64,000 nt of DNA from Lingula anatina (Eukaryota > Animalia > Brachiopoda): the NCBI GenBank assembly GCA_051362555.1, contig CM120642.1, forward strand, positions 20,770,001 through 20,834,000, given 5' to 3'. A program made the position numbers and the translations under genes. Positions 1 through 64,000 of this stretch are shown here, piece after piece; positions within the stretch are counted from its first letter, which is position 1; each line of letters opens with the position of its first letter. Under the pieces are notes generated by a model. The model did no database searches. It was not told the origin of the DNA and saw nothing but the letters and a program-made list of their open reading frames with translations.

Positions 1-1068
1 ATCAGTAAATAATAGGGAAGTGGTGGTCCCAATGGAGACTGGAGAACAGTGACACTTACTTTTATTTACAAGTCCCAGCAAATGCCAGATATGAAATGTT
101 TAAGAGTCAAGAATAACATTTCAAAGAATAGTTTATTTCATATTTTAACAATCGTAACAAAAAAAAAGAAAAAGAAAAGAAAAATAGAAAGATGCTGATC
201 TGTTAAAAGTCTTAGAAATAGGAAGGTTAGAACTGTTAATAACAACACACAATGACTACCAACCTTTTAAAAGATTCCTTTACAGGGAAAGTAAAACAAA
301 ATCTTAATACCTGCCTTACATGACAATTGCACTTATCTGATATATTTTTCATCATATCCATGTAATTATCAAGGATTTTACAAATATTTTTCTCCTGCAA
401 CCTGATTCAAACTGTCAATACACTTATGTATATTTTACAATGACAAGCTCAAATATTTTTTCCTGCAACCTGTTTCAAGCTGCCATTACACTTATGTATA
501 ATTTACAATGACAAGCTTAAGGGTCAGGCTGGATAAAATCTCTGCCAAAAATGGCCTGAATTATTACAGAAATAAAATATTTGAAGATTAAAATGAGATT
601 ATTTCTACAGACCTGTTTAACTGCATGTAGTGTATCAAAATGTTAGAGATATAACAGAGAGTGACTACAACAATGCTGATGAACAAAGACACAAGCTCAA
701 CAATATGCACATCAAATGAATGATTGGAAGCCCTCAATTGAAGATTGATTTTATAAATTATCTTTGACCCACATTTGGGCCCAAAATAACAAATAAGGAT
801 GCTTTTTTTTCGGTTAATAAGTCATTTCAGCTCTGTGGTCATGTTAGCATACTTTCTGTTGCAGATAAACAGCTATTTTTTCCAAAACAAATAAATCAAA
901 TATGAAGTTTAACACAAACATATGTGTTGAATTGTTTTCAAAATCAGATATCTTTTGAAAATTTAGTACCAATATAAATGTTATGAAAATTATCCTCATA
1001 AGACTCACAGGCATCTAAATCAGCTGTGGGAAGTCCTAAAAACTGTGACAGTTATTTGCAATAACACA

Positions 1069-4000
1069 TTAGCTTGGAGTAGACACCAAGGGTTTGGAAT
1101 GTGGACTTTTCTGCATCCTATGGAGAGTAAACAAGTATGCACCTGTCACCAATAATGTGAGAAAAGTGACAACAATCATGACTGAGAACAGGGCAATCCA
1201 CATGGTGACTGTGTACGAGCATGGAACAGGGCACTCGACATGAGGCAGCTCAACCAGTTCATCTTCCTGCTCATAATTTGGTTCAACTTTCCTTGTCTGC
1301 AAGATAAGAGTGAACTGCATGAAAAAACCATTTAACATAATGATGATAAATTTCAATGTTACACTAAAAATACTGCCTGTATCACTATGGACTGAACAAA
1401 GATTCTCTTAAAATTAAAATCATAACTAGAGGATCAGAGAGGCGATACCGCCTCCGAATATTGTACCACCAGCTGGAGCAAGCGCATTCATATAGACCCC
1501 CACATATACAAAATAAGGAAAACAGCCACCAGTCTTGTGCTTGACAAGCTGTAAAAATGCAATCAACAAGAATTTTCAAAATATGCAAAAAATATATATG
1601 TTACTAAAAATGGTACAATCAAAGTTAAGTTCATCGCAAGGTAGGTCAAAGGTCAATTCCAAGGTCACAGTAAATTGCCAGTATATGACTTCCTATTCAA
1701 CTTCAATAGTAACTATGGGCCTATCTCTGCCAGGTTTGGAGTTAAAAGAGAAAGAAATTAGCAGAGTTCAGTTCATGATAATAAGTAGGTCAAAGGTCAA
1801 TTTCAAGGTCACACTTAGATTGCCAGTATATGACTTCCTATTCACGTTCAATAGTAACTATGGACCTATCTCTGCCAGTTTTGGAGATAAAGGGGAAGCA
1901 AACTATGCAAAGTTCAGTTCATGGTGAAAAGTAGGTCAAAGGTCAATTTTAAGGTCACATGTAGATTGCCAGTATATGACTTCCTGTTCAAGTTCAATAG
2001 AGACTATGGACCTATCTCTGCCAGTTTTGGAGATAAAAGGGAAGCAAAATTTGCAAAGTTCAGTTCATGGTGAAAAGTAGGTCAAAGGTCAATTTTAAGG
2101 TCACATTTAGATTGCCAGTATATGTCTTCCTATTCAACTTCAATAGTAACTATGGACCTATCTCTGCCAGTTTTGGAGATAAAAGGGAAGCAAAATTTGC
2201 AAAGTTCAGTTCTTGGTGAAAAGAAGGTCAAAGGTCAATTTTAAGGTCACATTTGGATTGCCAGTATATGACTTCCTATTCAACTTCAATAGTAACTATG
2301 GACCTATCTCTGCCAGTTTTGGAGATAAATGGGAAGCAAAATTTGCAAAGTTCAGTTCTTGGTGAAAAGAAGGTCAAAGGTCAATTTTAAGGTCACATTT
2401 GGATTGCCAGTATATGACTACCTATTCAACTTCAATAGTAACTATGGACCTATCTCTGCCAGTTTTGGAGATAAAAGGGAATCAAAATTTGCAAAATTCA
2501 GTTCATGGTGTAAAGTAGGTCAAAGGTCAATTTTAAGGTCACATTTAGATTGCCAGTATATGACTTCCTATTCAACTTCAATAGTAACTATGGACCTATC
2601 TCTGCCAGTTTTGGAGATAAAAGGGAAGCAAAATTTGCAAAGTTCAGTTCATGGTGAAAAGTAGGTCAAAGGTCAATTTTAAGGTCACATTTAGATTGCC
2701 AGTATATGACTTCCTATTCAACTTCAATAGTAACTATGGACCTATCTCTGCCAGTTTTGGAGATAAAAGGGAAGCAAAATTTGCAAAGTTCAGTTCATGG
2801 TGAAAAGTAGGTCAAAGGTCAATTTTAAGGTCACATTTAGATTGCCAGTATATGACTTCCTATTCAACTTCAATAGTAACTATGGACCTATCTCTGCAAG
2901 TTTTGGAGATAAATGGGAAGCAAAATTTGCAAAGTTCAGTTCATGGTGAAAAGTAGGTCAAAGGTCAATTTTAAGGTCACATTTAGATTGCCAGTATATG
3001 ACTTCCTATTCAAGTTCAATAGTAACTATGGACCTATCTCTGCCAGTTTTGGAGATATAAGGGACTAAATGTTATAATTTTGGAGTTACCATAATGTGCC
3101 ATAAATTTCCTACAAAAAAAATTAATTAAAATAAAGAAAAGGTCATTTTGGTCAAAATTCTTGAAATGGGAGGTGCTCTGAAGTTCCAGATGTTCAAATT
3201 TGTTGAAATAATGTCATTTTTGACCACAAGTTGTCTGCTTTGCCAAGCCTTATGTTTTATTTTTCCGGAGTTCAAAATTTATTATCCATTACCGTACTGC
3301 ACATTTTGCTTTCACCACCAATATGTACTTTTTGATACAGCGTAACTCGAAAACCGTATGGAATACAAAAAAACGGAGACCACCTCCAGTGTTGGGCTTT
3401 ACATGCTCTACAAAATGCAAAAAAGAATGGGTGTCTAGCATTAACGGTTCCCGAATTAGAGACAGTTTTCAGTTTCGATATCTTATGGCCGCTACTCCCG
3501 TGAAAATGCACCGATTGACCCCAAATTCACGGAGATGAAAGATGACCTGAAGGGTAACACTTTCCATTAATATTATTAGTTAAGTCTGTGTGGTGTCTGA
3601 ATAAGACCGCAAATAATTTTTTTTTCGGCAAAAATTTTGTTTTTTTGAAAATTTTGGCCCGTTTGACCTTAAAATAAAGGTCAAAGGTCAAATCCAAGGG
3701 CATATTTGAAATCTACACATATGACTTTTGGAAAGCTGTCTGTAGAAATTTTTCCCATAATTCCTTCTGTAGGGGAGATAATTAGCATTTAATTTTGCCA
3801 TTTTTGGACAAGGGTGCATTGCAATGAGTGCCACACCTAGACCCCAATACCGACAAAGCCCAAATTTTACGTGGAACGAGTTGAGATTATAGGTGACCTA
3901 AATCCAAGAGATGGGTATGGAGGCCCTTACCGTCTAGGAGGAGAAGCGGTAACGGTGACTTGGCGGCGGAGCCGCAGGAGCCGCAGGAGCCGGCGGAACA

Positions 4001-7000
4001 TACGGGTCGGGACTAAAACCATGTGTACCGCCAGCGCCTACGCTGGTGGTACAAATATATATTTCATTTTAAATGTGGAGCAAGCTACACAATTTAAAAT
4101 GAATTTATAATCAAACTTGCCACTAAATCAAATTAAACCCCTTGCCTTATTCAGAATCAAATTATAAATCTCAGCCAGATCCTCTTTGCTTAGTGTAGTT
4201 CCAGCAAAATCCATTCCATCCAGCGTCTTGTTTACAATTTCATGGTCAAACTCAGCATATTTGTCACTCTGCTCCTTGTGGTTCTGTTTCCACCTAGACA
4301 CATGGACGTTGATGGCAGCAAAGTCCTCTATGGCCTTGGACAGAGTCTGAGCAAAGTATTCTGTGCTTTGCTGCCAGCAAGGTGCAAGATCAGGATCAGT
4401 GAGAACGGAGCATGCTCGTCTGGAAATTAATATGACAGATGTATATAATGACTGCATGACAAAAGTACTAGTTCATGTGCTTGACTTCGCCTTATAACCA
4501 GCTTATTCTACACAGAAAACTTAATAGTACTTTTCAATGAATGGCTGAGCTTACTCTAGGATACAACTCCCTTATTCTAAACAGATGGCTCACTTGAGCC
4601 AAATTAAAAATTAAACTTTTTTCAAAAATATATACTACTTAACACTGCAAAATATTTGCCATTTTCCTTTATGCTATAAGTAATTAGATTAGATGTTAGT
4701 CATATTACTCAAGGACTTTTAATGAAGTATAAGTCCTTGTATTACTATAGTATCCTAATCCTGAGTGTCCCTAGACAAGACAGGATGGTGTAAACCAGGT
4801 CTCGGATTCCTTGTGATTCAAGGAAATAATAACTTGATAGTCATTTAAGATGTGTCTCAGTTTGTAAAAGAGACTAGTGCATGTTGCGTAATGTCATTTA
4901 TCTTTGTCCACTCCATTAACAGTACCATGAAACTTACTGAAATTTACATAATATTTTTCTTTGCTAGATTGTTTACATTTACTTTTAGACCAATGATTTC
5001 ATGTACAAGATTTCAGACAATGATTTCATGTACAAGCTAAACACTAGTCCCACATTTTTTTCATGTCTTTTAATTTATTGTCATAACTTATTTATTCTTT
5101 TATTACCTCCAATAAAGAGGACACATGTTCTATTCATTTATTTGTCTGTTTATAGCATTATGCAAGAATTCATGGACTTCGGTAAAAATCCCAGAATAGG
5201 TCACAAATAAAACAAGAAAGAATTGATTAGGTTTTTTTGGGGGTGATACAAATTACCATTGGGACATGCTTTGCATCTCAGCTATACAAGCAGTACTAGT
5301 ACAGTAATTATATACAGCTAGAACTATAACCTGACATTATCACATCACACACAACCATGCGCTGCATCAAAAAAATGTCAAGTTGTGTCACACATCACAC
5401 ACAGGGGCAGATCCAGGATTATTTGAAGGAAGGGTCCCCTTTTATTTGGAATGACAGGCCTAGGGTGCAAAGCCAACCCTAAGCCCCCCTTGGCTAATGG
5501 GTCACTAAAAAAATTTGGTGTTTTGGAGGGTGTACAGTGGTACAGTACAGAACTATGATTCAGCTGGTCAGTATTCTAAATTCAAGAGGGGACTATTGGT
5601 GTGATTTTTTTTCAGACACCAAAGGGGGGAGGAGGACCCCCCTGACACCCCCCTAAATCCACCACTGACACATATAGGCAATTCTGAGCTCATTCACAAC
5701 AAATGATCTTACTGATCTGGGAACTAAATATGGCAGACCCAACATAAAAAGAAGCCACTTAATCCATGATGGTCTTCCTTCCTCCACTTGCACCATTAAA
5801 CTGATTAAACATGGCTCCAAGGTTTAATTCCTAGGTCCCTGCAGGGATGACACATGTAGAGGCAGGGAGACCATCTAGGGATTCTAAGCGGCTACCTTTA
5901 TGAGGTTGGCCACATTTAATCCACAGATCAGTATGTCCACTGATCATCTGTTCTGAATACATTTTTATTATATATATATATATAATAAAAATATAATTTA
6001 TTTTGAGTGTTATAGGCAAAAAATAAAAATGCTAATTTTCACATTTTTCAAGTTTAACGCGCTATAAAATCATGAATTCTAAAAATACAGGTAAATCTTT
6101 TACAAATTCTTATCCCCTGAAGTCTCTTCTTTCAGAAAATGCAACTTTTGATTGATTTTTATACATTTGAAAATTTTATGCCCAGGACACAAATGGCCCA
6201 TATATATAAAGTGTTTCTAAGCACATGCCATGTCAGTTGTTTATTATTTCTTACAGGTAAAGTCCTTGGCAGAGGTTTGTGCTCTCTAAGTGCTTTTCTA
6301 GTTATATTGTTCATTGTCGTATTCTACTTTTGTATTTGAATTTTGTTTAACCCTGGGCTTCTTAATAGCTGAAAAGAGCTTAAAACCTGCTTCTCAAAAA
6401 GATACAGGCTTGCAATAGACAAAATAGCATAAAATTTATGCTTTTATATTTACTGGGCCACCAAATCTTAATCCCCAGCCTATCCACCACATGCAGGCAT
6501 TCAATTTGGGTCTTACCCATGAAAACACAATGTCAGTCCTTATTCAAACAATAGATTCGTACATAGACAATAAACACATTCATGTATGGCCAGCACAATT
6601 TCAGTCTAAGTCAATATAATTCCCGTTTTATAAACAAGAACTGTAACAACAGCTGCTTAAAGTGGGAGAGCATATTAAGTTTCTATTTTGACTGTAGGAA
6701 ATAGTGGTTTAAATTTGGTGGATTTTCATATAATCTAGCTCACTTGCCATTTAATACAGGTGAGCAAGGAAGTAGGTGAAAAAGGTAAGTGTCGTGCACA
6801 TTAATTAAAAAATGCATGGCTACAAGAATAAGAATCAAATCAGACTGGTTTTCCCATTGTAGCTGTGTTTTAGTCCTAACAATCATTCTTGTTTTGAGGA
6901 GAAGTAATGCAATTTTCTTCTTGTAAGTCTTGTGGTGGCAGTGCAATATTACATTATGCTTAACAGCGGAATCACCACTTATCTTAATGATGTGTAACAG

Positions 7001-9610
7001 TGTACGTTACAGGTAACTTACTGTCATTGGTTTCGTTTTTTGCTTGTAGGTATAAAACTGTGCTATCAAAGTCATATTCGTCTTCACTTCTTAAAAGCCC
7101 TTGTTTGCCACAGATGTCAATGATTATGTCTTGTTTCAAATAATCCAGCACATTTATATTTGTCAAATGGCATTTCTCCTCCAAATGCCGTTAACACAAT
7201 AGGAAAGCACTTTTTAGGTGCTTGTGATTGCTTTCTATTCATTTGAAGCCATTACAAAATTTGAAAATCCCAGGGCAAATGCAGTATCATCCCTGTAAAC
7301 AATGTCTTTACCGATTTTTTGCATAAAGGTGGGAATTAAGGGTATGTTTCAAATTTCCCAGACAAATGTACAATAAGATTTGCCCTAAAAAGCAGGTGGC
7401 TGCTGAGTAATGCATTGCATAAGTTTAGCCTTTTGTACACTAATGTTGTTACCTAAAAGTCAAAATTTTAAGGTTACTGCTTCATGTCATACTCTGGACT
7501 CATTGCCTGTTATTAACCCAGGCCCGTAGCCAGGGGGGTTCAGGGGGTTCGAAAGAACCACCCTTTTTGCTGGGAAAAGGTTCACTCTGGGTACAATTTG
7601 ATCTATGTACTTGAGGATTTTATGGTAAAAGGTCCACTTTTTCAGAAAACGACCCCCCTCCCTCTAAATTGCTGGCTACGGGCCTGTAACCCCATAGAGC
7701 CTGACAGTATGTGACCTAGAAAGTGCCCTTGGTCCTGAGCCCTCTACCCGGATGCACTCGATTTTACAGGCGGCCTCATTTAATCAATGATAATGTATTC
7801 ACTTGTCTAGAAAACACCTAAGAACTGTACATGTATTCTTAGAAAGCCAAGAATGTAAGCTTAAAAGTTATATCAGTTTTATTCACATTTGTTTAACTTA
7901 GGTAGAAATAGCAGGAGTTTAAATATGAGACTTGCTTTTCTCGAAGAGAAGTAAAAAACAAAACTTTAATTTCAGCATGCACATTCTTTTTCAATTTACC
8001 AAATAATTTGTTGAAATTTTTTCATAAACATCCTAAATATGTTTTAAACAATGTCAGAAAATTTCAGAAAGATATCTTATTATTGATTTTGAGTTATAAT
8101 AAATTTCCTGGGATGCGTGCTGTACCTAAAAACCTGCATCTCTTCAGAGAGTTGCACAATATACCGGCAGGCTAGCTGACTAGAAGACTTCCACCTAATT
8201 ACTTTTATAATTACAAATAGATTGCAAATTAAGTGCCTTTTTCGATAGTTTTTCATAGTTTTTTTTAAACAACTGAACCAGGATACTCATAAAATTTTGT
8301 TTTGCACTCAAATCATATACAAGAATACAAACATTGTCATGAGCAAATATTACACTTTCGTAAATAAAAATTGCATCATAAAAATACAAGTAAACATGGC
8401 ATTTGTAATAATACACAAGCAGGAAAAGACATGTTGATGCAGTACAAAGTAACATATGACATTTGTATTTATGCACAAGCAGGAAAAGACACACTGATGC
8501 AGCACACAAGGCAACATATAGCCTGACTTGCTAAATAAAATTCCCTGACTTTTAACTAACCAAATCCTGTTTTTCGCTGACCAATACCACCTTATTTTCA
8601 ACCTCTACCTCCATTACAACCACCCAATCCAACCAAAACTATAATTTTTTTTCACCAATCTAATTTTTACTATGACTTACACAGATAACAATCATTCAAA
8701 TGTTAAACTTTATCATTGTATCAATTTGTTATTCCATATTGCAAACAAATTTTATCACTCTGTATACTTTACAAACATATAACTATGCTTGTAAATATCT
8801 AAGGGCGTATTCCCATAGATTTTAGATCGATCTATCCCCGCGGGGAGTCTCACTAGATTACTGTCACATAATCCGGCTTAAATGTCCGTCCCGCCTACTA
8901 CAAGCTGTAAGAGGGTAATTAACTTTCGTGTCCGCTCGGCTGACAGCTATTTAGCGTGAACCCCCAGGAGTTAGTTCGATCTAAATTAGATCGATCTAAT
9001 CTCTGGGAATGGGGTCAAAAAATCAAATTTTAAATTGGGTGTTCATGCCTAGCTCCTCTACTTCTGATGTGGTAAATTTCAAGTTTCTATGACATTATTT
9101 AGGGGATGAAAATCAAGTGGGGCAGCTTTTGATTCATTTTTAAAGTGACATCTGAAAAAAATGACAGACATGGCATCACTAAAAGTGGAAAAACTTATGA
9201 TCTAAATGAGATTAAAAAATATCAAGTCCCTTGCCCAATTAGCAAAAGTCATGTGTGGTCCCTACCTAGAATTTTATTTTTTCCCCGACTTTTCTAAAAT
9301 TAAATTTTTCCTTGACCAAAACGTTAATTTCCCTGACAATTCACAGACCTTGAAAAATAATTTTCCCCAACTTTTCAAGTAAGATAGCAACTCTGATTGT
9401 AATAATGATATTAACACTAACTGTATTTTAATCACTATTAGTATATTATTTTATTTTAATTTTTAAACTGGGTTTTAGAATAATAATGTTCCTTTAGGCA
9501 ATTTCATACATTTACAAAAACCAAAAGTAAAATCCTGCTTACGTGCACTCCGCTGCAGTGGCAACAGCAACATAGCCACAGAGAAACAACGCCCCTGCTA
9601 ACAACGTCAT
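1069..9610 (-). CDS. Orphan type-I membrane protein (~189 aa): signal peptide, helical Cys-bracketed ectodomain, TM helix, short tail; 3 coding exons
   Basis: Exon 1 is 9610-9543 (MTLLAGALFLCGYVAVATAAEC, donor GTAAG, phase 2). Exon 2 is 4419-4146 (acceptor TTTCCAG, RACSVLTDPDLAPCWQQ...NLILNK, GC donor AAG|GCAAGG, phase 0). Exon 3 is 1296-1069 (acceptor CTTGCAG, TRKVEP...CPVPCSY-TM-STPS*). Phases join into one 570-nt ORF. The model depends on a GC-AG intron. Confidence 0.7.
1424..4056 (-). mobile_element. Non-autonomous Helentron-associated element (HINE/DINE-1-like) carrying an internal tandem array
   Basis: 13-bp subterminal inverted repeat TTGTACCACCAGC (1461-1473) / GCTGGTGGTACAA (4042-4054). 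Hairpin at 4025-4052, short stem-loop GAGGCG..CGCCTC at 1439-1454, GC-rich microsatellite-like run 3962-3999 and an internal satellite. This layout matches HINE/DINE-1 architecture. Confidence 0.7.
1620..3065. repeat. Tandem repeat, ~146-bp unit, ~10 copies
   Basis: AGGTCAAAGGTCAA recurs at 1643, 1787, 1933, 2079, 2225, 2371, 2517, 2663, 2809 and 2955. The inner units are nearly identical. Confidence 0.95.
5402..5667. mobile_element. MITE with CAG..CTG termini and 5-bp TSD (family also at 43923 and 45867)
   Basis: CAGGGGCAGATCCAGG...AAATCCACCACTG flanked by ACACA on both sides. The interior is homologous to 43923-44224 and 45867-46190. Confidence 0.75.
6830..7290 (-). mobile_element. Decayed Mutator/MULE-like transposase fragment
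   Basis: Broken frames give VMASNE*KAIT (cf. GSDEEKALT), LLC*RHLEE (MULE CxxH) and DICGKQGLLRSEDEYDFD. Stops and frameshifts are present. Confidence 0.45.
7519..7686. mobile_element. MITE, TIR CAGGCCCGTAGCCA, 5-bp TSD TAACC
   Basis: Perfect 14-bp terminal inverted repeats with TAACC on both sides. Confidence 0.85.
8803..9016. mobile_element. PIF/Harbinger-like MITE (second copy at 23559-23754)
   Basis: Imperfect ~30-bp TIRs containing TAGATCGATCTA. The interior is homologous to 23559-23754, which has a TAA TSD. Confidence 0.75.
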
Positions 9611-9891
9611 GCTCCACGATTTCACCTGCACTCAAATCTACAGGAAGCTTACTTGTTTAGTTTTGAGTAAACTTCCGGTTGCGATATCATCTAATAACGA
9701 GATCAAACCGGAACAGATAACAGTTACACAAAGTATTAAAGACAGTAATAATAAAATAATTCACTTGTATGAAGACCATAGAGCACATTTACCACATAAA
9801 AGTTGTGAAAATTAAATATTTTTGTTTCTTCAGGCACTGCGAGAATTAAGTCCATTCCCTCAAAGCAATTACGTCCAGTAACAAGATCAAA
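9611..9891. promoter_or_regulatory. Short bidirectional promoter with inverted ETS-type CCGGAA motifs
   Basis: Divergent start codons lie ~280 bp apart (9610 -, 9892 +). ACTTCCGGTT at 9671-9680 and AACCGGAAC at 9706-9714. Confidence 0.6.
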
Positions 9892-12508
<2,617 letters not shown>

Positions 12509-14107
12509 TAATGGTGACCCAGGAACTCTGTCTTGTCTATTCCAATGTCAGGCTGTGTTATGAGTTATAAATCTGTGATGCTTTTCACATCAGTAAAGGT
12601 TTTTTTCAAAATTTTCAAAATATTCATTTTGCTTTGCTTCTTCACTCACTGTTGATGTAGTTCCACAACAAGTGCTTTTCACTCTTTGTGGTAAAGTGTC
12701 GCTTACCCATGTGTCATTGTCTTTTACTTGAAGAGAAAAAAGGGGATCTAACTGTTGCGATTTTTAACATTTTGAAGGTTTTTTGGAATAAATAACACAG
12801 GGATGCAGAAGTTGAACAAGAGCAGGATTCATTCCATGCCCATTTTACTTGAACAGTTTTTTAAGAGAAATCTTTACAAATGTTTCACAGGCTATAAGAA
12901 AAGCATAATTAACTGGTAAATCAGTTGATAATACTGTATTATGTTATTAAAGAGCACAATTTGAAATATGTCACTTTGAGTTTGCTGTTTAGTAAATGGC
13001 ACATTTCAAAGCACAATATAAAGATATTGTAAAGTATTATGTTTATTCACAGGGTGTTCCTAGGATGAGAAATAGAACATCTCTAACAAGGGTGCGTGTA
13101 TCAGAGAAAGGGGGGCGCGTTGGAGAAAAAAATATTTGATCACTGTCATTGTGCATGTATATCTTTGTACAAAGTACAGTTCTACATAATTATGATATTT
13201 TACACTATTTGATTTAATAAATATGTACTGTGCAAGCTGAATCAAGACTTGTATGAGGACGAAATCTTTTAATGAAGAGCTCTACAGTGTAATTTTGATT
13301 CTCAAAACTGTATTTTTCATTTTATTCATAACTGAGCAGAGAGCTGCTTCAAATGACCGTTTTTACCAAGAAAGATGACAATCATCATGTTGTATAAGAT
13401 GAAATCTGTACACACTGTAAATTTATTAGTGACAAATAAAGAGCATTGCAACCAAGAATCTTTGTGAGTCTGGTCTGTTGTGTACGTACATAAGTCATTT
13501 TGTAAAAACGAAAACTCATTTCAATATCAAAATAAAGTTGCTATCAATTGACTTATATTTCCCGCCATTATAATAAATAGACCCAAAGCAAAATGCCAAT
13601 AAATAAATTTGCGTTCTGTAAATGCTGGTATCAACTCAATTGATTATTAAACGAATACTTGAATAGAAGGGAAGACTTTGTACATTGTAGCTCAATTGCC
13701 ATGCACTTTGCTTTTAAATTGTGGCTTGATGTGGTATTTGCTACAAAACTACAGAGACACTACTTCACTGCCGCATAACCTACATACATGTATTTGTTTC
13801 TCTCCTACCTCATTAATTGATTGATGATCAAGTCACATCTATCGACAATGTTTTACGTCACCCATCTAACAATAATGCGCACGTTAAATGCTGTCGCATC
13901 GGAACATGATTTGAGAATGCAGTAGCATCCGCTATTTAACATTCATAAAAAAAACCGAAATTATACCATGTTATAAAGGTATGGGAAATATTGTTACATT
14001 GTGGAGATATTGATAATTGCACATGTTAATCGATTCGCCATCTCCCTTTAAACAGCTAAGAAACTCTAGTTGCTAGTGATCTTTTACTAGTCAGTTGTGT
14101 AGCTGTA

Positions 14108-14809
14108 TTAAAGGGTATCAACCACGTGAGAGCTGGTAATGCCTGTTCTCGCAGGCGCTGTCCTTGCTCGTTCTATGTCCGAACACCAAATTTGCAGGGA
14201 TTCGATGTGCTCACCCAGCGACCCGATGCTGGCATCGTCTTTCATTATAGCGTCGTATGTTTGCTTTCTATATAACGGCGAGAGTCGCAGGAGAATGTTT
14301 TTTATGTTTTCAAAATGCTTCAGGAAGTCTGCCTGGCTGAGTGGGGAGGCACCGTTGGCGTAAGCGTGCATGATGTCTCTGTGCGTTTTCATGCGAGATA
14401 TCAAAGCGCGAACGGCTGCATCGCGAGGAGTAGGGCGTATCCAGGCCTTTGCTTTTTTGTTCAGTGACGTTATGTTCAACAACAATTTTACAGCGGTTGC
14501 AATGTCTATCTGCTCCAAGGAAATACCTGGACAAGGTTTTCCATTCGGATACAATTGCTCCTTCAGAGACAAGTTGAAATATGTCCGAGGTAAGCTAAAC
14601 AGTGTCGTCTTCACGGAATGAAACATCAAAACTTTTTCAAAGCATTTTCTGTCGCTGTCGTACCGCGTTGGATATTCCAATGCTAGTTGTTTCCCCAAAA
14701 CATCCTTAACAACGTCGCCTCCATACTCCATTAATAATGTCATAAGACAGGCGAACCTCCTCCTCCCGGCCGCTATCTCTGCCAGGTCAGTATCATCGGA
14801 AGACGCCAT
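14108..14809 (-). CDS. Single-exon DZIP3-like HEPN-domain protein (233 aa)
   Basis: Open GC-richer ORF. The pattern RFACLMTLLMEYG...LYP...DIATAVKLLLNITSL...W...P.D...A.ISRMKTHRD...LSQADF..HF..I..ILL.L resembles the invertebrate DZIP3-like HEPN domain. Confidence 0.7.
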   Translation of the reverse strand: MASSDDTDLAEIAAGRRRFACLMTLLMEYGGDVVKDVLGKQLALEYPTRYDSDRKCFEKVLMFHSVKTTLFSLPRTYFNLSLKEQLYPNGKPCPGISLEQIDIATAVKLLLNITSLNKKAKAWIRPTPRDAAVRALISRMKTHRDIMHAYANGASPLSQADFLKHFENIKNILLRLSPLYRKQTYDAIMKDDASIGSLGEHIESLQIWCSDIERARTAPARTGITSSHVVDTL

Positions 14810-16196
14810 GTCAGGAGGGGACTTATGACACAGTGTCTCTAATCAGTCTTCTCATTTGTCAGCGTTACACACAATTAATCAAGCTTAATGCGTCCGTTTG
14901 ACTTTAACACAGTCCTACATCAGCTTAGTGGACGCTTATTGGCCGCAGTGATCGATCTGTATTAATGAGTTATTTGGCATTTTAATAACCTACGTTGCCC
15001 GGCACATTGATTATTTCTTGAGAAATGTTTACTATGGACACATCTATAACTACGGTCAATATCACAATTGACAACTTTTGTATTCATACGTGATAAACAT
15101 ATCGACCTGATTTTAGTATAAGCAACACCACTCAGGTCCTACAAAAATAGCGTACACAAAAATTCCTCGTGGTCCAATTAATATACAAAGGGATTGGATT
15201 TTAAAAGTAACGGAGTCGATTTTATTTCGTATCAGCATTTAGCAATTGTTTTTAGATTGATGAACATTGTTGAATACTTTACCTAAAATATTTAAACTTC
15301 AGAAATGAAAAAGATAATTATATGCGAATAATCTACGGGATATTCCACCAAAAAAGTGAACATTTGAGTCAACGACAGAGGTGCATCCATTTTGTGTAAA
15401 ATTAGCATATAATTAAGTATTTTGCCGTGATTTTTAATTACCGTTGGATTATTTCCACATTTGAGGGTACTTTTGTATGAAACATAAAAAATAATGGATT
15501 CTGGGCAAAATTATGCAAATTTTATATAAAATGCGTAGGCTCATTTTTTTAGCGGGATGACCTCTGTAAAAATGAACGGGTGATTTGCAACAAATATTAC
15601 GTTCCAACAACTAGACCCTCTTCAATCGAAATAACTTTATTATTATGCTGCAATACTTAAGGCTTTTTGTCATTTGGGAATGTCAAATTAATGACTTGTC
15701 AAATCAGTGCGGGGAAGTTGACGTTGACGGCCGAAAGGAAAAGTAGACATTACGCTATCATAGTATTTTTTATGCAGTATTTCTCTCTGATAATTCATCA
15801 CTATGCATTTAACCGAATGATAGATTGTTGACGACGGGGTCGTTTCGCAAGCTTTTGACAAAAAGGTAAGTAGACCAATTCAATAGTGATATATGCAAAT
15901 GATTGTTCATTCATTGTAGTTTACATCTCACTTTAATGTCTATTTAACTCCATGGGTACCACATTATTAAGTGGTTCCTGGCTCATTTTTTATTAAATTT
16001 TACGTTATCAGGGTCATAAAAGATAAAAGATTCCGCTGTGGTAATTTAAGAACTGTTTTGCTGGATACGAGATTGTTCATCCTCGTAAACTGAATTTGTA
16101 GTGTAGGTAAAGATAGCGGAATGCAATAAATAACAAGTAGCCATGCATATGTTCATGTTGGAGAGTTTATCCTGTCTAAAATTTTGTATTCATAGT

Positions 16197-16381
16197 GGGC
16201 CATTCAGAACAAATGAAGCAGGGACCTAACAATTAAATATCGAAGCCGAGATTTAATCCGTTTAATAGCGCGTGTGGAGGCGGGAAGAAAATCGGGAATC
16301 AGCGGCATCGCTTTGAAGTGTGGTAGGCCATATTTAATCGGCTGATCAGTTAGTACTCGGAACATCTATTCTGAATGGCCC
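16197..16381. mobile_element. Short Harbinger-like MITE
   Basis: GGGCCATTCAGAACAAATG ... CATCTATTCTGAATGGCCC inverted termini. Confidence 0.6.
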
Positions 16382-17540
16382 TATAGTTGTTTATTATTAA
16401 GTATATTTGGATGCTGATGAAAATATATTGATTGGAATTTTTCTCTATCTCAGTATGGTAGTACCTGAGTGGTAAAATACACATTGAACCACGCAGCCCT
16501 GTATTTTGATATCATAACTCCTAAATTTTCCAAATATGTTTGCCAAATAACAATTGCCAAATTATACAAAGTAGGGTTCGTGTGTTTTTAAAGGAAGGTC
16601 AATTTTGCAGACCTGTACCATTAGACGGAATTTGATACCGAAATAACGGTTAATGACATTGCATTTTCAGCCGTTGAAAATATACTTATATTAACATTCT
16701 TTGATTTTTAGTGAAAAAAAACTGCTAATGAAGAAAAAGCATACGTTCTAAAATAACATAGAGTTAAAGGTAACAGCATTTTACTGGCACTACCATACAA
16801 ACATTGAATGAAACTGAAAAACGTTTATGTACTAAGAGTCAAAAACTGAACTGTTCATCATGACGTACATTATATACATTAGAATGGCCATTAACTGACG
16901 TCAATGATGAATACTTTTTAACATTTAACCCATATCAAAGGGTATGCAACTTTGGAATTTAATCGCATTTATGTAAAAAAATGAATGATCGTTTTACTGT
17001 TCGAACTGCTGTTTCGCTTTAAATATGTTCATGCTAATAACAGTGCCATTTTCCCCTAGTTTGCTCTGTCTCGAAAACATGTTACATCATCTAAAATAAT
17101 GAACATAAGTAAAAAAAAAATCGAAAATTGAAAATCTGCATGTGACCGTTAGATATATTAGCTTAATCCTTGTATCTGATTTTAGAAACTCGGAAGTGTG
17201 GTGGTCGGTTTTTACTTGAACATATCGTCGATAACGTTTTTTGTTTGCGCTAAGATTCCTCGATCTGTCGCTAAAACTGACACTACTGAACTAGCAATTA
17301 TTACAACATTCTGTTTCATTAACCATGCGCAGAATTTGTATCTAGTTTTCTCTTTTAAGAAAAAATGTTCTCGACACCCTTATCTAAACCATCCAATGTA
17401 AAACAGTAAAATAATTGGAATATGGGTCGCATTTTTGACAAAAATTCAAGCAATTGCATGTCTTCATGATAAGATTATTTACAGTGCTACAGTATTGATT
17501 CATTTATCATCCACTGAGTTGATACAAAGCTTCTATTATC

Positions 17541-19615
17541 CTATATCGACACATCAACCATAGAGTCCGCTTTCTGTTTTTCTTCACTTTTATGCTTCTC
17601 TTCCATTTGGTTCTCTAACATACTCGGTCGAACACTTTGCGGGGATTTTTTAAGGTAAATAGTCAAACCTGCAACGCCACCAATGACAACTGCAGAGGCG
17701 ACACCGGCGATTATACCAATCATCATACCGTCCACTCCGTTCGATTGGCCAGATAAGTTTTCTTTCGCGGATTTTTCTTGCTCTGCGGCGATTGGTGTCG
17801 TCCCTATACCTGTCTTATCAGGCATTCTGGGTGAGGCTTTGGAAGATAGGGCTTCTGTACGGTTGGTCTTTGTTTCTCTGAGTGAAACGGCCAACGATGT
17901 CACAGATGGTGATGTGTGGTCCTGAAGGGTGCCAAATTTGGAAGAAACTGATGTTATTTTGTCCCGGGAACTCACTGTGGTATTACTGGCAATTACCGAG
18001 TTCCTCTTTGTATTTCTGGTTGAATCTGTCCTTGCCGTCACATATGGTGCAGTGTTGTCCTGTGAAGAAACTGACGTTATTTTGTTCTCGGAACTTACAG
18101 TTGTCTCGCTTCCTGATGGTGTCGTTTGAATGGTCGTAGACTCCGCACATTTAGATTGGTAGTGTCTGTACCAGTCTGAAGTCCCTGGGGTAGCAGTGCT
18201 GCTTGCAGTTCCACCTTAAGGGGAAAAATAATTATCAAAATAAAATATGAACCCAACAATGTCTTCAGTACTTAAACTAAAATTTCGCATGCGGAATCTA
18301 AATATCGGCATGAGAATATCCCTGCTAAGAAGAAAACATTGGAAATAAGGTGTAATTTGGGGTGTTTTGAATTACTTCCGTAGGCCTTTAAACATTTCCA
18401 CTCGCTTCAAACCCCCTTAAGTTAGAGTCGGAAGTCTTGATCTGGAATTTTATTTTGGAATATAGGAGAGATGCCGTCTCCTCCTACACTAGTTTATGCA
18501 GTTCTCTGTACATTCGCAGAAATACAAGAAAGTCTTGTCAGTAACTTACATGTTTGTAGCGTGGGTAAAATGTATGTGTTTGGACAGAAATTATTGTTGA
18601 AATCTTCAACAAAAACAAGTGTTCTCTTTCAAATAAAGAAAATTGCAATGAATAGGCAAAGAAAGAGTTTAATGAGGTGCCCTTCAATCTCCACAGTTTG
18701 ACATGAAGTATATGGCAAAAAAAAAAAAATAAAAGCAACAAAAATATTATTATTATTATAGTAATTTACCTGAACAAAGAGCCTTGGAAAAGTTGCTGGT
18801 AAAATGAACAAGGTCATCAAATGTGTTTAAGACGAAAGTATGTTCTTCTGCGGGGGCTGTGGCCATAGCTTGTAGTTCCAGGATATCAACCTCTGCCCCC
18901 ACGCCTATAATATACAACTCGGCGCCCCTCTGCTTCAGGCTATCCGCCTCCCTCACAACCTTACACAAATCCGATGTCTTCTGCGTGGTTATAAGCACTG
19001 CAATTTTCCTGGTATTTGTACTGTTCGCTCGTTTTGCTAAATTATTTGGATAAAGAGCTGATGGAAAAAATTTTGTTGCCCAATATGTGCTGTCTGCTCG
19101 CAAATCCGGATTAAAGGTAATTTTGCCGATGAAAAAGTCTAACACATCGTTTGAAAGTTGTATATCTAGACTGGTAATAATTTTGGGCGCATTTGCTGAT
19201 GAAACAGAAAACACTGCTGTTTGTACGTTTTCTGGACCCAAAACAAATGAGGTATTTATCATACCCTTGATAAATTGCTGAAGTCTTTCCGTCTTATCCA
19301 AAAAATGAACTGCGTCCAACATGAAACCAATGTCTGCATTGTCTGTCTCTGAAACAAATATATTGAATTTATGATGTTTGAGCACAATCATTTATAATAG
19401 TTAAATGGGATCAAGTCTATACTAACAGGGTACATGCGTGTATTTTTTCAAAAGTCTTTCACAATTTTTTCGTTAATTATTATGACGTTTACTTTTCCAT
19501 TTCTCCTTGTATGTATAAAATCAAAATTATACGTACTGCAAATATTGTTTGCTCCTTGGGTTAAAACCAAAGGGATGACCAACAAAATCAAGTACTCGTA
19601 AATTGTACTACCCAT
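17541..19615 (-). CDS. VWA paralog 1: signal peptide + VWA domain + Ser/Thr mucin stalk + TM + short tail (~443 aa)
   Basis: Exons 19615-19537 (MGSTIYEYLILLVIPLVLTQG..), 19348-18770 (ADIGFMLD...KIAVLITT...LYIIGVG..ELQAMAT.P..HTF) and 18214-17541 (stalk, TM MMIGIIAGVASAVVIGGVAGLTIYL). Phase-1 joins give 1332 nt in frame. The exon-3 acceptor is AAG. Confidence 0.85.
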
Positions 19616-22600
19616 CCTCTACCTTCGAGTGAAGCTGGTGGATATACTTAAAGTGAGTTGATGCTATACAGGTGTGAGAATGTGAGCGCGGACTGATAGC
19701 GGGATGTTATTAATTGTTTATCTACGCTCAGTAGCCTCCTTTATTATCTGACTGAATAGGTTTGCTGACATCTGACATCACCTATCGGCTTATTTTGATT
19801 TGTGGAGGGACGTTTACGAGATTTGGTTTGAGTATCTGTCATGCTCGACACAAAAGAGGAATCTTTCTAAAACTACAAGATTATGTGAAGTTATCAAACA
19901 CCACTGACGGTGCATTCCTTTCAGTCGACAATTGAATTGAAGTGTTTAAATCCCTATCACAGTAATAAACTTGAGTTCATAATTGGTTACAATGCCACTT
20001 TCTATAACGGCACTTGACAATATACTGCAGTTATTGAAATTGATTGGGCGATGAAAAATAAGTTTATCAATTTTACTGGAATAAATGTCCAGCGTCCCAG
20101 GTTTACTTTCGGATAAGTCAGGGCTGGATTGTGTGTGTCAATAAAGTGAAGTAGTCGCAGGTTCTTATTAGAAGATAAGTAAGTGATACTTGCTATCTAT
20201 TAAAGACTTAAGCATGGTAAGTCTTTATCCATCATAAGACATGCCTTCATGATTCACTGACTGTCATTGGTTATTGAAAGAAACTAACAAAACTCACAGT
20301 TTCAAGGCAAAATTGATATTCGTCAGCGGTGCCACAGATTCTTAAAAAAGAGTTAATGATTCAGACTGATATAAATTACTTTTGGTAAATCTCCGGAGTT
20401 GAAATCTTCAAAATCTCACATTTTCTATCCTCTGACTATGAATGATAATTTATGAAACTCAATTTCTATGCTTAGGCCAATTTTGACCAGCCAAGAAAAT
20501 GTAGAAAATGTGATACTTGTACGGTGTGTTTGACTGATTTGAATTTCACTAATTGTGCAGAATGTTTAAGTGAACTTTAAAATAGTTTGTCTTAAATACA
20601 ACCTATATGCACTAATTAAATCACAAAAATCTTATTTCTGCAGACATGTACTTTTCTATGGGACCTCAATGTTATAGCAAAAACGTGCCTCTTTTCACCT
20701 GTTGCTGTACCATGGAATATACAGGTATCAGTCCAGAGTTGAAATTGACTGCCTACTTTTCAAATGCTATCAAGGGATTGAGATCCAAAGACGTACCTTT
20801 CCGTTATCGCTTGATATTTTGTGTTTGAATGTGTATATATACATATATAATGGCGCTTTATTAATGACATAAACGGGCACATTCAGTAATTAAACAGTTG
20901 TTAGATGTATCACATAATCTGACTTCGCTACTGCAATTAGCGCCTGTCTCATAAGCTTGAAAGAGCCCGAGCAATTAATAATAAATCTGTCAATTTTATT
21001 GAAACAAGTTTAGAGCGCTGCCGTTTACTTTGGGATAAATCGTAAGGGTGGATTACATGTATCAATACAGTGAAGTAGTCGCGGGATATTATTAGAAGAT
21101 AAGAAACTGATACATGGTATCTTAACGACGCGTCTTCTAATTTCACAATGCATGTGGTACACACCAGATAGTAATATCTATCTTCATTACATAAGCGGAA
21201 TGTTTTATTAGATTCTCTCGGATTTTTTAGTGGCAAGGCTGGTGAAAAGTTTGTTTATATGTGCATCTTGACAACGACTGCCGTTAAGGTACTGTCGTAC
21301 TTAGCGTATAGCACTAACGCAGGAGAAAAATTCCTCATTATCCAAACCCAATAAAGAGGTGCATTTCACATGTTGAAATGTCAAAAAATAAAATTTAATG
21401 AATTCAAGTTGTATTCAGTTTTTTAAAACATAGGCCTATATGTTTATTGAACAAAAATCCACGACTGTCTCTGAACGTTTTGCATTTGTGACAGTAACGT
21501 AGGCCTACGCTCAGTTTTAGGGCTAGACGATGAATTATTTTTCTATTATTCATGGTGCCAGGAGAGTTAAACTTTGATACACTTCATGTTGGACCCTAAT
21601 ATAATAAAACATAGTTTGCAATCTGTGCACTAAATATTTTAAAGAGCATGCAGAGAAACGCAAGGGGTTCGTTAAACTTGTTACTCATACATTTGTACGT
21701 CTCGAGTACGCACGTTGGGAGGGAGATAATGTTTTGAGTAGATAAAAAATTTCTACCCTGCAGAAATCTTCATTTTAACAAGCTAGGAACAGGGTGGTTT
21801 CTTATGGGCCATATGCCGTTTATAATCCCTACATTTTCGTGAAAAAAGTATTGCCTTTGATATTTCCGCTATCTCCTCTACGACAATTAGAGTGAAGAAC
21901 TTGGAGATTGATAGACCCCTCATTAGCAATGTACATGGGCCCTTCAGAATTATGGTGCACCTGGGAATAACGATTCTTTTCTTATCACTTTGTGATTTCC
22001 ACTATCTCCTCCTAGAGCATTAAATAGAATATCTGAAACTAGAACCTCCCTTTACAAGAATTTTATTAAAGTGTATTTAGAAAAAATGATTGTGTTAGGT
22101 GTGAAGTTCGGCTGTGACAATTGCTCTTAATTAATTGGAATACATGTGGTTGCACACAAACGGATGGGCGTCCTGCGCATTTTCTACTACATGAAATGTA
22201 AGGATTTTTAACCCTTAGACTCGTCTCTGCAAGTCAATGACTTGAAACTTCAGCTGTAATTCTACGGCAGGGCACTGTGATACTTCCAAAATTAAGTTCC
22301 TAGTAAAGCCACTTGCTTTGGCTTTACCCTATGTAAGTGTAATAACTGATGATAAACAATAAAAAACATGCATGAACGAACACTTCTGCATCTTTTTAGA
22401 ATTATTTTTCATTGAAAAACGAAAAGGGGCAAAACGCCCACTATAGGCGTTTTGCCCCATATCAGCATGGGCGTTTTGCCCCAAAGTGAGATTTTGTATA
22501 TCTTTTCAAATTTCGGCGGGAAAGGTGTTATACAATTTGACTTCATCGAGACTTGTATGGAGGTCTGATATCTTCCTATCTGTCACCAACAAAGTTTTTT

Positions 22601-23558
22601 AAATTCGTGCATTTGGTAGGTGGTGTCACTGATGTTAAGGAAAAGGTTAGATAACTGTAAATAAGGCAAAAATGAATAAATCATCATAAAATGCCTACTT
22701 TTTAGTTTGTGGTCATCTCCGTCATGGAGGATTAGTCTGCTGGAAATCGTAAGTGGACAAAACATCAAGAGACGCGTATTTATACGAAATACCTGAAAAA
22801 AGCGGGTGGGCGTTTGACCCCGACTGGGCGTTTAGCCCCGGTCTACCTATTGCTCTTGTTGAAATGATTTGGTGCAGGGATTTGCAGGAATGGTTTCTAA
22901 AAGTTAATAATTTTTATTACATAGATGAATAAATAAAAATGTACAGCAGGCACGATTATTTGATGAGAATCTACTAAAGCCATGAACAAACTGCATAGAT
23001 ATTCACCATACATATACAGTATTACAATAGTTGATTTTTTAGAAAAGAATTAGTGTAGTTCCTGTTGATTATATTACAAGACAGCTTCTTCCCCTAGCCT
23101 ACTTAATCAAAAAGCAGCACCGCTAATGTTTGCTGTTGCATGTACCTACCCAGCGGGCAAATTATGTTGTTTTAACGTTGTTTCAACGTTGAACCATAAC
23201 GTTGATAAAACTTAGGATTAACATTGGATTTGAAAGTTGATTCAACCTCAGATAACAACGTTGTATCTACGTCAGATAACAACATTTTATCAACCCCAGT
23301 TGTAAGACAGCGTTCTTGCATGAAAAGACATTAAAATGACCTGAAATGTTTTTATTTTTGGTACAAAACACAGGTACATAATTATAACGTACACTGTAAA
23401 AACATCCAAGTGCCTGCTTTGTCTGATTTTTTCAACGCATTTAGCTCCTAAGCATGTTTTGCAACTGAGCATGGTACACCCTTTTAGGCTGGATGTGTTT
23501 AGCAGTAGGACATGTTTGATGGCTAAATATATGTAGGGTATATATGTATGGCCTTTAA

Positions 23559-23754
23559 GACCCCATTTCCATAGATTTTAGATCGATCTATCAGCTTAGC
23601 CGGCTTAAGCGTCTGTCCCGCCTACTAAAAAATGTAAGGGGGTAATTAACTATGGTGCGCGCTCGGCTGACTGCAAATTAGCGTGAACCCCCAGGGAGTT
23701 AGGTCGATCTAAATTTTAATCTCTGGATCGATCTAAATCTCTGTGAATACACCC
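23559..23754. mobile_element. PIF/Harbinger-like MITE, TAA TSD
   Basis: TAA|GACCCCATTTCCATAGAT...ATCTCTGTGAATACACCC|TAA, homologous to 8803-9016. Confidence 0.8.
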
Positions 23755-23773
23755 TAAGTTAAAATTTCCAAGG

Positions 23774-23806
<33 letters not shown>

Positions 23807-24448
23807 CAAAGTCACAGTCACCTCAACCTGTCTATCTATAACAGGGTACAGAGAACTGTCAACTTAATTAACTACGTTCCATCACATTTACAGTATTCAT
23901 CCTAGTGTTAGCTGACCTTGCAAGGAATTCAGTTTATTGGAATGTATTTCTGAATAACAAGTTAAGAAAATTCACTAGTTCACTTAAGACACAAAACAAC
24001 TGTCACTTTTACTTTAAACACTTTTTTATTATTTTGATAAAGTTAATTACAGTATTGATAAACAAAGTATCGCGTTTTCAACAATTTATATTTCAAATTA
24101 CAATCCATGTCTGCAAGGTTGTGTCAATGACCAAAATACAACGTTGAGTCAACGTCACATGTCAATAACACAGGAATCCGGGAGGAAGGGGGCAAATGGG
24201 GGGGGGGGAGAGAGAGAGAGAGAAATTGGGACCACACCCTTAACGATAATTTTGACTGGATTTTGACTGGACTGGATTTTAAATCTTACCTTGTACTATA
24301 TTTTTATTATCTTCATATTTTAGCTGGTTATTTTTTTATTTCATTTCATTTATTTCAGATTGTGTGAATCTACCGCTGTAAAGAGTGCTGAACACTCGAA
24401 ATGAATTTTTAAAAGACTTTGAATAAATATATTATTATTATATTATTA

Positions 24449-25678
24449 TTATAATTCCATTTGGAACCCAACCATAAGTTGTGGCAGCTTTTTCAGATAA
24501 GCAATTAAAGCAGCCACGCCACCAAGGAAGACCACAGATGTGATGCCAGCGATTATACCAATCATCACTCCGTCCACTCAGTTGCATTGGCAAGTGAAGT
24601 TTTCTTTCGTTGCGCTTTCTGGTAGTGCGGCGATCGTTGTCATGCCGATCTCTTTCTTGTCAGGCATTCTGGTTTGGGCTTTTGAAAATGGGGCAGCTGT
24701 AGGGTTAGTCTTTGTTTCGCTGGGTGAAACTGTCAGCGATGGCACAGATGGTGAAGTGTGGACCTGTGTGGTGCCAAATTCGACAGAAACTGATGTCATC
24801 TTGTCTTCAGAACGCACAGTGGTATCGCTGACATCTGCGGGATTGGTCTTTGTATCTTTTGTTGCATCAGTGTTGTCTTGTGCAGAAACTGACGTTATTT
24901 TGTGCCCGGAACTCACAGTTGTATCAATTCCTGATGGTGTCGTTTGAATGGTCGTAGACTCCGCACATTTAGATTGGTAGTGTCTGTACCAGTCTGAATT
25001 CCCTGGTGTAGTAGTGCTGCTTGCAGTGCCACCTGAAGGAAAAAATGTCTTCAAAATCAATATACGGACCCAGCAATATTATGAGTACGTAAACAAAATT
25101 TCTGTAGGTGGATTCAAGATAGGTAATGGATTCCCGCTTCTCGCTGTCCCATCAGGGGCAGAGCAATTAAATCTCGGAACGCTTTCAAGTGGGTGGCACT
25201 ATGTTGGTTCTGAATGCGCCCTGTGTAGCTACATTATACTGGACATAACACGTTAATACAAGTACAAGAAAATCTTGTCAATAAGTAATGCCCATGCCTG
25301 TTTGTAAAATTTGTTACTTTAACAAAAAGTTCCTTTTAAAATTCTAACTGCATAATGAATGTTATCTTTCAGTTAAATTACATTGGAATAAATAAACAGG
25401 GAAAAATGTATTGAGGTGCCTACATTATAGACGCAATGGTTTGACCTTAAATATATATATATGACAAAAAAAGCAACGAAATAAAATATAGCATATAAAT
25501 TTTATCACATGCCTTGCAAGGAAAATGTTACAATGGATATTCCTCAGAGTAACTGGCTAATTGTCCTTGCTTCTGCACTTAAATAGAGATACATGCATTT
25601 AAAAAAGAGATCGTTTTACCCAAACTAGTATAATACAGCCTGTAGAGATCTCTTCTTTAATATAATAATGATAATAAA

Positions 25679-25711
<33 letters not shown>

Positions 25712-26568
25712 TTACCTGAACAAAGAGCCTTGGAAAAGTTGCTGGTAAAATGAGCAAGGTCATCAAATATGTTCAAGACGAAAGTATGTTCTTCTGCGGG
25801 AGCTGTGGCCATAGCTTGTAGTTCCAGGACATCTACACCTGCCCCCACACCTATAATATACAACTCGGCCCCCTTATTCTTGACGTTATCCGCCTCCCTC
25901 ACAACCCTGCACAAATCGGATGGCTTCTGCGTGGTAATAAGCACAGCAATTTTCCTGGTATTTGTGCCGTTTCGCTAAATTACTCGGATAAAGAACAACC
26001 GATCTTAAAAATAATAGGGCGAAATTTGTGCTGTTGCTTTGCAAAAACGGGTTTAGTTCTATTGTGTTGATGAAGAAGTCTAATACAGGCGTCGGATGTC
26101 TGTTATTGAGATTGATGAAAGGCTTAGGGTTATTATCAGTCGGCGAAACAGAAAATACAGCTATTTGAACGTTTTCAGGGCCCAACACAAAAGCCGTATT
26201 GACCATACTGGTAATAAATTGCTGAAGTCTTGCACTCTCATTTGCCCCACCGACCGCGTCTAACATAAAGCCAACGTCTGCATTGTCTGTCACTGAAACA
26301 AATATATTGAATTTTGAACTTGTGAATGTGACATTCATAATAATTAAGCAAATAATAACTTATCAATTAGATCAGGAAAAGTCTTTCTTGATATTGAATT
26401 ATACCAGTGGTCTTTGATCATTCTTTTATAATTATGACGGTTACTAGTGTCATTTCCCTTTTATTATAAAAGGACACAATTATACGCACCACAAATATCG
26501 TTTGCTCCTTGAGTAAAAACCAAAGGAATGACCAACAAAATCAAATACGCGTATATTGTATTACCCAT
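24449..26568 (-). pseudogene. VWA paralog 2, disrupted
   Basis: Same exon layout (26568-26490, 26292-25716, 25032-24449). An 8-bp deletion between CCGTTT repeats at ~25970 frameshifts the VWA exon. A GGA>TGA nonsense change at 24578-24580 lies just before the TM. Confidence 0.85.
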
Positions 26569-26779
26569 CCCTCTCCCTTCGATTCACGCTGGTGGACTGA
26601 ACGTCAATACTACAGTTTTCCAGTGTTAGAATGATAGCGGAATGTGATCAAGTTTTTATATCTAATTCTGTATCCTCCTTTATTATATGCAGCGATAATG
26701 ATTAAGTGTTATCGGATAATACTTCGACATGTAGTTCGTCACACCCTTTATAATGGATCAAAAGGGGGTCATCGGTTAA

Positions 26780-26944
26780 TAACATGACGTTCATTACGAA
26801 GTTGTGTGCCCTGAAGGTAGACAAAATAAGGGAATTGAGTCATGAATTAGCCGAAGACTTATATGTGAATATCTAGTAAAAAATCAATCTGTGAGTATGT
26901 TTGATGGTAACTGTTTCCAGTGTCCCAGTAAGCATACGCTGGTC

Positions 26945-26987
<43 letters not shown>

Positions 26988-27983
26988 ACTCATATAGGTC
27001 CATTTAACACTTTTTTATATTTTTTTAAAAATAAGCGAGCGGAAGAATTTTTTGTCCTAAGTACAAAATAAAATAATAATTTGTCCAACTTACAAAATGA
27101 AATAATAATTACTAGCTTATCTGTTCTCACACAAACAACATAAACGGACTAAATTTTAAACATTTGTTATTGTTGGTGGCAGGTCCATCTCACATTCTCC
27201 AATCGATCTAGTTCATTTTTACTATAGCAGAAAATCTGCAACTTGTCAGAATGCGAGTATGGGGGTCTAATGTTTCAAAAAATGTCTTGAGTGTTTATTT
27301 CAAATTATACTCTCTAAATAGCTCGTCATCGGCGGATTTTTAATTTTTAAAAATTGAAAAACCTTCGTAAAGTTTTTATTTTATTTAATTTTTTGAAATT
27401 ATTTAATTTATTTATTTTTTATTTATTTGTTCATTTATTTATTTATTGGTGCACGCATTTTTAGTTGCTTAATGTTTTTTTTTAATATTTTAGCCATTAA
27501 TAAAATCTTCAATTTAGTTTATCCATTATAAACAAGGGAATAGGGTGACAGGACACAGTTGACTTCAATGATTTTAGATGAAACACGGCAAAACTGCATT
27601 CTCATAGAAAGTAATTTGCAAATCCTTCGTTACCAGGCATTGTGAAAAATATACTTGAGATTGAAGGCAAAATGTGTCAGTAAAATAAATGAGCCTCTTG
27701 TGATACCCCTTTCAGCGAGGTTTAATTTTTGTTGGTATTAATAACGTGCGAATATCATCCAAAAGTGTTTATTATTATTATTATTACCAAATTAGGTTAA
27801 ACCTTCGTTACTTCGTCCCCATACTAACAAGGCATGAATTTGAAAAAAAAAATCAATGACTTATAAAAAAAATCCTAGAATAATCACTTTCTGTCAGTGA
27901 TTTAGAAAAAAATATTCGCGACTATATCTTTAACTTCATTTTTCACTTTTCTGGTTTCTTCAAATGTACTTTTATATTGAGAA

Positions 27984-28031
<48 letters not shown>

Positions 28032-28580
28032 TATTAAGCTTATACTGTTACATGTGAACATGACTGTTGTTTTGATAAAACCATCGTACATGTAATTAAA
28101 AAGATAAATGTTAGCTTCACAATATAGAGATAATGTACAAGGTACAAGCAGTATTTGTTATCAATGACAACAAACATCAATGTAGCGTATTTGCTCACAC
28201 GTGCTTGTACTACAAAACAGTGGAGTAGCGATTGTTCTCTCACTATTAAAAGCCTCTTGGGGGTTAAGAGGATCGACAATTTGTACGTTGTCGATGCAAT
28301 GTTTAATTTGAGAATTCTTTTACTGATATATCGGAATCACACCCCCAAATTTTTCGTACTCATATTCCCGAGATTCCAGATACCTCTTTTTGTTTGTTGT
28401 CTTTTCGTTCAAATTATGCATGGTCAGCTGGTGCACCCCTTGGCAAGTTAAAATATTTTTGTCAATTAAAATATTGACTCAATTATTCTCAGGATCCAAA
28501 AATTCATCAATGTCATAGGTTATTGGATTATATTTTATTATGAAAAAAAAAGTCTGGATGGTAACGCTTGCTTTTAATTT
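26780..28580. repeat. Segmental duplication block homologous to ~36240-37690 (upstream of VWA paralogs 2 and 3)
   Basis: Long colinear similarity, e.g. GGAGTAGCGATT..CTCACTATTAAA at 28221/37324 and TCTCACATTCTCCAATCGAT at 27188/36611. Further blocks are 21890-22160~28860-29100 and 22850-23150~30026-30300. Confidence 0.85.
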
Positions 28581-30339
28581 ATATATAAAAAGTCTTTATA
28601 AAAAGTCCGAGTTTTTGTGATGTTTTCATAAGTAATTCGTATCTGTTTCTTGGCAACATACCGGTACGTACGGTTCAAGCAGGATCCTATGAATATTTTT
28701 AATTCTATCTGAACAAATCTGTAACTTAATCCCACAGGGACAAGTTTTCTACCAGAAATGTGTAAAATTCCACGATTCCGCACGATTTGTAAAATTAATC
28801 GATTCCACGCGGTTCGTGGAATTCGTAGTCGGCGTGGAATATGGGTATTAGAGTGATTGAACCATCTATAACAATATGCATGGACCCTTCGGAATTCTGG
28901 GACACCTGGGAGTGACGATTCTTTTTTTATTATTATTATTTTGTGATTTCCACTATCTCCTCCTAGACCATTAAACAGAAACTAGAATCTCCGTTTACAA
29001 AAAAATTTATAGAATTCAGAAAAAAACATGATTGTGTTAGGTGCAAAGTTCGGTTGTGACAATTGCTCTTTATTGATTGCAATACATGTGGTTGTGCACA
29101 ATACGTCTGCTTGCTTTTAGGTTACAAACCACTATTAAAAATCCCATTCACTTCCATTGTAACGTTTAATTCTCTTAAAAATATTTCCCATGCATCAACA
29201 AACACAACACTTCAGGTTTAAATACTTCTATTCAATAACAATATTAAAAAATCAGGGTACATTAATGGCATAGCTTGCCAGTGACATGACATGACCCGTA
29301 AGGTGCTGCCGCCAGTCAGCCAAAATAAGCACTAAAATGCAGCAGAGGGGAGGGCATGTAAAACTGGCCCCAGGCAGTAAAATTTCACTCTGATATGAAA
29401 AATAACACATCAAATTAAAGGTAAATGAACAAATTAATTTCTAAAATTTATTTCAAAATTTTCAAATGATCCAAAATTGAAAAATAAACTCATTTTTCTC
29501 TTATATGCAAATCTTCTTGATTCAAACTTGCTAAACAAGGAAGGCCGGAAGTGCCGTATAACCTAAATGTATCATTCCAGCCTCCTAATATACAGAGCTT
29601 ATTTTATTGCCAGTCTTCAGGTAAAATGGTCAAAAGCGTAGCCAGCACTTTTATTGAAACCACCAAACTTTCCGTCATATAATTTGTTGTTACCCTCTAC
29701 CAGGGCCGCAATTATTATTTTGGACATTTTTTGCTGAATCGACTGAGAGCCAAAATGACTGTCTATTTAGCTATAGACGGATCCGCGAATATCTGTGGAA
29801 AATCAATCTGTCGCCCTGGTAGAGGATAATTTGTTGTAATGTTCAGGTTGATAAGTACATTCACACGAAATATATCCTTTGTAGAAATATATTCTTTTAT
29901 ATTCTTCTACTATCAACATTTATGAATCTATCTACAAGGGTGCGCAGGAGGATCCTAATCTCGAATACCATCAATTTATCCGTATATTGATTAACTACAT
30001 GCATATCAAATATGCCTCAATGTATATTGCTTTTGTTGAAATGATTTGGTGCAGGGATTTGCAGGGATGGTTTATTTAAAAGGTATTAATTTTCATGACA
30101 CAGATGAATAAATAAAAATGTACAGCAGGCACGATCATTTGATGATCATTTGATGCATAAATATTTTTCATGCATATGTTACAATAGTTTTTAAGAAAAG
30201 AATGGGTGTAGTTCCCGTTGATTATTTTACACGACAGCCTCTTCCCCTAGCCTACTTAATTAAAAAGGAACAGTGCTAATGTTTGCTGTTGCATGTGCCT
30301 ATGTGTAACAGTGCTAGTAATTGCCAGTAAGTTTCAAAT

Positions 30340-30735
30340 CAGTCACCGTCCCTTGGCCTGCTCATCCCCCAGACCTATCCTCTTTGGAGTATTTTCTTTG
30401 GCAATACCTAAAAGACAGTGTCTATCCTTACAATCCACAAGCTATTGATGCTCTCAAAAATAACATTCGAACGGCGATCATGATCAAGAGAGTTCCCTAT
30501 GACAAATTAACATTATTATTGTAAAATTCAGTGTGCTAGAAGCCACAGTGATTCAGTAACATTATGAACTATTGAGCTGTGCTCGAAATTTAATGGTATA
30601 CATGTACGAGGAAAAAATTACACCACACAAAACTTACATGTCTGTAAGACAGGTCTATTTCAAAAAGTTAAGTTTTCCTTTCAGTAGAAAATACTACTAT
30701 ATCAAATATGGAAACATCTTTTTGGACCAAGCTGT
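30340..30735 (+). mobile_element. Tc1/mariner transposase 3' remnant
   Basis: WPAHPPDLSSLEYFLWQYLKDSVY..P.AIDALK..I resembles the WPARSPDLNP-LW motif. It ends in a TIR-like TTTTTGGACCAAGCTG|TA. Confidence 0.8.
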
Positions 30736-31274
30736 AAAAAATTGTCTAGTTTTCTCCGTTCAGAAATTTTATCTTCGCTGCTCTACCCGAGCCTTTCGAT
30801 GTAAAATAGAAAATATTTGGAGTAAAGGTCGTATTTTGAGCGATACAAAAGTCAAGCAATAGTGCTTGATGATAAGATAATAAAGCTTTTACATTGTTCT
30901 AAAGTGCACATATTCAACAACTGACAAATGGTGAAGTGGTCGTTTATTGACCGATCGTATCGTGAACTAAAATTACCCCGATAAATAAAGACAGTTACAC
31001 AAATAAAAGAGTAACAATAATGAAGGTAAACAAATAATAATACAAAGAACTTAAAATTACATGTACATAACCAAGGTAAATACACAAAGAAATTCCTTGA
31101 ATGAACAAAGAGGTACAGAGGATAATTATAAAAATTAATGAAATGAAGAATGATTGTCACACAAACTTTCATTTTCCAAGCAGTCTTACAGGTGACTCTA
31201 TATTGAAGTGTTGTTGGCTTACAATAATACCGACAGTTATTGGGTCGCCTCGCCCATAACTGGCTTATGATCAG

Positions 31275-31420
31275 GGCCCCGTAACTCGAAAGCATCGCGC
31301 ATTGCGACCGAGCGCAAGCGCCTCGATTCCATGTCTCGCCCATACTCGCCCCATATTAAACATTGTAGCCTCTATGTGATACCGCTATTCGCAATGCGCG
31401 ATGCTGTCGAGTAAGGGGCC
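31275..31420. mobile_element. Harbinger-like MITE with CAG TSD
   Basis: ~33-bp TIR GGCCCCGTAACTCGAAAGCATCGCGCATTGCGA with its near-perfect reverse complement, CAG on both flanks. Confidence 0.8.
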
Positions 31421-31619
31421 CAGGACTCCGGGAGGAAGGGGGCAAATAGGGGGGGGGGGGGGGAGAAATTGGGGCCACAGCCTTTCCGATGATTATATTA
31501 CTCTATTGTGCTTACATAATATAAATAAAGGATAAAATAAAGAATAATATATCTAAAAATATAAATAAAGGATAAAATAAAGAATAATATATCTGTCAAA
31601 GCGAAAAGTTTTAAAAAAT

Positions 31620-31990
31620 GTGATGAGTGCTTATTCATTGTGCTGCTAACTGATAACACTGTGATATTGCCTTAAGTGATTTATGATCTTGAAGGTTGAG
31701 TAGGATAAATAGTTTCTGATCACTGGCACCTAATTCATAATTTTGTCTCTCAGTATTTGGGAGGGAATTGAGCATGCTTTGTCGCTGTGTTTGGTACTTG
31801 CTGCAAGTGAGGAAGAAATGTTTCTCGTCCTCTATTTCTGTTTTACAATGTGTGCAGGTTCTTTCTCTTCGTTAAATGTTTGTTTCAATATTCTTGTATT
31901 TGGGAGATTTTTAAATCTGATGTAGTATTTTTGCATGGATATAATCATATCTGTAAGAATTGGGTATCTACCCAATTCTGCTCTGCAGGC
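31620..31990 (-). mobile_element. LINE ORF2 C-terminal zinc-knuckle remnant
   Basis: The minus strand reads ERTCTHCKTEIEDEKHFFLTCSKYQTQR (RxCxxC..EDExHF..C..Y), typical of non-LTR ORF2 ends. Confidence 0.7.
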
Positions 31991-32683
31991 ATTGATAGAA
32001 ATGAAGAGAGCGGCGCGGGTAACAACTGAACTGTAGTTAAATAAATAATAAGAAAGATAATCTCCGAGTTGTATTTGCTACCTCGCGTAACATCAGCAAA
32101 AGATAAAGACAACAACTTTGTCACACCGGGGAATTGTACCGGATATAATGCCCTGGTCACACATGCAATACTGTATCAATGAGGACCCTCTTATCTACTG
32201 TACTTGGTCAAACATAATACGCCAAAACTTAACTTAAGATCACTTGATTAAGTATATAGGACACCATGTCAAGCCAGACATACATGTATATGGCGACCTA
32301 GCTCTACAAGTTTATGAGCCTGATAAATGGAACAGCCGTCTAATTTATTTGAAAACCATAGAGACTGAGGACAATTAAAAAGAAGAACTTGAGATATTTA
32401 TTTTTAAAGTTTATAAGTGATTTGACTTTGACTATATACTGTATTTACTACTATATATTTATTATCTTAATATTTTAGCTGGCTATTTTGTATTTCATTT
32501 TATTTATCCTATTGTGTGAATCTACCGCTGTAAAGTGTGCTAAACATTTGAAATGAATTTTTAAAAGACTTTGAATAAATATATTATTATTATTATTTTA
32601 TTATTATTATTATCATTAAAATTCCATTTGGAACTCTACCATACTCGCTCAAACACGTTGTGGCAGCTTTTTCAGGTAAGCAA

Positions 32684-33690
32684 TTAAGGCAACCACGCCA
32701 CCACTCCGTCCACTCCGTTGCATTGGCAAGTGAGGTTTTCTTTCGTTGCGCCTTCTGGTAGTGCTGCGATCGTTGCCATGCAGATCCCGGTCTTGCCAGG
32801 CATTCTGGATTGGGCTTTTGAAGATGGGGCTGTAGGGTTAGTCTTTGTTTCTTTGGGTGAAAGTGTCAGAGATGCCACAGATGATGAAATGGGGCCCTTT
32901 GTGGTTCCAGATTTGGAAGAAACTGATGTTATTTTGTCCCCGGAACTCACAGTTGTCTCGCTTCCCGATGATGTCGTTTGAATGGTTGTAGGCTTTGGAC
33001 ATTTAGATTGGTAGTGTTTATACCAGTCTGAAGTTTCTGGTGTTGCAGTGCTGCTTGCAGTGCCACCTGAAGGAAAAAGACCGGAGCCTTCAAAACGAAC
33101 ATACGGACCCAACAATATCTTCAGTATATCAACTAAAATTTTGCAAGTGGATTCAAGATAGACAATGGATTCCGGCTTCTCACGTGCACCGTGCCATCAG
33201 GGGCAAAGCAATTAAATCTAGGCTTTTATGTGGGTGGCGCCTTGATGGTTCTGAATGCGCCCTATGTAGCTACATTATACTGCACAAAAAGGTTAATACA
33301 AGTACAAGAAAATCTTGTCAATAAGCAATACCAAGGTCTGTTGGTAAAATTACTTTGGACAGAAATTTACTATTAAAATTCTAACCGCAAAAAGAATGTT
33401 ATTTTCCACTTTATTGGAATAAATAAGCAGTGCAAATGTAAAGAGGTGCCTACATTTCGGACTCTACAGTTTGACATCAAATATATACAAAAAAAGCAAG
33501 GAAATAAAATATAGCATATAAATTTTATCATATGCCTTGCGAGGAAAATGTAACATTGGATATTCCTAAGAGTGACTGGCTAATTGTCCCCGCTTCCGCA
33601 CTTGAACAGAGATAGTACATATATTTGAAAAAGAGATATTGATCGTTAATACCAAACTAGTATGAAAAAATCCTGTAGAGATATCTGCTT

Positions 33691-33733
<43 letters not shown>

Positions 33734-34602
33734 TTCACTTACCTGAACAAAGAGCCTTGGAAAAGTTGCTGGTAAAATGAACAAGGTCATCAAATGTGTT
33801 TAAGACGAAAGTATGTTCTTCTGCGGGGGCTGTGGCCATAGCTTGTAGTTCCAGGACATCTACCCCTGCCCCCACGCCTATGATATACAACTCGGCGCCC
33901 TTATTCTTGATGTTATCCGCCTCCCTCACAACCCTGCACAAATAGGATGGCTTCTGCGTGGTAATTAACACTGCAATTTTCCTGGTGTTTGTGCCGTTTG
34001 TCCGTTTCACTAAATTACCCGGATAAAGAACAACTGATTTCAAGAAAAACAGCGCCCAATATGTGCTATCATCTTTCAAATAGGGGAAAAGTGTAATTTT
34101 CGCGATGAAGAAGTCTATTAAATCGCTCGTGAGTCTGTTGTTGAGACTGAAAATTGACCGGGGCGTATTTCTAGGTGAAACAGAAAACACTGCTGTTCGT
34201 ACGTTTTCTGGACCCAACACAAATGAGGTATTTATCATACTCTTGATAAATTGCTGAAGTCTTGCAGCCTCATCTGACCATCCAATCGCGTCTAACATAA
34301 AGCCAACGTCTGCATTGTCTGTTACTGAAACAAATATATTGGATTTTGAACTTTTTAAAAAGTTTTTTCTTAAAAGATAAAATTCATCATAACCCAACAA
34401 AGAAAAATTCGTTTAGTTAGAACAAGAGTGCACTTCTTTATATTTTACAATGGTAATAATTCTATCATTTATTTATGACATTACATTTCCTTTTTAGTTT
34501 TATAAAATCAAAATTAAACATACCACAAATATCTTTTGATCCTTGAGTTAAAACCAAAGAGATGACCAACAAAATCAGATACGCATAAATTGTATTACCC
34601 AT
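32684..34602 (-). CDS. VWA paralog 3: signal peptide + VWA + stalk, TM deleted (~347 aa, predicted secreted)
   Basis: Exons 34602-34524, 34324-33743 and 33066-32684 are in frame (1044 nt). A 43-bp deletion at ~32701 removes most of the TM and shifts frame to end ..CQCNGVDGVVAWLP*. Confidence 0.75.
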
Positions 34603-35519
34603 CCTCTACCGGTGAAGCCGGTGGATTTGTTTCACTTAATGCTTTACAAGTGTGAGAAAGTGAGCACGGACTGATAGTGGGGTGTTTTTAACCGTTTATA
34701 TAGGTTTGGTAGCTTCCTCCATTATCTAACAGAATAGGTCTGCTGACATATGCCATCACCTATCGACTCATTGCGTTGCGTTCGACAGATGAAATTGTTA
34801 ACATTCCTATCACATTAATAAACTAGAGTTCTTTATTGTTTACAATGCCACTCTCTATGAAGAGACTTGACAATAATGAGATATACTATACAATATTGCA
34901 ATTATCGAAATAGATTAGATAATGAAAAAGGAATTCATCAGTTTTGCTAAAATAAATTCCCAGCGTCAGATGTTAATTTTTGGATATCAGAGGCGGATCC
35001 AGGGACTTTTTCTGACAGTCTGCCCAATTTCATCACGGTTAGATACGAGTACAAGCATTCATAATTTATTATTATTATACAGGTAAAAATAAATAGTTAA
35101 AATTCAAAAGGAGGAACTTATTTGAAGAAATGCGTGTAGTTGTCTTTTGAAATATTTTCAAAGGGTATTATGCTGGAGCCTTTAATAACTTTAATATTAC
35201 CTATGTTGATACCGTCACAAATGACGACACCTTATTAGTCCTTGCTAAATATTATAAACTACGTCTTAGTGATCATAAATTCCAAACCGAAACAGGGTGG
35301 CGCACCAGGCGGAAACTGAAAAAATTGTCACTTGTGCACACATGCGCCATTGAAGATTAATATCTAATGTATAAAACAGACCAAGAGCGCTTCTTCAATG
35401 AATTCTTAACCCTAAAACCTGAAACATGGTCACCAGAAAGTAAATTATACAAAATGTCGATGACGTCTTATGGGCTTATTCCTTGAACCATGTTATTCAA
35501 AGCCTCTTAATTGACTGAT

Positions 35520-35930
35520 TGAGCTGTAGTGAAATTCAAACTGATATCTGGCACTTTACAAACGGTCTTTTCCTCTCAGGTCACCTATCCGTGATTTTTG
35601 GGACACCCATACAAGAAAGATGTAATGTTAATGAAATCCCCCTCATCTGTACAATCACCAAATAAAAGCCCATAATAGATTTTAGAAATGTCTTTGTCTC
35701 ACGACTAAAACCGTCTTTGAAGATGACACTGTCAGTGTCAAAGTAAAGGGCATTTTTGCCTAAAAAACTCCAATGCTTCGAAGAGTTTAAATCGTGCATG
35801 GGCCGCATATAGGCAGCGATGACGATATAATTGTTATCGGATGATACTTCTACATGTCGTTCGTCCCGCTCATTATAATTGATCTCCATGAGGTCATCGG
35901 TTAAAAACATGACGTTCGTAACGTTGTTTG
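35520..35930 (-). mobile_element. Maverick/Polinton protein-primed DNA polymerase B remnant
   Basis: NYIVIAAY...LGKNALYFDTDSVIF and downstream GVPK resemble pPolB motifs (NVFIAAF..LYFDTDS..GPKNY). Frameshifted. Confidence 0.65.
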
Positions 35931-36349
35931 TCTAGCAGATAAGCAAAATAGCCCTTAATCCTGTACGTTGTCCTTATAAGCCGGCTTAACTTCTGGCCAA
36001 ATTTACCTGGGGCGTCCATGAAATAGAAATAAAAAAGTGTAATTCAACAGTGTCATCTTATATTTTTCTTATAAAATTTCCCCACAAATGCTGAAATACT
36101 TGACGTTTTAGCTAAAATATGCTAAATCACTAATTCCACTCTCGTATTTCAAGTGACAGAGCTTGGTTAAAGACTTCCCTTGCTTAGTCCTTGTAGGAAA
36201 GCGTGTCGTAGCGCCAGATTTCACGGAATTTTCTTCAGCGCGAATAGAGAATCGAGTCATGAATTAGCCAAAGACTTATCTAGTAAAAAAATCAATCTGT
36301 TACCATGTTTGAGGTTAACTGTTTCCCATGTCCCAGTAAGCATACACTC

Positions 36350-36401
<52 letters not shown>

Positions 36402-39400
36402 TACTCTAATTCTTCCATTAACACCTTTTCATATTTTTAAAAGTAAGAGAGCGGAAGAATTGTTTGTCTAAGTGGATATTAACTATCATGAGTGTATCAA
36501 CTTACAAAAATAATAATAATAATAATAATAATTACTAGCTTATCTGTTCTCACGCAAACAACATAAACGGACTTAATTTTAAACCTTCGTTACTGTCGCT
36601 CGCAGATCCATCTCACATTCTCCAATCGATATAGTTCATTTTTACTAAAGAAGAAATTTTGCAACGTGTCAGAGAGCGAGCCTGGTGTCTTAGTTCTCGG
36701 AAAATGTCTTGAATGTTTTTTTTTCTTTCTTTTTTTTTATTATGCTTAACTCATTAAATAGGTAGCGGCTACTTTCATGGCGTCGCTGGATTCTCAAAAA
36801 TTGAAAAACCTTCGTTACGTTTTTTTTTGTAATATTTTAGTCATTAATAAAATATTCAATATAGTTTTATCCGGTATAAGCAAGAGAATATGCTGACAGG
36901 ACATACATGTAGATTTTAGACGAAACACGGCAAAACTGCATTCCTATAGAAAGTAATTTGCAGAAACTGTGGTTACCAGGCATTGTGAAAAAAATATACT
37001 TGAAATTGAAAGCAAAATGTGTCAGCAAAGTAAATGTGCATCTTACCCCTCTTGCGCGGTCTCAATTTTGTTAGTATTAATGACGTCCAAATATTATCTA
37101 AAAGGGCTGTTATTTTTTAATTCGTTACCAAAATAGGCTAAACTTTCGTTATTCTTCCCCATACTAGCAAGGCATGAATCTGAAAGAATCAACGATTTAT
37201 ATGTTTTAATGTTAGCGGTCACAACATGGAGATAATGTACAAGGTACAAGCAGTGCTTGTTATCATAGACTACAAACATCAATGTAGCGTATTTGTTCAC
37301 ACGTGCTTGTACTACAAAACAGTGGAGTAGCGATTCTTCTCTCACTATTAAAGGTCTGTTATGGGTTAAGAGGAACGACAATTTGTACGTTGTCGATGCA
37401 ATGTTTAATTTGGGAGATCTCTTTTACTGGTATATCGAAATCACACTCCCAAATGTCTTCGTACTCAAATTCCCGAGATTCCAAATACCTCTATTTGTTT
37501 GGTATTTTTTCATTCAAATTATGCATGGGCAGCGGGCGCACCCCTTGGCTAGTTGAGGGATGTGGGCCAATTAAAAAAAATATTGACTCAATTATTCTCA
37601 GGATCCAAAATTTCGTCAATTCCATAGGTAATTGGATTATGTTTTATTATGAGAAATAGGACTGGAGGGTAACACTTGCTTTTAATTAAAAAAAAAATAC
37701 CGTATTTATTAAAAATGAATGTGAGCATTTTAATCTGAAATTATCTTTTTATAAATGAACATAGTATCAGCATGACTTGAATTGCGCTTAAATAAGTCAT
37801 ATGGAATTTAAACTAATGGACGATGATTAACTGTGAATATGTTTTCACTTTAATAATACACATTTGAATCTGATTTTTATGTTGCACATTATTTCTAGGC
37901 AAATTCCATTTATCAGTATGGTGTTTTTTACTCAAGCATTCTTTGATGCAAGACACTTCATTTTTGAGAGCCTTTTAGTTGTTTTTTTTTTTTTTTTTTT
38001 TAGACTTGTTTATATTGTAAGTCAGAGAAGAATTTCATTAGCTGTGTTATGTTATAAGAATGGTGTAATTTTTCTTCAGTCAACAGCTAATATTGACATT
38101 AATATTGAGTTTTTACCTCCAATATTTCGATGTCTAGCAGAACATCTTCATCAGGGAATGAGGGGGGGGGGGGGGGGGGGGGCAAATGTATCTCCTGAAA
38201 GAGGCTATTCACCTGGTAAAAACCTGGCTGTTGACTGAAGAAGAATTAAATCATTCTTGTTTATATTGTCTTTTGGGCTAACTATCTAATTACTAGTAGA
38301 CTGGACGACCAATTTTCTTTCTGGCATGTCCCACACCACCAGGAATGTCACTGCAGGGAGAGAATTTAGACACACACTCTCTGTTTGCTTATAGAGGCAC
38401 TGTTCCACTGTAATTAGGTGTTTGGACCTTAATTTTGGCAAAGAATTCCCAACTTATTGTGCTGATCTTTTTATATAACCCCCTCCCCCCCCCCCCCCCC
38501 CCCCCCCCATGCTATAATTTTTTTTTCATTGGAGATCGGATGTTTATGTGTCATGTTTTTTTAATTTTTTTAATTTTGCCGTCTAAAGATTCATCAGTAT
38601 TTTCTCCATATAACGTATATCTTTTGTTTAACTCTGCCTCCCTTCTGTTACATATCTGCTATACCGAATTTCTCTCCCTTTCTTTCTCCATTTTGCCAAA
38701 CGTGCAGCTGATTTTTTAAGCATTGTCCCCTTCTTGCTGTTATTGACAGGTAATTTACAGGCATATAAATGGATATACATATATGTAATGTACACTAGCA
38801 ATGAACAAAGGATACAGTCAAGATAAAGATTTATCAAACAGTACTCTCAACAAAAATGAAAGGTGCTCTGCAGAAGACGTTTAATGATGAAGTAAGGTTA
38901 ACATTTCAATATTTTTTTTACATAATATCTGATAGTTTGTTGAAATTTAGCCATTATATTTGAAATGGACCATACGCCGCTTGTTATCTTCCCCCAGATT
39001 TCGTGATAAAGGGAGGAGGATATTTTATCCCGTGCACCTGTCCCGTCGTCCGTCGGTGGTTTGACATTTCCACTAAAATCGCAAGCGGCACACTAAGAAA
39101 AACCGTAAGTCTTTCTTTCGTATAATATGCCACGGTGTTCATGTTGATAAAGTACACTGACACGAAAAATACTCTTCGTAGAACAAATAGTTGTTATCTC
39201 ACGAGTGCATTCTTCACAGTCATTCTTCAATGTATGAAACAGGAAGGATCGGGGATATTTATGAGATTGGTGTTTGTTGAAGTACACTAGAGTTTGAGTG
39301 GTTATATATATATTTATATACCCTATATAGTACCGTAAGGACAACAGCTTACCCGTTTTCCGCCTTTCGAGTTGTTTTATTGAAAAAATGTATACAAATA

Positions 39401-39982
39401 CCGTGTCCATATAAAAGTATTATAAAAAGTTTTTGGTTCATAAAGTAAACGAAATACTTGTAATTGCTTACAGATATCACATCTTGTAATGAATATTATA
39501 TGATAAATTACTGGCCTCACTTGAAAACTGACTTAATGCAACATGTCCCATTTCTAATAGAAATATAACATGGATGACAACCTGCAAAAAAATTTCTTAT
39601 AGAAATACAGTATAACATAAATAGCAACCTGCAAAAAATTAACAATTGTGTACAGGTATAACTTAATCTAAAGAGCCACAATTTACCCATACAAAATAAC
39701 ATGTCCCATTCTTATTAGAAATATAACATAAATAACAACCTGCAAAAAATTAACAATTGTGCACTGGTATAACGTAATCTAAAGGGCCACAATTTACCCG
39801 TACTAAATAACTGTTAAATGCGTAATTAAAACATACTTTCAATTTCCTACCCAAGCTCATGCTTTTCGGGAAGAGAATCCCTGTCATATATATTTAGTTG
39901 AGATCATATAAATATATATATTCCGAAATATATCATACAAAATAAGTGCATTGAATTATAAAATAATTGCATAATTTGAAAA

Positions 39983-42647
39983 TCAAGCCTCCTCAAATAC
40001 GGAAATTAAAACGTTTTCAAAGTCTCCATTTTGAACAACTGATAAAATCTTCTCCAGCCACGTGTCTATTGCTGCCTGGCCGTGGTAAAATGGCACTCCC
40101 ACCGTGTGACGTATGTACCAGTACGCTCTCTGTGAACCTAAAGGGAAATAAACCTCATACTTAGTGTGCTCAAATCAGTCAGATCAGATATCTTAGTAAT
40201 AGGTAAAGCGGCCGAAGACTCGATTCTACAAATGTTTATTTAAGCAATTCGTTAAAACGACTTTATTCAAAGACAACATCTCAAGAGTAAGCGCTCAATG
40301 CACGCAGATTTTAAAATTTGCAAAAGAGCTCACCTTTTCCTAGGCATTCAGCAGTCCCTAGATGACCGTTACACGCATCAGACATCAGTGATTTCATAGC
40401 GCCACATATCTCACTGCGGATGTCTTCTTCTTTGTGACCATTTTTAGGAATTTTCTCAGCAAACCTAGCTGCAGATTCCTCTGGGTGGAACAGGAAATCA
40501 TACCATTTGTTTTCTTTGAGAAACGTGGCAAGGAATTCCTTATGGCGTTTTCCCATTTTGTATATTGAACCCAGCACCTACAAAAGAATAACATTGACCT
40601 TCAATCAAAAACAGTCATTTGTTTTGACATTCTGGATGTGTCTTTATTGTTATCAGCTAAATATATTCCCATTTTTGTTATTTGAAAAGCTGTTTGAAAT
40701 AAAACACGCTTAAATAGGATAATTATTCTATGGTAAATTCCTCAAGCAATGTTCAATATAACTTGCTATTGGCGTATTTCTAGTTTATATGGGAATTAAA
40801 CTGCGCAAAAATAAAACGAAAATTATATTATATTTATATTGATCTTTTATGACAATGTCAATGCTTACCACATTACGCAGATATCTCAGGTCCAAGGCCT
40901 GACACAGTAGACACATATGATTGGCTAACATCATCTGTAAAATCTCTAGCGCTTCTCGAGTAAGACGAGAACTGACGAGAGCCATGGAGTTGACAGATTG
41001 GTTCTGGCATTCAGCAGAGAGCACGTGGTTGGACATTGGATTGGCCAGGTGGTCTAACTCGGACATGTACGATGCCATGGCAATATCAGCTCCTTTGAAA
41101 CCAAAATCGAGATTGATGTCTGACCCGCAGAGATTTGGCGGGAGGTCGTGGTTAATACGATGGTTGACAACTTCTTGGAATTGTGCCAATAGAAGCTTCC
41201 CACAGACCTGCAACGCTTGACGAGTTTGATCTAATGTTATTGAAAGCGTTTCACCTTGGAAATTGCCTCCATGAGCAATGGTGTCGGTGCGGTGGTCGAT
41301 GACCGGGTTGTCATTGGCACAATTCAGTTCCACGTTTATTCGCCGACACGCCTCTTTGAGAGTCTCGATCACCGGGCCTAGCCATTGTGGGGCCGTCCTT
41401 ATGCTGTAACGGTCTTGCTTCAAAGACCCGTACGTATCAGGTAGATGCATCTCTAACGTCGAAACGGCGAGTTGACTTCCGTCCAATATTTTCAACATGT
41501 TGTTGGAAACTTCTTTCAAACCGACGTGCTGAAGGCAAGTATAGTGGACAGGATGGAAACTTTCTAATTTACCTTGTAGCGCTTCTACGGCCAGCCCTGT
41601 GCAAATCTGTGTTAGCAGGACAGCAATATTGGCTTCATAAATGGTTTGAGCGGCAGTCCCAGCAGCGAAAGAGGTGGCATTGATAATGGCGAGTCCTTCT
41701 TTTGGTCCCATCACCAATGGTTCTAGATTGGCTTCTTTAAGGGCAACAGGACATGGCATGATTTGACCTCTGACCATTACGTTGATATCTTCTCTTCCGA
41801 TCATGGCTGCTGCTATATAACCCAAAGGCATCAAGTCACCACTGGCGCTGACAGAACCACGCAGAGGAACGATAGGAACGATATCGTTGTTAATCATGGC
41901 TACCAGTAACTGTACCACGTCTGGCCGTACTCCTGAGTAAGCCTTAGCGAGACAATTGGCCCTTGTAACCATCACAGCGCGCACCATGTCTGGAGGAAAT
42001 GTTCGACCCATCCCGGCATTTATAAGTCTTATAAGCGCTTGCTGAAGTTTTTCAAATTCCCATGTCCGAGTGTCGGCGCTGTTACCGAACCCTGTGCTGA
42101 CGCCATATATAACCAGCCTCTCTTCGGTGATCTTCCTTCGGAGGTATTCGGCATTTAGAGCCATTTCAATGAGGGAATGGTCAGAAGTAGACAGCCTGAT
42201 GTGCGTATTTTTGCTGCACTCGTGTACCTGGAAATTTAGATTTCATAAAGCCCTTAGAAAAATATGCTTCAAAGAACTTGTTCAGTTGAAGCTAAATGTA
42301 TATTATAAAGGGAGCATAGATTGCACTAGTGTCCCACTAAAAGATCGAAACCATTGATACCGAATAGTCATAATATAGTCTTCAAATTGAAGAAAGCGCA
42401 TAACAATTTTTTGGCTCAGAAGTTCAAGAAATGTGGAGAGGTTTGTAAAATTATTTTAAGATGTAGAGAAACGTCCCAATCCATTACGTCTGTAAATATG
42501 AAGCTGATATCTGCAAAGAAAACTAATACGTACGTGTGCAATATTCAGTGAGTTCCCATCAACCTTGAAGGTTTCTTCATCTCTGATCAGCTTTCGTTCC
42601 TGCATTAACTGTAATGTGAGACTGAGATGAGTTTTGTCCTCAGCCAT
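39983..42647 (-). CDS. MIO-dependent aromatic amino-acid ammonia-lyase, copy A (PAL-type; ~623 aa), 4 coding exons
   Basis: Exons 42647-42534, 42227-40869, 40577-40334 and 40137-39983 (phases 0,0,1; GT-AG). Motifs YGVSTGFG, LIRLINAG, GSVSASGDL (MIO ASG 41838-41846), KEGLAIIN, KQDRYSIRTAPQWLGP, NDNP, HGGNFQG, GFKGADIAMASY, SAECQNQSVNS. Confidence 0.92.
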
Positions 42648-42959
42648 TTGATGATTTCTTCCGAATGAAGTGTGTCTCTTTTTTATTCTGAATTGCGCGT
42701 TTCTCTCTTAATTCTGAAATTAGAAAATGAAATAAAAGTGAAACACGCCATGCAATTATAAAATTACAAAGCTGCAAATAGAAAATATTTTTTGATTTTT
42801 TGGTAGCTCCCGATAACTTTGCCGCGTCTAACACTTAGCATATATACAACGTCGCCTCTATTCGGTATATCTGCACTAACCTACTTCCACTCCACTTACA
42901 ACATACGTAACGTGTCTTGTTACTTCGTGCTTCACTTTTTTGTTACTATTAGCAATCGG

Positions 42960-43070
42960 AGCCTTTATATAGGGTTCGTGCAGCATGGCAAGGTCACCTT
43001 CCACTTGTCAACAGTCGTTTTTTTTTCCGCAATCCAATCTAGAGAAATACGTCACCATGCGCCTATTTTT
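42960..43070 (-). promoter_or_regulatory. TATA-box promoter of lyase A, conserved with lyase B promoter (52250-52362)
   Basis: TATATAAA on the minus strand at 42964-42971 and 52253-52260. Shared upstream blocks TTCGTGCAGC, GGTCACC.TCCACTTGTCAACAGTC and ACGTCACC.TGCGCCTATTTT. Non-coding exon donors at ~42880 and ~52176. Confidence 0.6.
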
Positions 43071-43922
43071 TAAAAGTATTTATGTTTGTCTCAAATGTCA
43101 ATAGGCGTTGTTTGTGTGACGTCTTAAGCTAACATTAATTTAAATCAAGTCCACAACTTTAACTTAATTTATCCATTGAAATATTACTTTTGTATCGGGA
43201 TCAACTGTTGCATAACATTTTGCATAATCTATAGCTTTTGAAGAATAATATTTATAAATTGATTTAGATTCTTAGACAGCATTAATACGAATTTCTAATA
43301 AAATCTGATAAATGTATACCTTAAAGCTAACTTGACAATGTCATCCTTGGACATGAAATTAAACCGTAATACGAGATTTGTACCTTTTCGTTTCGAACTT
43401 GAACTTTGCTTGCTGTACCCGTTTATTACGACATGTTATTTTTCGTGGTTAAATCTGAGTACTTATCCCCAGTTATACTACCTTATTTAATTCTCGAACG
43501 GACCCGACAATGATTTTTCTTTATACACTGCTTGTCCTTGACTTCTACGCCGGACTGAGAATAAACAGCGACAAAACCAGGATCCAAACGCTTATATTTA
43601 CCACGCCGATGTTTATCAACAAGACATATGGGGGTTCAAATAGGTTCATGGCTCATTTGAACTCTCAGGGATAGTCTTTGAAGTCAAGAACTTCTAAAAA
43701 TGTGTCACCTTCACTCGCCAGGACGTGCACTTATCATCACGTAGCAGTACCGGTATGTGCTGGTTACCAGTACACTATAACCACGGAAGTATAAACTTCC
43801 ATGCACAGTCCCCATATCAAAAACACCCCACAGTAAGGGTCTGCTGGCCATATAACGGCAGATAACTGAAGCAATTTCACAGGAACGGATGTGGTGTTCA
43901 TATATATTTACCAGTTCAGTAA

Positions 43923-43990
43923 CAGGAGCGGATTAAGGATTACTTGAAGTGGGAGAGTGGGGTTTGTCCACGGATGCGAAGCCAACGCCG

Positions 43991-44026
<36 letters not shown>

Positions 44027-44224
44027 ATTGGCATGGGATTCGGGGGCGGCCGAAAAATTTTGTGATTTTAGAGGGCGAAAGGTGCCATTTAGTACGGTTT
44101 AGAACTATGAATCAGCTAGTCAAATTCTCATTTCAAGAGGGGACCATTGGTGTTTTTTTCTTTTTCAGAAATAGAAAGGGGGGGGGGGTCAGGACTCCCC
44201 TGACACCGCCTAAATCCGCCACTG
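43923..44224. mobile_element. MITE, CAG..CTG termini, 5-bp TSD AGTAA
   Basis: CAGGAGCGGATTAAGG...AAATCCGCCACTG flanked by AGTAA; homologous to 5402-5667. Confidence 0.75.
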
Positions 44225-44695
44225 AGTAACAATGAAAATATATGGAGAAAGGGTGGGTCCGTGGACGCGAAAACACATAGTTAGGCTTGCCTTTCATCTT
44301 GGTTCCTGCATATACCTAAACAGAAAAACACTACGCTTTCTCATCTTGATTATTCTAAGCCCGCACCTTTTTTCTAAGCTCTCTTCTCCCAGTTCCAGTG
44401 TTTATGTAAATATACCATAGGTGATGTTCTTAAAGACCTTATTACACATATTTACAACTGAGATCAGGATTATTTTCAATCAATATCCCATGATTATATT
44501 TCTTATATGTTTTGTTTACAACAATATAAGTAAACAGTAAAACAGGTTATGACCGTGCCGTCAAGTACCAAGGCACTGACTAACAGCATGGAAGTGAGCC
44601 TTAGTTCATCATCCTAGGCACTGAGTATTTTATCCGGTTGTCCCGTCTGTCAGTCATTTTTCTCCAATTTGAGCAAATACATGTATATATATATA

Positions 44696-45154
44696 CTCCC
44701 CTAGCAAAAAAAGTGTCACCCCTAACATAATGCGTAAAGTGATACACAACCAATGTTCCTCATTCAACTTTTAAAAGGAATTTTTCACAAAAATTTACGG
44801 ATTGTACAACCAATGAATAAACTGACGATTGTCAAAAATCAAAGCCACATCTCAGTATTTTGTACAGCATCTTCTGGATTAGAGGGCACCACTGTCGCGT
44901 CTGTGAGGGGAGTCAAAAAGTCCTGTAACGTTTGGGCATTGATCGCGTTCCACATACGGTGCAGAGTTTGATATCATTTATTTTTTACAGAGTTATCCCT
45001 CCGTTATCCATTCCCGAGGTTATTCCACACATTCTTAATGAGGTTCTGTTCTAGGGATTTTTTTTAGCTGGCCATTGGTGGGGCGTGTTTGTTTGGGCCT
45101 GGTTCGCATATACATGTATATCGGGTTCAGGTGACACTCTTTTTGCTAGGGTAG
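44696..45154. mobile_element. Tc1/mariner-type non-autonomous element, TA TSD
   Basis: TA|CTCCCCTAGCAAAAAAAGTGTCACC ... GGTGACACTCTTTTTGCTAGGGTAG|TA. Confidence 0.75.
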
Positions 45155-45866
45155 TATGTATTTTAAGCTGAACCTGATTCAGATGCAGAATGCGGGAGTA
45201 CTTTTCTAGATGGGCTACTAGTATTTCAACATGCAGAAGTGCAGGAAATCATGATAAACGAAAAAAGTGCAAAATTGTGTCTTTACGTATGGATGCATTT
45301 TTGACACAAATTTGCAAGGGTGGTAAGCCAGCAACAGGGCTTTTTTTGTTATGACTTCATAATCGAAATCATCCCCTCCCATTTTGTGACTTTTGATCAA
45401 CGCTGTCTATACATTTATTTTAACTAAATTTGATTACGATCTGTATTCGTTCAAATAAAGATGAGGAATTGTCTGTAATGGTTTTATTACATATATAGTT
45501 TTAATTTTCTGAATGGCTAAAAATCTTGTTTATGCTAGGGATTCATTATATACAGAAAATGGAATGATTGTATTAGGTGTGAAGTTTGGTTGCGACGATT
45601 GCCCAAAACTGAATTTTCATATGTGCTTGCTTTAATATTCCAGCCACTTAATTCATATTGTTCCTCTTTCTCGTTGATCTCAGGGTCAAATGCTTAAAAG
45701 TGGAGTCAGCACGTTTTTATCATTTACCAGATTTTCCTTCATATATAATTTGCTACATGTATAATGTTCATTATAAATGACATGTAAATTATCATACAGT
45801 ACCGTATGAACGACACGCTCAACCGTTCTTCTTCTTCTGTTTTATTGAAAAAAATATATGATATAT

Positions 45867-46190
45867 CAGGGGTGGATCCAGGATTATTTGAAGGGGGTGG
45901 GGTCCGGTTTTTCAGGAATGACAAGCCTCGGATGCGAAGCCGACCCTCGCCCCCTCCTCCACCCCCCTTGACGTGGGGTTCAGGACCCGTTGAAGAGTAC
46001 TGGAAAATTTTGGTATTTTAGAGGGCGAACGGTGCCATTTGCTAGAACTACATGTATGATAAAGCTAGAACTATGGTTAAGCTAGTCGAAATTCTAATAT
46101 CAAGAGAGGAGCATTTGTGTGATTTATTTTTCAGAAACCGAAAGGGGGGGGGGGGGGTAGGACACCTACCTCCCCCTTAACCCGCCACTG
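45867..46190. mobile_element. MITE of the same family as 5402 and 43923
   Basis: CAGGGGTGGATCCAGGATTATTTGAAGG...TTAACCCGCCACTG with shared interior. Confidence 0.7.
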
Positions 46191-47221
46191 CTTAGACTGA
46201 GAGTTTTGCCTGTGCTGCGATCTCGGCCTCATTGTGACGGCTAGCACAAAATTCATGCGTTGTACTGGTTGTGCTTAAGCACGGCAGGAAAGGTCTCAAA
46301 AAGTGTTAACTTTCGACCAGTTTGCGCTCCCACACAAAAAAAAAACCCAGCCCGTCCCCTCCTGTGTTGACGCGAAAAAAAAAGTGGGTTGGGGGCTTTT
46401 AAAACACCATTCATTTTATAGCCTTGTACTAAAAATCCGTTGCCTTGGGCAGCCGTATGTGTGTGAGGAGGGGGGCTTCCCCCAATATATTTTGAATTAA
46501 GCCACTGATGTTGTGATTTTGTCATGTAAACCAAATATTGGTCTTCAAAATGGAAGATAGACTGCCTTGTATCAATAAAATTAACAAACCTAGGCTGGAC
46601 TAGTCTCTATAGTAGACAGCGAATGGACTATTGCTCTCTACAAAAATTGCTCCGTTCATGAGAAGACGCGTTACTGTCTACCATTAAAAACCCAGTTCAA
46701 TATAAAATAGAACGACTTTTTATATCAACCCTGTGTCAATTTTTGATTCCCCATCGAGTAAATTCTGAATCATTCTTACGTATATAGAGATTAAAATAGA
46801 TTAAAATAAATGAAGAGAGAGAGAGGTTGAACAATAAGAACGGAACTATTATATACGGCATTTCGGTACTGAGTTTACTTGTGAATGGAAATCAGGGCTT
46901 TAAGCTTACTTTTACTTAAAAGTAACCTAAAAGTTAGCTCAGTATCCGTGGGTATTTCTAAGGGCAAATTCGGGACAAAGGAGGCCAAGATATGAAGTGG
47001 CCTCGTACCCGTTTCCTCTGTTTACACCCCTTTGACTTTTCTGCTGACAAACCGACTTTTCTCGTCCTGAACTCAAAACTATGGAAGATTTTTACCTAAT
47101 CCGTCTCTTTAGTTGTGTTATTGAAAATGTATACAAATACCGTGTCCATATAAAAGTATTATAAAATAAATGAAATAGTTGTTATTGCATACAGATATCA
47201 CACCTTGTAATGTATATTATA

Positions 47222-48882
47222 CAGACTTGACATTTAATATGGAATATTTTTTCCAAATCATTTTTCATCAGTTTTTTCCCTATTTTACTGACTGATAAAT
47301 GAAAATAAGGATTAAAATCGTGTTCTAATAACTTTTAATTATCTCTTTGATGTCATTGTGACATCAGTTCGTTAATGGAATTAGCCAGAGAAGCAAACAA
47401 AAACACATTGCCTTTTCTACGTCATACGGCAACCATTAAATGAGATATTTTAGATCTCCATATTTTCCAAATTATTGTCTGTAAAAGAGTTACACGCTCC
47501 ACAAATGACCCTCATGTCAGTGTCTAGTCACAGTAACAGTCGCTGTTACGCCTGACCTCTTCTGGCTGCTACCAGCGCTCTCAAGCGGCAAGGCATTCCT
47601 TGGGATATGTTTTTAGAGTTCAATCTGGAATAACATTCCAGGCATCGGTCGAAATCTGTCCAATTTGGCCCAGTTTTGTTGTAGGACATGTAGGCCATTC
47701 ATTTGGCGAGTAATGGCCTACCCACATATTGTCTACGTGGTTCAAATATGGCGGTTTTGATGACCAAGGTAGCTGTTCATTCCCTTGGTTCTCTAAGTAA
47801 TCTGTTATTAAAAGTGCTCTGTGTGAACCGGCAATCCCACCCTACAACCTAAAATTGTTCTTAAGGTGCCCCCTATCAAATGATAGTCAAGTGGTTCCCA
47901 GATTATTCCTTTATTTAATCTGGTTCAGGTTTTCGTCGATGACTGCCATTGGTGTTTTGGCACCAATGTGGTATCCACTTCAAATACTGACGCTGTTAAT
48001 GACCTAAGTCACTTTAGAGGCGGCACACACTTCGTCGTTGGCCTCTTCTGGATGTCTGTAAACTCTGTTTTGACTAGTTGAGCGGTACAGGTTAAATCTG
48101 ACCTCAATAAAGAAAGCCACGAGGTTTCAGTGTTCAACCCAGAAACGGTCATGGTCCCTAATTCATTAGAGAAACATACAACGATGTTTTGCTGTTTACA
48201 GTGGGTTCCTCGGAGGTCGTCTGGTATGCTAACCTGCAAAAACCAGTTTGGTGTTCGCTAAGGGCCTTGAAAAATGCGTTTTGGTGGCAATTTACCCCCC
48301 ATTCTGAACGGACTGGGTGGTTTTTGTTTAGTTGCAACGGCATATCCTGAAAGACAGTGGGTCCTGTACTCTGGTGGTAAGATTTTAATACATTGGGTGT
48401 GGCCTCTATGTAGGTACATCAGGCTGGGCATTATTCTATAAAACTGTGCGGACCGTTTCGTTTGGCGCAATTAACTGACTGGCAATGTCTGTCTTTTTCG
48501 CGCCATTTTGCCACAGATTAACAAACTTGCAAAGCACTGCATAGCTCATTTTACACACTGCAAAACCGACCACTTGCATGCAAAATTTCAAATTCTTCTA
48601 TGCAGTAGTTGCCGACATATGGATACTTTTTTGACAGAACCGTGCTTTGCCAAAGCCAAGCCTTGACCTGCCCAAAGGAGCACTACCCAATTAAATTACA
48701 TCATATTACATAATGCAGCAGCGTAACAAACCTGATATTCAGTTAATTGGAAGCGACACACCTGACTACACACTTCTCCATTCACATATCTTATATGAGA
48801 TATTAGTTTTTTGAAAAAAGAACGCATTTCTACCTAGGCACACCTTCGAAACTGAAATATTCCATATTAAATGTCAAGTCTG
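47222..48882 (-). mobile_element. Full-length but decayed Tc1-like transposon (1.66 kb)
   Basis: Perfect 28-bp TIRs CAGACTTGACATTTAATATGGAATATTT with TA TSD. Minus-strand remnants HRALLITDYLENQGNEQLPWSSKPPYLNHVDNMW and GMPCRLRALVAARRG. The empty site is visible in the paralogous flank at ~39499. Confidence 0.9.
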
Positions 48883-49226
48883 TATGATGAATTACTGGCC
48901 TCACTTAAAAACTGACTTAATGCAACATGTCCCATTTCTAATGGAAATATAACATAAATAATAACCTGCAAAAAATTAATTATGGTGTAGAGGTATAACG
49001 TAATCTAAAGAGCCACAATATACCCGTTCTAAATAAAATTTTAAATGCGTAATTAAAACATACTTCCAATTTCCTACTCAAGCGCATGCTTTTCGGAAAG
49101 AGAATCCCTGTCATATATATTTAGTGGAGATCATATAAATATATATATTCCGAAAAATAACATACAAAATAAGTGCAATGAATTACAAAATAAATGCATA
49201 TTAATGTTCATTGCATAATTTGAAAA

Positions 49227-49890
49227 TCAAGCCTCCTCAAATACGGAAATTAAAACGTTTTCAAAGGCTCCATTTTGAACAACTGATAAAATCTTCTCCA
49301 GCCACGTATCAATTGCTGCCTGGCCGTGGTAAAATGGCACTCCCACCGTGTGACGTATGTACCAGTACGCTCTCTGTGAACCTAAAATAAAATAAACTAC
49401 AACTTAACTGTGATCAAATCATTCAGATCAGATACAGGCTAGGTATCTTAGTAATAGGTAAAGCGGCCGAAGACTCGATTCTATTAATTTTTATTTAAGC
49501 AATTCGTTAAAACGTCTTTATTTGAAGACAACGTCTCAAGATCAAACGCTCAATATACGCCAATTTCAAAAATTGCAATATAAAACAGCTCACCTTTTCC
49601 TAGGCAGTCAGCAGTCCCTAAATGACCGTTACACGCATCAGACATCAGTGATTTCATAGCGCCACATATTTCACTGCGGATGTCTTCTTCTTTGTGACCA
49701 TTTTTAGGAATTTTCTCAGCAAACCTAGCTGCAGATTCCTCTGGGTTGAAAAGGAAATCATACCATTTGTTTTCTTTGAGAAAAGAGGCAAGGAATTCCT
49801 TATGGGGTTTCCCCATTTTGTCAATTGTCATCAGTACCTAAAAAAGATAAAAATGAGTTTCAGCTCAAATTGATACAATTTTTATTTTGT

Positions 49891-49929
<39 letters not shown>

Positions 49930-51928
49930 TTTGCAGCCAGGAAGTGTCTGTTTTGAAACTAAATGTATTCGCAATGTTGTAATTAGAGTGCGATTTGAAT
50001 AAAATATGGAAGGAATAATTATTCTACTATATTGCTTAAACAATAATTTATATAACTTGCTATTGTATTTCAAGTTTGGATAGAAAAATTTTTCTAAATA
50101 AAATTTCGCAAAAAAAAAAAAGAAAATAATAACAATATATGTATTCATGCTAACCTTATTACGCAGATATCTCAGGTCCAAGGCCTGACATAGTAAACAC
50201 AAATGATTGGCTAGCATCATCTGTAATATCTCCAGCGCTTCTCGAGTAAGACGAGAACTGACGAGAGCCATGGAGTTGACAGATTGGTTCTGGCATTCAG
50301 CAGAGAGCACGTGGTTGGACATTGGGTTGGCCAGGTGATCTAACTCTGACATGTACGATGCCATGGCAGTATCAGCTCCTTTGAAACCAAAATCGAGATT
50401 GATGTCTGATCCGCAGAGATTTGGCGGAAGGTCGTGGTTAATGCGATGGTTGACAATTTCTTGGAATTGTGCCAAAAGGAGCTTTCCACAGACTTGCAAC
50501 GCTTGACGAGTTTGATCTAATGTTATTGAAAGCGTTTCTCCTTGGAAATTGCCTCCATGAGCAATAGTGTCGGTGCGGTGGTCGATGACTGGGTTGTCAT
50601 TGGCACAATTCAGTTCCACGTTTATTCGTCGACAGGCCTCTTTGAGAGTCTCGATCACCGGGCCTAACCATTGTGGGGCCGTCCTTATGCTGTAACGGTC
50701 TTGCTTCAAAGACCCGTATGTATCAGGTAGATGCATCTCTAACGTCGAGACGGCGAGTTGACTTCCGTCCAATATTTTCAACATGTTGTTAGAAACTTCT
50801 TTCAAACCGACGTGCTGAAGGCAAGTATGGTGGACTGGATGGAAACTTTCCAATTTACCTTGTAGTGCTTCTACGGCCAGCCCTGTGCAAATCTGTGTTA
50901 GAAGGACAGCAATGTTGGCTTCATAAATGGTTTGAGCGGCGGTACCAGCAGCGAAAGAGGTGGCATTGATAATGGCGAGTCCTTCTTTTGGTCCCATCAC
51001 CAATGGTTCTAGATTGGCTTCTTTAAGGGCAACGGGACATGGCATGATTTGACCTCTAACCATTACGTTGATATCTTCTCTTCCGATCATGGCTGCTGCT
51101 ATATAACCCAAAGGCATCAAGTCACCACTGGCGCTGACAGATCCACGCAGAGGAACGATAGGAACGATATCGTTATTAATCATGGCTACCAGTAACTGTA
51201 CCACGTCTGGACGTACTCCTGAGTAAGCCTTAGCGAGACAATTGGCCCTTGTGACCATCACTGCGCGCACCATGTCTGGAGGAAAGGTTCGACCCATCCC
51301 GGCATTGATGTGTTGTATCAAAGCTTTCTGCAACTTTTCTAACTCCAGAGTGCGGGTATCAGCGCTGTTTCCAAACCCTGTGTTGATACCGTATATAACC
51401 AACCTATCTTCGGTCACTTTCTTTCGAAGATACTCGGCATTTTGAGCCATTTCATTCAGGGAATGGTCAGAAATGGACAGCTTGATGTGCGTATTTTTGC
51501 TGCTCTCATGTACCTGTAAAGAGAGGTGATCGTCATAAGGTCCCAAGAATAATATCTCTCAAAATTATTGCATTTGAGACTCAATGTGAACATTAAAAAT
51601 AGATGGATTTACATTAAAAAGCAAAAGTACACGCACGCACGCACGCACTCACACACACAGTTTCAAGGTTGAATATTCTCAATTCTGGAAATGCCACAGA
51701 TCAATATGTTAGAAATGACGAGCTGTTTCATTATGTGGATAAAAGTGCCAATTCAATATACACAGGGCAGGTTAATATCTAGCTGATAACTGCAAAGAAA
51801 ACTAATGTACGTACGTGTGCAATATTCAGCCCTTTCCCGTCAACTGTGAAGGTTTCTTCATCTCTGATCAGCTTTCGCTCCTGCATTAACTGTAATGTGA
51901 GACTGAGATGAGTTTTGTCCTCACCCAT
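49227..51928 (-). CDS. MIO-dependent aromatic amino-acid ammonia-lyase, copy B (TAL/PTAL-type His switch; ~623 aa)
   Basis: Exons 51928-51815, 51513-50155, 49837-49594 and 49381-49227, with the same lengths as copy A. LIQHINAG, ASG at 51124-51132, KGADTAMASY. Confidence 0.92.
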
Positions 51929-52423
51929 TTTGATATTTTCTTCCGTATGGCGTGTGCTTCTTATTTTTTTCTGTATTGCTTGTGTTTCTTTCTTTATTCT
52001 GAAATAGGAAAATGAAAGAAAAGTTAGACACACCATGTCATTTCCAACTACAGTAAACTAAGCAACTGCAGTATCTGCAAAAAGAAAATATTAAAAGCAA
52101 AAAATTCACCGCGTTGACTCTGCTATGTGTAATTATGTAGCATATTGTAGCCTCTATTCGGTATATCTGTACTTACCTGTTTCCACTCACAGTACGTTAC
52201 GTGTCGTGTTACCTCGTGTTTCACTTTTTTGTAACTGTTAATAATCAGAGCTTTTATATAGTGTTCGTGCAGCCTCGCCAGGTCACCATCCACTTGTCAA
52301 CAGTCATTTATTTTCGAAATGCGTCACACGGGTAGCGTCCTAACGTCACCCTGCGCCTATTTTGGTGAAACTTAGCCCTATTAGCCAGAGATGTCAACAG
52401 GTTGTTTGTCGGCATAAACAAGT

Positions 52424-52580
52424 CAGGGGCGGATTTAGGCCGTCTTCTGGGTTTTCCGGAAGACGGTCAGATTTTCAAGTTTAATTCTAATTTTTCTGTC
52501 GGAAGACGGTCAAAAGTGGAGGATGGATCAATAAAGATAATTCGGAAGCCTGTCAGAAAATATCTCTGGATCCGCCCCTG
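52424..52580. mobile_element. MITE inserted in lyase B upstream region
   Basis: CAGGGGCGGAT...ATCCGCCCCTG with CAAGT/CAAGC flanks. It is absent at the homologous site upstream of copy A (~43146). Confidence 0.8.
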
Positions 52581-55500
52581 CAAGCACATAACTTAAGCTA
52601 ATTTTATCCACTGAAATATTACTTTAATATCCGGACGAGCTCTCGCATGACAATTTTGAGCTTTTGAAGAGTGACATATCTAAATTGGTTTAAATTCTTA
52701 AATAGCATTTACATTGGAAAAAATCTACTAAATGTATACTTTTTGATAACTTGAAGCAGTTTACATTGATATTAACCTCGAAATTAAACCGTAAGCTAAC
52801 CATTATATACCTGTCCGTTATGAATCAGGACTTTATTCGCTAGGCGCATATATTACTATTATTTTCCGTCGTATGAATCTAGGTATGGAAGTTTTGGAAG
52901 GAAAGCTTTGGTAGGAAAGTTTTATTGTGCACAGCTTGTCATCGGGTATTATGCTAAAATATCGGGACTGTGAATATACAAAATTATTTTTTCCTGATGT
53001 ACACGTAGAATGGGGACATACCTCTTTTGAACATTAAAGGATAGTCTTTGATGTCAAGAACTACAAAAAATGTCACATTCGCCCACACCCCCAGTAACGA
53101 TCTCCACGACGTATAACGACAGAGATCTAGACCTTTTACGATTTCACTGGAACGGCTAGAATTTCCGTATGTTCAGTAAGAATGAAAATAAATATACAGT
53201 AGAGAAGATGGATCCATCGAAAGGAATTGGAATATACCGGTACAGATTTGCTTGCCTCCACCTTTTCTTCTTGCTTCCTAAATAGGCCTGTATAAAAACC
53301 GAAAACACATTCTGTGCCCCCACTTCCGGATAATTCTACCTCCACTCCTCTCCTCCCCCAGTCATCAGTCATTTATTATGTGAGTATAGGTGAAGTTCGC
53401 AAAGAGCAAGTACACATATTTACAAAGAATTGTTTTTTATTAAGCACCATCCCCTGATTACATTTGTTTACACTAAGAGACGTAAAAAACACGCCGTTTA
53501 TCCAGTATCAGGGCATTTAAGAGTCTCTACGTTCCTTTTTGGGGTAAGTGTTGTTATTTGTCGACCTGGTTTTGAGTCATTATGAAGTCATTTTGAGTCA
53601 TTATGTAGAGGGCAGTTTTGGCAGGACAAATCAGTCGCAGTCTCCTTCAAAACTTCACTAAGGAGAAGCACTTACTGCTGATGTGGACGTACTGTAACTG
53701 TAAATGCGACTTTTGTACGGCTTAAACCTTATTTTAAATTGAAAGTAAATGAAGGAAAATTCTCTTGTGATGAATCAAAAATAAAACAAACGTATTTTAA
53801 GCGTATTTATTATTTAATTTTTCTTACCTTATTCAGATGAACTAGTGGAAACGAGCTCTTATAGAAATAACAATTAAAAGATATGAATCTGCGAAAATAA
53901 CTCACAGGCCCTGTGTCAAAAGAAACTAAGTAATATTAACAGTAGGATGTCCTTTGGAAAAAGGTGCTAGGACTATATTGCAGGAAATGTGTTTCTAAGT
54001 ACGAAATTGGTAAAATTCAAGAAATATTCGCACATGCATAGAAGTTTTGAACTTTCAAAGGAAAGCTCCATACCTTCCTCTGTTAGGCAGTCTTTGCATT
54101 TTTAAAATCTGAAAAGACGTCAAACATAAGGGATGGAACTTCCCTGTGGCACCGCCGAATAAAATACACATAACCGCAGTTTTTCAAACTTATTTTTAAC
54201 TAACCTCAATAACAATAATAAAAACTGCGATGACTTATATATTTTTCCACAGCTGCAAATAATGCCCTTGAAATGTGAGTGTGACGCACGGATTCAGCTT
54301 TCAAATTGTACTAGGGCATTGGTCAAATATGAATATAAAAGCATAAACACCAAATACCAGTACAATCTAATGGAAAACAAAAGGCATATCTAATAATGGT
54401 TTACAAAAATCGTATTCGCTTTGCCAGAATTCTGCTAACCTGATTTTATTCAAATCCCCACAATGGAGGGTGAAAGGTGAAGAACATTGGGCTGTAGAAT
54501 TTTAGACCCGCACATTTATGATTTATTGAAGACTTATCATGAGTTATGTATGGCATTTATTCTGCGTTAAAAATATATTTTTATCTGAAGAGGTCGTGTC
54601 CCTCCACCACAACAGGCACATTAATTATTCTGTCAAAAAATTGTTACCAAATACTAGTATGACCGCTGTAAAATATTGTACCGTGCAACGGCGAGCCTAA
54701 CACGGAGGAATTTTACTATACTAGGGGAGTTGGTGGATCGACATAAATCCAATCAAATCATCATTGGCTGTATATTAAAACAAACGACATCTGTGTGCAC
54801 AAGTCACAGTCTACCTCAAACTCATACGAGTGTCTCGAAAACTTCTAGATTTATTTCTGGATACCTGCTACTTGGTCTCAGCATTTACAGTAAATTACTG
54901 TAACCCTGGTTGGTTACTTATTTTTATGAGAGCGACGGCTTGGAATCACACAACAACTTCAGATGTGGTTCATGACGATTTTATTCCTCATACACGGTCT
55001 ACAGTCTGGCACGCAGGCAGGGTCTGTCTCGTCGATCTCCCGGGGTCTCTCTCTCACTAACTGAGAAGCCATCATTTTATAGGGAATCGTTCTAAGTCCT
55101 GCGTGCCCAATAACTATTACTAAATGTGTGTAATTTATAGGAATAATAAAGGAACTAAAGGTAACATACGTGATTAATAGGAAGTATGAGAAAACTAAAT
55201 ACAGGGACTATATTACATTCCATAGTAGCCCTGAACACGGATATGTTCTCCGGGTAGGAAGGTTACATAACGCTCGGACCTGGGAATGGCCTCAACTGAA
55301 ATTTCCCCAGGTGTAGTGACTGTTTTTGGTGGAAGAGATCAAAAGAGCGAAATGACTATAATGAGGCCAAAGTATTTCTACAATTTTAGAGTCGGCACCG
55401 GGTTTCCATTTTCTGTCATCTGAAAGGGGTGTATCTTCAATTACTTAAATAAATTACTCTACTGAGATTTTTGTTTCTAATTTTACATACAGAGGGGCAT

Positions 55501-57497
55501 TCTAAGTTGGCATGATGAATAACAATAAAATGGTAGATGATTACGAAAAGATAACAAAGATTCTAAGCTTATGTGATGTATGATGTGTCAAAATATTTCT
55601 TGAGATTTTAGAGAAGCACTGATACATCACAAAGGGGGTAAGGTAATATTGGACGTGACAAATTACAGTGTGCCTGAGTATAAATGTAACCTAAGAACTT
55701 GAATGCCATTTATTTTATGTTAACAAACTTTATACACTCCATATATTTTTGAAACCCAGAGAAGTTACAAATCTACTGTTACAAACAAAATGCCACTATA
55801 TGTAGCTCTACTGGCAAATATTTTATTATTTGAATATGCTATGAGGAGATGCTCCAAATGTGCTCCTTTCTGCTAAAGACACTCTTCTTTTCTACGGGCG
55901 AAGTTGTCGATGACTTTGATGTACTTTTCCTTTGAAATAGCTCCGATTTCTTGAGTGATTGCTGCTCTGGGATGTTCCTGTAGATTCAATCCGTCAGAAT
56001 AAAATTTGGAGGTTGAGGACGGGGAGTGGGGGGGGGGGGATTCTTAATAAATTATTCATGGGCATGGACTTGGGTTCAGGAGCTAAAAGGTGCAAAAAGG
56101 GTTTAGACGGGGTATCGGCAAGATGAGGATACCCTTCATACAGCAAAAGTTTCTCTGGAGTGGCTGGACCAGAAGTTTCTTAACCGACTCATCAACTGTA
56201 AACAGGAACCTGAGTGGTCTCCGCATTCATCGACCTCACCTCCACCCCCAAGGGACGCGTTGTTTGTTTCCGTATATTTACTAATTTCTCTAGTTTTTAG
56301 AAATACGTGGGCTGTATATAGTCTGTAAACAGCAAATAAATGCTGATCACGTTCTTGGGTTACATTTGTTCTTGGACAATCGGTGAGATTATGCAGTGAG
56401 AGACCATAGCCAGTTACAGAGGACATAATCTAAATTAACATCAAATTATATTCTAGTAAGGCTTGACATGAAAAGTAAATCATGTATATTTAATCATGTT
56501 AGCGTGTCTTTTTCTTTTATTGAATTTCAACATGCAACTGGAGTATATTTATTTACATAAGATCGTAAAATGATAACTATAATAATGTAATGATCATGAC
56601 ACCTGTCCCTACTAGCCGTTAAATTAAAAGTTGAAGGAAGATGTTCTGTTAAATGTATTTTCTTGTTCTACATCTGTAACCATGACCAGAATCCGGCTAT
56701 TCCTAAGGGGTGTGGGGCACAATGTTAATTTTTTCCCTATCTTCTTGTTGGGAATTACAAAGTTGTTTTAACATGAGGATAATGATGTTGTAAGGGCACA
56801 ATGAAGAAAAAGTGCTTGGTTTTATCTCGCTTTGGTGCTTATACTGTTTTTTTTTGGGGGGGGGGGACAGGGGTGAAGGCTATTTTTAAAGGTGAGGGAG
56901 GGGGCATTGCTCGAGCTTGAACCGTAAAAAAACACTTAACTCTGTGGTGGGCTTGGCCAGTAGGTCACATGTATCACGCACTTTCGCGATTTTCAATTCT
57001 TGCATTGTCTCATGCCTGCCTATTACGAAACGTTATAGATTGTTTAAAAGCATACCAGTCATTTTCCGATTTGGTAGCAAGGTTGCAAAATTGATTTTTG
57101 CTGTTTTGATATACATGTATTATTTTAACCCAGTGATGCGAATTTGAGGACCGTCCCAATATTTGCAATTTTTTCATGATCTCTTCTTAGCTGTTGGACG
57201 TCAATTGGTGAATCTGAGAGAAAACAGAGGCTTGGTTTTGCAGTCCGTATACTAATTTATTTAAAATTATAAGTCACGCGGGGTCAATGCCACGCACTTC
57301 ATTCTCAGCGAGTTTCAGTACATATTTGATATTTCCCCTCACTTTATTCACTGTGTATATGCACGTGCATAGGTGTGTGTGTGTGTGTGTTAATTCAGCA
57401 ATAAGATAACGTCAGAATGATACGTCAACAAAATAATACATAAGGTCCAGTCAACATGGTCAAGATAGATAGGCCTCTGTATTCAATTAATATCAGT

Positions 57498-57615
57498 CAC
57501 GTGCACTGACCATATATAATGAAGGTGCGCAGCCCACGAAGGACACAAATGCATTCAAACAAGAAGACTGAACCAGAAGCGAAATAATCCGGAGTGTGCT
57601 AAAACTGAGGTGAGT
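57498..57615 (+). promoter_or_regulatory. Putative promoter and non-coding first exon of lyase C
   Basis: CACGTG at 57498, TATATAA at 57513-57519, donor GAG|GTGAGT at 57610 and acceptor TTTTTCAG at 57846 ahead of the ATG. Confidence 0.5.
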
Positions 57616-57896
57616 GAAGCTAAAACAAGTCTGTTAAAAGGTAACAGTCGACCCCGCGTGTGCTTAATGAAAGAGAAATAAGATAGGAAGAGAAATGAAA
57701 TACGTTTTAGATACTTAAAGTAATGCCAGATCTTAGTAAAAACCGTTGTTGACCATGAATGGTACTTCTCGTAAGTCTGTTCTCTCTCCCTCTCATGTCC
57801 CTGGCCCGCAAACGCTCACACTCAATGATCATTTTGTCCTTTTCAGCAGTAAGGATCAGCAGTATATAATAGTGCTCTGACACTCCTGAAAACATA

Positions 57897-60527
57897 ATGA
57901 TGTCGGACGACACAACTCATATCAGACTCACAGTGGAATTAATGCAGAAGAGAAAATTGCTCAAGAACGCTGAAAAAGTTACTATAGACGGCAGTTGCCT
58001 CAACCTCGCACAAGTAAATTATTTACCGTATGATTTCAGCAGTTTATTAAATACTATAAATAGCTTATAAAATGTAAATTGTATCAAAAAATGTCTTCGA
58101 ATGTCTGTAATGCTTAAAATCTTAAAAGCTTTTATTTTCCAAGTCGTAAGTGATACAAGTATATGTATTAGGATCAAATTACGAACACCCCTGTGTACAT
58201 TATATCTTTAAATATTTTATTGTTAAATAATCGCCATTTTGGATAATATGGAGAATTTTGTTACGGACAGGTGGTTGAATGCAGTAATAGCACAAACATA
58301 AAGTTGGAAATCTCTGAACAGGCCGTAGATGAAATGGCGTTGAACGCTAAATATCTTAAAAGGAAAATCACAGAGGAAAAGCTCGTCATATACGGTATAA
58401 ATACAGGGTTTGGAAACAGCGCTGATACCCGCACTCTGGAGTTAGAAAAGTTGCAGAAAGCTTTGATACAACACATCAATGCCGGGATGGGTCGAACCTT
58501 TCCTCCAGACATGGTGCGCGCAGTGATGGTCACAAGGGCCAATTGTCTCGCTAAGGCTTACTCAGGAGTACGACCAGACGTGGTACAGTTACTGGTAGCC
58601 ATGATTAATAACGATATCGTTCCTATCGTTCCTCTGCGTGGTTCTGTCAGCGCCAGTGGTGACTTGATGCCTTTGGGTTATATAGCAGCAGCCATGATCG
58701 GAAGAGAAGATATCAACGTAATGGTCAGAGGTCAAATCATGCCATGTCCTGTTGCTCTTAAAGAAGCCAATCTAGAACCATTGGTGATGGGACCAAAAGA
58801 AGGACTCGCCATTATCAATGCCACCTCCTTCGCTGCTGGTACCGCCGCTCAAACCATTTATGAAGCCAACATTGCTGTCCTTCTAACACAGATTTGCACA
58901 GGGCTGGCCGTAGAAGCACTACAAGGTAAAATGGAAAGTTTCCATCCAGTCCACCATGCTTGCCTTCAGCACGTCGGTTTGAAAGAAGTTTCCAACAACA
59001 TGTTAAAAATATTGGACGGAAGTCGACTCGCCGTTTCGACGTTAGAGATGCATCTACCTGATACGTACGGGTCTTTGAAACAAGACCGCTACAGCATAAG
59101 GACGGCCCCACAATGGCTAGGCCCGGTGATCGAGACTCTCAAAGAGGCCTGTCGACGAATAAACGTGGAACTGAATTGTGCCAATGACAACCCGGTCATC
59201 GACCACCGCACCGACACCATTGCTCATGGAGGCAATTTTCAAGGAGAAACGCTTTCAATAACATTAGATCAAACTCGCCAAGCACTGCAGGTCTGTGGGA
59301 AGCTTCTATTGGCACAATTGCAAGAAATCGTCAACCATCGCATTAACCACGACCTTCCGCCAAATCTCTGCGGATCAGACGTCAATCTCGATTTTGGTTT
59401 CAAAGGAGCTGATACTGCCATGGCATCGTACATGTCAGAGTTAGATCACCTGGCCAATCCAATGTCCAACCACGTGCTCTCTGCTGAATGCCAGAATCAA
59501 TCTGTCAACTCCATGGCTCTCGTCAGTTCTCGTCTTACTCGAGAAGCGCTGGAGATATTACAGATGATGCTAGCGAATCATTTGTGTTTACTGTGTCAGG
59601 CCTTGGACCTGAGATATCTGCGTAATGAGGTAAGCATTTACCACATACTGAACACGTGTTGTTTAAAAAACATTATTTCGCGAAAGATAGCATCCCAGTC
59701 GCGCTAGAAAAAAATACTGGAATGTATGGCAAGTTGTTTTTATCATCATATAAACAAACTGAAGTAAAAGAACGTGTTACATTTAAAATCGCTTCTCCAG
59801 TTACATAAATGTGAATTCATGTTCGATAACAAGATAGACACATCCAGAATATCAAAACAATCTAAATGAAAAAGAAAATCGGAACTATTCTGCATTGAAA
59901 GCGAATGTTATCTTTTTAGGTAATAAGTTCAATGCGCAAAATGGGGAAACGCCAAAAGGAATTCCTTGCCACGTTCCTTAAAGAAAACAAATGGTATGAT
60001 TTCCTGTTCCACCCAGAGGAATCTGCAGCTAAGTTTGCGGAGAAAATTCCTAAAAATGGTCACAAAGAAGAAGACATCCGAAATGAGATATGTGTCGCTA
60101 TGAAATCACTGATGTCTGATGCGTGTAATGGTCATTTAGGGACTGTTGATTGTCTAGGAACAGGTAGGCTGCTTTTATTTTATTTTATTTTGATAATTGA
60201 ACATTTTAAAATTAAGACCGTTATGAGGAATAATTATGGTTAAAGGAAGTCCTGACAAAAATCATAATTCAAAATTAAGTTGAAGTGCTTACTACTGCTT
60301 ACGACTTTAAATCTTTAAAGGATCAAATTATTAGTTATTTCAGCACACTTAAAATAGACTTTTTTCGTATAGGAACGAAGAAGGCGTACTGGTACATACG
60401 TCACACGGTGGGAGTGCCATTTTACCACGGCCAGGCAGCAATTGACACGTGGCTGGAGAAGATTTTATCAGCTGTTCAAAATGGAGACTTTGAAAACGTT
60501 TTATTATCTGCCTTTGAAGAGCCTTGA
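57897..60527 (+). CDS. MIO-dependent aromatic amino-acid ammonia-lyase, copy C (TAL/PTAL-type His switch; ~624 aa)
   Basis: Exons 57897-58013, 58271-59629, 59920-60163 and 60373-60527, with the same intron positions as A and B. LIQHINAG, ASG at 58652-58660, KGADTAMASY. Confidence 0.92.
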
Positions 60528-62284
60528 AAAGAACATTTATCTCTTTTTTGTTTGTATCACTGATTACTAATGCTACAGAATAAGCATGCATGATATCAAT
60601 CTGCGACGTTAGCCACTGGTTCTAGATGTACCCCCACGGGCAGTAAAATTTTGTTTAGGCCAGTAGAATTTTCAGAATGTGTACGTGAATGTGAGAATTA
60701 AGTTTTCAAAACATCGATTTAATTTCTTCTGAAATGTAATTTTTACATGATGATTCTTAATTCTTTAAAAAAATCAGTTGACAAAATTGAGGTCTTGTCA
60801 TGAATACTTCTTTTGAAAGACGTGTGCTTGATAAGAAGCTTGTAGATATGTTTCATATACTTATGTTTTACGTATTTTAATGTTACTTTATACGGATGAA
60901 ACACTTAGAAATGTTGATTGCTATATATCCTAAGAATTAATTAATGATTGATGTAATATATACCTTTGTAATGAAAAGGTTCTTTTTCAAGATAAAAAGA
61001 AAAGGTACATTTTGGACAGCAAATTTCATGTAATGCGCCTTCTCTTCAATGCATCACTTGATATAAGGAAAAAAAGGACTCAAACGTATTTGTATTACCA
61101 TGTTTGAAAGGCAGATAATGTAATCTTGTTAAAAAGAGAAGAATAGGCTATTTATGACTTTGGGATTCAGCACCTTTCTTTTTTTATCGAGTTTCATGAG
61201 CTGATGTGCTTTCAGCCGCCAGGATAATTGGTGTTTCTGATACAGAATGAATAAAACGTTTTTTTTATTCCTCGAAGTTCTGGTTAACTACTACAGTATT
61301 ATAGGTAGATCCAGGGTGGGCAGATTGGGCAAGTACCCCTCCCTTAGGTCCAGGAGTACCTCTACCCCCATCCACCCCCCAAAAAATAAAATAAATAAAT
61401 AAGAAAAAAAAATAGAGTGAGGCAATCTCCCCTCTGTGCGTCTTGCATATTATGGTAAACACTCGTATGCTGTTTAATATAAGATATACTATATTTTTAT
61501 GATTATTTAATTTTTCCCCCTGTCCCGCCTCAACTTTTAGCCAAATCTTAGATCGACCAGTGACTCCATTTGGTAGTAGCAGCCTTCACTCGTCCATTTA
61601 TTAGCAAATTAGACTCCTAAAAGAGAAACTTGAGGCATTAGATTTATACAGAGTTAATCATTAATGTATTATACACACGCGCGCGCGCACGCACACACAC
61701 ACATACATTTACATCAGTATAAAGGCAGTGAAGTTAGGATTATGGTAGTCGTAGGGACCACAAATAGAATGAAATATTGTACACTTGTATAAGGCACATT
61801 GACATCAAGCGTGATTCATTTGACACTGACAAAAGAACAGGTACAGTTCGCACTTGAAAAGCATTAAATAACTCAGATTAACATGTCAAATAAGTAATCA
61901 GAACTTATTGTAAAAATATGTGGACAGGAAATGCTGGATGGATCAGACCCCCCCCCCCCCCACCCCCAACCTGCTGAAATAGATAGATAGATAGATACAT
62001 GTAGATAGATAGATCAGGCATTCGCATAGGTGCATGATAATTTGCTTTGATGGGGAATTTTACCTAGCGCTAGTCTATAAAAAGAAGAATATCGATATCA
62101 TACAATAACAGTCCTTAGCCATAACGGACGCTTTAAAGGTTTTAAACAAAGACAACATTGAGCACTTAAGAGATACCCGGTTGTAGGAAAAGATGGTTTT
62201 CCACCCACTGCCATCAACACCATCACCACAAATTTTCATTTAATGTAGCCATTTTGCCGTCTTTTTCGTCCTCATAGAACTTTG

Positions 62285-62342
<58 letters not shown>
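62285..62342. repeat. (ATT)n microsatellite; similar (TAA)n tracts at 26945, 27987, 33692, 36351
   Basis: Direct reading of the sequence. Confidence 0.95.
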
Positions 62343-62854
62343 CTTGGGGAGGGACAAGTGGCGGGGATATATCACTCTTCCAATTTCCTGTCGGAAAGGA
62401 AATATCTATGATTTTCTCTGTCATAATTGGCGTCATCCAAGTTTTGTTTGCAGTTGAACAAATGACTGGCTATGACACTATGAAACAGCAAAACTTGAGC
62501 CTATCTAGCCTTTATACATATATCAAATTCAAAATAAATATCATTTATGTTTTTGCGTTGATTTTGTCGTTCCTTACACGGAGTTGGATCTACAATAATG
62601 TTGTGTTGTCCCCGAATCTATTAAATTCTACATGTACTGGGTACATGTACATGTCTTGAAACGCCGTTGCATTTTAAACAAGAGTTCATAATGAAATGAC
62701 AAACTGCTTAATCATATTTCCGTCTTTATCGGTTGTATACTTTTTATTTGTCTGTTATTTGAAATAAAGATAGCGAAATAAATAACAAAAGAAATTATGA
62801 ATATATGGTTCGCTCTGTAACCGCGTGGCTTTATTTACATTCCTTTGCACGAGT

Positions 62855-62910
62855 TGCTATAAATAGGTCGCGCGTGCGCATTGTCCCTAGACAGGCACAA
62901 AATGGCGGCA
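62855..62910 (+). promoter_or_regulatory. Ubinuclein promoter with YY1-like and NRF1-like motifs
   Basis: CAAAATGGCGGC at 62898-62909 and CGCGCGTGCGCA at 62869-62880, ~90 bp before the ATG. Confidence 0.5.
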
Positions 62911-62992
62911 GAATTGTACGAGAAATTAATATAGGAGATCCAATCATCTCAGTTTTCGGAAAAGATATGACTAGATTGCAAATGAAAGCACC

Positions 62993-63157
62993 ATGGCAGA
63001 AGCGAAGAGGATCCAGCTGACTGCTGTAGGCCCAGTTCAGTCGAAAAATAAGGAAAAGAAGGAAATCCCAACGCTTCGATTTAACTTGACCCTCACGAAA
63101 AGCACTTCAAAGACCTGCCCGGAGTTCTCATACACCGAACTTACTCGTAATATATTG
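62993..63157 (+). CDS. UBN1: Ubinuclein/yemanuclein first coding exon (gene continues beyond window)
   Basis: MAEAKRIQLT...LRFNLTL...KTCPEFSYTEL matches the ubinuclein N-terminus (MSEPHRVQFT..VRITLTL..RCPEFFYPEL). Donor TTG|GTAAGT at 63158. Confidence 0.85.
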
Positions 63158-64000
63158 GTAAGTTATAAAAACTGCATAATTTCGTCCATCAAGTCTCCTT
63201 CTACAGCCAGTATTTAATGAAAATCGTTTTGAAAACAAACTAAAGCAGTTTGTGGACTATGTTTGTAGGGGGTATCCCTCACGTGGGAAGGGGTGGGGGC
63301 CTTCAGAAATTGTGAATAAAAATGATCACATCCTTTGTCAGTCGTGCAAATGGCGGCTAGACGATAGTATGTGTGTACCCTTATGCTGTTAAATAGCCTG
63401 ACCGGGAGCGACGCCATTTTAGTATTTTTCCTTGCATATTTTCTAGGTGTCTGAATTCATCCGTGTTTTTATATGGAAAACTAGACCGTAAGCGGAGTTC
63501 ACTCCTGATAAAAACTATAGGGCATCACAAAAATCGAACATTAGTGGAATCTTATGATTTAGATCAGTGTTTGGTTGGTGGAAAGAAAGCACATATGTCA
63601 GAAGCTATCAATAATGCGACCGATTAATGAGCCGCCATGTTGCCTGTGGAGTTTACCTAGACAAGGGGTCGAAATTGCACAGCGCATTGCGCGTATATAT
63701 TTTTTTGCAAATATTGCTTTAATGTTGTTTTGTCGTGACAAGATTCTAATTCTGAGCATTTCTCACTGGATAACAAGGAAAACATTTTTCCGATGAAAAT
63801 TACTTTTCATGCAATATTATCACGGCTGTGTTTTTGGTTCACCGGCTTAGAGCAAAGACGATATCTAGAAAGACGTATATAGTGCTCAGACCGACTGTGG
63901 TAATTTTGTATGGATTTTCAGGAATACTTGTAAGTAATTCATAACATTTTGACTAGGAAATAAAAATACACAAATCTTTACAGGATAGCATTATGCTAAT

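What the first reader, a model, noticed from the sequence alone, without database searches (positions are those of the whole stretch)
39983..60527. Three intron-containing phenylalanine/tyrosine ammonia-lyase-type genes in an animal genome
Seen: three intact 4-exon MIO enzymes located between the metazoan housekeeping genes ZCCHC10 and ubinuclein, with host-type introns and transposons, so contamination is unlikely. Established: the characterised animal member of this family is histidase (signature SH, QDAYT/SLRC, GGNFHG, QEDHVSMG). These proteins instead have PAL/TAL signatures: KQDRY.IRT.PQWLGP, HGGNFQG, D(F/Y)GFKGA..AMASY, and SAE..NQ.VNS (Gln where HAL has Glu). Inference: the animal can itself make cinnamate/coumarate, or beta-amino acids if these are aminomutases. 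That would be an entry into phenylpropanoid-like chemistry for defence, UV screening or sclerotisation, acquired by horizontal transfer or retained from an ancestor. PAL-like automated annotations may already exist in other invertebrates; I cannot check this.
Basis: partly seen in the sequence, partly recalled or inferred. Interest (0 to 1): 0.9.

Follow-up and report, generated by a model that had tools for sequence, protein, structure and literature searches.

The report
Plant-type PAL/TAL enzymes in marine invertebrates
A lamp shell (the brachiopod Lingula) carries three intact, intron-bearing genes of the plant/fungal phenylalanine ammonia-lyase family, an enzyme recent papers still say animals lack; relatives occur in clams, mussels and segmented worms, and the copies are predicted to split into a phenylalanine-using and a tyrosine-using type.

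Summary
Confirmed. Three intact 4-exon genes (623 aa, GT-AG introns, dN/dS 0.12-0.22) encode MIO lyases that match Lingula anatina RefSeq 'PAL 2-like' models. Those models pass the curated PAL cut-off and fail the histidase one. RNA reads splice two of the copies. The genes are not a Lingula oddity. They belong to one clade whose named members are all brachiopod, bivalve or annelid. It forms a fourth branch beside plant, fungal and protist/bacterial PALs, and one intron is shared exactly across it, so it is old; the donor is unresolved. Gene conversion has levelled the copies but stops one codon past residue 106. The two types are expressed in different proportions between samples. The His/non-His state changes at least 26 times across the clade, with Thr420 tending to follow. 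Activity, product and role are untested. Ten literature searches found no paper on this clade; two recent papers state that animals lack PAL/TAL. The scan earlier noted an unrelated bacterial-type lyase in springtails.

The parts
42534..42647 (-). Gene A (Leu-type, predicted PAL) exon 1
   Evidence: joint 42223/42530 skipping 306 nt in 92 reads of run X7
40869..42227 (-). Gene A exon 2, catalytic core: Tyr79, switch Leu106 (codon 42026-42024), ASG/MIO triad, pocket Ile420
   Evidence: Leu codon covered at depth 87-127 with no other letter listed in X7, X8, X9
40334..40577 (-). Gene A exon 3 (short shielding-domain region)
   Evidence: matches RefSeq P0122/P0003
39983..40137 (-). Gene A exon 4, to the stop codon
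51815..51928 (-). Gene B (His-type, predicted TAL/PTAL) exon 1
   Evidence: joint 51509/51811 skipping 301 nt in X4 (18 reads) and X7 (105 reads)
50155..51513 (-). Gene B exon 2, catalytic core: His106 (codon 51312-51310), Thr420; mosaic, A-like to codon 78 and C-like from codon 79
49594..49837 (-). Gene B exon 3
   Evidence: joint skipping 317 nt in X4 and X7
49227..49381 (-). Gene B exon 4; the 212-nt phase-1 intron before it is the one shared with bivalve-type and annelid loci
57900..58013 (+). Gene C (His-type, predicted TAL/PTAL) exon 1
   Evidence: matches RefSeq P0121/P0002; its own splicing not shown
58271..59629 (+). Gene C exon 2, catalytic core: His106 (codon 58472-58474), Thr420
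59920..60163 (+). Gene C exon 3
60373..60527 (+). Gene C exon 4, to the stop codon
47216..48888 (.). Insertion with 34-nt terminal inverted repeats in the 3' flank of gene B (likely a non-autonomous DNA transposon); not part of the coding genes
   Evidence: absent from the matching flank of A; skipped by reads of X4 and X7 (joint 47219/48883)

Best explanation
These are three host genes of Lingula for MIO-type aromatic amino acid ammonia-lyases of the plant/fungal PAL branch, and they likely strip ammonia from aromatic amino acids: copy A (Leu106/Ile420) is predicted to turn phenylalanine into cinnamate, and copies B and C (His106/Thr420) are predicted to turn tyrosine (perhaps also phenylalanine) into p-coumarate. 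Shown: gene structure, splicing and expression of A and B, a complete catalytic residue set, membership of a brachiopod-bivalve-annelid clade with a shared intron, conversion of the copies that spares the switch, and sample-dependent ratios of Leu- and His-type transcripts. Inferred from characterised enzymes: self-made MIO cofactor, tetramer, substrate split. Inferred and weak: the acids are likely shortened to benzoate/4-hydroxybenzoate-type phenolics for a tissue-limited job such as chemical defence or cuticle and shell tanning. The family was present in the common ancestor of these three phyla; whether it came by an early gene transfer or from an older eukaryote ancestor is open.
For: Family: RefSeq proteins of the three copies score 531, 524.6 and 529.6 bits on TIGR01226 PAL (cut-off 519.15) and 302-316 on HutH (cut-off 539.15). 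Best solved relatives are parsley PAL (E 2e-107), against P. putida HAL at 9e-57. The AlphaFold model (pLDDT 94) aligns over about 600 residues with plant PAL/PAM (Z 45-46) and about 498 with HAL (Z 38). Tree: the clade has SH-aLRT 100 inside the plant/fungal-type group; joining it with bacterial HutH is rejected, p-AU 1e-58. Catalytic residues are kept in 90-93 of 93 clade rows; Gln448 is present in 91 of 93 (2 gaps), where 11 of 11 HutH rows have Glu. Switch: residue 106 aligns with the Phe of parsley PAL's 'RFL', and the literature gives His = (P)TAL, Ser = HAL, Phe = PAL and names the Ile matching residue 420 as a second ring-pocket residue (bioRxiv 10.64898/2026.09.15.751672; PMC9002059). 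Selection on the split: A and C differ at 17 of 24 four-fold sites in codons 1-107 but only 23 of 183 in codons 108-490, yet Ile/Thr420 persists as a one-base difference inside the levelled core. Co-variation: of 91 clade rows, 32 are His+Thr, 18 His without Thr, 4 Thr without His, 37 neither; independent pairs 9.2 against 1.2, median p 0.02. Outside the clade Thr occurs in 6 of 63 His rows and 0 of 47 non-His rows. Five named species hold both a His and a non-His copy. Expression: His-type share of reads at a diagnostic site is 93/93, 71/145, 28/150 and 217/307 in four runs. Age: the same phase-1 intron lies in Lingula, L006, L007 and L008.
Against: No assay exists. The switch rule rests on plant and bacterial enzymes and is not absolute: Arabidopsis PAL3 needed untargeted metabolomics to reveal an unexpected substrate. 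Leu, not Phe, sits at the switch in A, and I know of no characterised His+Thr enzyme. The top fold match is a Taxus aminomutase, tied with parsley PAL. Co-variation is modest (p range 0.012-0.109; 18 of 50 His rows lack Thr), and gene conversion can inflate the count of 26 changes. No downstream enzyme (4-coumarate-CoA ligase, C4H) was seen among the window ORFs examined, and no genome was available to look further. Two of the seven runs laid (X1, X2) show almost no exon depth; tissues are coded, and the RNA animals differ from the window by some 5%, so sample ratios may reflect population as well as tissue. Expression of C apart from B was not shown.
Confidence: 0.65

Rival explanations
1. 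They are ammonia-lyases whose real substrates are ring-modified tyrosines (L-DOPA, bromo- or chloro-tyrosine). The smaller, polar Thr420 beside His106 would open the pocket, giving caffeate or halo-coumarates.
For: Ile-to-smaller changes at this site alter the ring pocket in plant PAL3. Thr pairs with His in and outside the clade. Bivalves and annelids are rich in DOPA and halogenated phenols (own knowledge; one search gave no paper tying these to a lyase).
Against: Glu444, whose loss was the key change in the carboxy-tyrosine lyase, is kept in 91 of 93 rows. Freshwater carriers (Helobdella, Dreissena) argue against a bromine-dependent role for the whole clade (habitats from own knowledge).
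Confidence: 0.15
2. Some or all copies are aminomutases that make beta-phenylalanine or beta-tyrosine for peptides or defence compounds.
For: Taxus PAM is the top fold match, Z 45.8, tied with parsley PAL at 45.4. Lyase and mutase share the same catalytic residues (established knowledge), and some annelid members carry an automatic 'aminomutase' label.
Against: Scores on the mutase models are far below cut-off: TIGR04473 354-362 against 1250; TIGR03832 247-249 against 501 on exon 2 alone. By sequence, parsley PAL scores above Taxus PAM (363 against 353 bits).
Confidence: 0.12
3. They are diverged histidases that act on histidine.
For: HAL is the only family member documented in animals. No animal HAL could be placed in my tree, and a separate HAL in this genome was not checked.
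Against: The window proteins have His or Leu at the switch and Glu/Gln at 444/448, where 11 of 11 HutH rows have Ser and Ser/Glu. Identity to HutH rows is 27-32% against up to 49% to fungal PAL. HutH cut-off missed by over 200 bits; AU test p 1e-58.
Confidence: 0.03
4. Contamination, assembly artefact or dead duplicates.
For: The copies are near-identical in the core and lie partly inverted.
Against: Spliced reads in independent animals, dN/dS 0.12-0.22, the same trio on a second RefSeq scaffold, orthologues in 10 named bivalve and 7 named annelid species, a shared intron, and no close prokaryote relative (GTDB none; plasmids at most 35.6% among the 30 listed).
Confidence: 0.01

Closest known systems
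Plant phenylalanine ammonia-lyase (parsley PAL1, PDB 1w27/6f6t; TIGR01226)
   Same: MIO triad, catalytic Tyr, the Gln-x-Arg-Tyr, Asn-Phe-Gln-Gly, Lys416, Glu444 and Gln448 positions; whole fold aligned over about 600 residues; passes the curated cut-off.
   Different: About 35% identity over the fold. Switch is Leu (A) or His (B, C), not Phe. Second pocket residue is Thr in B and C. About 137-146 residues follow the core motif against about 190 in plants, so the shielding region is shorter. Host is an animal.
His-type bifunctional PTAL/TAL (grass PTAL, Rhodosporidium PAL 1y2m, Rhodobacter TAL 2o6y)
   Same: His at the selectivity switch in B and C, which confers tyrosine use in the characterised enzymes.
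   Different: Separate branch of the tree; His is paired with Thr420 rather than the Ile or Val of most fungal His rows (6 of 63 have Thr); activity untested.
Taxus phenylalanine aminomutase (PDB 2yii; TIGR04473)
   Same: Tied best fold match, Z 45.8, rmsd 2.5 over 602 residues.
   Different: Profile score 354-362 against a cut-off of 1250; Cys at the switch in Taxus.
Histidine ammonia-lyase (HutH / animal histidase)
   Same: Same superfamily, MIO triad and fold (Z about 38).
   Different: Ser-His switch, Ser444 and Glu448 are absent; 27-32% identity; clade rejected. Only microbial HAL sequences were compared; no animal HAL was obtained.
Bacterial AMP-binding (4CL-like)-PAL fusions and protist PALs (Omnitrophota MAG, Spironema, Papus)
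   Same: Same eukaryote-type PAL group; a sister relation to the six rows of the fusion branch is not rejected, p-AU 0.25.
   Different: The animal proteins have no fused ligase domain; the branching order is unresolved.

Membership tests
PAL/TAL (plant/fungal-type, TIGR01226) | Score above the curated TIGR01226 cut-off (519.15) | tested here: met
   RefSeq P0121 531, P0122 524.6, P0001 529.6; other clade members 501.6-561.6, 1 of 3 above the cut-off
PAL/TAL (plant/fungal-type, TIGR01226) | Ala-Ser-Gly MIO triad plus catalytic Tyr, Asn, Gln, Tyr, Arg | tested here: met
   3 of 3 window proteins; 90-93 of 93 clade rows
PAL/TAL (plant/fungal-type, TIGR01226) | Glu...Asn-Gln pocket motif (Gln where HAL has Glu) | tested here: met
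PAL/TAL (plant/fungal-type, TIGR01226) | Phylogenetic position inside the plant/fungal PAL group | tested here: met
   SH-aLRT 100 for the group and for the clade; order within the group open
PAL/TAL (plant/fungal-type, TIGR01226) | C-terminal shielding insertion of eukaryotic PALs | tested here: met
   Present but shorter: about 600 residues align to plant enzymes, about 500-520 to bacterial ones; lengths
PAL/TAL (plant/fungal-type, TIGR01226) | Deaminates L-Phe and/or L-Tyr | not testable with these tools
   needs an assay
Strict PAL (EC 4.3.1.24), gene A | Phe (non-polar) at the selectivity switch | tested here: inconclusive
   Leu, non-polar but not the canonical Phe
TAL/PTAL (EC 4.3.1.23/25), genes B and C | His at the selectivity switch | tested here: met
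   His106, codon CAC, in both; read in RNA
Histidine ammonia-lyase | Ser-His switch and Glu at 448 | tested here: not met
Histidine ammonia-lyase | Score above the TIGR01225 cut-off (539.15) | tested here: not met
   302-316 bits
Histidine ammonia-lyase | Clusters with animal HAL | tested here: inconclusive
   Rejected against microbial HutH; no animal HAL sequence was obtained
Aminomutases (PAM/TAM) | Curated profile cut-offs TIGR04473, TIGR04475, TIGR03832 | tested here: not met
Aminomutases (PAM/TAM) | Forms beta-amino acids | not testable with these tools
   lyase and mutase cannot be told apart reliably by sequence (own knowledge)

The most novel reading that the evidence does not exclude
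Brachiopods, bivalves and annelids have run their own, undescribed phenylpropanoid entry pathway since their common ancestor. Separate PAL and TAL copies have evolved again and again by flipping the same two pocket residues, and they supply cinnamate and coumarate for animal-made phenolics (defensive or halogenated phenols, tanning agents, or the ring of coenzyme Q).
Probability: 0.45. Interest if true: 0.87.

Novelty: new variant of a known kind. Interest (0 to 1): 0.72.

Why it matters
A 2026 preprint and a 2024 paper state that PAL and TAL are not found in animals. Here is an old, intron-bearing, expressed clade in three animal phyla that includes farmed mussels, clams and pearl oysters and model annelids. 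If active, phenolic acids in these animals need not come from diet or symbionts. The family also adds a fourth branch to the debate on how plants and fungi got PAL. The repeated His/Leu switches with a Thr/Ile partner are a natural experiment on substrate choice in an enzyme family used for biocatalysis and for treating phenylketonuria. The decisive test is cheap: express two RefSeq cDNAs and read absorbance.

Tried and rejected
No genome is held for the window, so a separate histidase and downstream ligases or hydroxylases could not be sought. A search for long HAL proteins with a bacterial HutH fragment returned 120 rows, none named as an animal. GTDB scan: 23 pattern matches, 0 relatives; this method finds close relatives only. 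A search with the C-terminal 130 residues found only the 3 Lingula clusters among 54 candidates, too insensitive to widen the taxon range. No RNA holder was listed by index; 7 of the 9 same-species runs were laid (X3 and X6 not). AU tests for animal+plant, animal+all 'other' rows and animal+cyanobacterial-type did not finish and were not rerun; animal+fungi is in the best tree with support 13 only. Idea that His and Leu types are two ancient subfamilies: residues around the switch follow lineage (83% within lineage between types) and not type (62-63% across lineages for His-His, other-other and mixed pairs), so I read the switches as lineage-local, with conversion as a caveat. A bromophenol link: one search gave no relevant listing, so it stays a recalled lead. 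The intron search found no joint in L009, L014 and L031 (3 of 6 loci scanned), and L010 reads through without the intron (it may be a transcript or an intron loss). The Atlas gave only generic PAL clusters. No complex was predicted: a tetramer exceeds the size limit. Look-ups of earlier findings by sequence and by genome were empty.
Full report
Observation. A six-frame motif scan finds each PAL-type motif three times. Anchored exon models give three genes of four exons, 1872 nt and 623 aa, with 9 of 9 GT-AG introns: A and B on the minus strand, C on the plus strand. The proteins are 89-95% identical, with rough dN/dS of 0.12-0.22. Coding GC is about 46% against 31-43% for 2-kb bins of the window. 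The region is animal DNA: a ZCCHC10-type zinc knuckle, a HEPN-domain ORF and VWA genes lie upstream. The 'ubinuclein' ORF had no Pfam hit. No whole genome was available.

Identity. Exon 2 of C retrieves Lingula anatina RefSeq 'phenylalanine ammonia-lyase 2-like' proteins at 95-100%. The same trio is annotated on a second scaffold (XP_013393772/3, 775, 780). So the genes carry an automatic PAL label already. Those RefSeq proteins pass the curated PAL cut-off (531, 524.6, 529.6 against 519.15) and miss HutH (302-316 against 539.15) and the aminomutase models. The best solved relative is parsley PAL (E 2e-107); P. putida HAL scores 9e-57. An AlphaFold model (pLDDT 94, pTM 0.94) aligns over about 600 residues with Taxus PAM and parsley PAL (Z 45.8 and 45.4, a tie) and over about 498 with HAL (Z about 38). 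After the core motif these proteins have about 137-146 residues, plants about 190 and a cyanobacterial-type row 80, so a shortened shielding region is present.

Expression. No RNA run was indexed as a holder; nine same-species runs were offered and seven were laid. In X4 and X7 all three introns of B are spliced; intron 1 of A is spliced in X7 (92 reads). X1 and X2 show at most 0.7 depth on exon bins. Reads on C may be cross-laid from B, and no C-specific GT-AG joint was among the rows shown, so C's own expression is not established. The RNA animals differ from the window (most reads 90-99% alike), and tissues are coded.

Distribution and age. In the 120 best hits the named animal rows are Lingula, 10 bivalve species and 6 annelid species; Paralvinella appears as a cluster member. 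No other animal group was named, but most rows of the clade are unnamed, so 'animal clade' rests on its named members. From 294 candidate proteins, 250 with a near-complete core were kept and 44 fragments dropped; the clade holds 97 rows. On 83 chosen rows IQ-TREE (quick, LG+G4) gives it SH-aLRT 100, as one of four branches in an open fork with plant-like, fungus-like and protist/bacterial-fusion PALs. Group labels are mine, set from named members after seeing a first tree. Holding it with six HAL-type rows is rejected (p-AU 1e-58); animal+fungi has support 13; a sister relation to the branch of bacterial ligase-PAL fusions is not rejected (p 0.25). So the donor, or inheritance, is unresolved. 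Identity to other clade members is 46-68%, to the best outsider 49%, to HutH 27-32%. GTDB gave no close relative; plasmids at most 35.6% among the 30 rows listed of 977. Genomic loci from metagenomes show the Lingula third intron at the same codon and phase in L006 and L007 (their proteins group with Mya/Dreissena) and in L008 (99% identical to a Paralvinella protein); no joint was found in three further loci, and L010 lacks it. L006-L008 lack Lingula's introns 1 and 2. A shared intron points to one origin before these phyla split.

The substrate switch. Residue 106 aligns with the Phe of parsley 'RFL'. The literature read here gives His for (P)TAL, Ser for HAL and Phe for PAL at this site, and names Arabidopsis PAL1 F144, I469 and E493 as pocket residues (bioRxiv 10.64898/2026.09.15.751672: passages and section 6; PMC9002059: passages). 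I equate these with residues 106, 420 and 444 by their motifs. A has Leu106/Ile420; B and C have His106/Thr420; all keep Glu444. These are 2 of the 17 positions that vary among the three copies between codons 76 and 491. A and C are old paralogues: 17 of 24 four-fold sites differ in codons 1-107, but only 23 of 183 in codons 108-490. The levelling, which I read as gene conversion, stops one codon past the switch, and Ile/Thr420 survives as a one-base difference inside the levelled part. B is a mosaic: A-like to codon 78, then identical to C over 170 bases across the switch. In RNA, Leu-type depth at the switch codon is 0, 100, 127 and 87 in X5, X7, X8 and X9. His-type reads end there with a loose sequence that spells the B/C segment (74, 63, 24, 190 reads). 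At a B/C-diagnostic base the His-type share is 93/93, 71/145, 28/150 and 217/307. Across 91 clade rows with both sites (RefSeq duplicates and 2 gapped rows left out), 32 are His+Thr, 18 His without Thr, 4 Thr without His and 37 neither. His/non-His needs at least 26 changes on a tree built without these columns; independent pairs go the same way 9.2 against 1.2 times (median p 0.02, range 0.012-0.109). Among 110 non-animal rows, Thr occurs in 6 of 63 His rows and 0 of 47 others. Lingula, Mytilus trossulus, Paralvinella, Lamellibrachia and Owenia each hold both a His and a non-His copy, and residues around the switch follow lineage, not type.

Mechanism. Shown: intact, conserved genes, two of them spliced and expressed, with the full catalytic set and two pocket types kept apart under conversion. 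Inferred from the family: MIO-dependent removal of ammonia; A acting on Phe to give cinnamate; B and C acting on Tyr (perhaps also Phe) to give p-coumarate. Weakly inferred: onward shortening to benzoate or 4-hydroxybenzoate. Plants use this route for the coenzyme Q ring (PMC9483114, passages), and cinnamate and coumarate precede defensive benzoates (PMC2657906, passages). Near-absence in two runs argues for a tissue-limited job over a housekeeping one. Carriage by vent and seep worms (habitats from own knowledge) argues against UV screening as the general role. Rivals are modified-tyrosine substrates (0.15), aminomutase (0.12), histidase (0.03) and artefact (0.01). Against my reading: no assay, a switch rule known to fail, Leu in place of Phe, and no animal HAL in the tree.

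What is known. Ten full-text searches, pairing ammonia-lyase terms with mollusc, bivalve, annelid, lophotrochozoa, Mytilus, Lingula, metazoa and 'absent in animals', showed no listing about this clade. I saw listings only, apart from the five papers cited; some searches listed 20 of 30, 20 of 54 and 40 of 96; subscription journals and supplements are not covered. The 2026 preprint and PMC11373271 (one passage) state that PAL/TAL are absent from animals; PMC9002059 has no mention of invertebrate, mollusc, Mytilus or Lingula. The scan earlier noted a bacterial-type tyrosine-lyase-like gene in springtails, apparently a separate acquisition, unchecked here.

Verdict. Real and well supported as a family assignment. 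A known enzyme type, auto-annotated but apparently undescribed in animals, forming its own old branch with a shortened shielding region and a recurring two-residue pocket switch. Novelty: new variant of a known kind. Interest 0.72.

Noticed in passing
window 47216-48888: Insertion with 34-nt, 97% complementary terminal inverted repeats in the 3' flank of gene B. Reads of X4 and X7 skip it, so it is polymorphic, yet its interior is also covered by RNA reads (depth about 50-110 in X7), probably from copies elsewhere.
   Followed up: partly
window 17500-37700: Three diverged tandem copies (75-80% alike) of a gene with a VWA domain, a Ser/Thr-rich stalk and a likely membrane anchor.
   Followed up: no
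window 14108-14842 (-): 244-codon ORF with a DZIP3/hRUL138-like HEPN domain (E 1e-17), a fold common in invertebrate immune-type proteins (own knowledge).
   Followed up: no
window 1620-3064: Tandem array of about ten 146-bp units, 87-95% alike.
   Followed up: no
window 52423-52580: Short interspersed repeat upstream of gene B with high RNA depth and many loose ends in all four runs.
   Followed up: no
proteins P0254, P0257, P0258, P0259, P0341: Fusions of an AMP-binding (CoA-ligase-like) domain to a plant/fungal-type PAL; P0254 is from a Candidatus Omnitrophota MAG and has two lyase domains, the others are unnamed. A possible one-protein route from Phe/Tyr to the CoA ester.
   Followed up: partly
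proteins P0118, P0302, P0275, P0307: Plant/fungal-type PALs in Spironema, Papus and chytrid fungi, which widens the eukaryote range of the group and bears on whether PAL is older than the plant-fungus transfer story.
   Followed up: partly
window 40867/59927, 49384/60145, 49592/60387: Reads in X7 join an exon end of A or B to the next exon of C, which suggests that the conversion mosaic differs between individuals (or that reads were laid on the wrong copy).
   Followed up: no

Follow-up and report, generated by a model that had tools for sequence, protein, structure and literature searches.

Phenylalanine and tyrosine ammonia-lyases (PAL and TAL) are known from textbooks as enzymes of plants, fungi, and some bacteria. 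According to the available text of one study of plant enzymes, a His at the position of parsley PAL Phe137 leads to the use of tyrosine, and exchanging His and Phe there shifts the Km for tyrosine at least 10-fold (bioRxiv 10.1101/2024.11.06.622220). The substitutions F140H and S112I are enough to turn a plant PAL into a PTAL, but His by itself is insufficient, and further residues tune the Km (same source, same portion). In Rhodobacter TAL, His89 occupies the equivalent switch position, as stated in the available parts of two papers (bioRxiv 10.1101/2024.11.06.622220; PMC9002059).

A second pocket position has been explored by protein engineering. As far as the accessible text describes it, para substituents are governed by F137 and I460 of parsley PAL, the latter otherwise highly conserved (PMC9226071), and smaller or polar residues in place of Ile460 let in meta and para substituents (PMC9226071, PMC7355458). 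In Table 1 of the accessible text of PMC7355458, parsley PAL I460T has a kcat/KM for p-methoxy-Phe of 0.617 x10^-3, up from 0.007 x10^-3 (~88-fold), with wild-type efficiency on Phe kept. Some plant 'PALs' have proved to be tyrosine aminomutases (TAMs), and the diagnostics of OsTAM1/ZmTAM1 are a Tyr at the switch and an Asn replacing the Lys of FKGA (PMC13586772). In the literature that we searched, we found neither an assayed enzyme of the animal-like clade described below nor published data on a natural Leu at the F137 site.

Results

The window, a 64-kb stretch of DNA from the brachiopod Lingula anatina, contains three genes of the MIO aromatic ammonia-lyase family, each intact and made up of four exons. 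A tblastn search within the window found no fourth copy.

39983..42647, minus strand: copy A gene, exons 42534-42647, 40869-42227, 40334-40577, and 39983-40137 (including the stop codon); 623 aa, Leu/Ile type
49227..51928, minus strand: copy B gene, exons 51815-51928, 50155-51513, 49594-49837, and 49227-49381; 623 aa, His/Thr type
57897..60527, plus strand: copy C gene, exons 57897-58013, 58271-59629, 59920-60163, and 60373-60527; 624 aa, His/Thr type

All nine introns are bounded by GT..AG, and the coding sequence of each copy is open. A public Lingula anatina entry that bears the name 'phenylalanine ammonia-lyase 2-like' has 99% identity with copy B, and residues 120-624 of copy C are identical to public protein P0002.

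The three proteins match the Pfam family PF00221 (E values of 9e-137 for A and of 9e-141 and 2e-142 for the other two) over profile positions ~13-450 of 466. The ASGD triad, the putative MIO former, lies at residue 166 (copies A and B) or 167 (copy C) and is aligned with the ASGD of parsley PAL. IYG (residue 78) corresponds to parsley Y110, the catalytic Tyr, and QDRYSIR (residue 309) to parsley Q348/Y351/R354. The QDRY, NDNP, GGNFQG, FKGAD, and SAExxNQ motifs, the ASG triad, and the catalytic Tyr are common to all three copies. Histidine ammonia-lyases (HALs) have a Ser-His switch motif. That of the Lingula copies is L-I or H-I, and solved HALs match them with E values of 1e-50 to 1e-54, vs 1e-108 for PAL.

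The best solved-structure match by sequence is parsley PAL 6f6t/1w27 (phmmer, E 8e-108). The preliminary description of this locus had proposed superposing models on parsley PAL, and an AF2 model of a B-like protein (pLDDT 92, pTM 0.93) fits its overall fold. The Foldseek TM scores of this model against Taxus PAM, parsley PAL, and sorghum PAL are 0.87-0.88 over ~640-680 aligned columns, and the model reproduces the eukaryotic PAL fold together with its C-terminal helical region.

The copies differ at two positions of the predicted ring pocket. We refer to the F137 position as site 1 and to the I460 position as site 2; both equivalences were obtained by counting positions on the printed numbering of the phmmer alignment to 6f6t/1w27.

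42024..42026, minus strand: site 1 of copy A, Leu106, CTT, aligned with parsley PAL F137
41082..41084, minus strand: site 2 of copy A, Ile420, ATT, aligned with parsley PAL I460
51310..51312, minus strand: site 1 of copy B, His106, CAC
50368..50370, minus strand: site 2 of copy B, Thr420, ACT; ATT (Ile) in the RNA of some animals
58472..58474, plus strand: site 1 of copy C, His107, CAC
59414..59416, plus strand: site 2 of copy C, Thr421, ACT
42108..42110, minus strand: Ile78 of copy A, preceding catalytic Tyr79, aligned with parsley S109 and grass PTAL Ile112
51394-51396, minus strand: Ile before the catalytic Tyr in copy B, I-Y-G as in A
58388-58390, plus strand: Ile before the catalytic Tyr in copy C, I-Y-G as in A

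The motifs around sites 1 and 2 are LIRLINAG and KGADIAM in A and LIQHINAGM and KGADTAM in B and C. Codon mapping thus reproduced exactly the coordinates and residues (Leu/Ile vs His/Thr) given in the preliminary description. The alignment of the two sites with parsley Phe137 and Ile460 was borne out by phmmer, and the roles it gave them in ring choice are backed by the available text of the papers (bioRxiv 10.1101/2024.11.06.622220; PMC7355458). Its view that the cores are nearly identical also holds, with 97-98% DNA identity over exon-2 codons 76-453. Over those codons just four residues set A apart from both other copies (Y267H, V391I, I420T, and M476L), one of which is site 2. Of the known ring-pocket positions, none but sites 1 and 2 varies among the copies; the equivalents of L134, L138, L256, and V259 are the same residues in all three.

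The His typical of TAL and PTAL is present in B (H106) and C (H107) and is replaced by L106 in A. An Ile precedes the catalytic Tyr in all three copies, where parsley has S109, so B and C carry both plant PTAL determinants and A lacks the His. None of the copies has the Phe-Leu of canonical PAL at 137-138 (A has Leu-Ile, B and C have His-Ile), and the canonical Ile at 460 is found in A only, with Thr in B and C. A is thus PAL-like by virtue of its hydrophobic pocket but is not a canonical PAL by motif. It also departs from two nearly invariant columns through N82S, where 75 of 77 rows have Asn, and H267Y, where 58 of the scored rows, by far the most, have His. These rare residues could point to a different function of A instead of plain use of Phe.

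Copies A and B are expressed and correctly spliced. In RNA run X7, reads cross all three junctions of copy A (11, 17, and 16 reads), with a 2-nt shift at the middle junction that fits a GTG>GAG variant. Junction reads of copy B number 10, 4, and 13 in X4, and 40 reads cross its middle junction in X7. The RNA depth over C-specific segments was 0 in X4 and X5.

Thr at site 2 is not fixed. Among animals under one species label, X4 and X5 have Thr and X7 and X8 have Ile. The G>A change at 50369 in B was absent from the 23 reads of X4 and present in all 35 reads of X7. At the C site, to which reads of all paralogues were mapped, 59415 C>T was found in 0/14 reads in X4, 0/61 in X5, 62/62 in X7, and 74/75 in X8. 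Although site 2 is virtually all Ile in X7 and X8, His-type transcripts are present there. Loose read ends of the A type, with the Leu codon, occur at 58478 (21 reads in X7 and 13 in X8), and so Leu-type and His-type transcripts are both present, including in these divergent animals.

Divergence among the three genes is a mosaic. The core is homogenised among A, B, and C, with dS of 0.11-0.17, and its dN/dS of 0.04-0.08 indicates that all copies are under constraint. The site pattern in exon 2 changes from C as the odd one out (32 sites) to A as the odd one out (27 sites), with the flip at nt ~120.

51307..51391, minus strand: C-like block in copy B, exon-2 nt 123-207, 85 nt, far from A, ending 3 nt past the switch codon
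42021..42105, minus strand: corresponding block in copy A, not homogenised, containing the Leu codon

In codons 39-75, A is the odd one out at 27 sites, C at 3, and B at none. Within the block, dS is 0.09 between B and C and 2.4 or saturated between A and B. In non-coding DNA, A and B are alignable, and C aligns with neither. The block in B that is C-like, and saturated relative to A, suggests that His was probably brought into B by gene conversion, and we consider it likely from these alignments that a C-to-B conversion moved the His block. An independent origin of His in B is therefore improbable, because B carries the C-like and probably converted block.

The animal-like homologues form a separate group (SH-aLRT 100) whose named members are bivalves and annelids. 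We scored covariation over 78 family rows and counted pairings over the 75 animal-like homologues that have both sites. These include 28 H/T, 11 H/I, and 6 H/V combinations. Thr occurs in just 2 of the 30 non-His rows, and 28 of the 30 Thr-bearing homologues have His as a partner. Ile or Val at site 2 in 17 of the 45 His rows indicates that Thr is not required for the His type. Among all columns scored over the 78 rows, site 2 has the top mutual information with His vs non-His, and the association of the two sites exceeds what chance would give. In 16 independent pairs, Thr went with His in 8-9, the opposite held in 1, and there was no difference in 6-7 (sign test p 0.02-0.04). The switch residue changed at least 20 times on a quick tree, a count that may overstate independence because paralogues that have undergone gene conversion resemble sister genes. 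For two tube-worm homologues, the source gives the automatic label aminomutase.

By parsimony, the animal-like clade began with His at the switch. If His is the root state, Leu in A is derived, and the change was from a TAL-like to a hydrophobic pocket. Thus, the change probably ran counter to the one in grasses, and the proposed PAL-to-TAL split of the grass kind would be reversed in direction.

Discussion

We lean toward the view that the locus holds three tandem, intact MIO-type aromatic lyase genes with a predicted division by ring preference. In B and C, the switch His, the Thr of the para-pocket site, and the Ile that precedes the catalytic Tyr would form a pocket predicted to hold the 4-hydroxyl of tyrosine, leading to p-coumarate. 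In A, the Leu of site 1 and the Ile of site 2 would make for a purely hydrophobic pocket, which would likely favour phenylalanine. The substrates of all three copies are predictions from sequence, and since A has Leu and not the Phe of canonical PAL, its preference for Phe is one that we infer. Because the grass His-type enzymes (PTALs) still use Phe, B and C may use it as well and be bifunctional instead of Tyr-specific. We postulate that the A/B lineage was Leu-type at first and C His-type, and that C-to-B conversion of the His block followed. Selection would shield the surroundings of the switch codon from the homogenisation that affects the remainder of the core. The interpretation first offered for the locus is thus partly supported. 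The two sites and their published roles hold up, the sites are also the sole differences at known ring-pocket positions, and Ile before Tyr adds to them in B and C; the polarity is likely the reverse, His probably did not originate within B, and Thr is not fixed.

It is also conceivable, but in our judgment unlikely, that there is no functional split, so that A, B, and C would have a similar broad Phe/Tyr profile and their differences would be tolerated variation that conversion has yet to erase. Two or three residues in all are at issue, which favours this reading. Against it, site 1 lies inside a block of saturated synonymous divergence that is unhomogenised up to the codon. The presence of Thr (X4, X5) and Ile (X7, X8) at site 2 within one species label speaks for tolerated variation, as does the frequency of H/I and H/V (17/45 His rows); however, the divergent animals also keep both Leu-type and His-type transcripts, and site 2 covaries with the switch more strongly than any other scored column of the protein. 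The retention of wild-type Phe efficiency by PcPAL I460T (PMC7355458, available text) likewise has to be set against the change of at least 10-fold in the Km for Tyr on His/Phe exchange in plant enzymes (bioRxiv 10.1101/2024.11.06.622220, available text).

Less probable still is the use by the His/Thr copies of a more decorated ring, with DOPA and halogenated tyrosine as candidates. In that case Thr would be a putative second polar contact, or room beside His, and the product would be caffeate-like, not coumarate. Bivalves and tube worms make prominent use of DOPA chemistry, and Thr is nearly confined to His rows in the animal-like clade (28/30). The high conservation of Ile460 elsewhere and the meta and para substituents admitted by smaller or polar residues there (PMC9226071, PMC7355458, accessible text) also favour such substrates, but the His-type transcripts of other animals have Ile in place of Thr. 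Finally, that some or all copies are 2,3-aminomutases making beta-tyrosine or beta-phenylalanine, not lyases, is very improbable. In its favour, Taxus phenylalanine aminomutase is among the best Foldseek matches (TM 0.87), plant 'PALs' include tyrosine aminomutases (PMC13586772), and there are the two tube-worm labels. Against it, those labels are automatic and both plant TAM diagnostics are absent from A, B, and C, which have Leu or His as the switch residue and retain the Lys of FKGAD (PMC13586772); beyond these diagnostics, sequence cannot separate lyase from mutase.

Returning to a split by ring preference, we offer a broader and more tentative speculation. Lophotrochozoans (brachiopods, bivalves, and annelids) might own an uncharacterised, plant/fungus-like PAL/TAL clade that toggles repeatedly between polar His+Thr and hydrophobic Leu/Phe+Ile pockets. 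The Lingula paralogues might swap a specificity cassette by gene conversion, with selection guarding the switch codon. Endogenous cinnamate, coumarate, or caffeate-type acids could then be an entry to phenylpropanoid-like chemistry.

Lingula is an animal with three intact copies of the PAL/TAL family, at least two of them expressed and spliced, and with named relatives of these genes in bivalves and annelids. The mosaic genes, the C-like block in B, the His-Thr covariation in the clade, and the probable His ancestry are new in this analysis. If the split is true, it would be a second independent natural experiment in which two pocket residues set PAL vs TAL, with a polarity reversed relative to grasses and with a natural Thr otherwise found by engineers only through saturation mutagenesis. 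It would also be a clean case of conversion shifting a specificity determinant between paralogues amid a homogenised rest. Cinnamate- and coumarate-derived metabolites would then be worth seeking in shells, tubes, byssus, and defence chemistry. The Lingula enzymes could be new biocatalyst scaffolds.

The closest known systems share parts of this arrangement. The fungal PAL/TALs (Rhodotorula/Rhodosporidium type, His137-Gln138) are eukaryotic and have the His switch, and the fungal rows read LIQH, as do B and C. However, site 2 remains Ile in the fungal rows (H/I in 30/37 fungi/plant-like rows), the switch is followed there by Gln/His, and the animal-like clade groups apart from them. Taxus phenylalanine aminomutase is a top structural match (TM 0.87) but is a mutase. 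Rhodobacter sphaeroides TAL has, as in B and C, a His at the switch that is the recognised determinant of Tyr use (an equivalence drawn from the available text of bioRxiv 10.1101/2024.11.06.622220 and PMC9002059), but it is a far more distant, short bacterial type of 521 aa (E 9e-48 to exon 2 of A). Parsley PAL and its I460T/I460V and F137V variants share the pocket positions, and the natural Thr of B and C corresponds to the engineered I460T (PMC7355458, available text); in Lingula this Thr is natural and paired with His, and the Lingula protein has 623 aa vs 716 aa for the solved parsley chain.

The nearest parallel is the grass/graminid PAL/PTAL pair of sorghum, Brachypodium, and Joinvillea, which, in the available text, are likewise tandem eukaryotic MIO lyases differing at the F137/F140 switch, the PTAL having, like B and C, His and an Ile before the catalytic Tyr that lead to Tyr use in grasses (bioRxiv 10.1101/2024.11.06.622220). 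The Lingula enzymes have ~44% identity to that pair and an animal host, their non-His copy has Leu in place of Phe, and Ile precedes Tyr in every copy. In contrast to the grass pair, His is likely ancestral in Lingula, the copies also differ at site 2 through Thr, and the His block has probably been converted between them.

Lyase genes and their surroundings

The window has a G+C content of about 36-43%, and long bacterial-style open reading frames are scarce in it. Three open stretches, each about 460-540 codons long, have matches to the aromatic amino-acid lyase family PF00221 (E 1e-137 to 1e-142), and each is part of a complete four-exon gene with canonical GT..AG introns:

39983-42647, minus strand, copy A, 623 aa
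49227-51928, minus strand, copy B, 623 aa
57897-60527, plus strand, copy C, 624 aa

A tblastn search found no fourth copy within the window, and only three Lingula proteins are among the best 120 homologue matches. Exon 2 of B matches the public 'phenylalanine ammonia-lyase 2-like [Lingula anatina]' at 100% over the exon. In full-length comparisons this protein is 99% identical to B, residues 120-624 of C are identical to a second public Lingula protein, and A is 98.5% identical to a third (P0003). The public names were assigned automatically.

Four open stretches nearby look like exons of ordinary animal genes. Their matches are to HEPN_DZIP3 (E 1e-17) and to von Willebrand factor A domains (three matches, E 1e-8 to 3e-13):

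14111-14842, 18759-19391, 25660-25974 and 33738-34412, minus strand, HEPN_DZIP3 and von Willebrand factor A matches

Contamination was rejected in view of the adjoining exons, the spliceosomal introns of the lyase genes and the presence of homologues on chromosome-scale contigs of bivalves. A pseudogene status of A was also rejected, since its frame is open, the dN/dS of its core (exon 2 from codon 76 on) is 0.04-0.08 and its RNA is spliced. No phenylpropanoid-type partner enzyme was found among the 31 longest open stretches scanned in the window. Between A and B, at 43908-44229 and 45739-46021, are long G/C homopolymer runs that translate as poly-Gly or poly-Pro and at which reads break or 'go back'. 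The two stretches probably belong to a repeated mobile element that occurs here in both orientations.

Residues of the ring pocket

Among the known ring-pocket positions, the copies differ at two sites, the switch (site 1, aligned with parsley PAL F137) and site 2 (aligned with I460). Codon mapping gives the following residues:

42024-42026, minus strand, A site 1, Leu106 (CTT)
41082-41084, minus strand, A site 2, Ile420 (ATT)
51310-51312, minus strand, B site 1, His106
50368-50370, minus strand, B site 2, Thr420
58472-58474, plus strand, C site 1, His107
59414-59416, plus strand, C site 2, Thr421

These residues and codon coordinates exactly reproduce those of the preliminary description. Its alignment of the two sites with Phe137 and Ile460 is borne out by a phmmer alignment to parsley PAL (6f6t/1w27, E 8e-108), the placement being taken from the numbering printed in that alignment. 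By homology to parsley PAL and from the papers cited below, both sites would line the ring pocket. The B-like public protein, modelled confidently with AlphaFold (pLDDT 92, pTM 0.93), can be superposed on the structures of Taxus PAM, parsley PAL and sorghum PAL with TM 0.87-0.88. The MIO triad ASG, the catalytic Tyr (parsley Y110) and Q348/Y351/R354 are kept in A, B and C, as are NDNP, GGNFQG, the Lys of FKGA and SAExxNQ, and the equivalents of the remaining ring-pocket residues (L134, L138, L256 and V259) are the same in all three. Where parsley has S109-Y110, all three Lingula proteins have I-Y-G. A alone has Ser at residue 82 (encoded in exon 2), two residues past the catalytic Tyr-Gly, a position with Asn in 75 of 77 family rows, and Tyr at residue 267, also in exon 2, where the great majority (58 of the scored family rows) have His. 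Both are rare changes at conserved columns.

Transcripts and variation at site 2

RNA sequencing runs (X4, X5, X7 and X8) were chosen by shared species label, and their raw reads were aligned to the window. All three junctions of A are covered (11, 17 and 16 reads in X7); one of them is offset by 2 nt, which fits a GTG>GAG variant that is also present in P0003. All three junctions of B are covered as well (10, 4 and 13 reads in X4), with 40 reads on the middle junction in X7. Reads that connect A's exon 4 with B's exon 3, or vice versa, could be taken for trans-splicing, but these exons are near-identical and we read the joints as mapping ambiguity. X7 and X8 also contain both A-type reads with the Leu codon and B-type 5' sequences (loose ends at 58478 and 58388). 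Reads that join 47219 to 48883 (9 in X4, 23 in X7), and coverage of the DNA right downstream of B's stop codon (48788-49191), suggest either that the 3' UTR of B is spliced or that a separate transcript lies between A and B.

Reads were also aligned to C alone, and A and B reads fill the shared core, so that coverage on C says little about its expression. Depth over the C-specific segments is 0 in X4 and X5; in X7 it is about 0.6-0.7 over exon 1 and over the first bin of exon 2. At the exon 3/4 junction of C (60145-60384), 60 reads in X7 and 29 in X8 carry 29 letters that match no copy exactly. This junction type comes either from a divergent allele of C or from an additional paralogue that the X7 and X8 animals have.

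Site 2 of B is Thr in 23 of 23 reads in X4 and Ile in 35 of 35 in X7, the latter with A-like synonymous states nearby. At site 2 of C, to which reads of all paralogues were aligned, Thr is found in X4 (14/14) and X5 (61/61) and Ile in X7 (62/62) and X8 (74/75). For most reads of X7 and X8, identity to the window is only 95-99%, indicating that these animals belong to a divergent lineage or population, one in which the His type has Ile at site 2. These RNA results at site 2 go against a strict two-site model.

Mosaic history of exon 2

Non-coding DNA (flanks, introns and 3' UTR) is alignable between A and B at 0.6-0.97 identity, and between A or B and C is mostly near 0.3-0.6, indicating that A and B are the younger pair. 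Exon 2 is a mosaic among the three copies. In codons 1-38 the odd copy is C at 32 sites, A at 7 and B at 7. In nt 123-207, by contrast with this pattern, the odd copy is A at 27 sites, C at 3 and B at none; here A-B synonymous divergence is saturated (17/23.7 sites, dS 2.4) and B-C dS is 0.09. This dense block ends 3 nt past the switch codon (nt 202-204). The earlier statement that the cores are nearly identical holds from codon 76 of exon 2 onward, where dS among A, B and C is 0.11-0.17 and dN/dS is 0.04-0.08.

In the simplest reading of these patterns, the core would have been homogenised among all three copies, B would have acquired its His through a C-like tract, and A would have retained its own old block with Leu. 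An unseen fourth paralogue may instead have acted as a donor, for example of A's divergent block. Between P0003 and the window's A there are 7 differences in 475 residues, and several of the P0003 states are C-like (Met259, Arg290 and Glu491). They point to exchange among paralogues that is ongoing among haplotypes.

Covariation of the sites and probable direction of change

Homologues were sought with exon 2 of B (453 of 623 residues). Among the best 120 matches are named proteins from seven bivalve and five annelid genera (48-72% identity), one bivalve protein covering only 54% of the query; fungal and plant PALs come next (42-49%). A quick maximum-likelihood tree used 88 of 123 rows, leaving out the three public Lingula proteins, rows below 440 aa and fungal and plant rows beyond eight. 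The animal-like rows group together (SH-aLRT 100), and A, B and C form a cluster among them. With an arbitrary root, this clade adjoins the fungal PALs and plants lie outside; its named members are brachiopod, bivalves and annelids only.

Residues at site 1/site 2 in the 75 animal-like homologues with both sites (rows)
H/T, 28
H/I, 11
H/V, 6
L/I, 14
L/L, 4
L/T, 1
F/I, 5
V/I, 2
S/I, 1
S/V, 1
T/I, 1
A/T, 1

Thr is thus paired with His in 28 of 30 animal-like cases. An unbiased scan of every column ranks site 2 first for mutual information with His/non-His. On the tree, at least 20 changes of state occur at the switch. In 8-9 of 16 independent pairs Thr changes in the same direction as His, in 1 it changes in the opposite direction and in 6-7 it shows no difference (sign test, p 0.02-0.04). 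The residue pattern is not a chance one. Thr at site 2 is not fixed, with Ile in the His type of X7 and X8. Site 2 is a variable modulator and not a fixed partner.

Studied enzymes indicate what these residues might do. In PMC7355458 (Table 1), parsley I460T, from saturation mutagenesis, has a kcat/KM for p-methoxy-Phe of 0.617 x10^-3 s^-1 uM^-1, up from 0.007, and an unchanged efficiency for Phe (6.3 in both). PMC9226071 assigns the handling of para substituents to F137 and I460, and describes I460 as an otherwise highly conserved position and 137/138 as variable ones. Plant tyrosine aminomutases are marked by a Tyr at the switch and by Asn in place of the FKGA Lys (PMC13586772); A, B and C have neither marker. 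Our literature searches found nothing relevant on animal PAL/TAL and nothing useful on the classification of bacterial switch motifs, and the passages of PMC9002059 consulted do not mention an animal PAL.

A comparison can be drawn with the grasses. According to bioRxiv 10.1101/2024.11.06.622220, His140 at the switch is common to all graminid PTALs; F140H lowers the Km for Tyr, yet alone is insufficient, and together with S112I, at the residue directly preceding the catalytic Tyr, it converts even Arabidopsis PAL1 to a PTAL. With IYG in all three proteins and His in B and C, B and C have both plant determinants and A has the Ile only. On sequence grounds, B and C have every residue of the signature that marks Tyr-accepting lyases, which A lacks, and their substrates are predicted on this basis. 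The proposed split into a Phe-type A and Tyr-type B and C is partly supported; Leu at the switch of A is not the canonical PAL residue. The change from PAL to TAL proposed by analogy with grasses probably ran the other way: in Fitch parsimony the animal-like clade has His at its root, with site 2 ambiguous at that node, which makes a polarity from His type to Leu type likely, the reverse of that in grasses.
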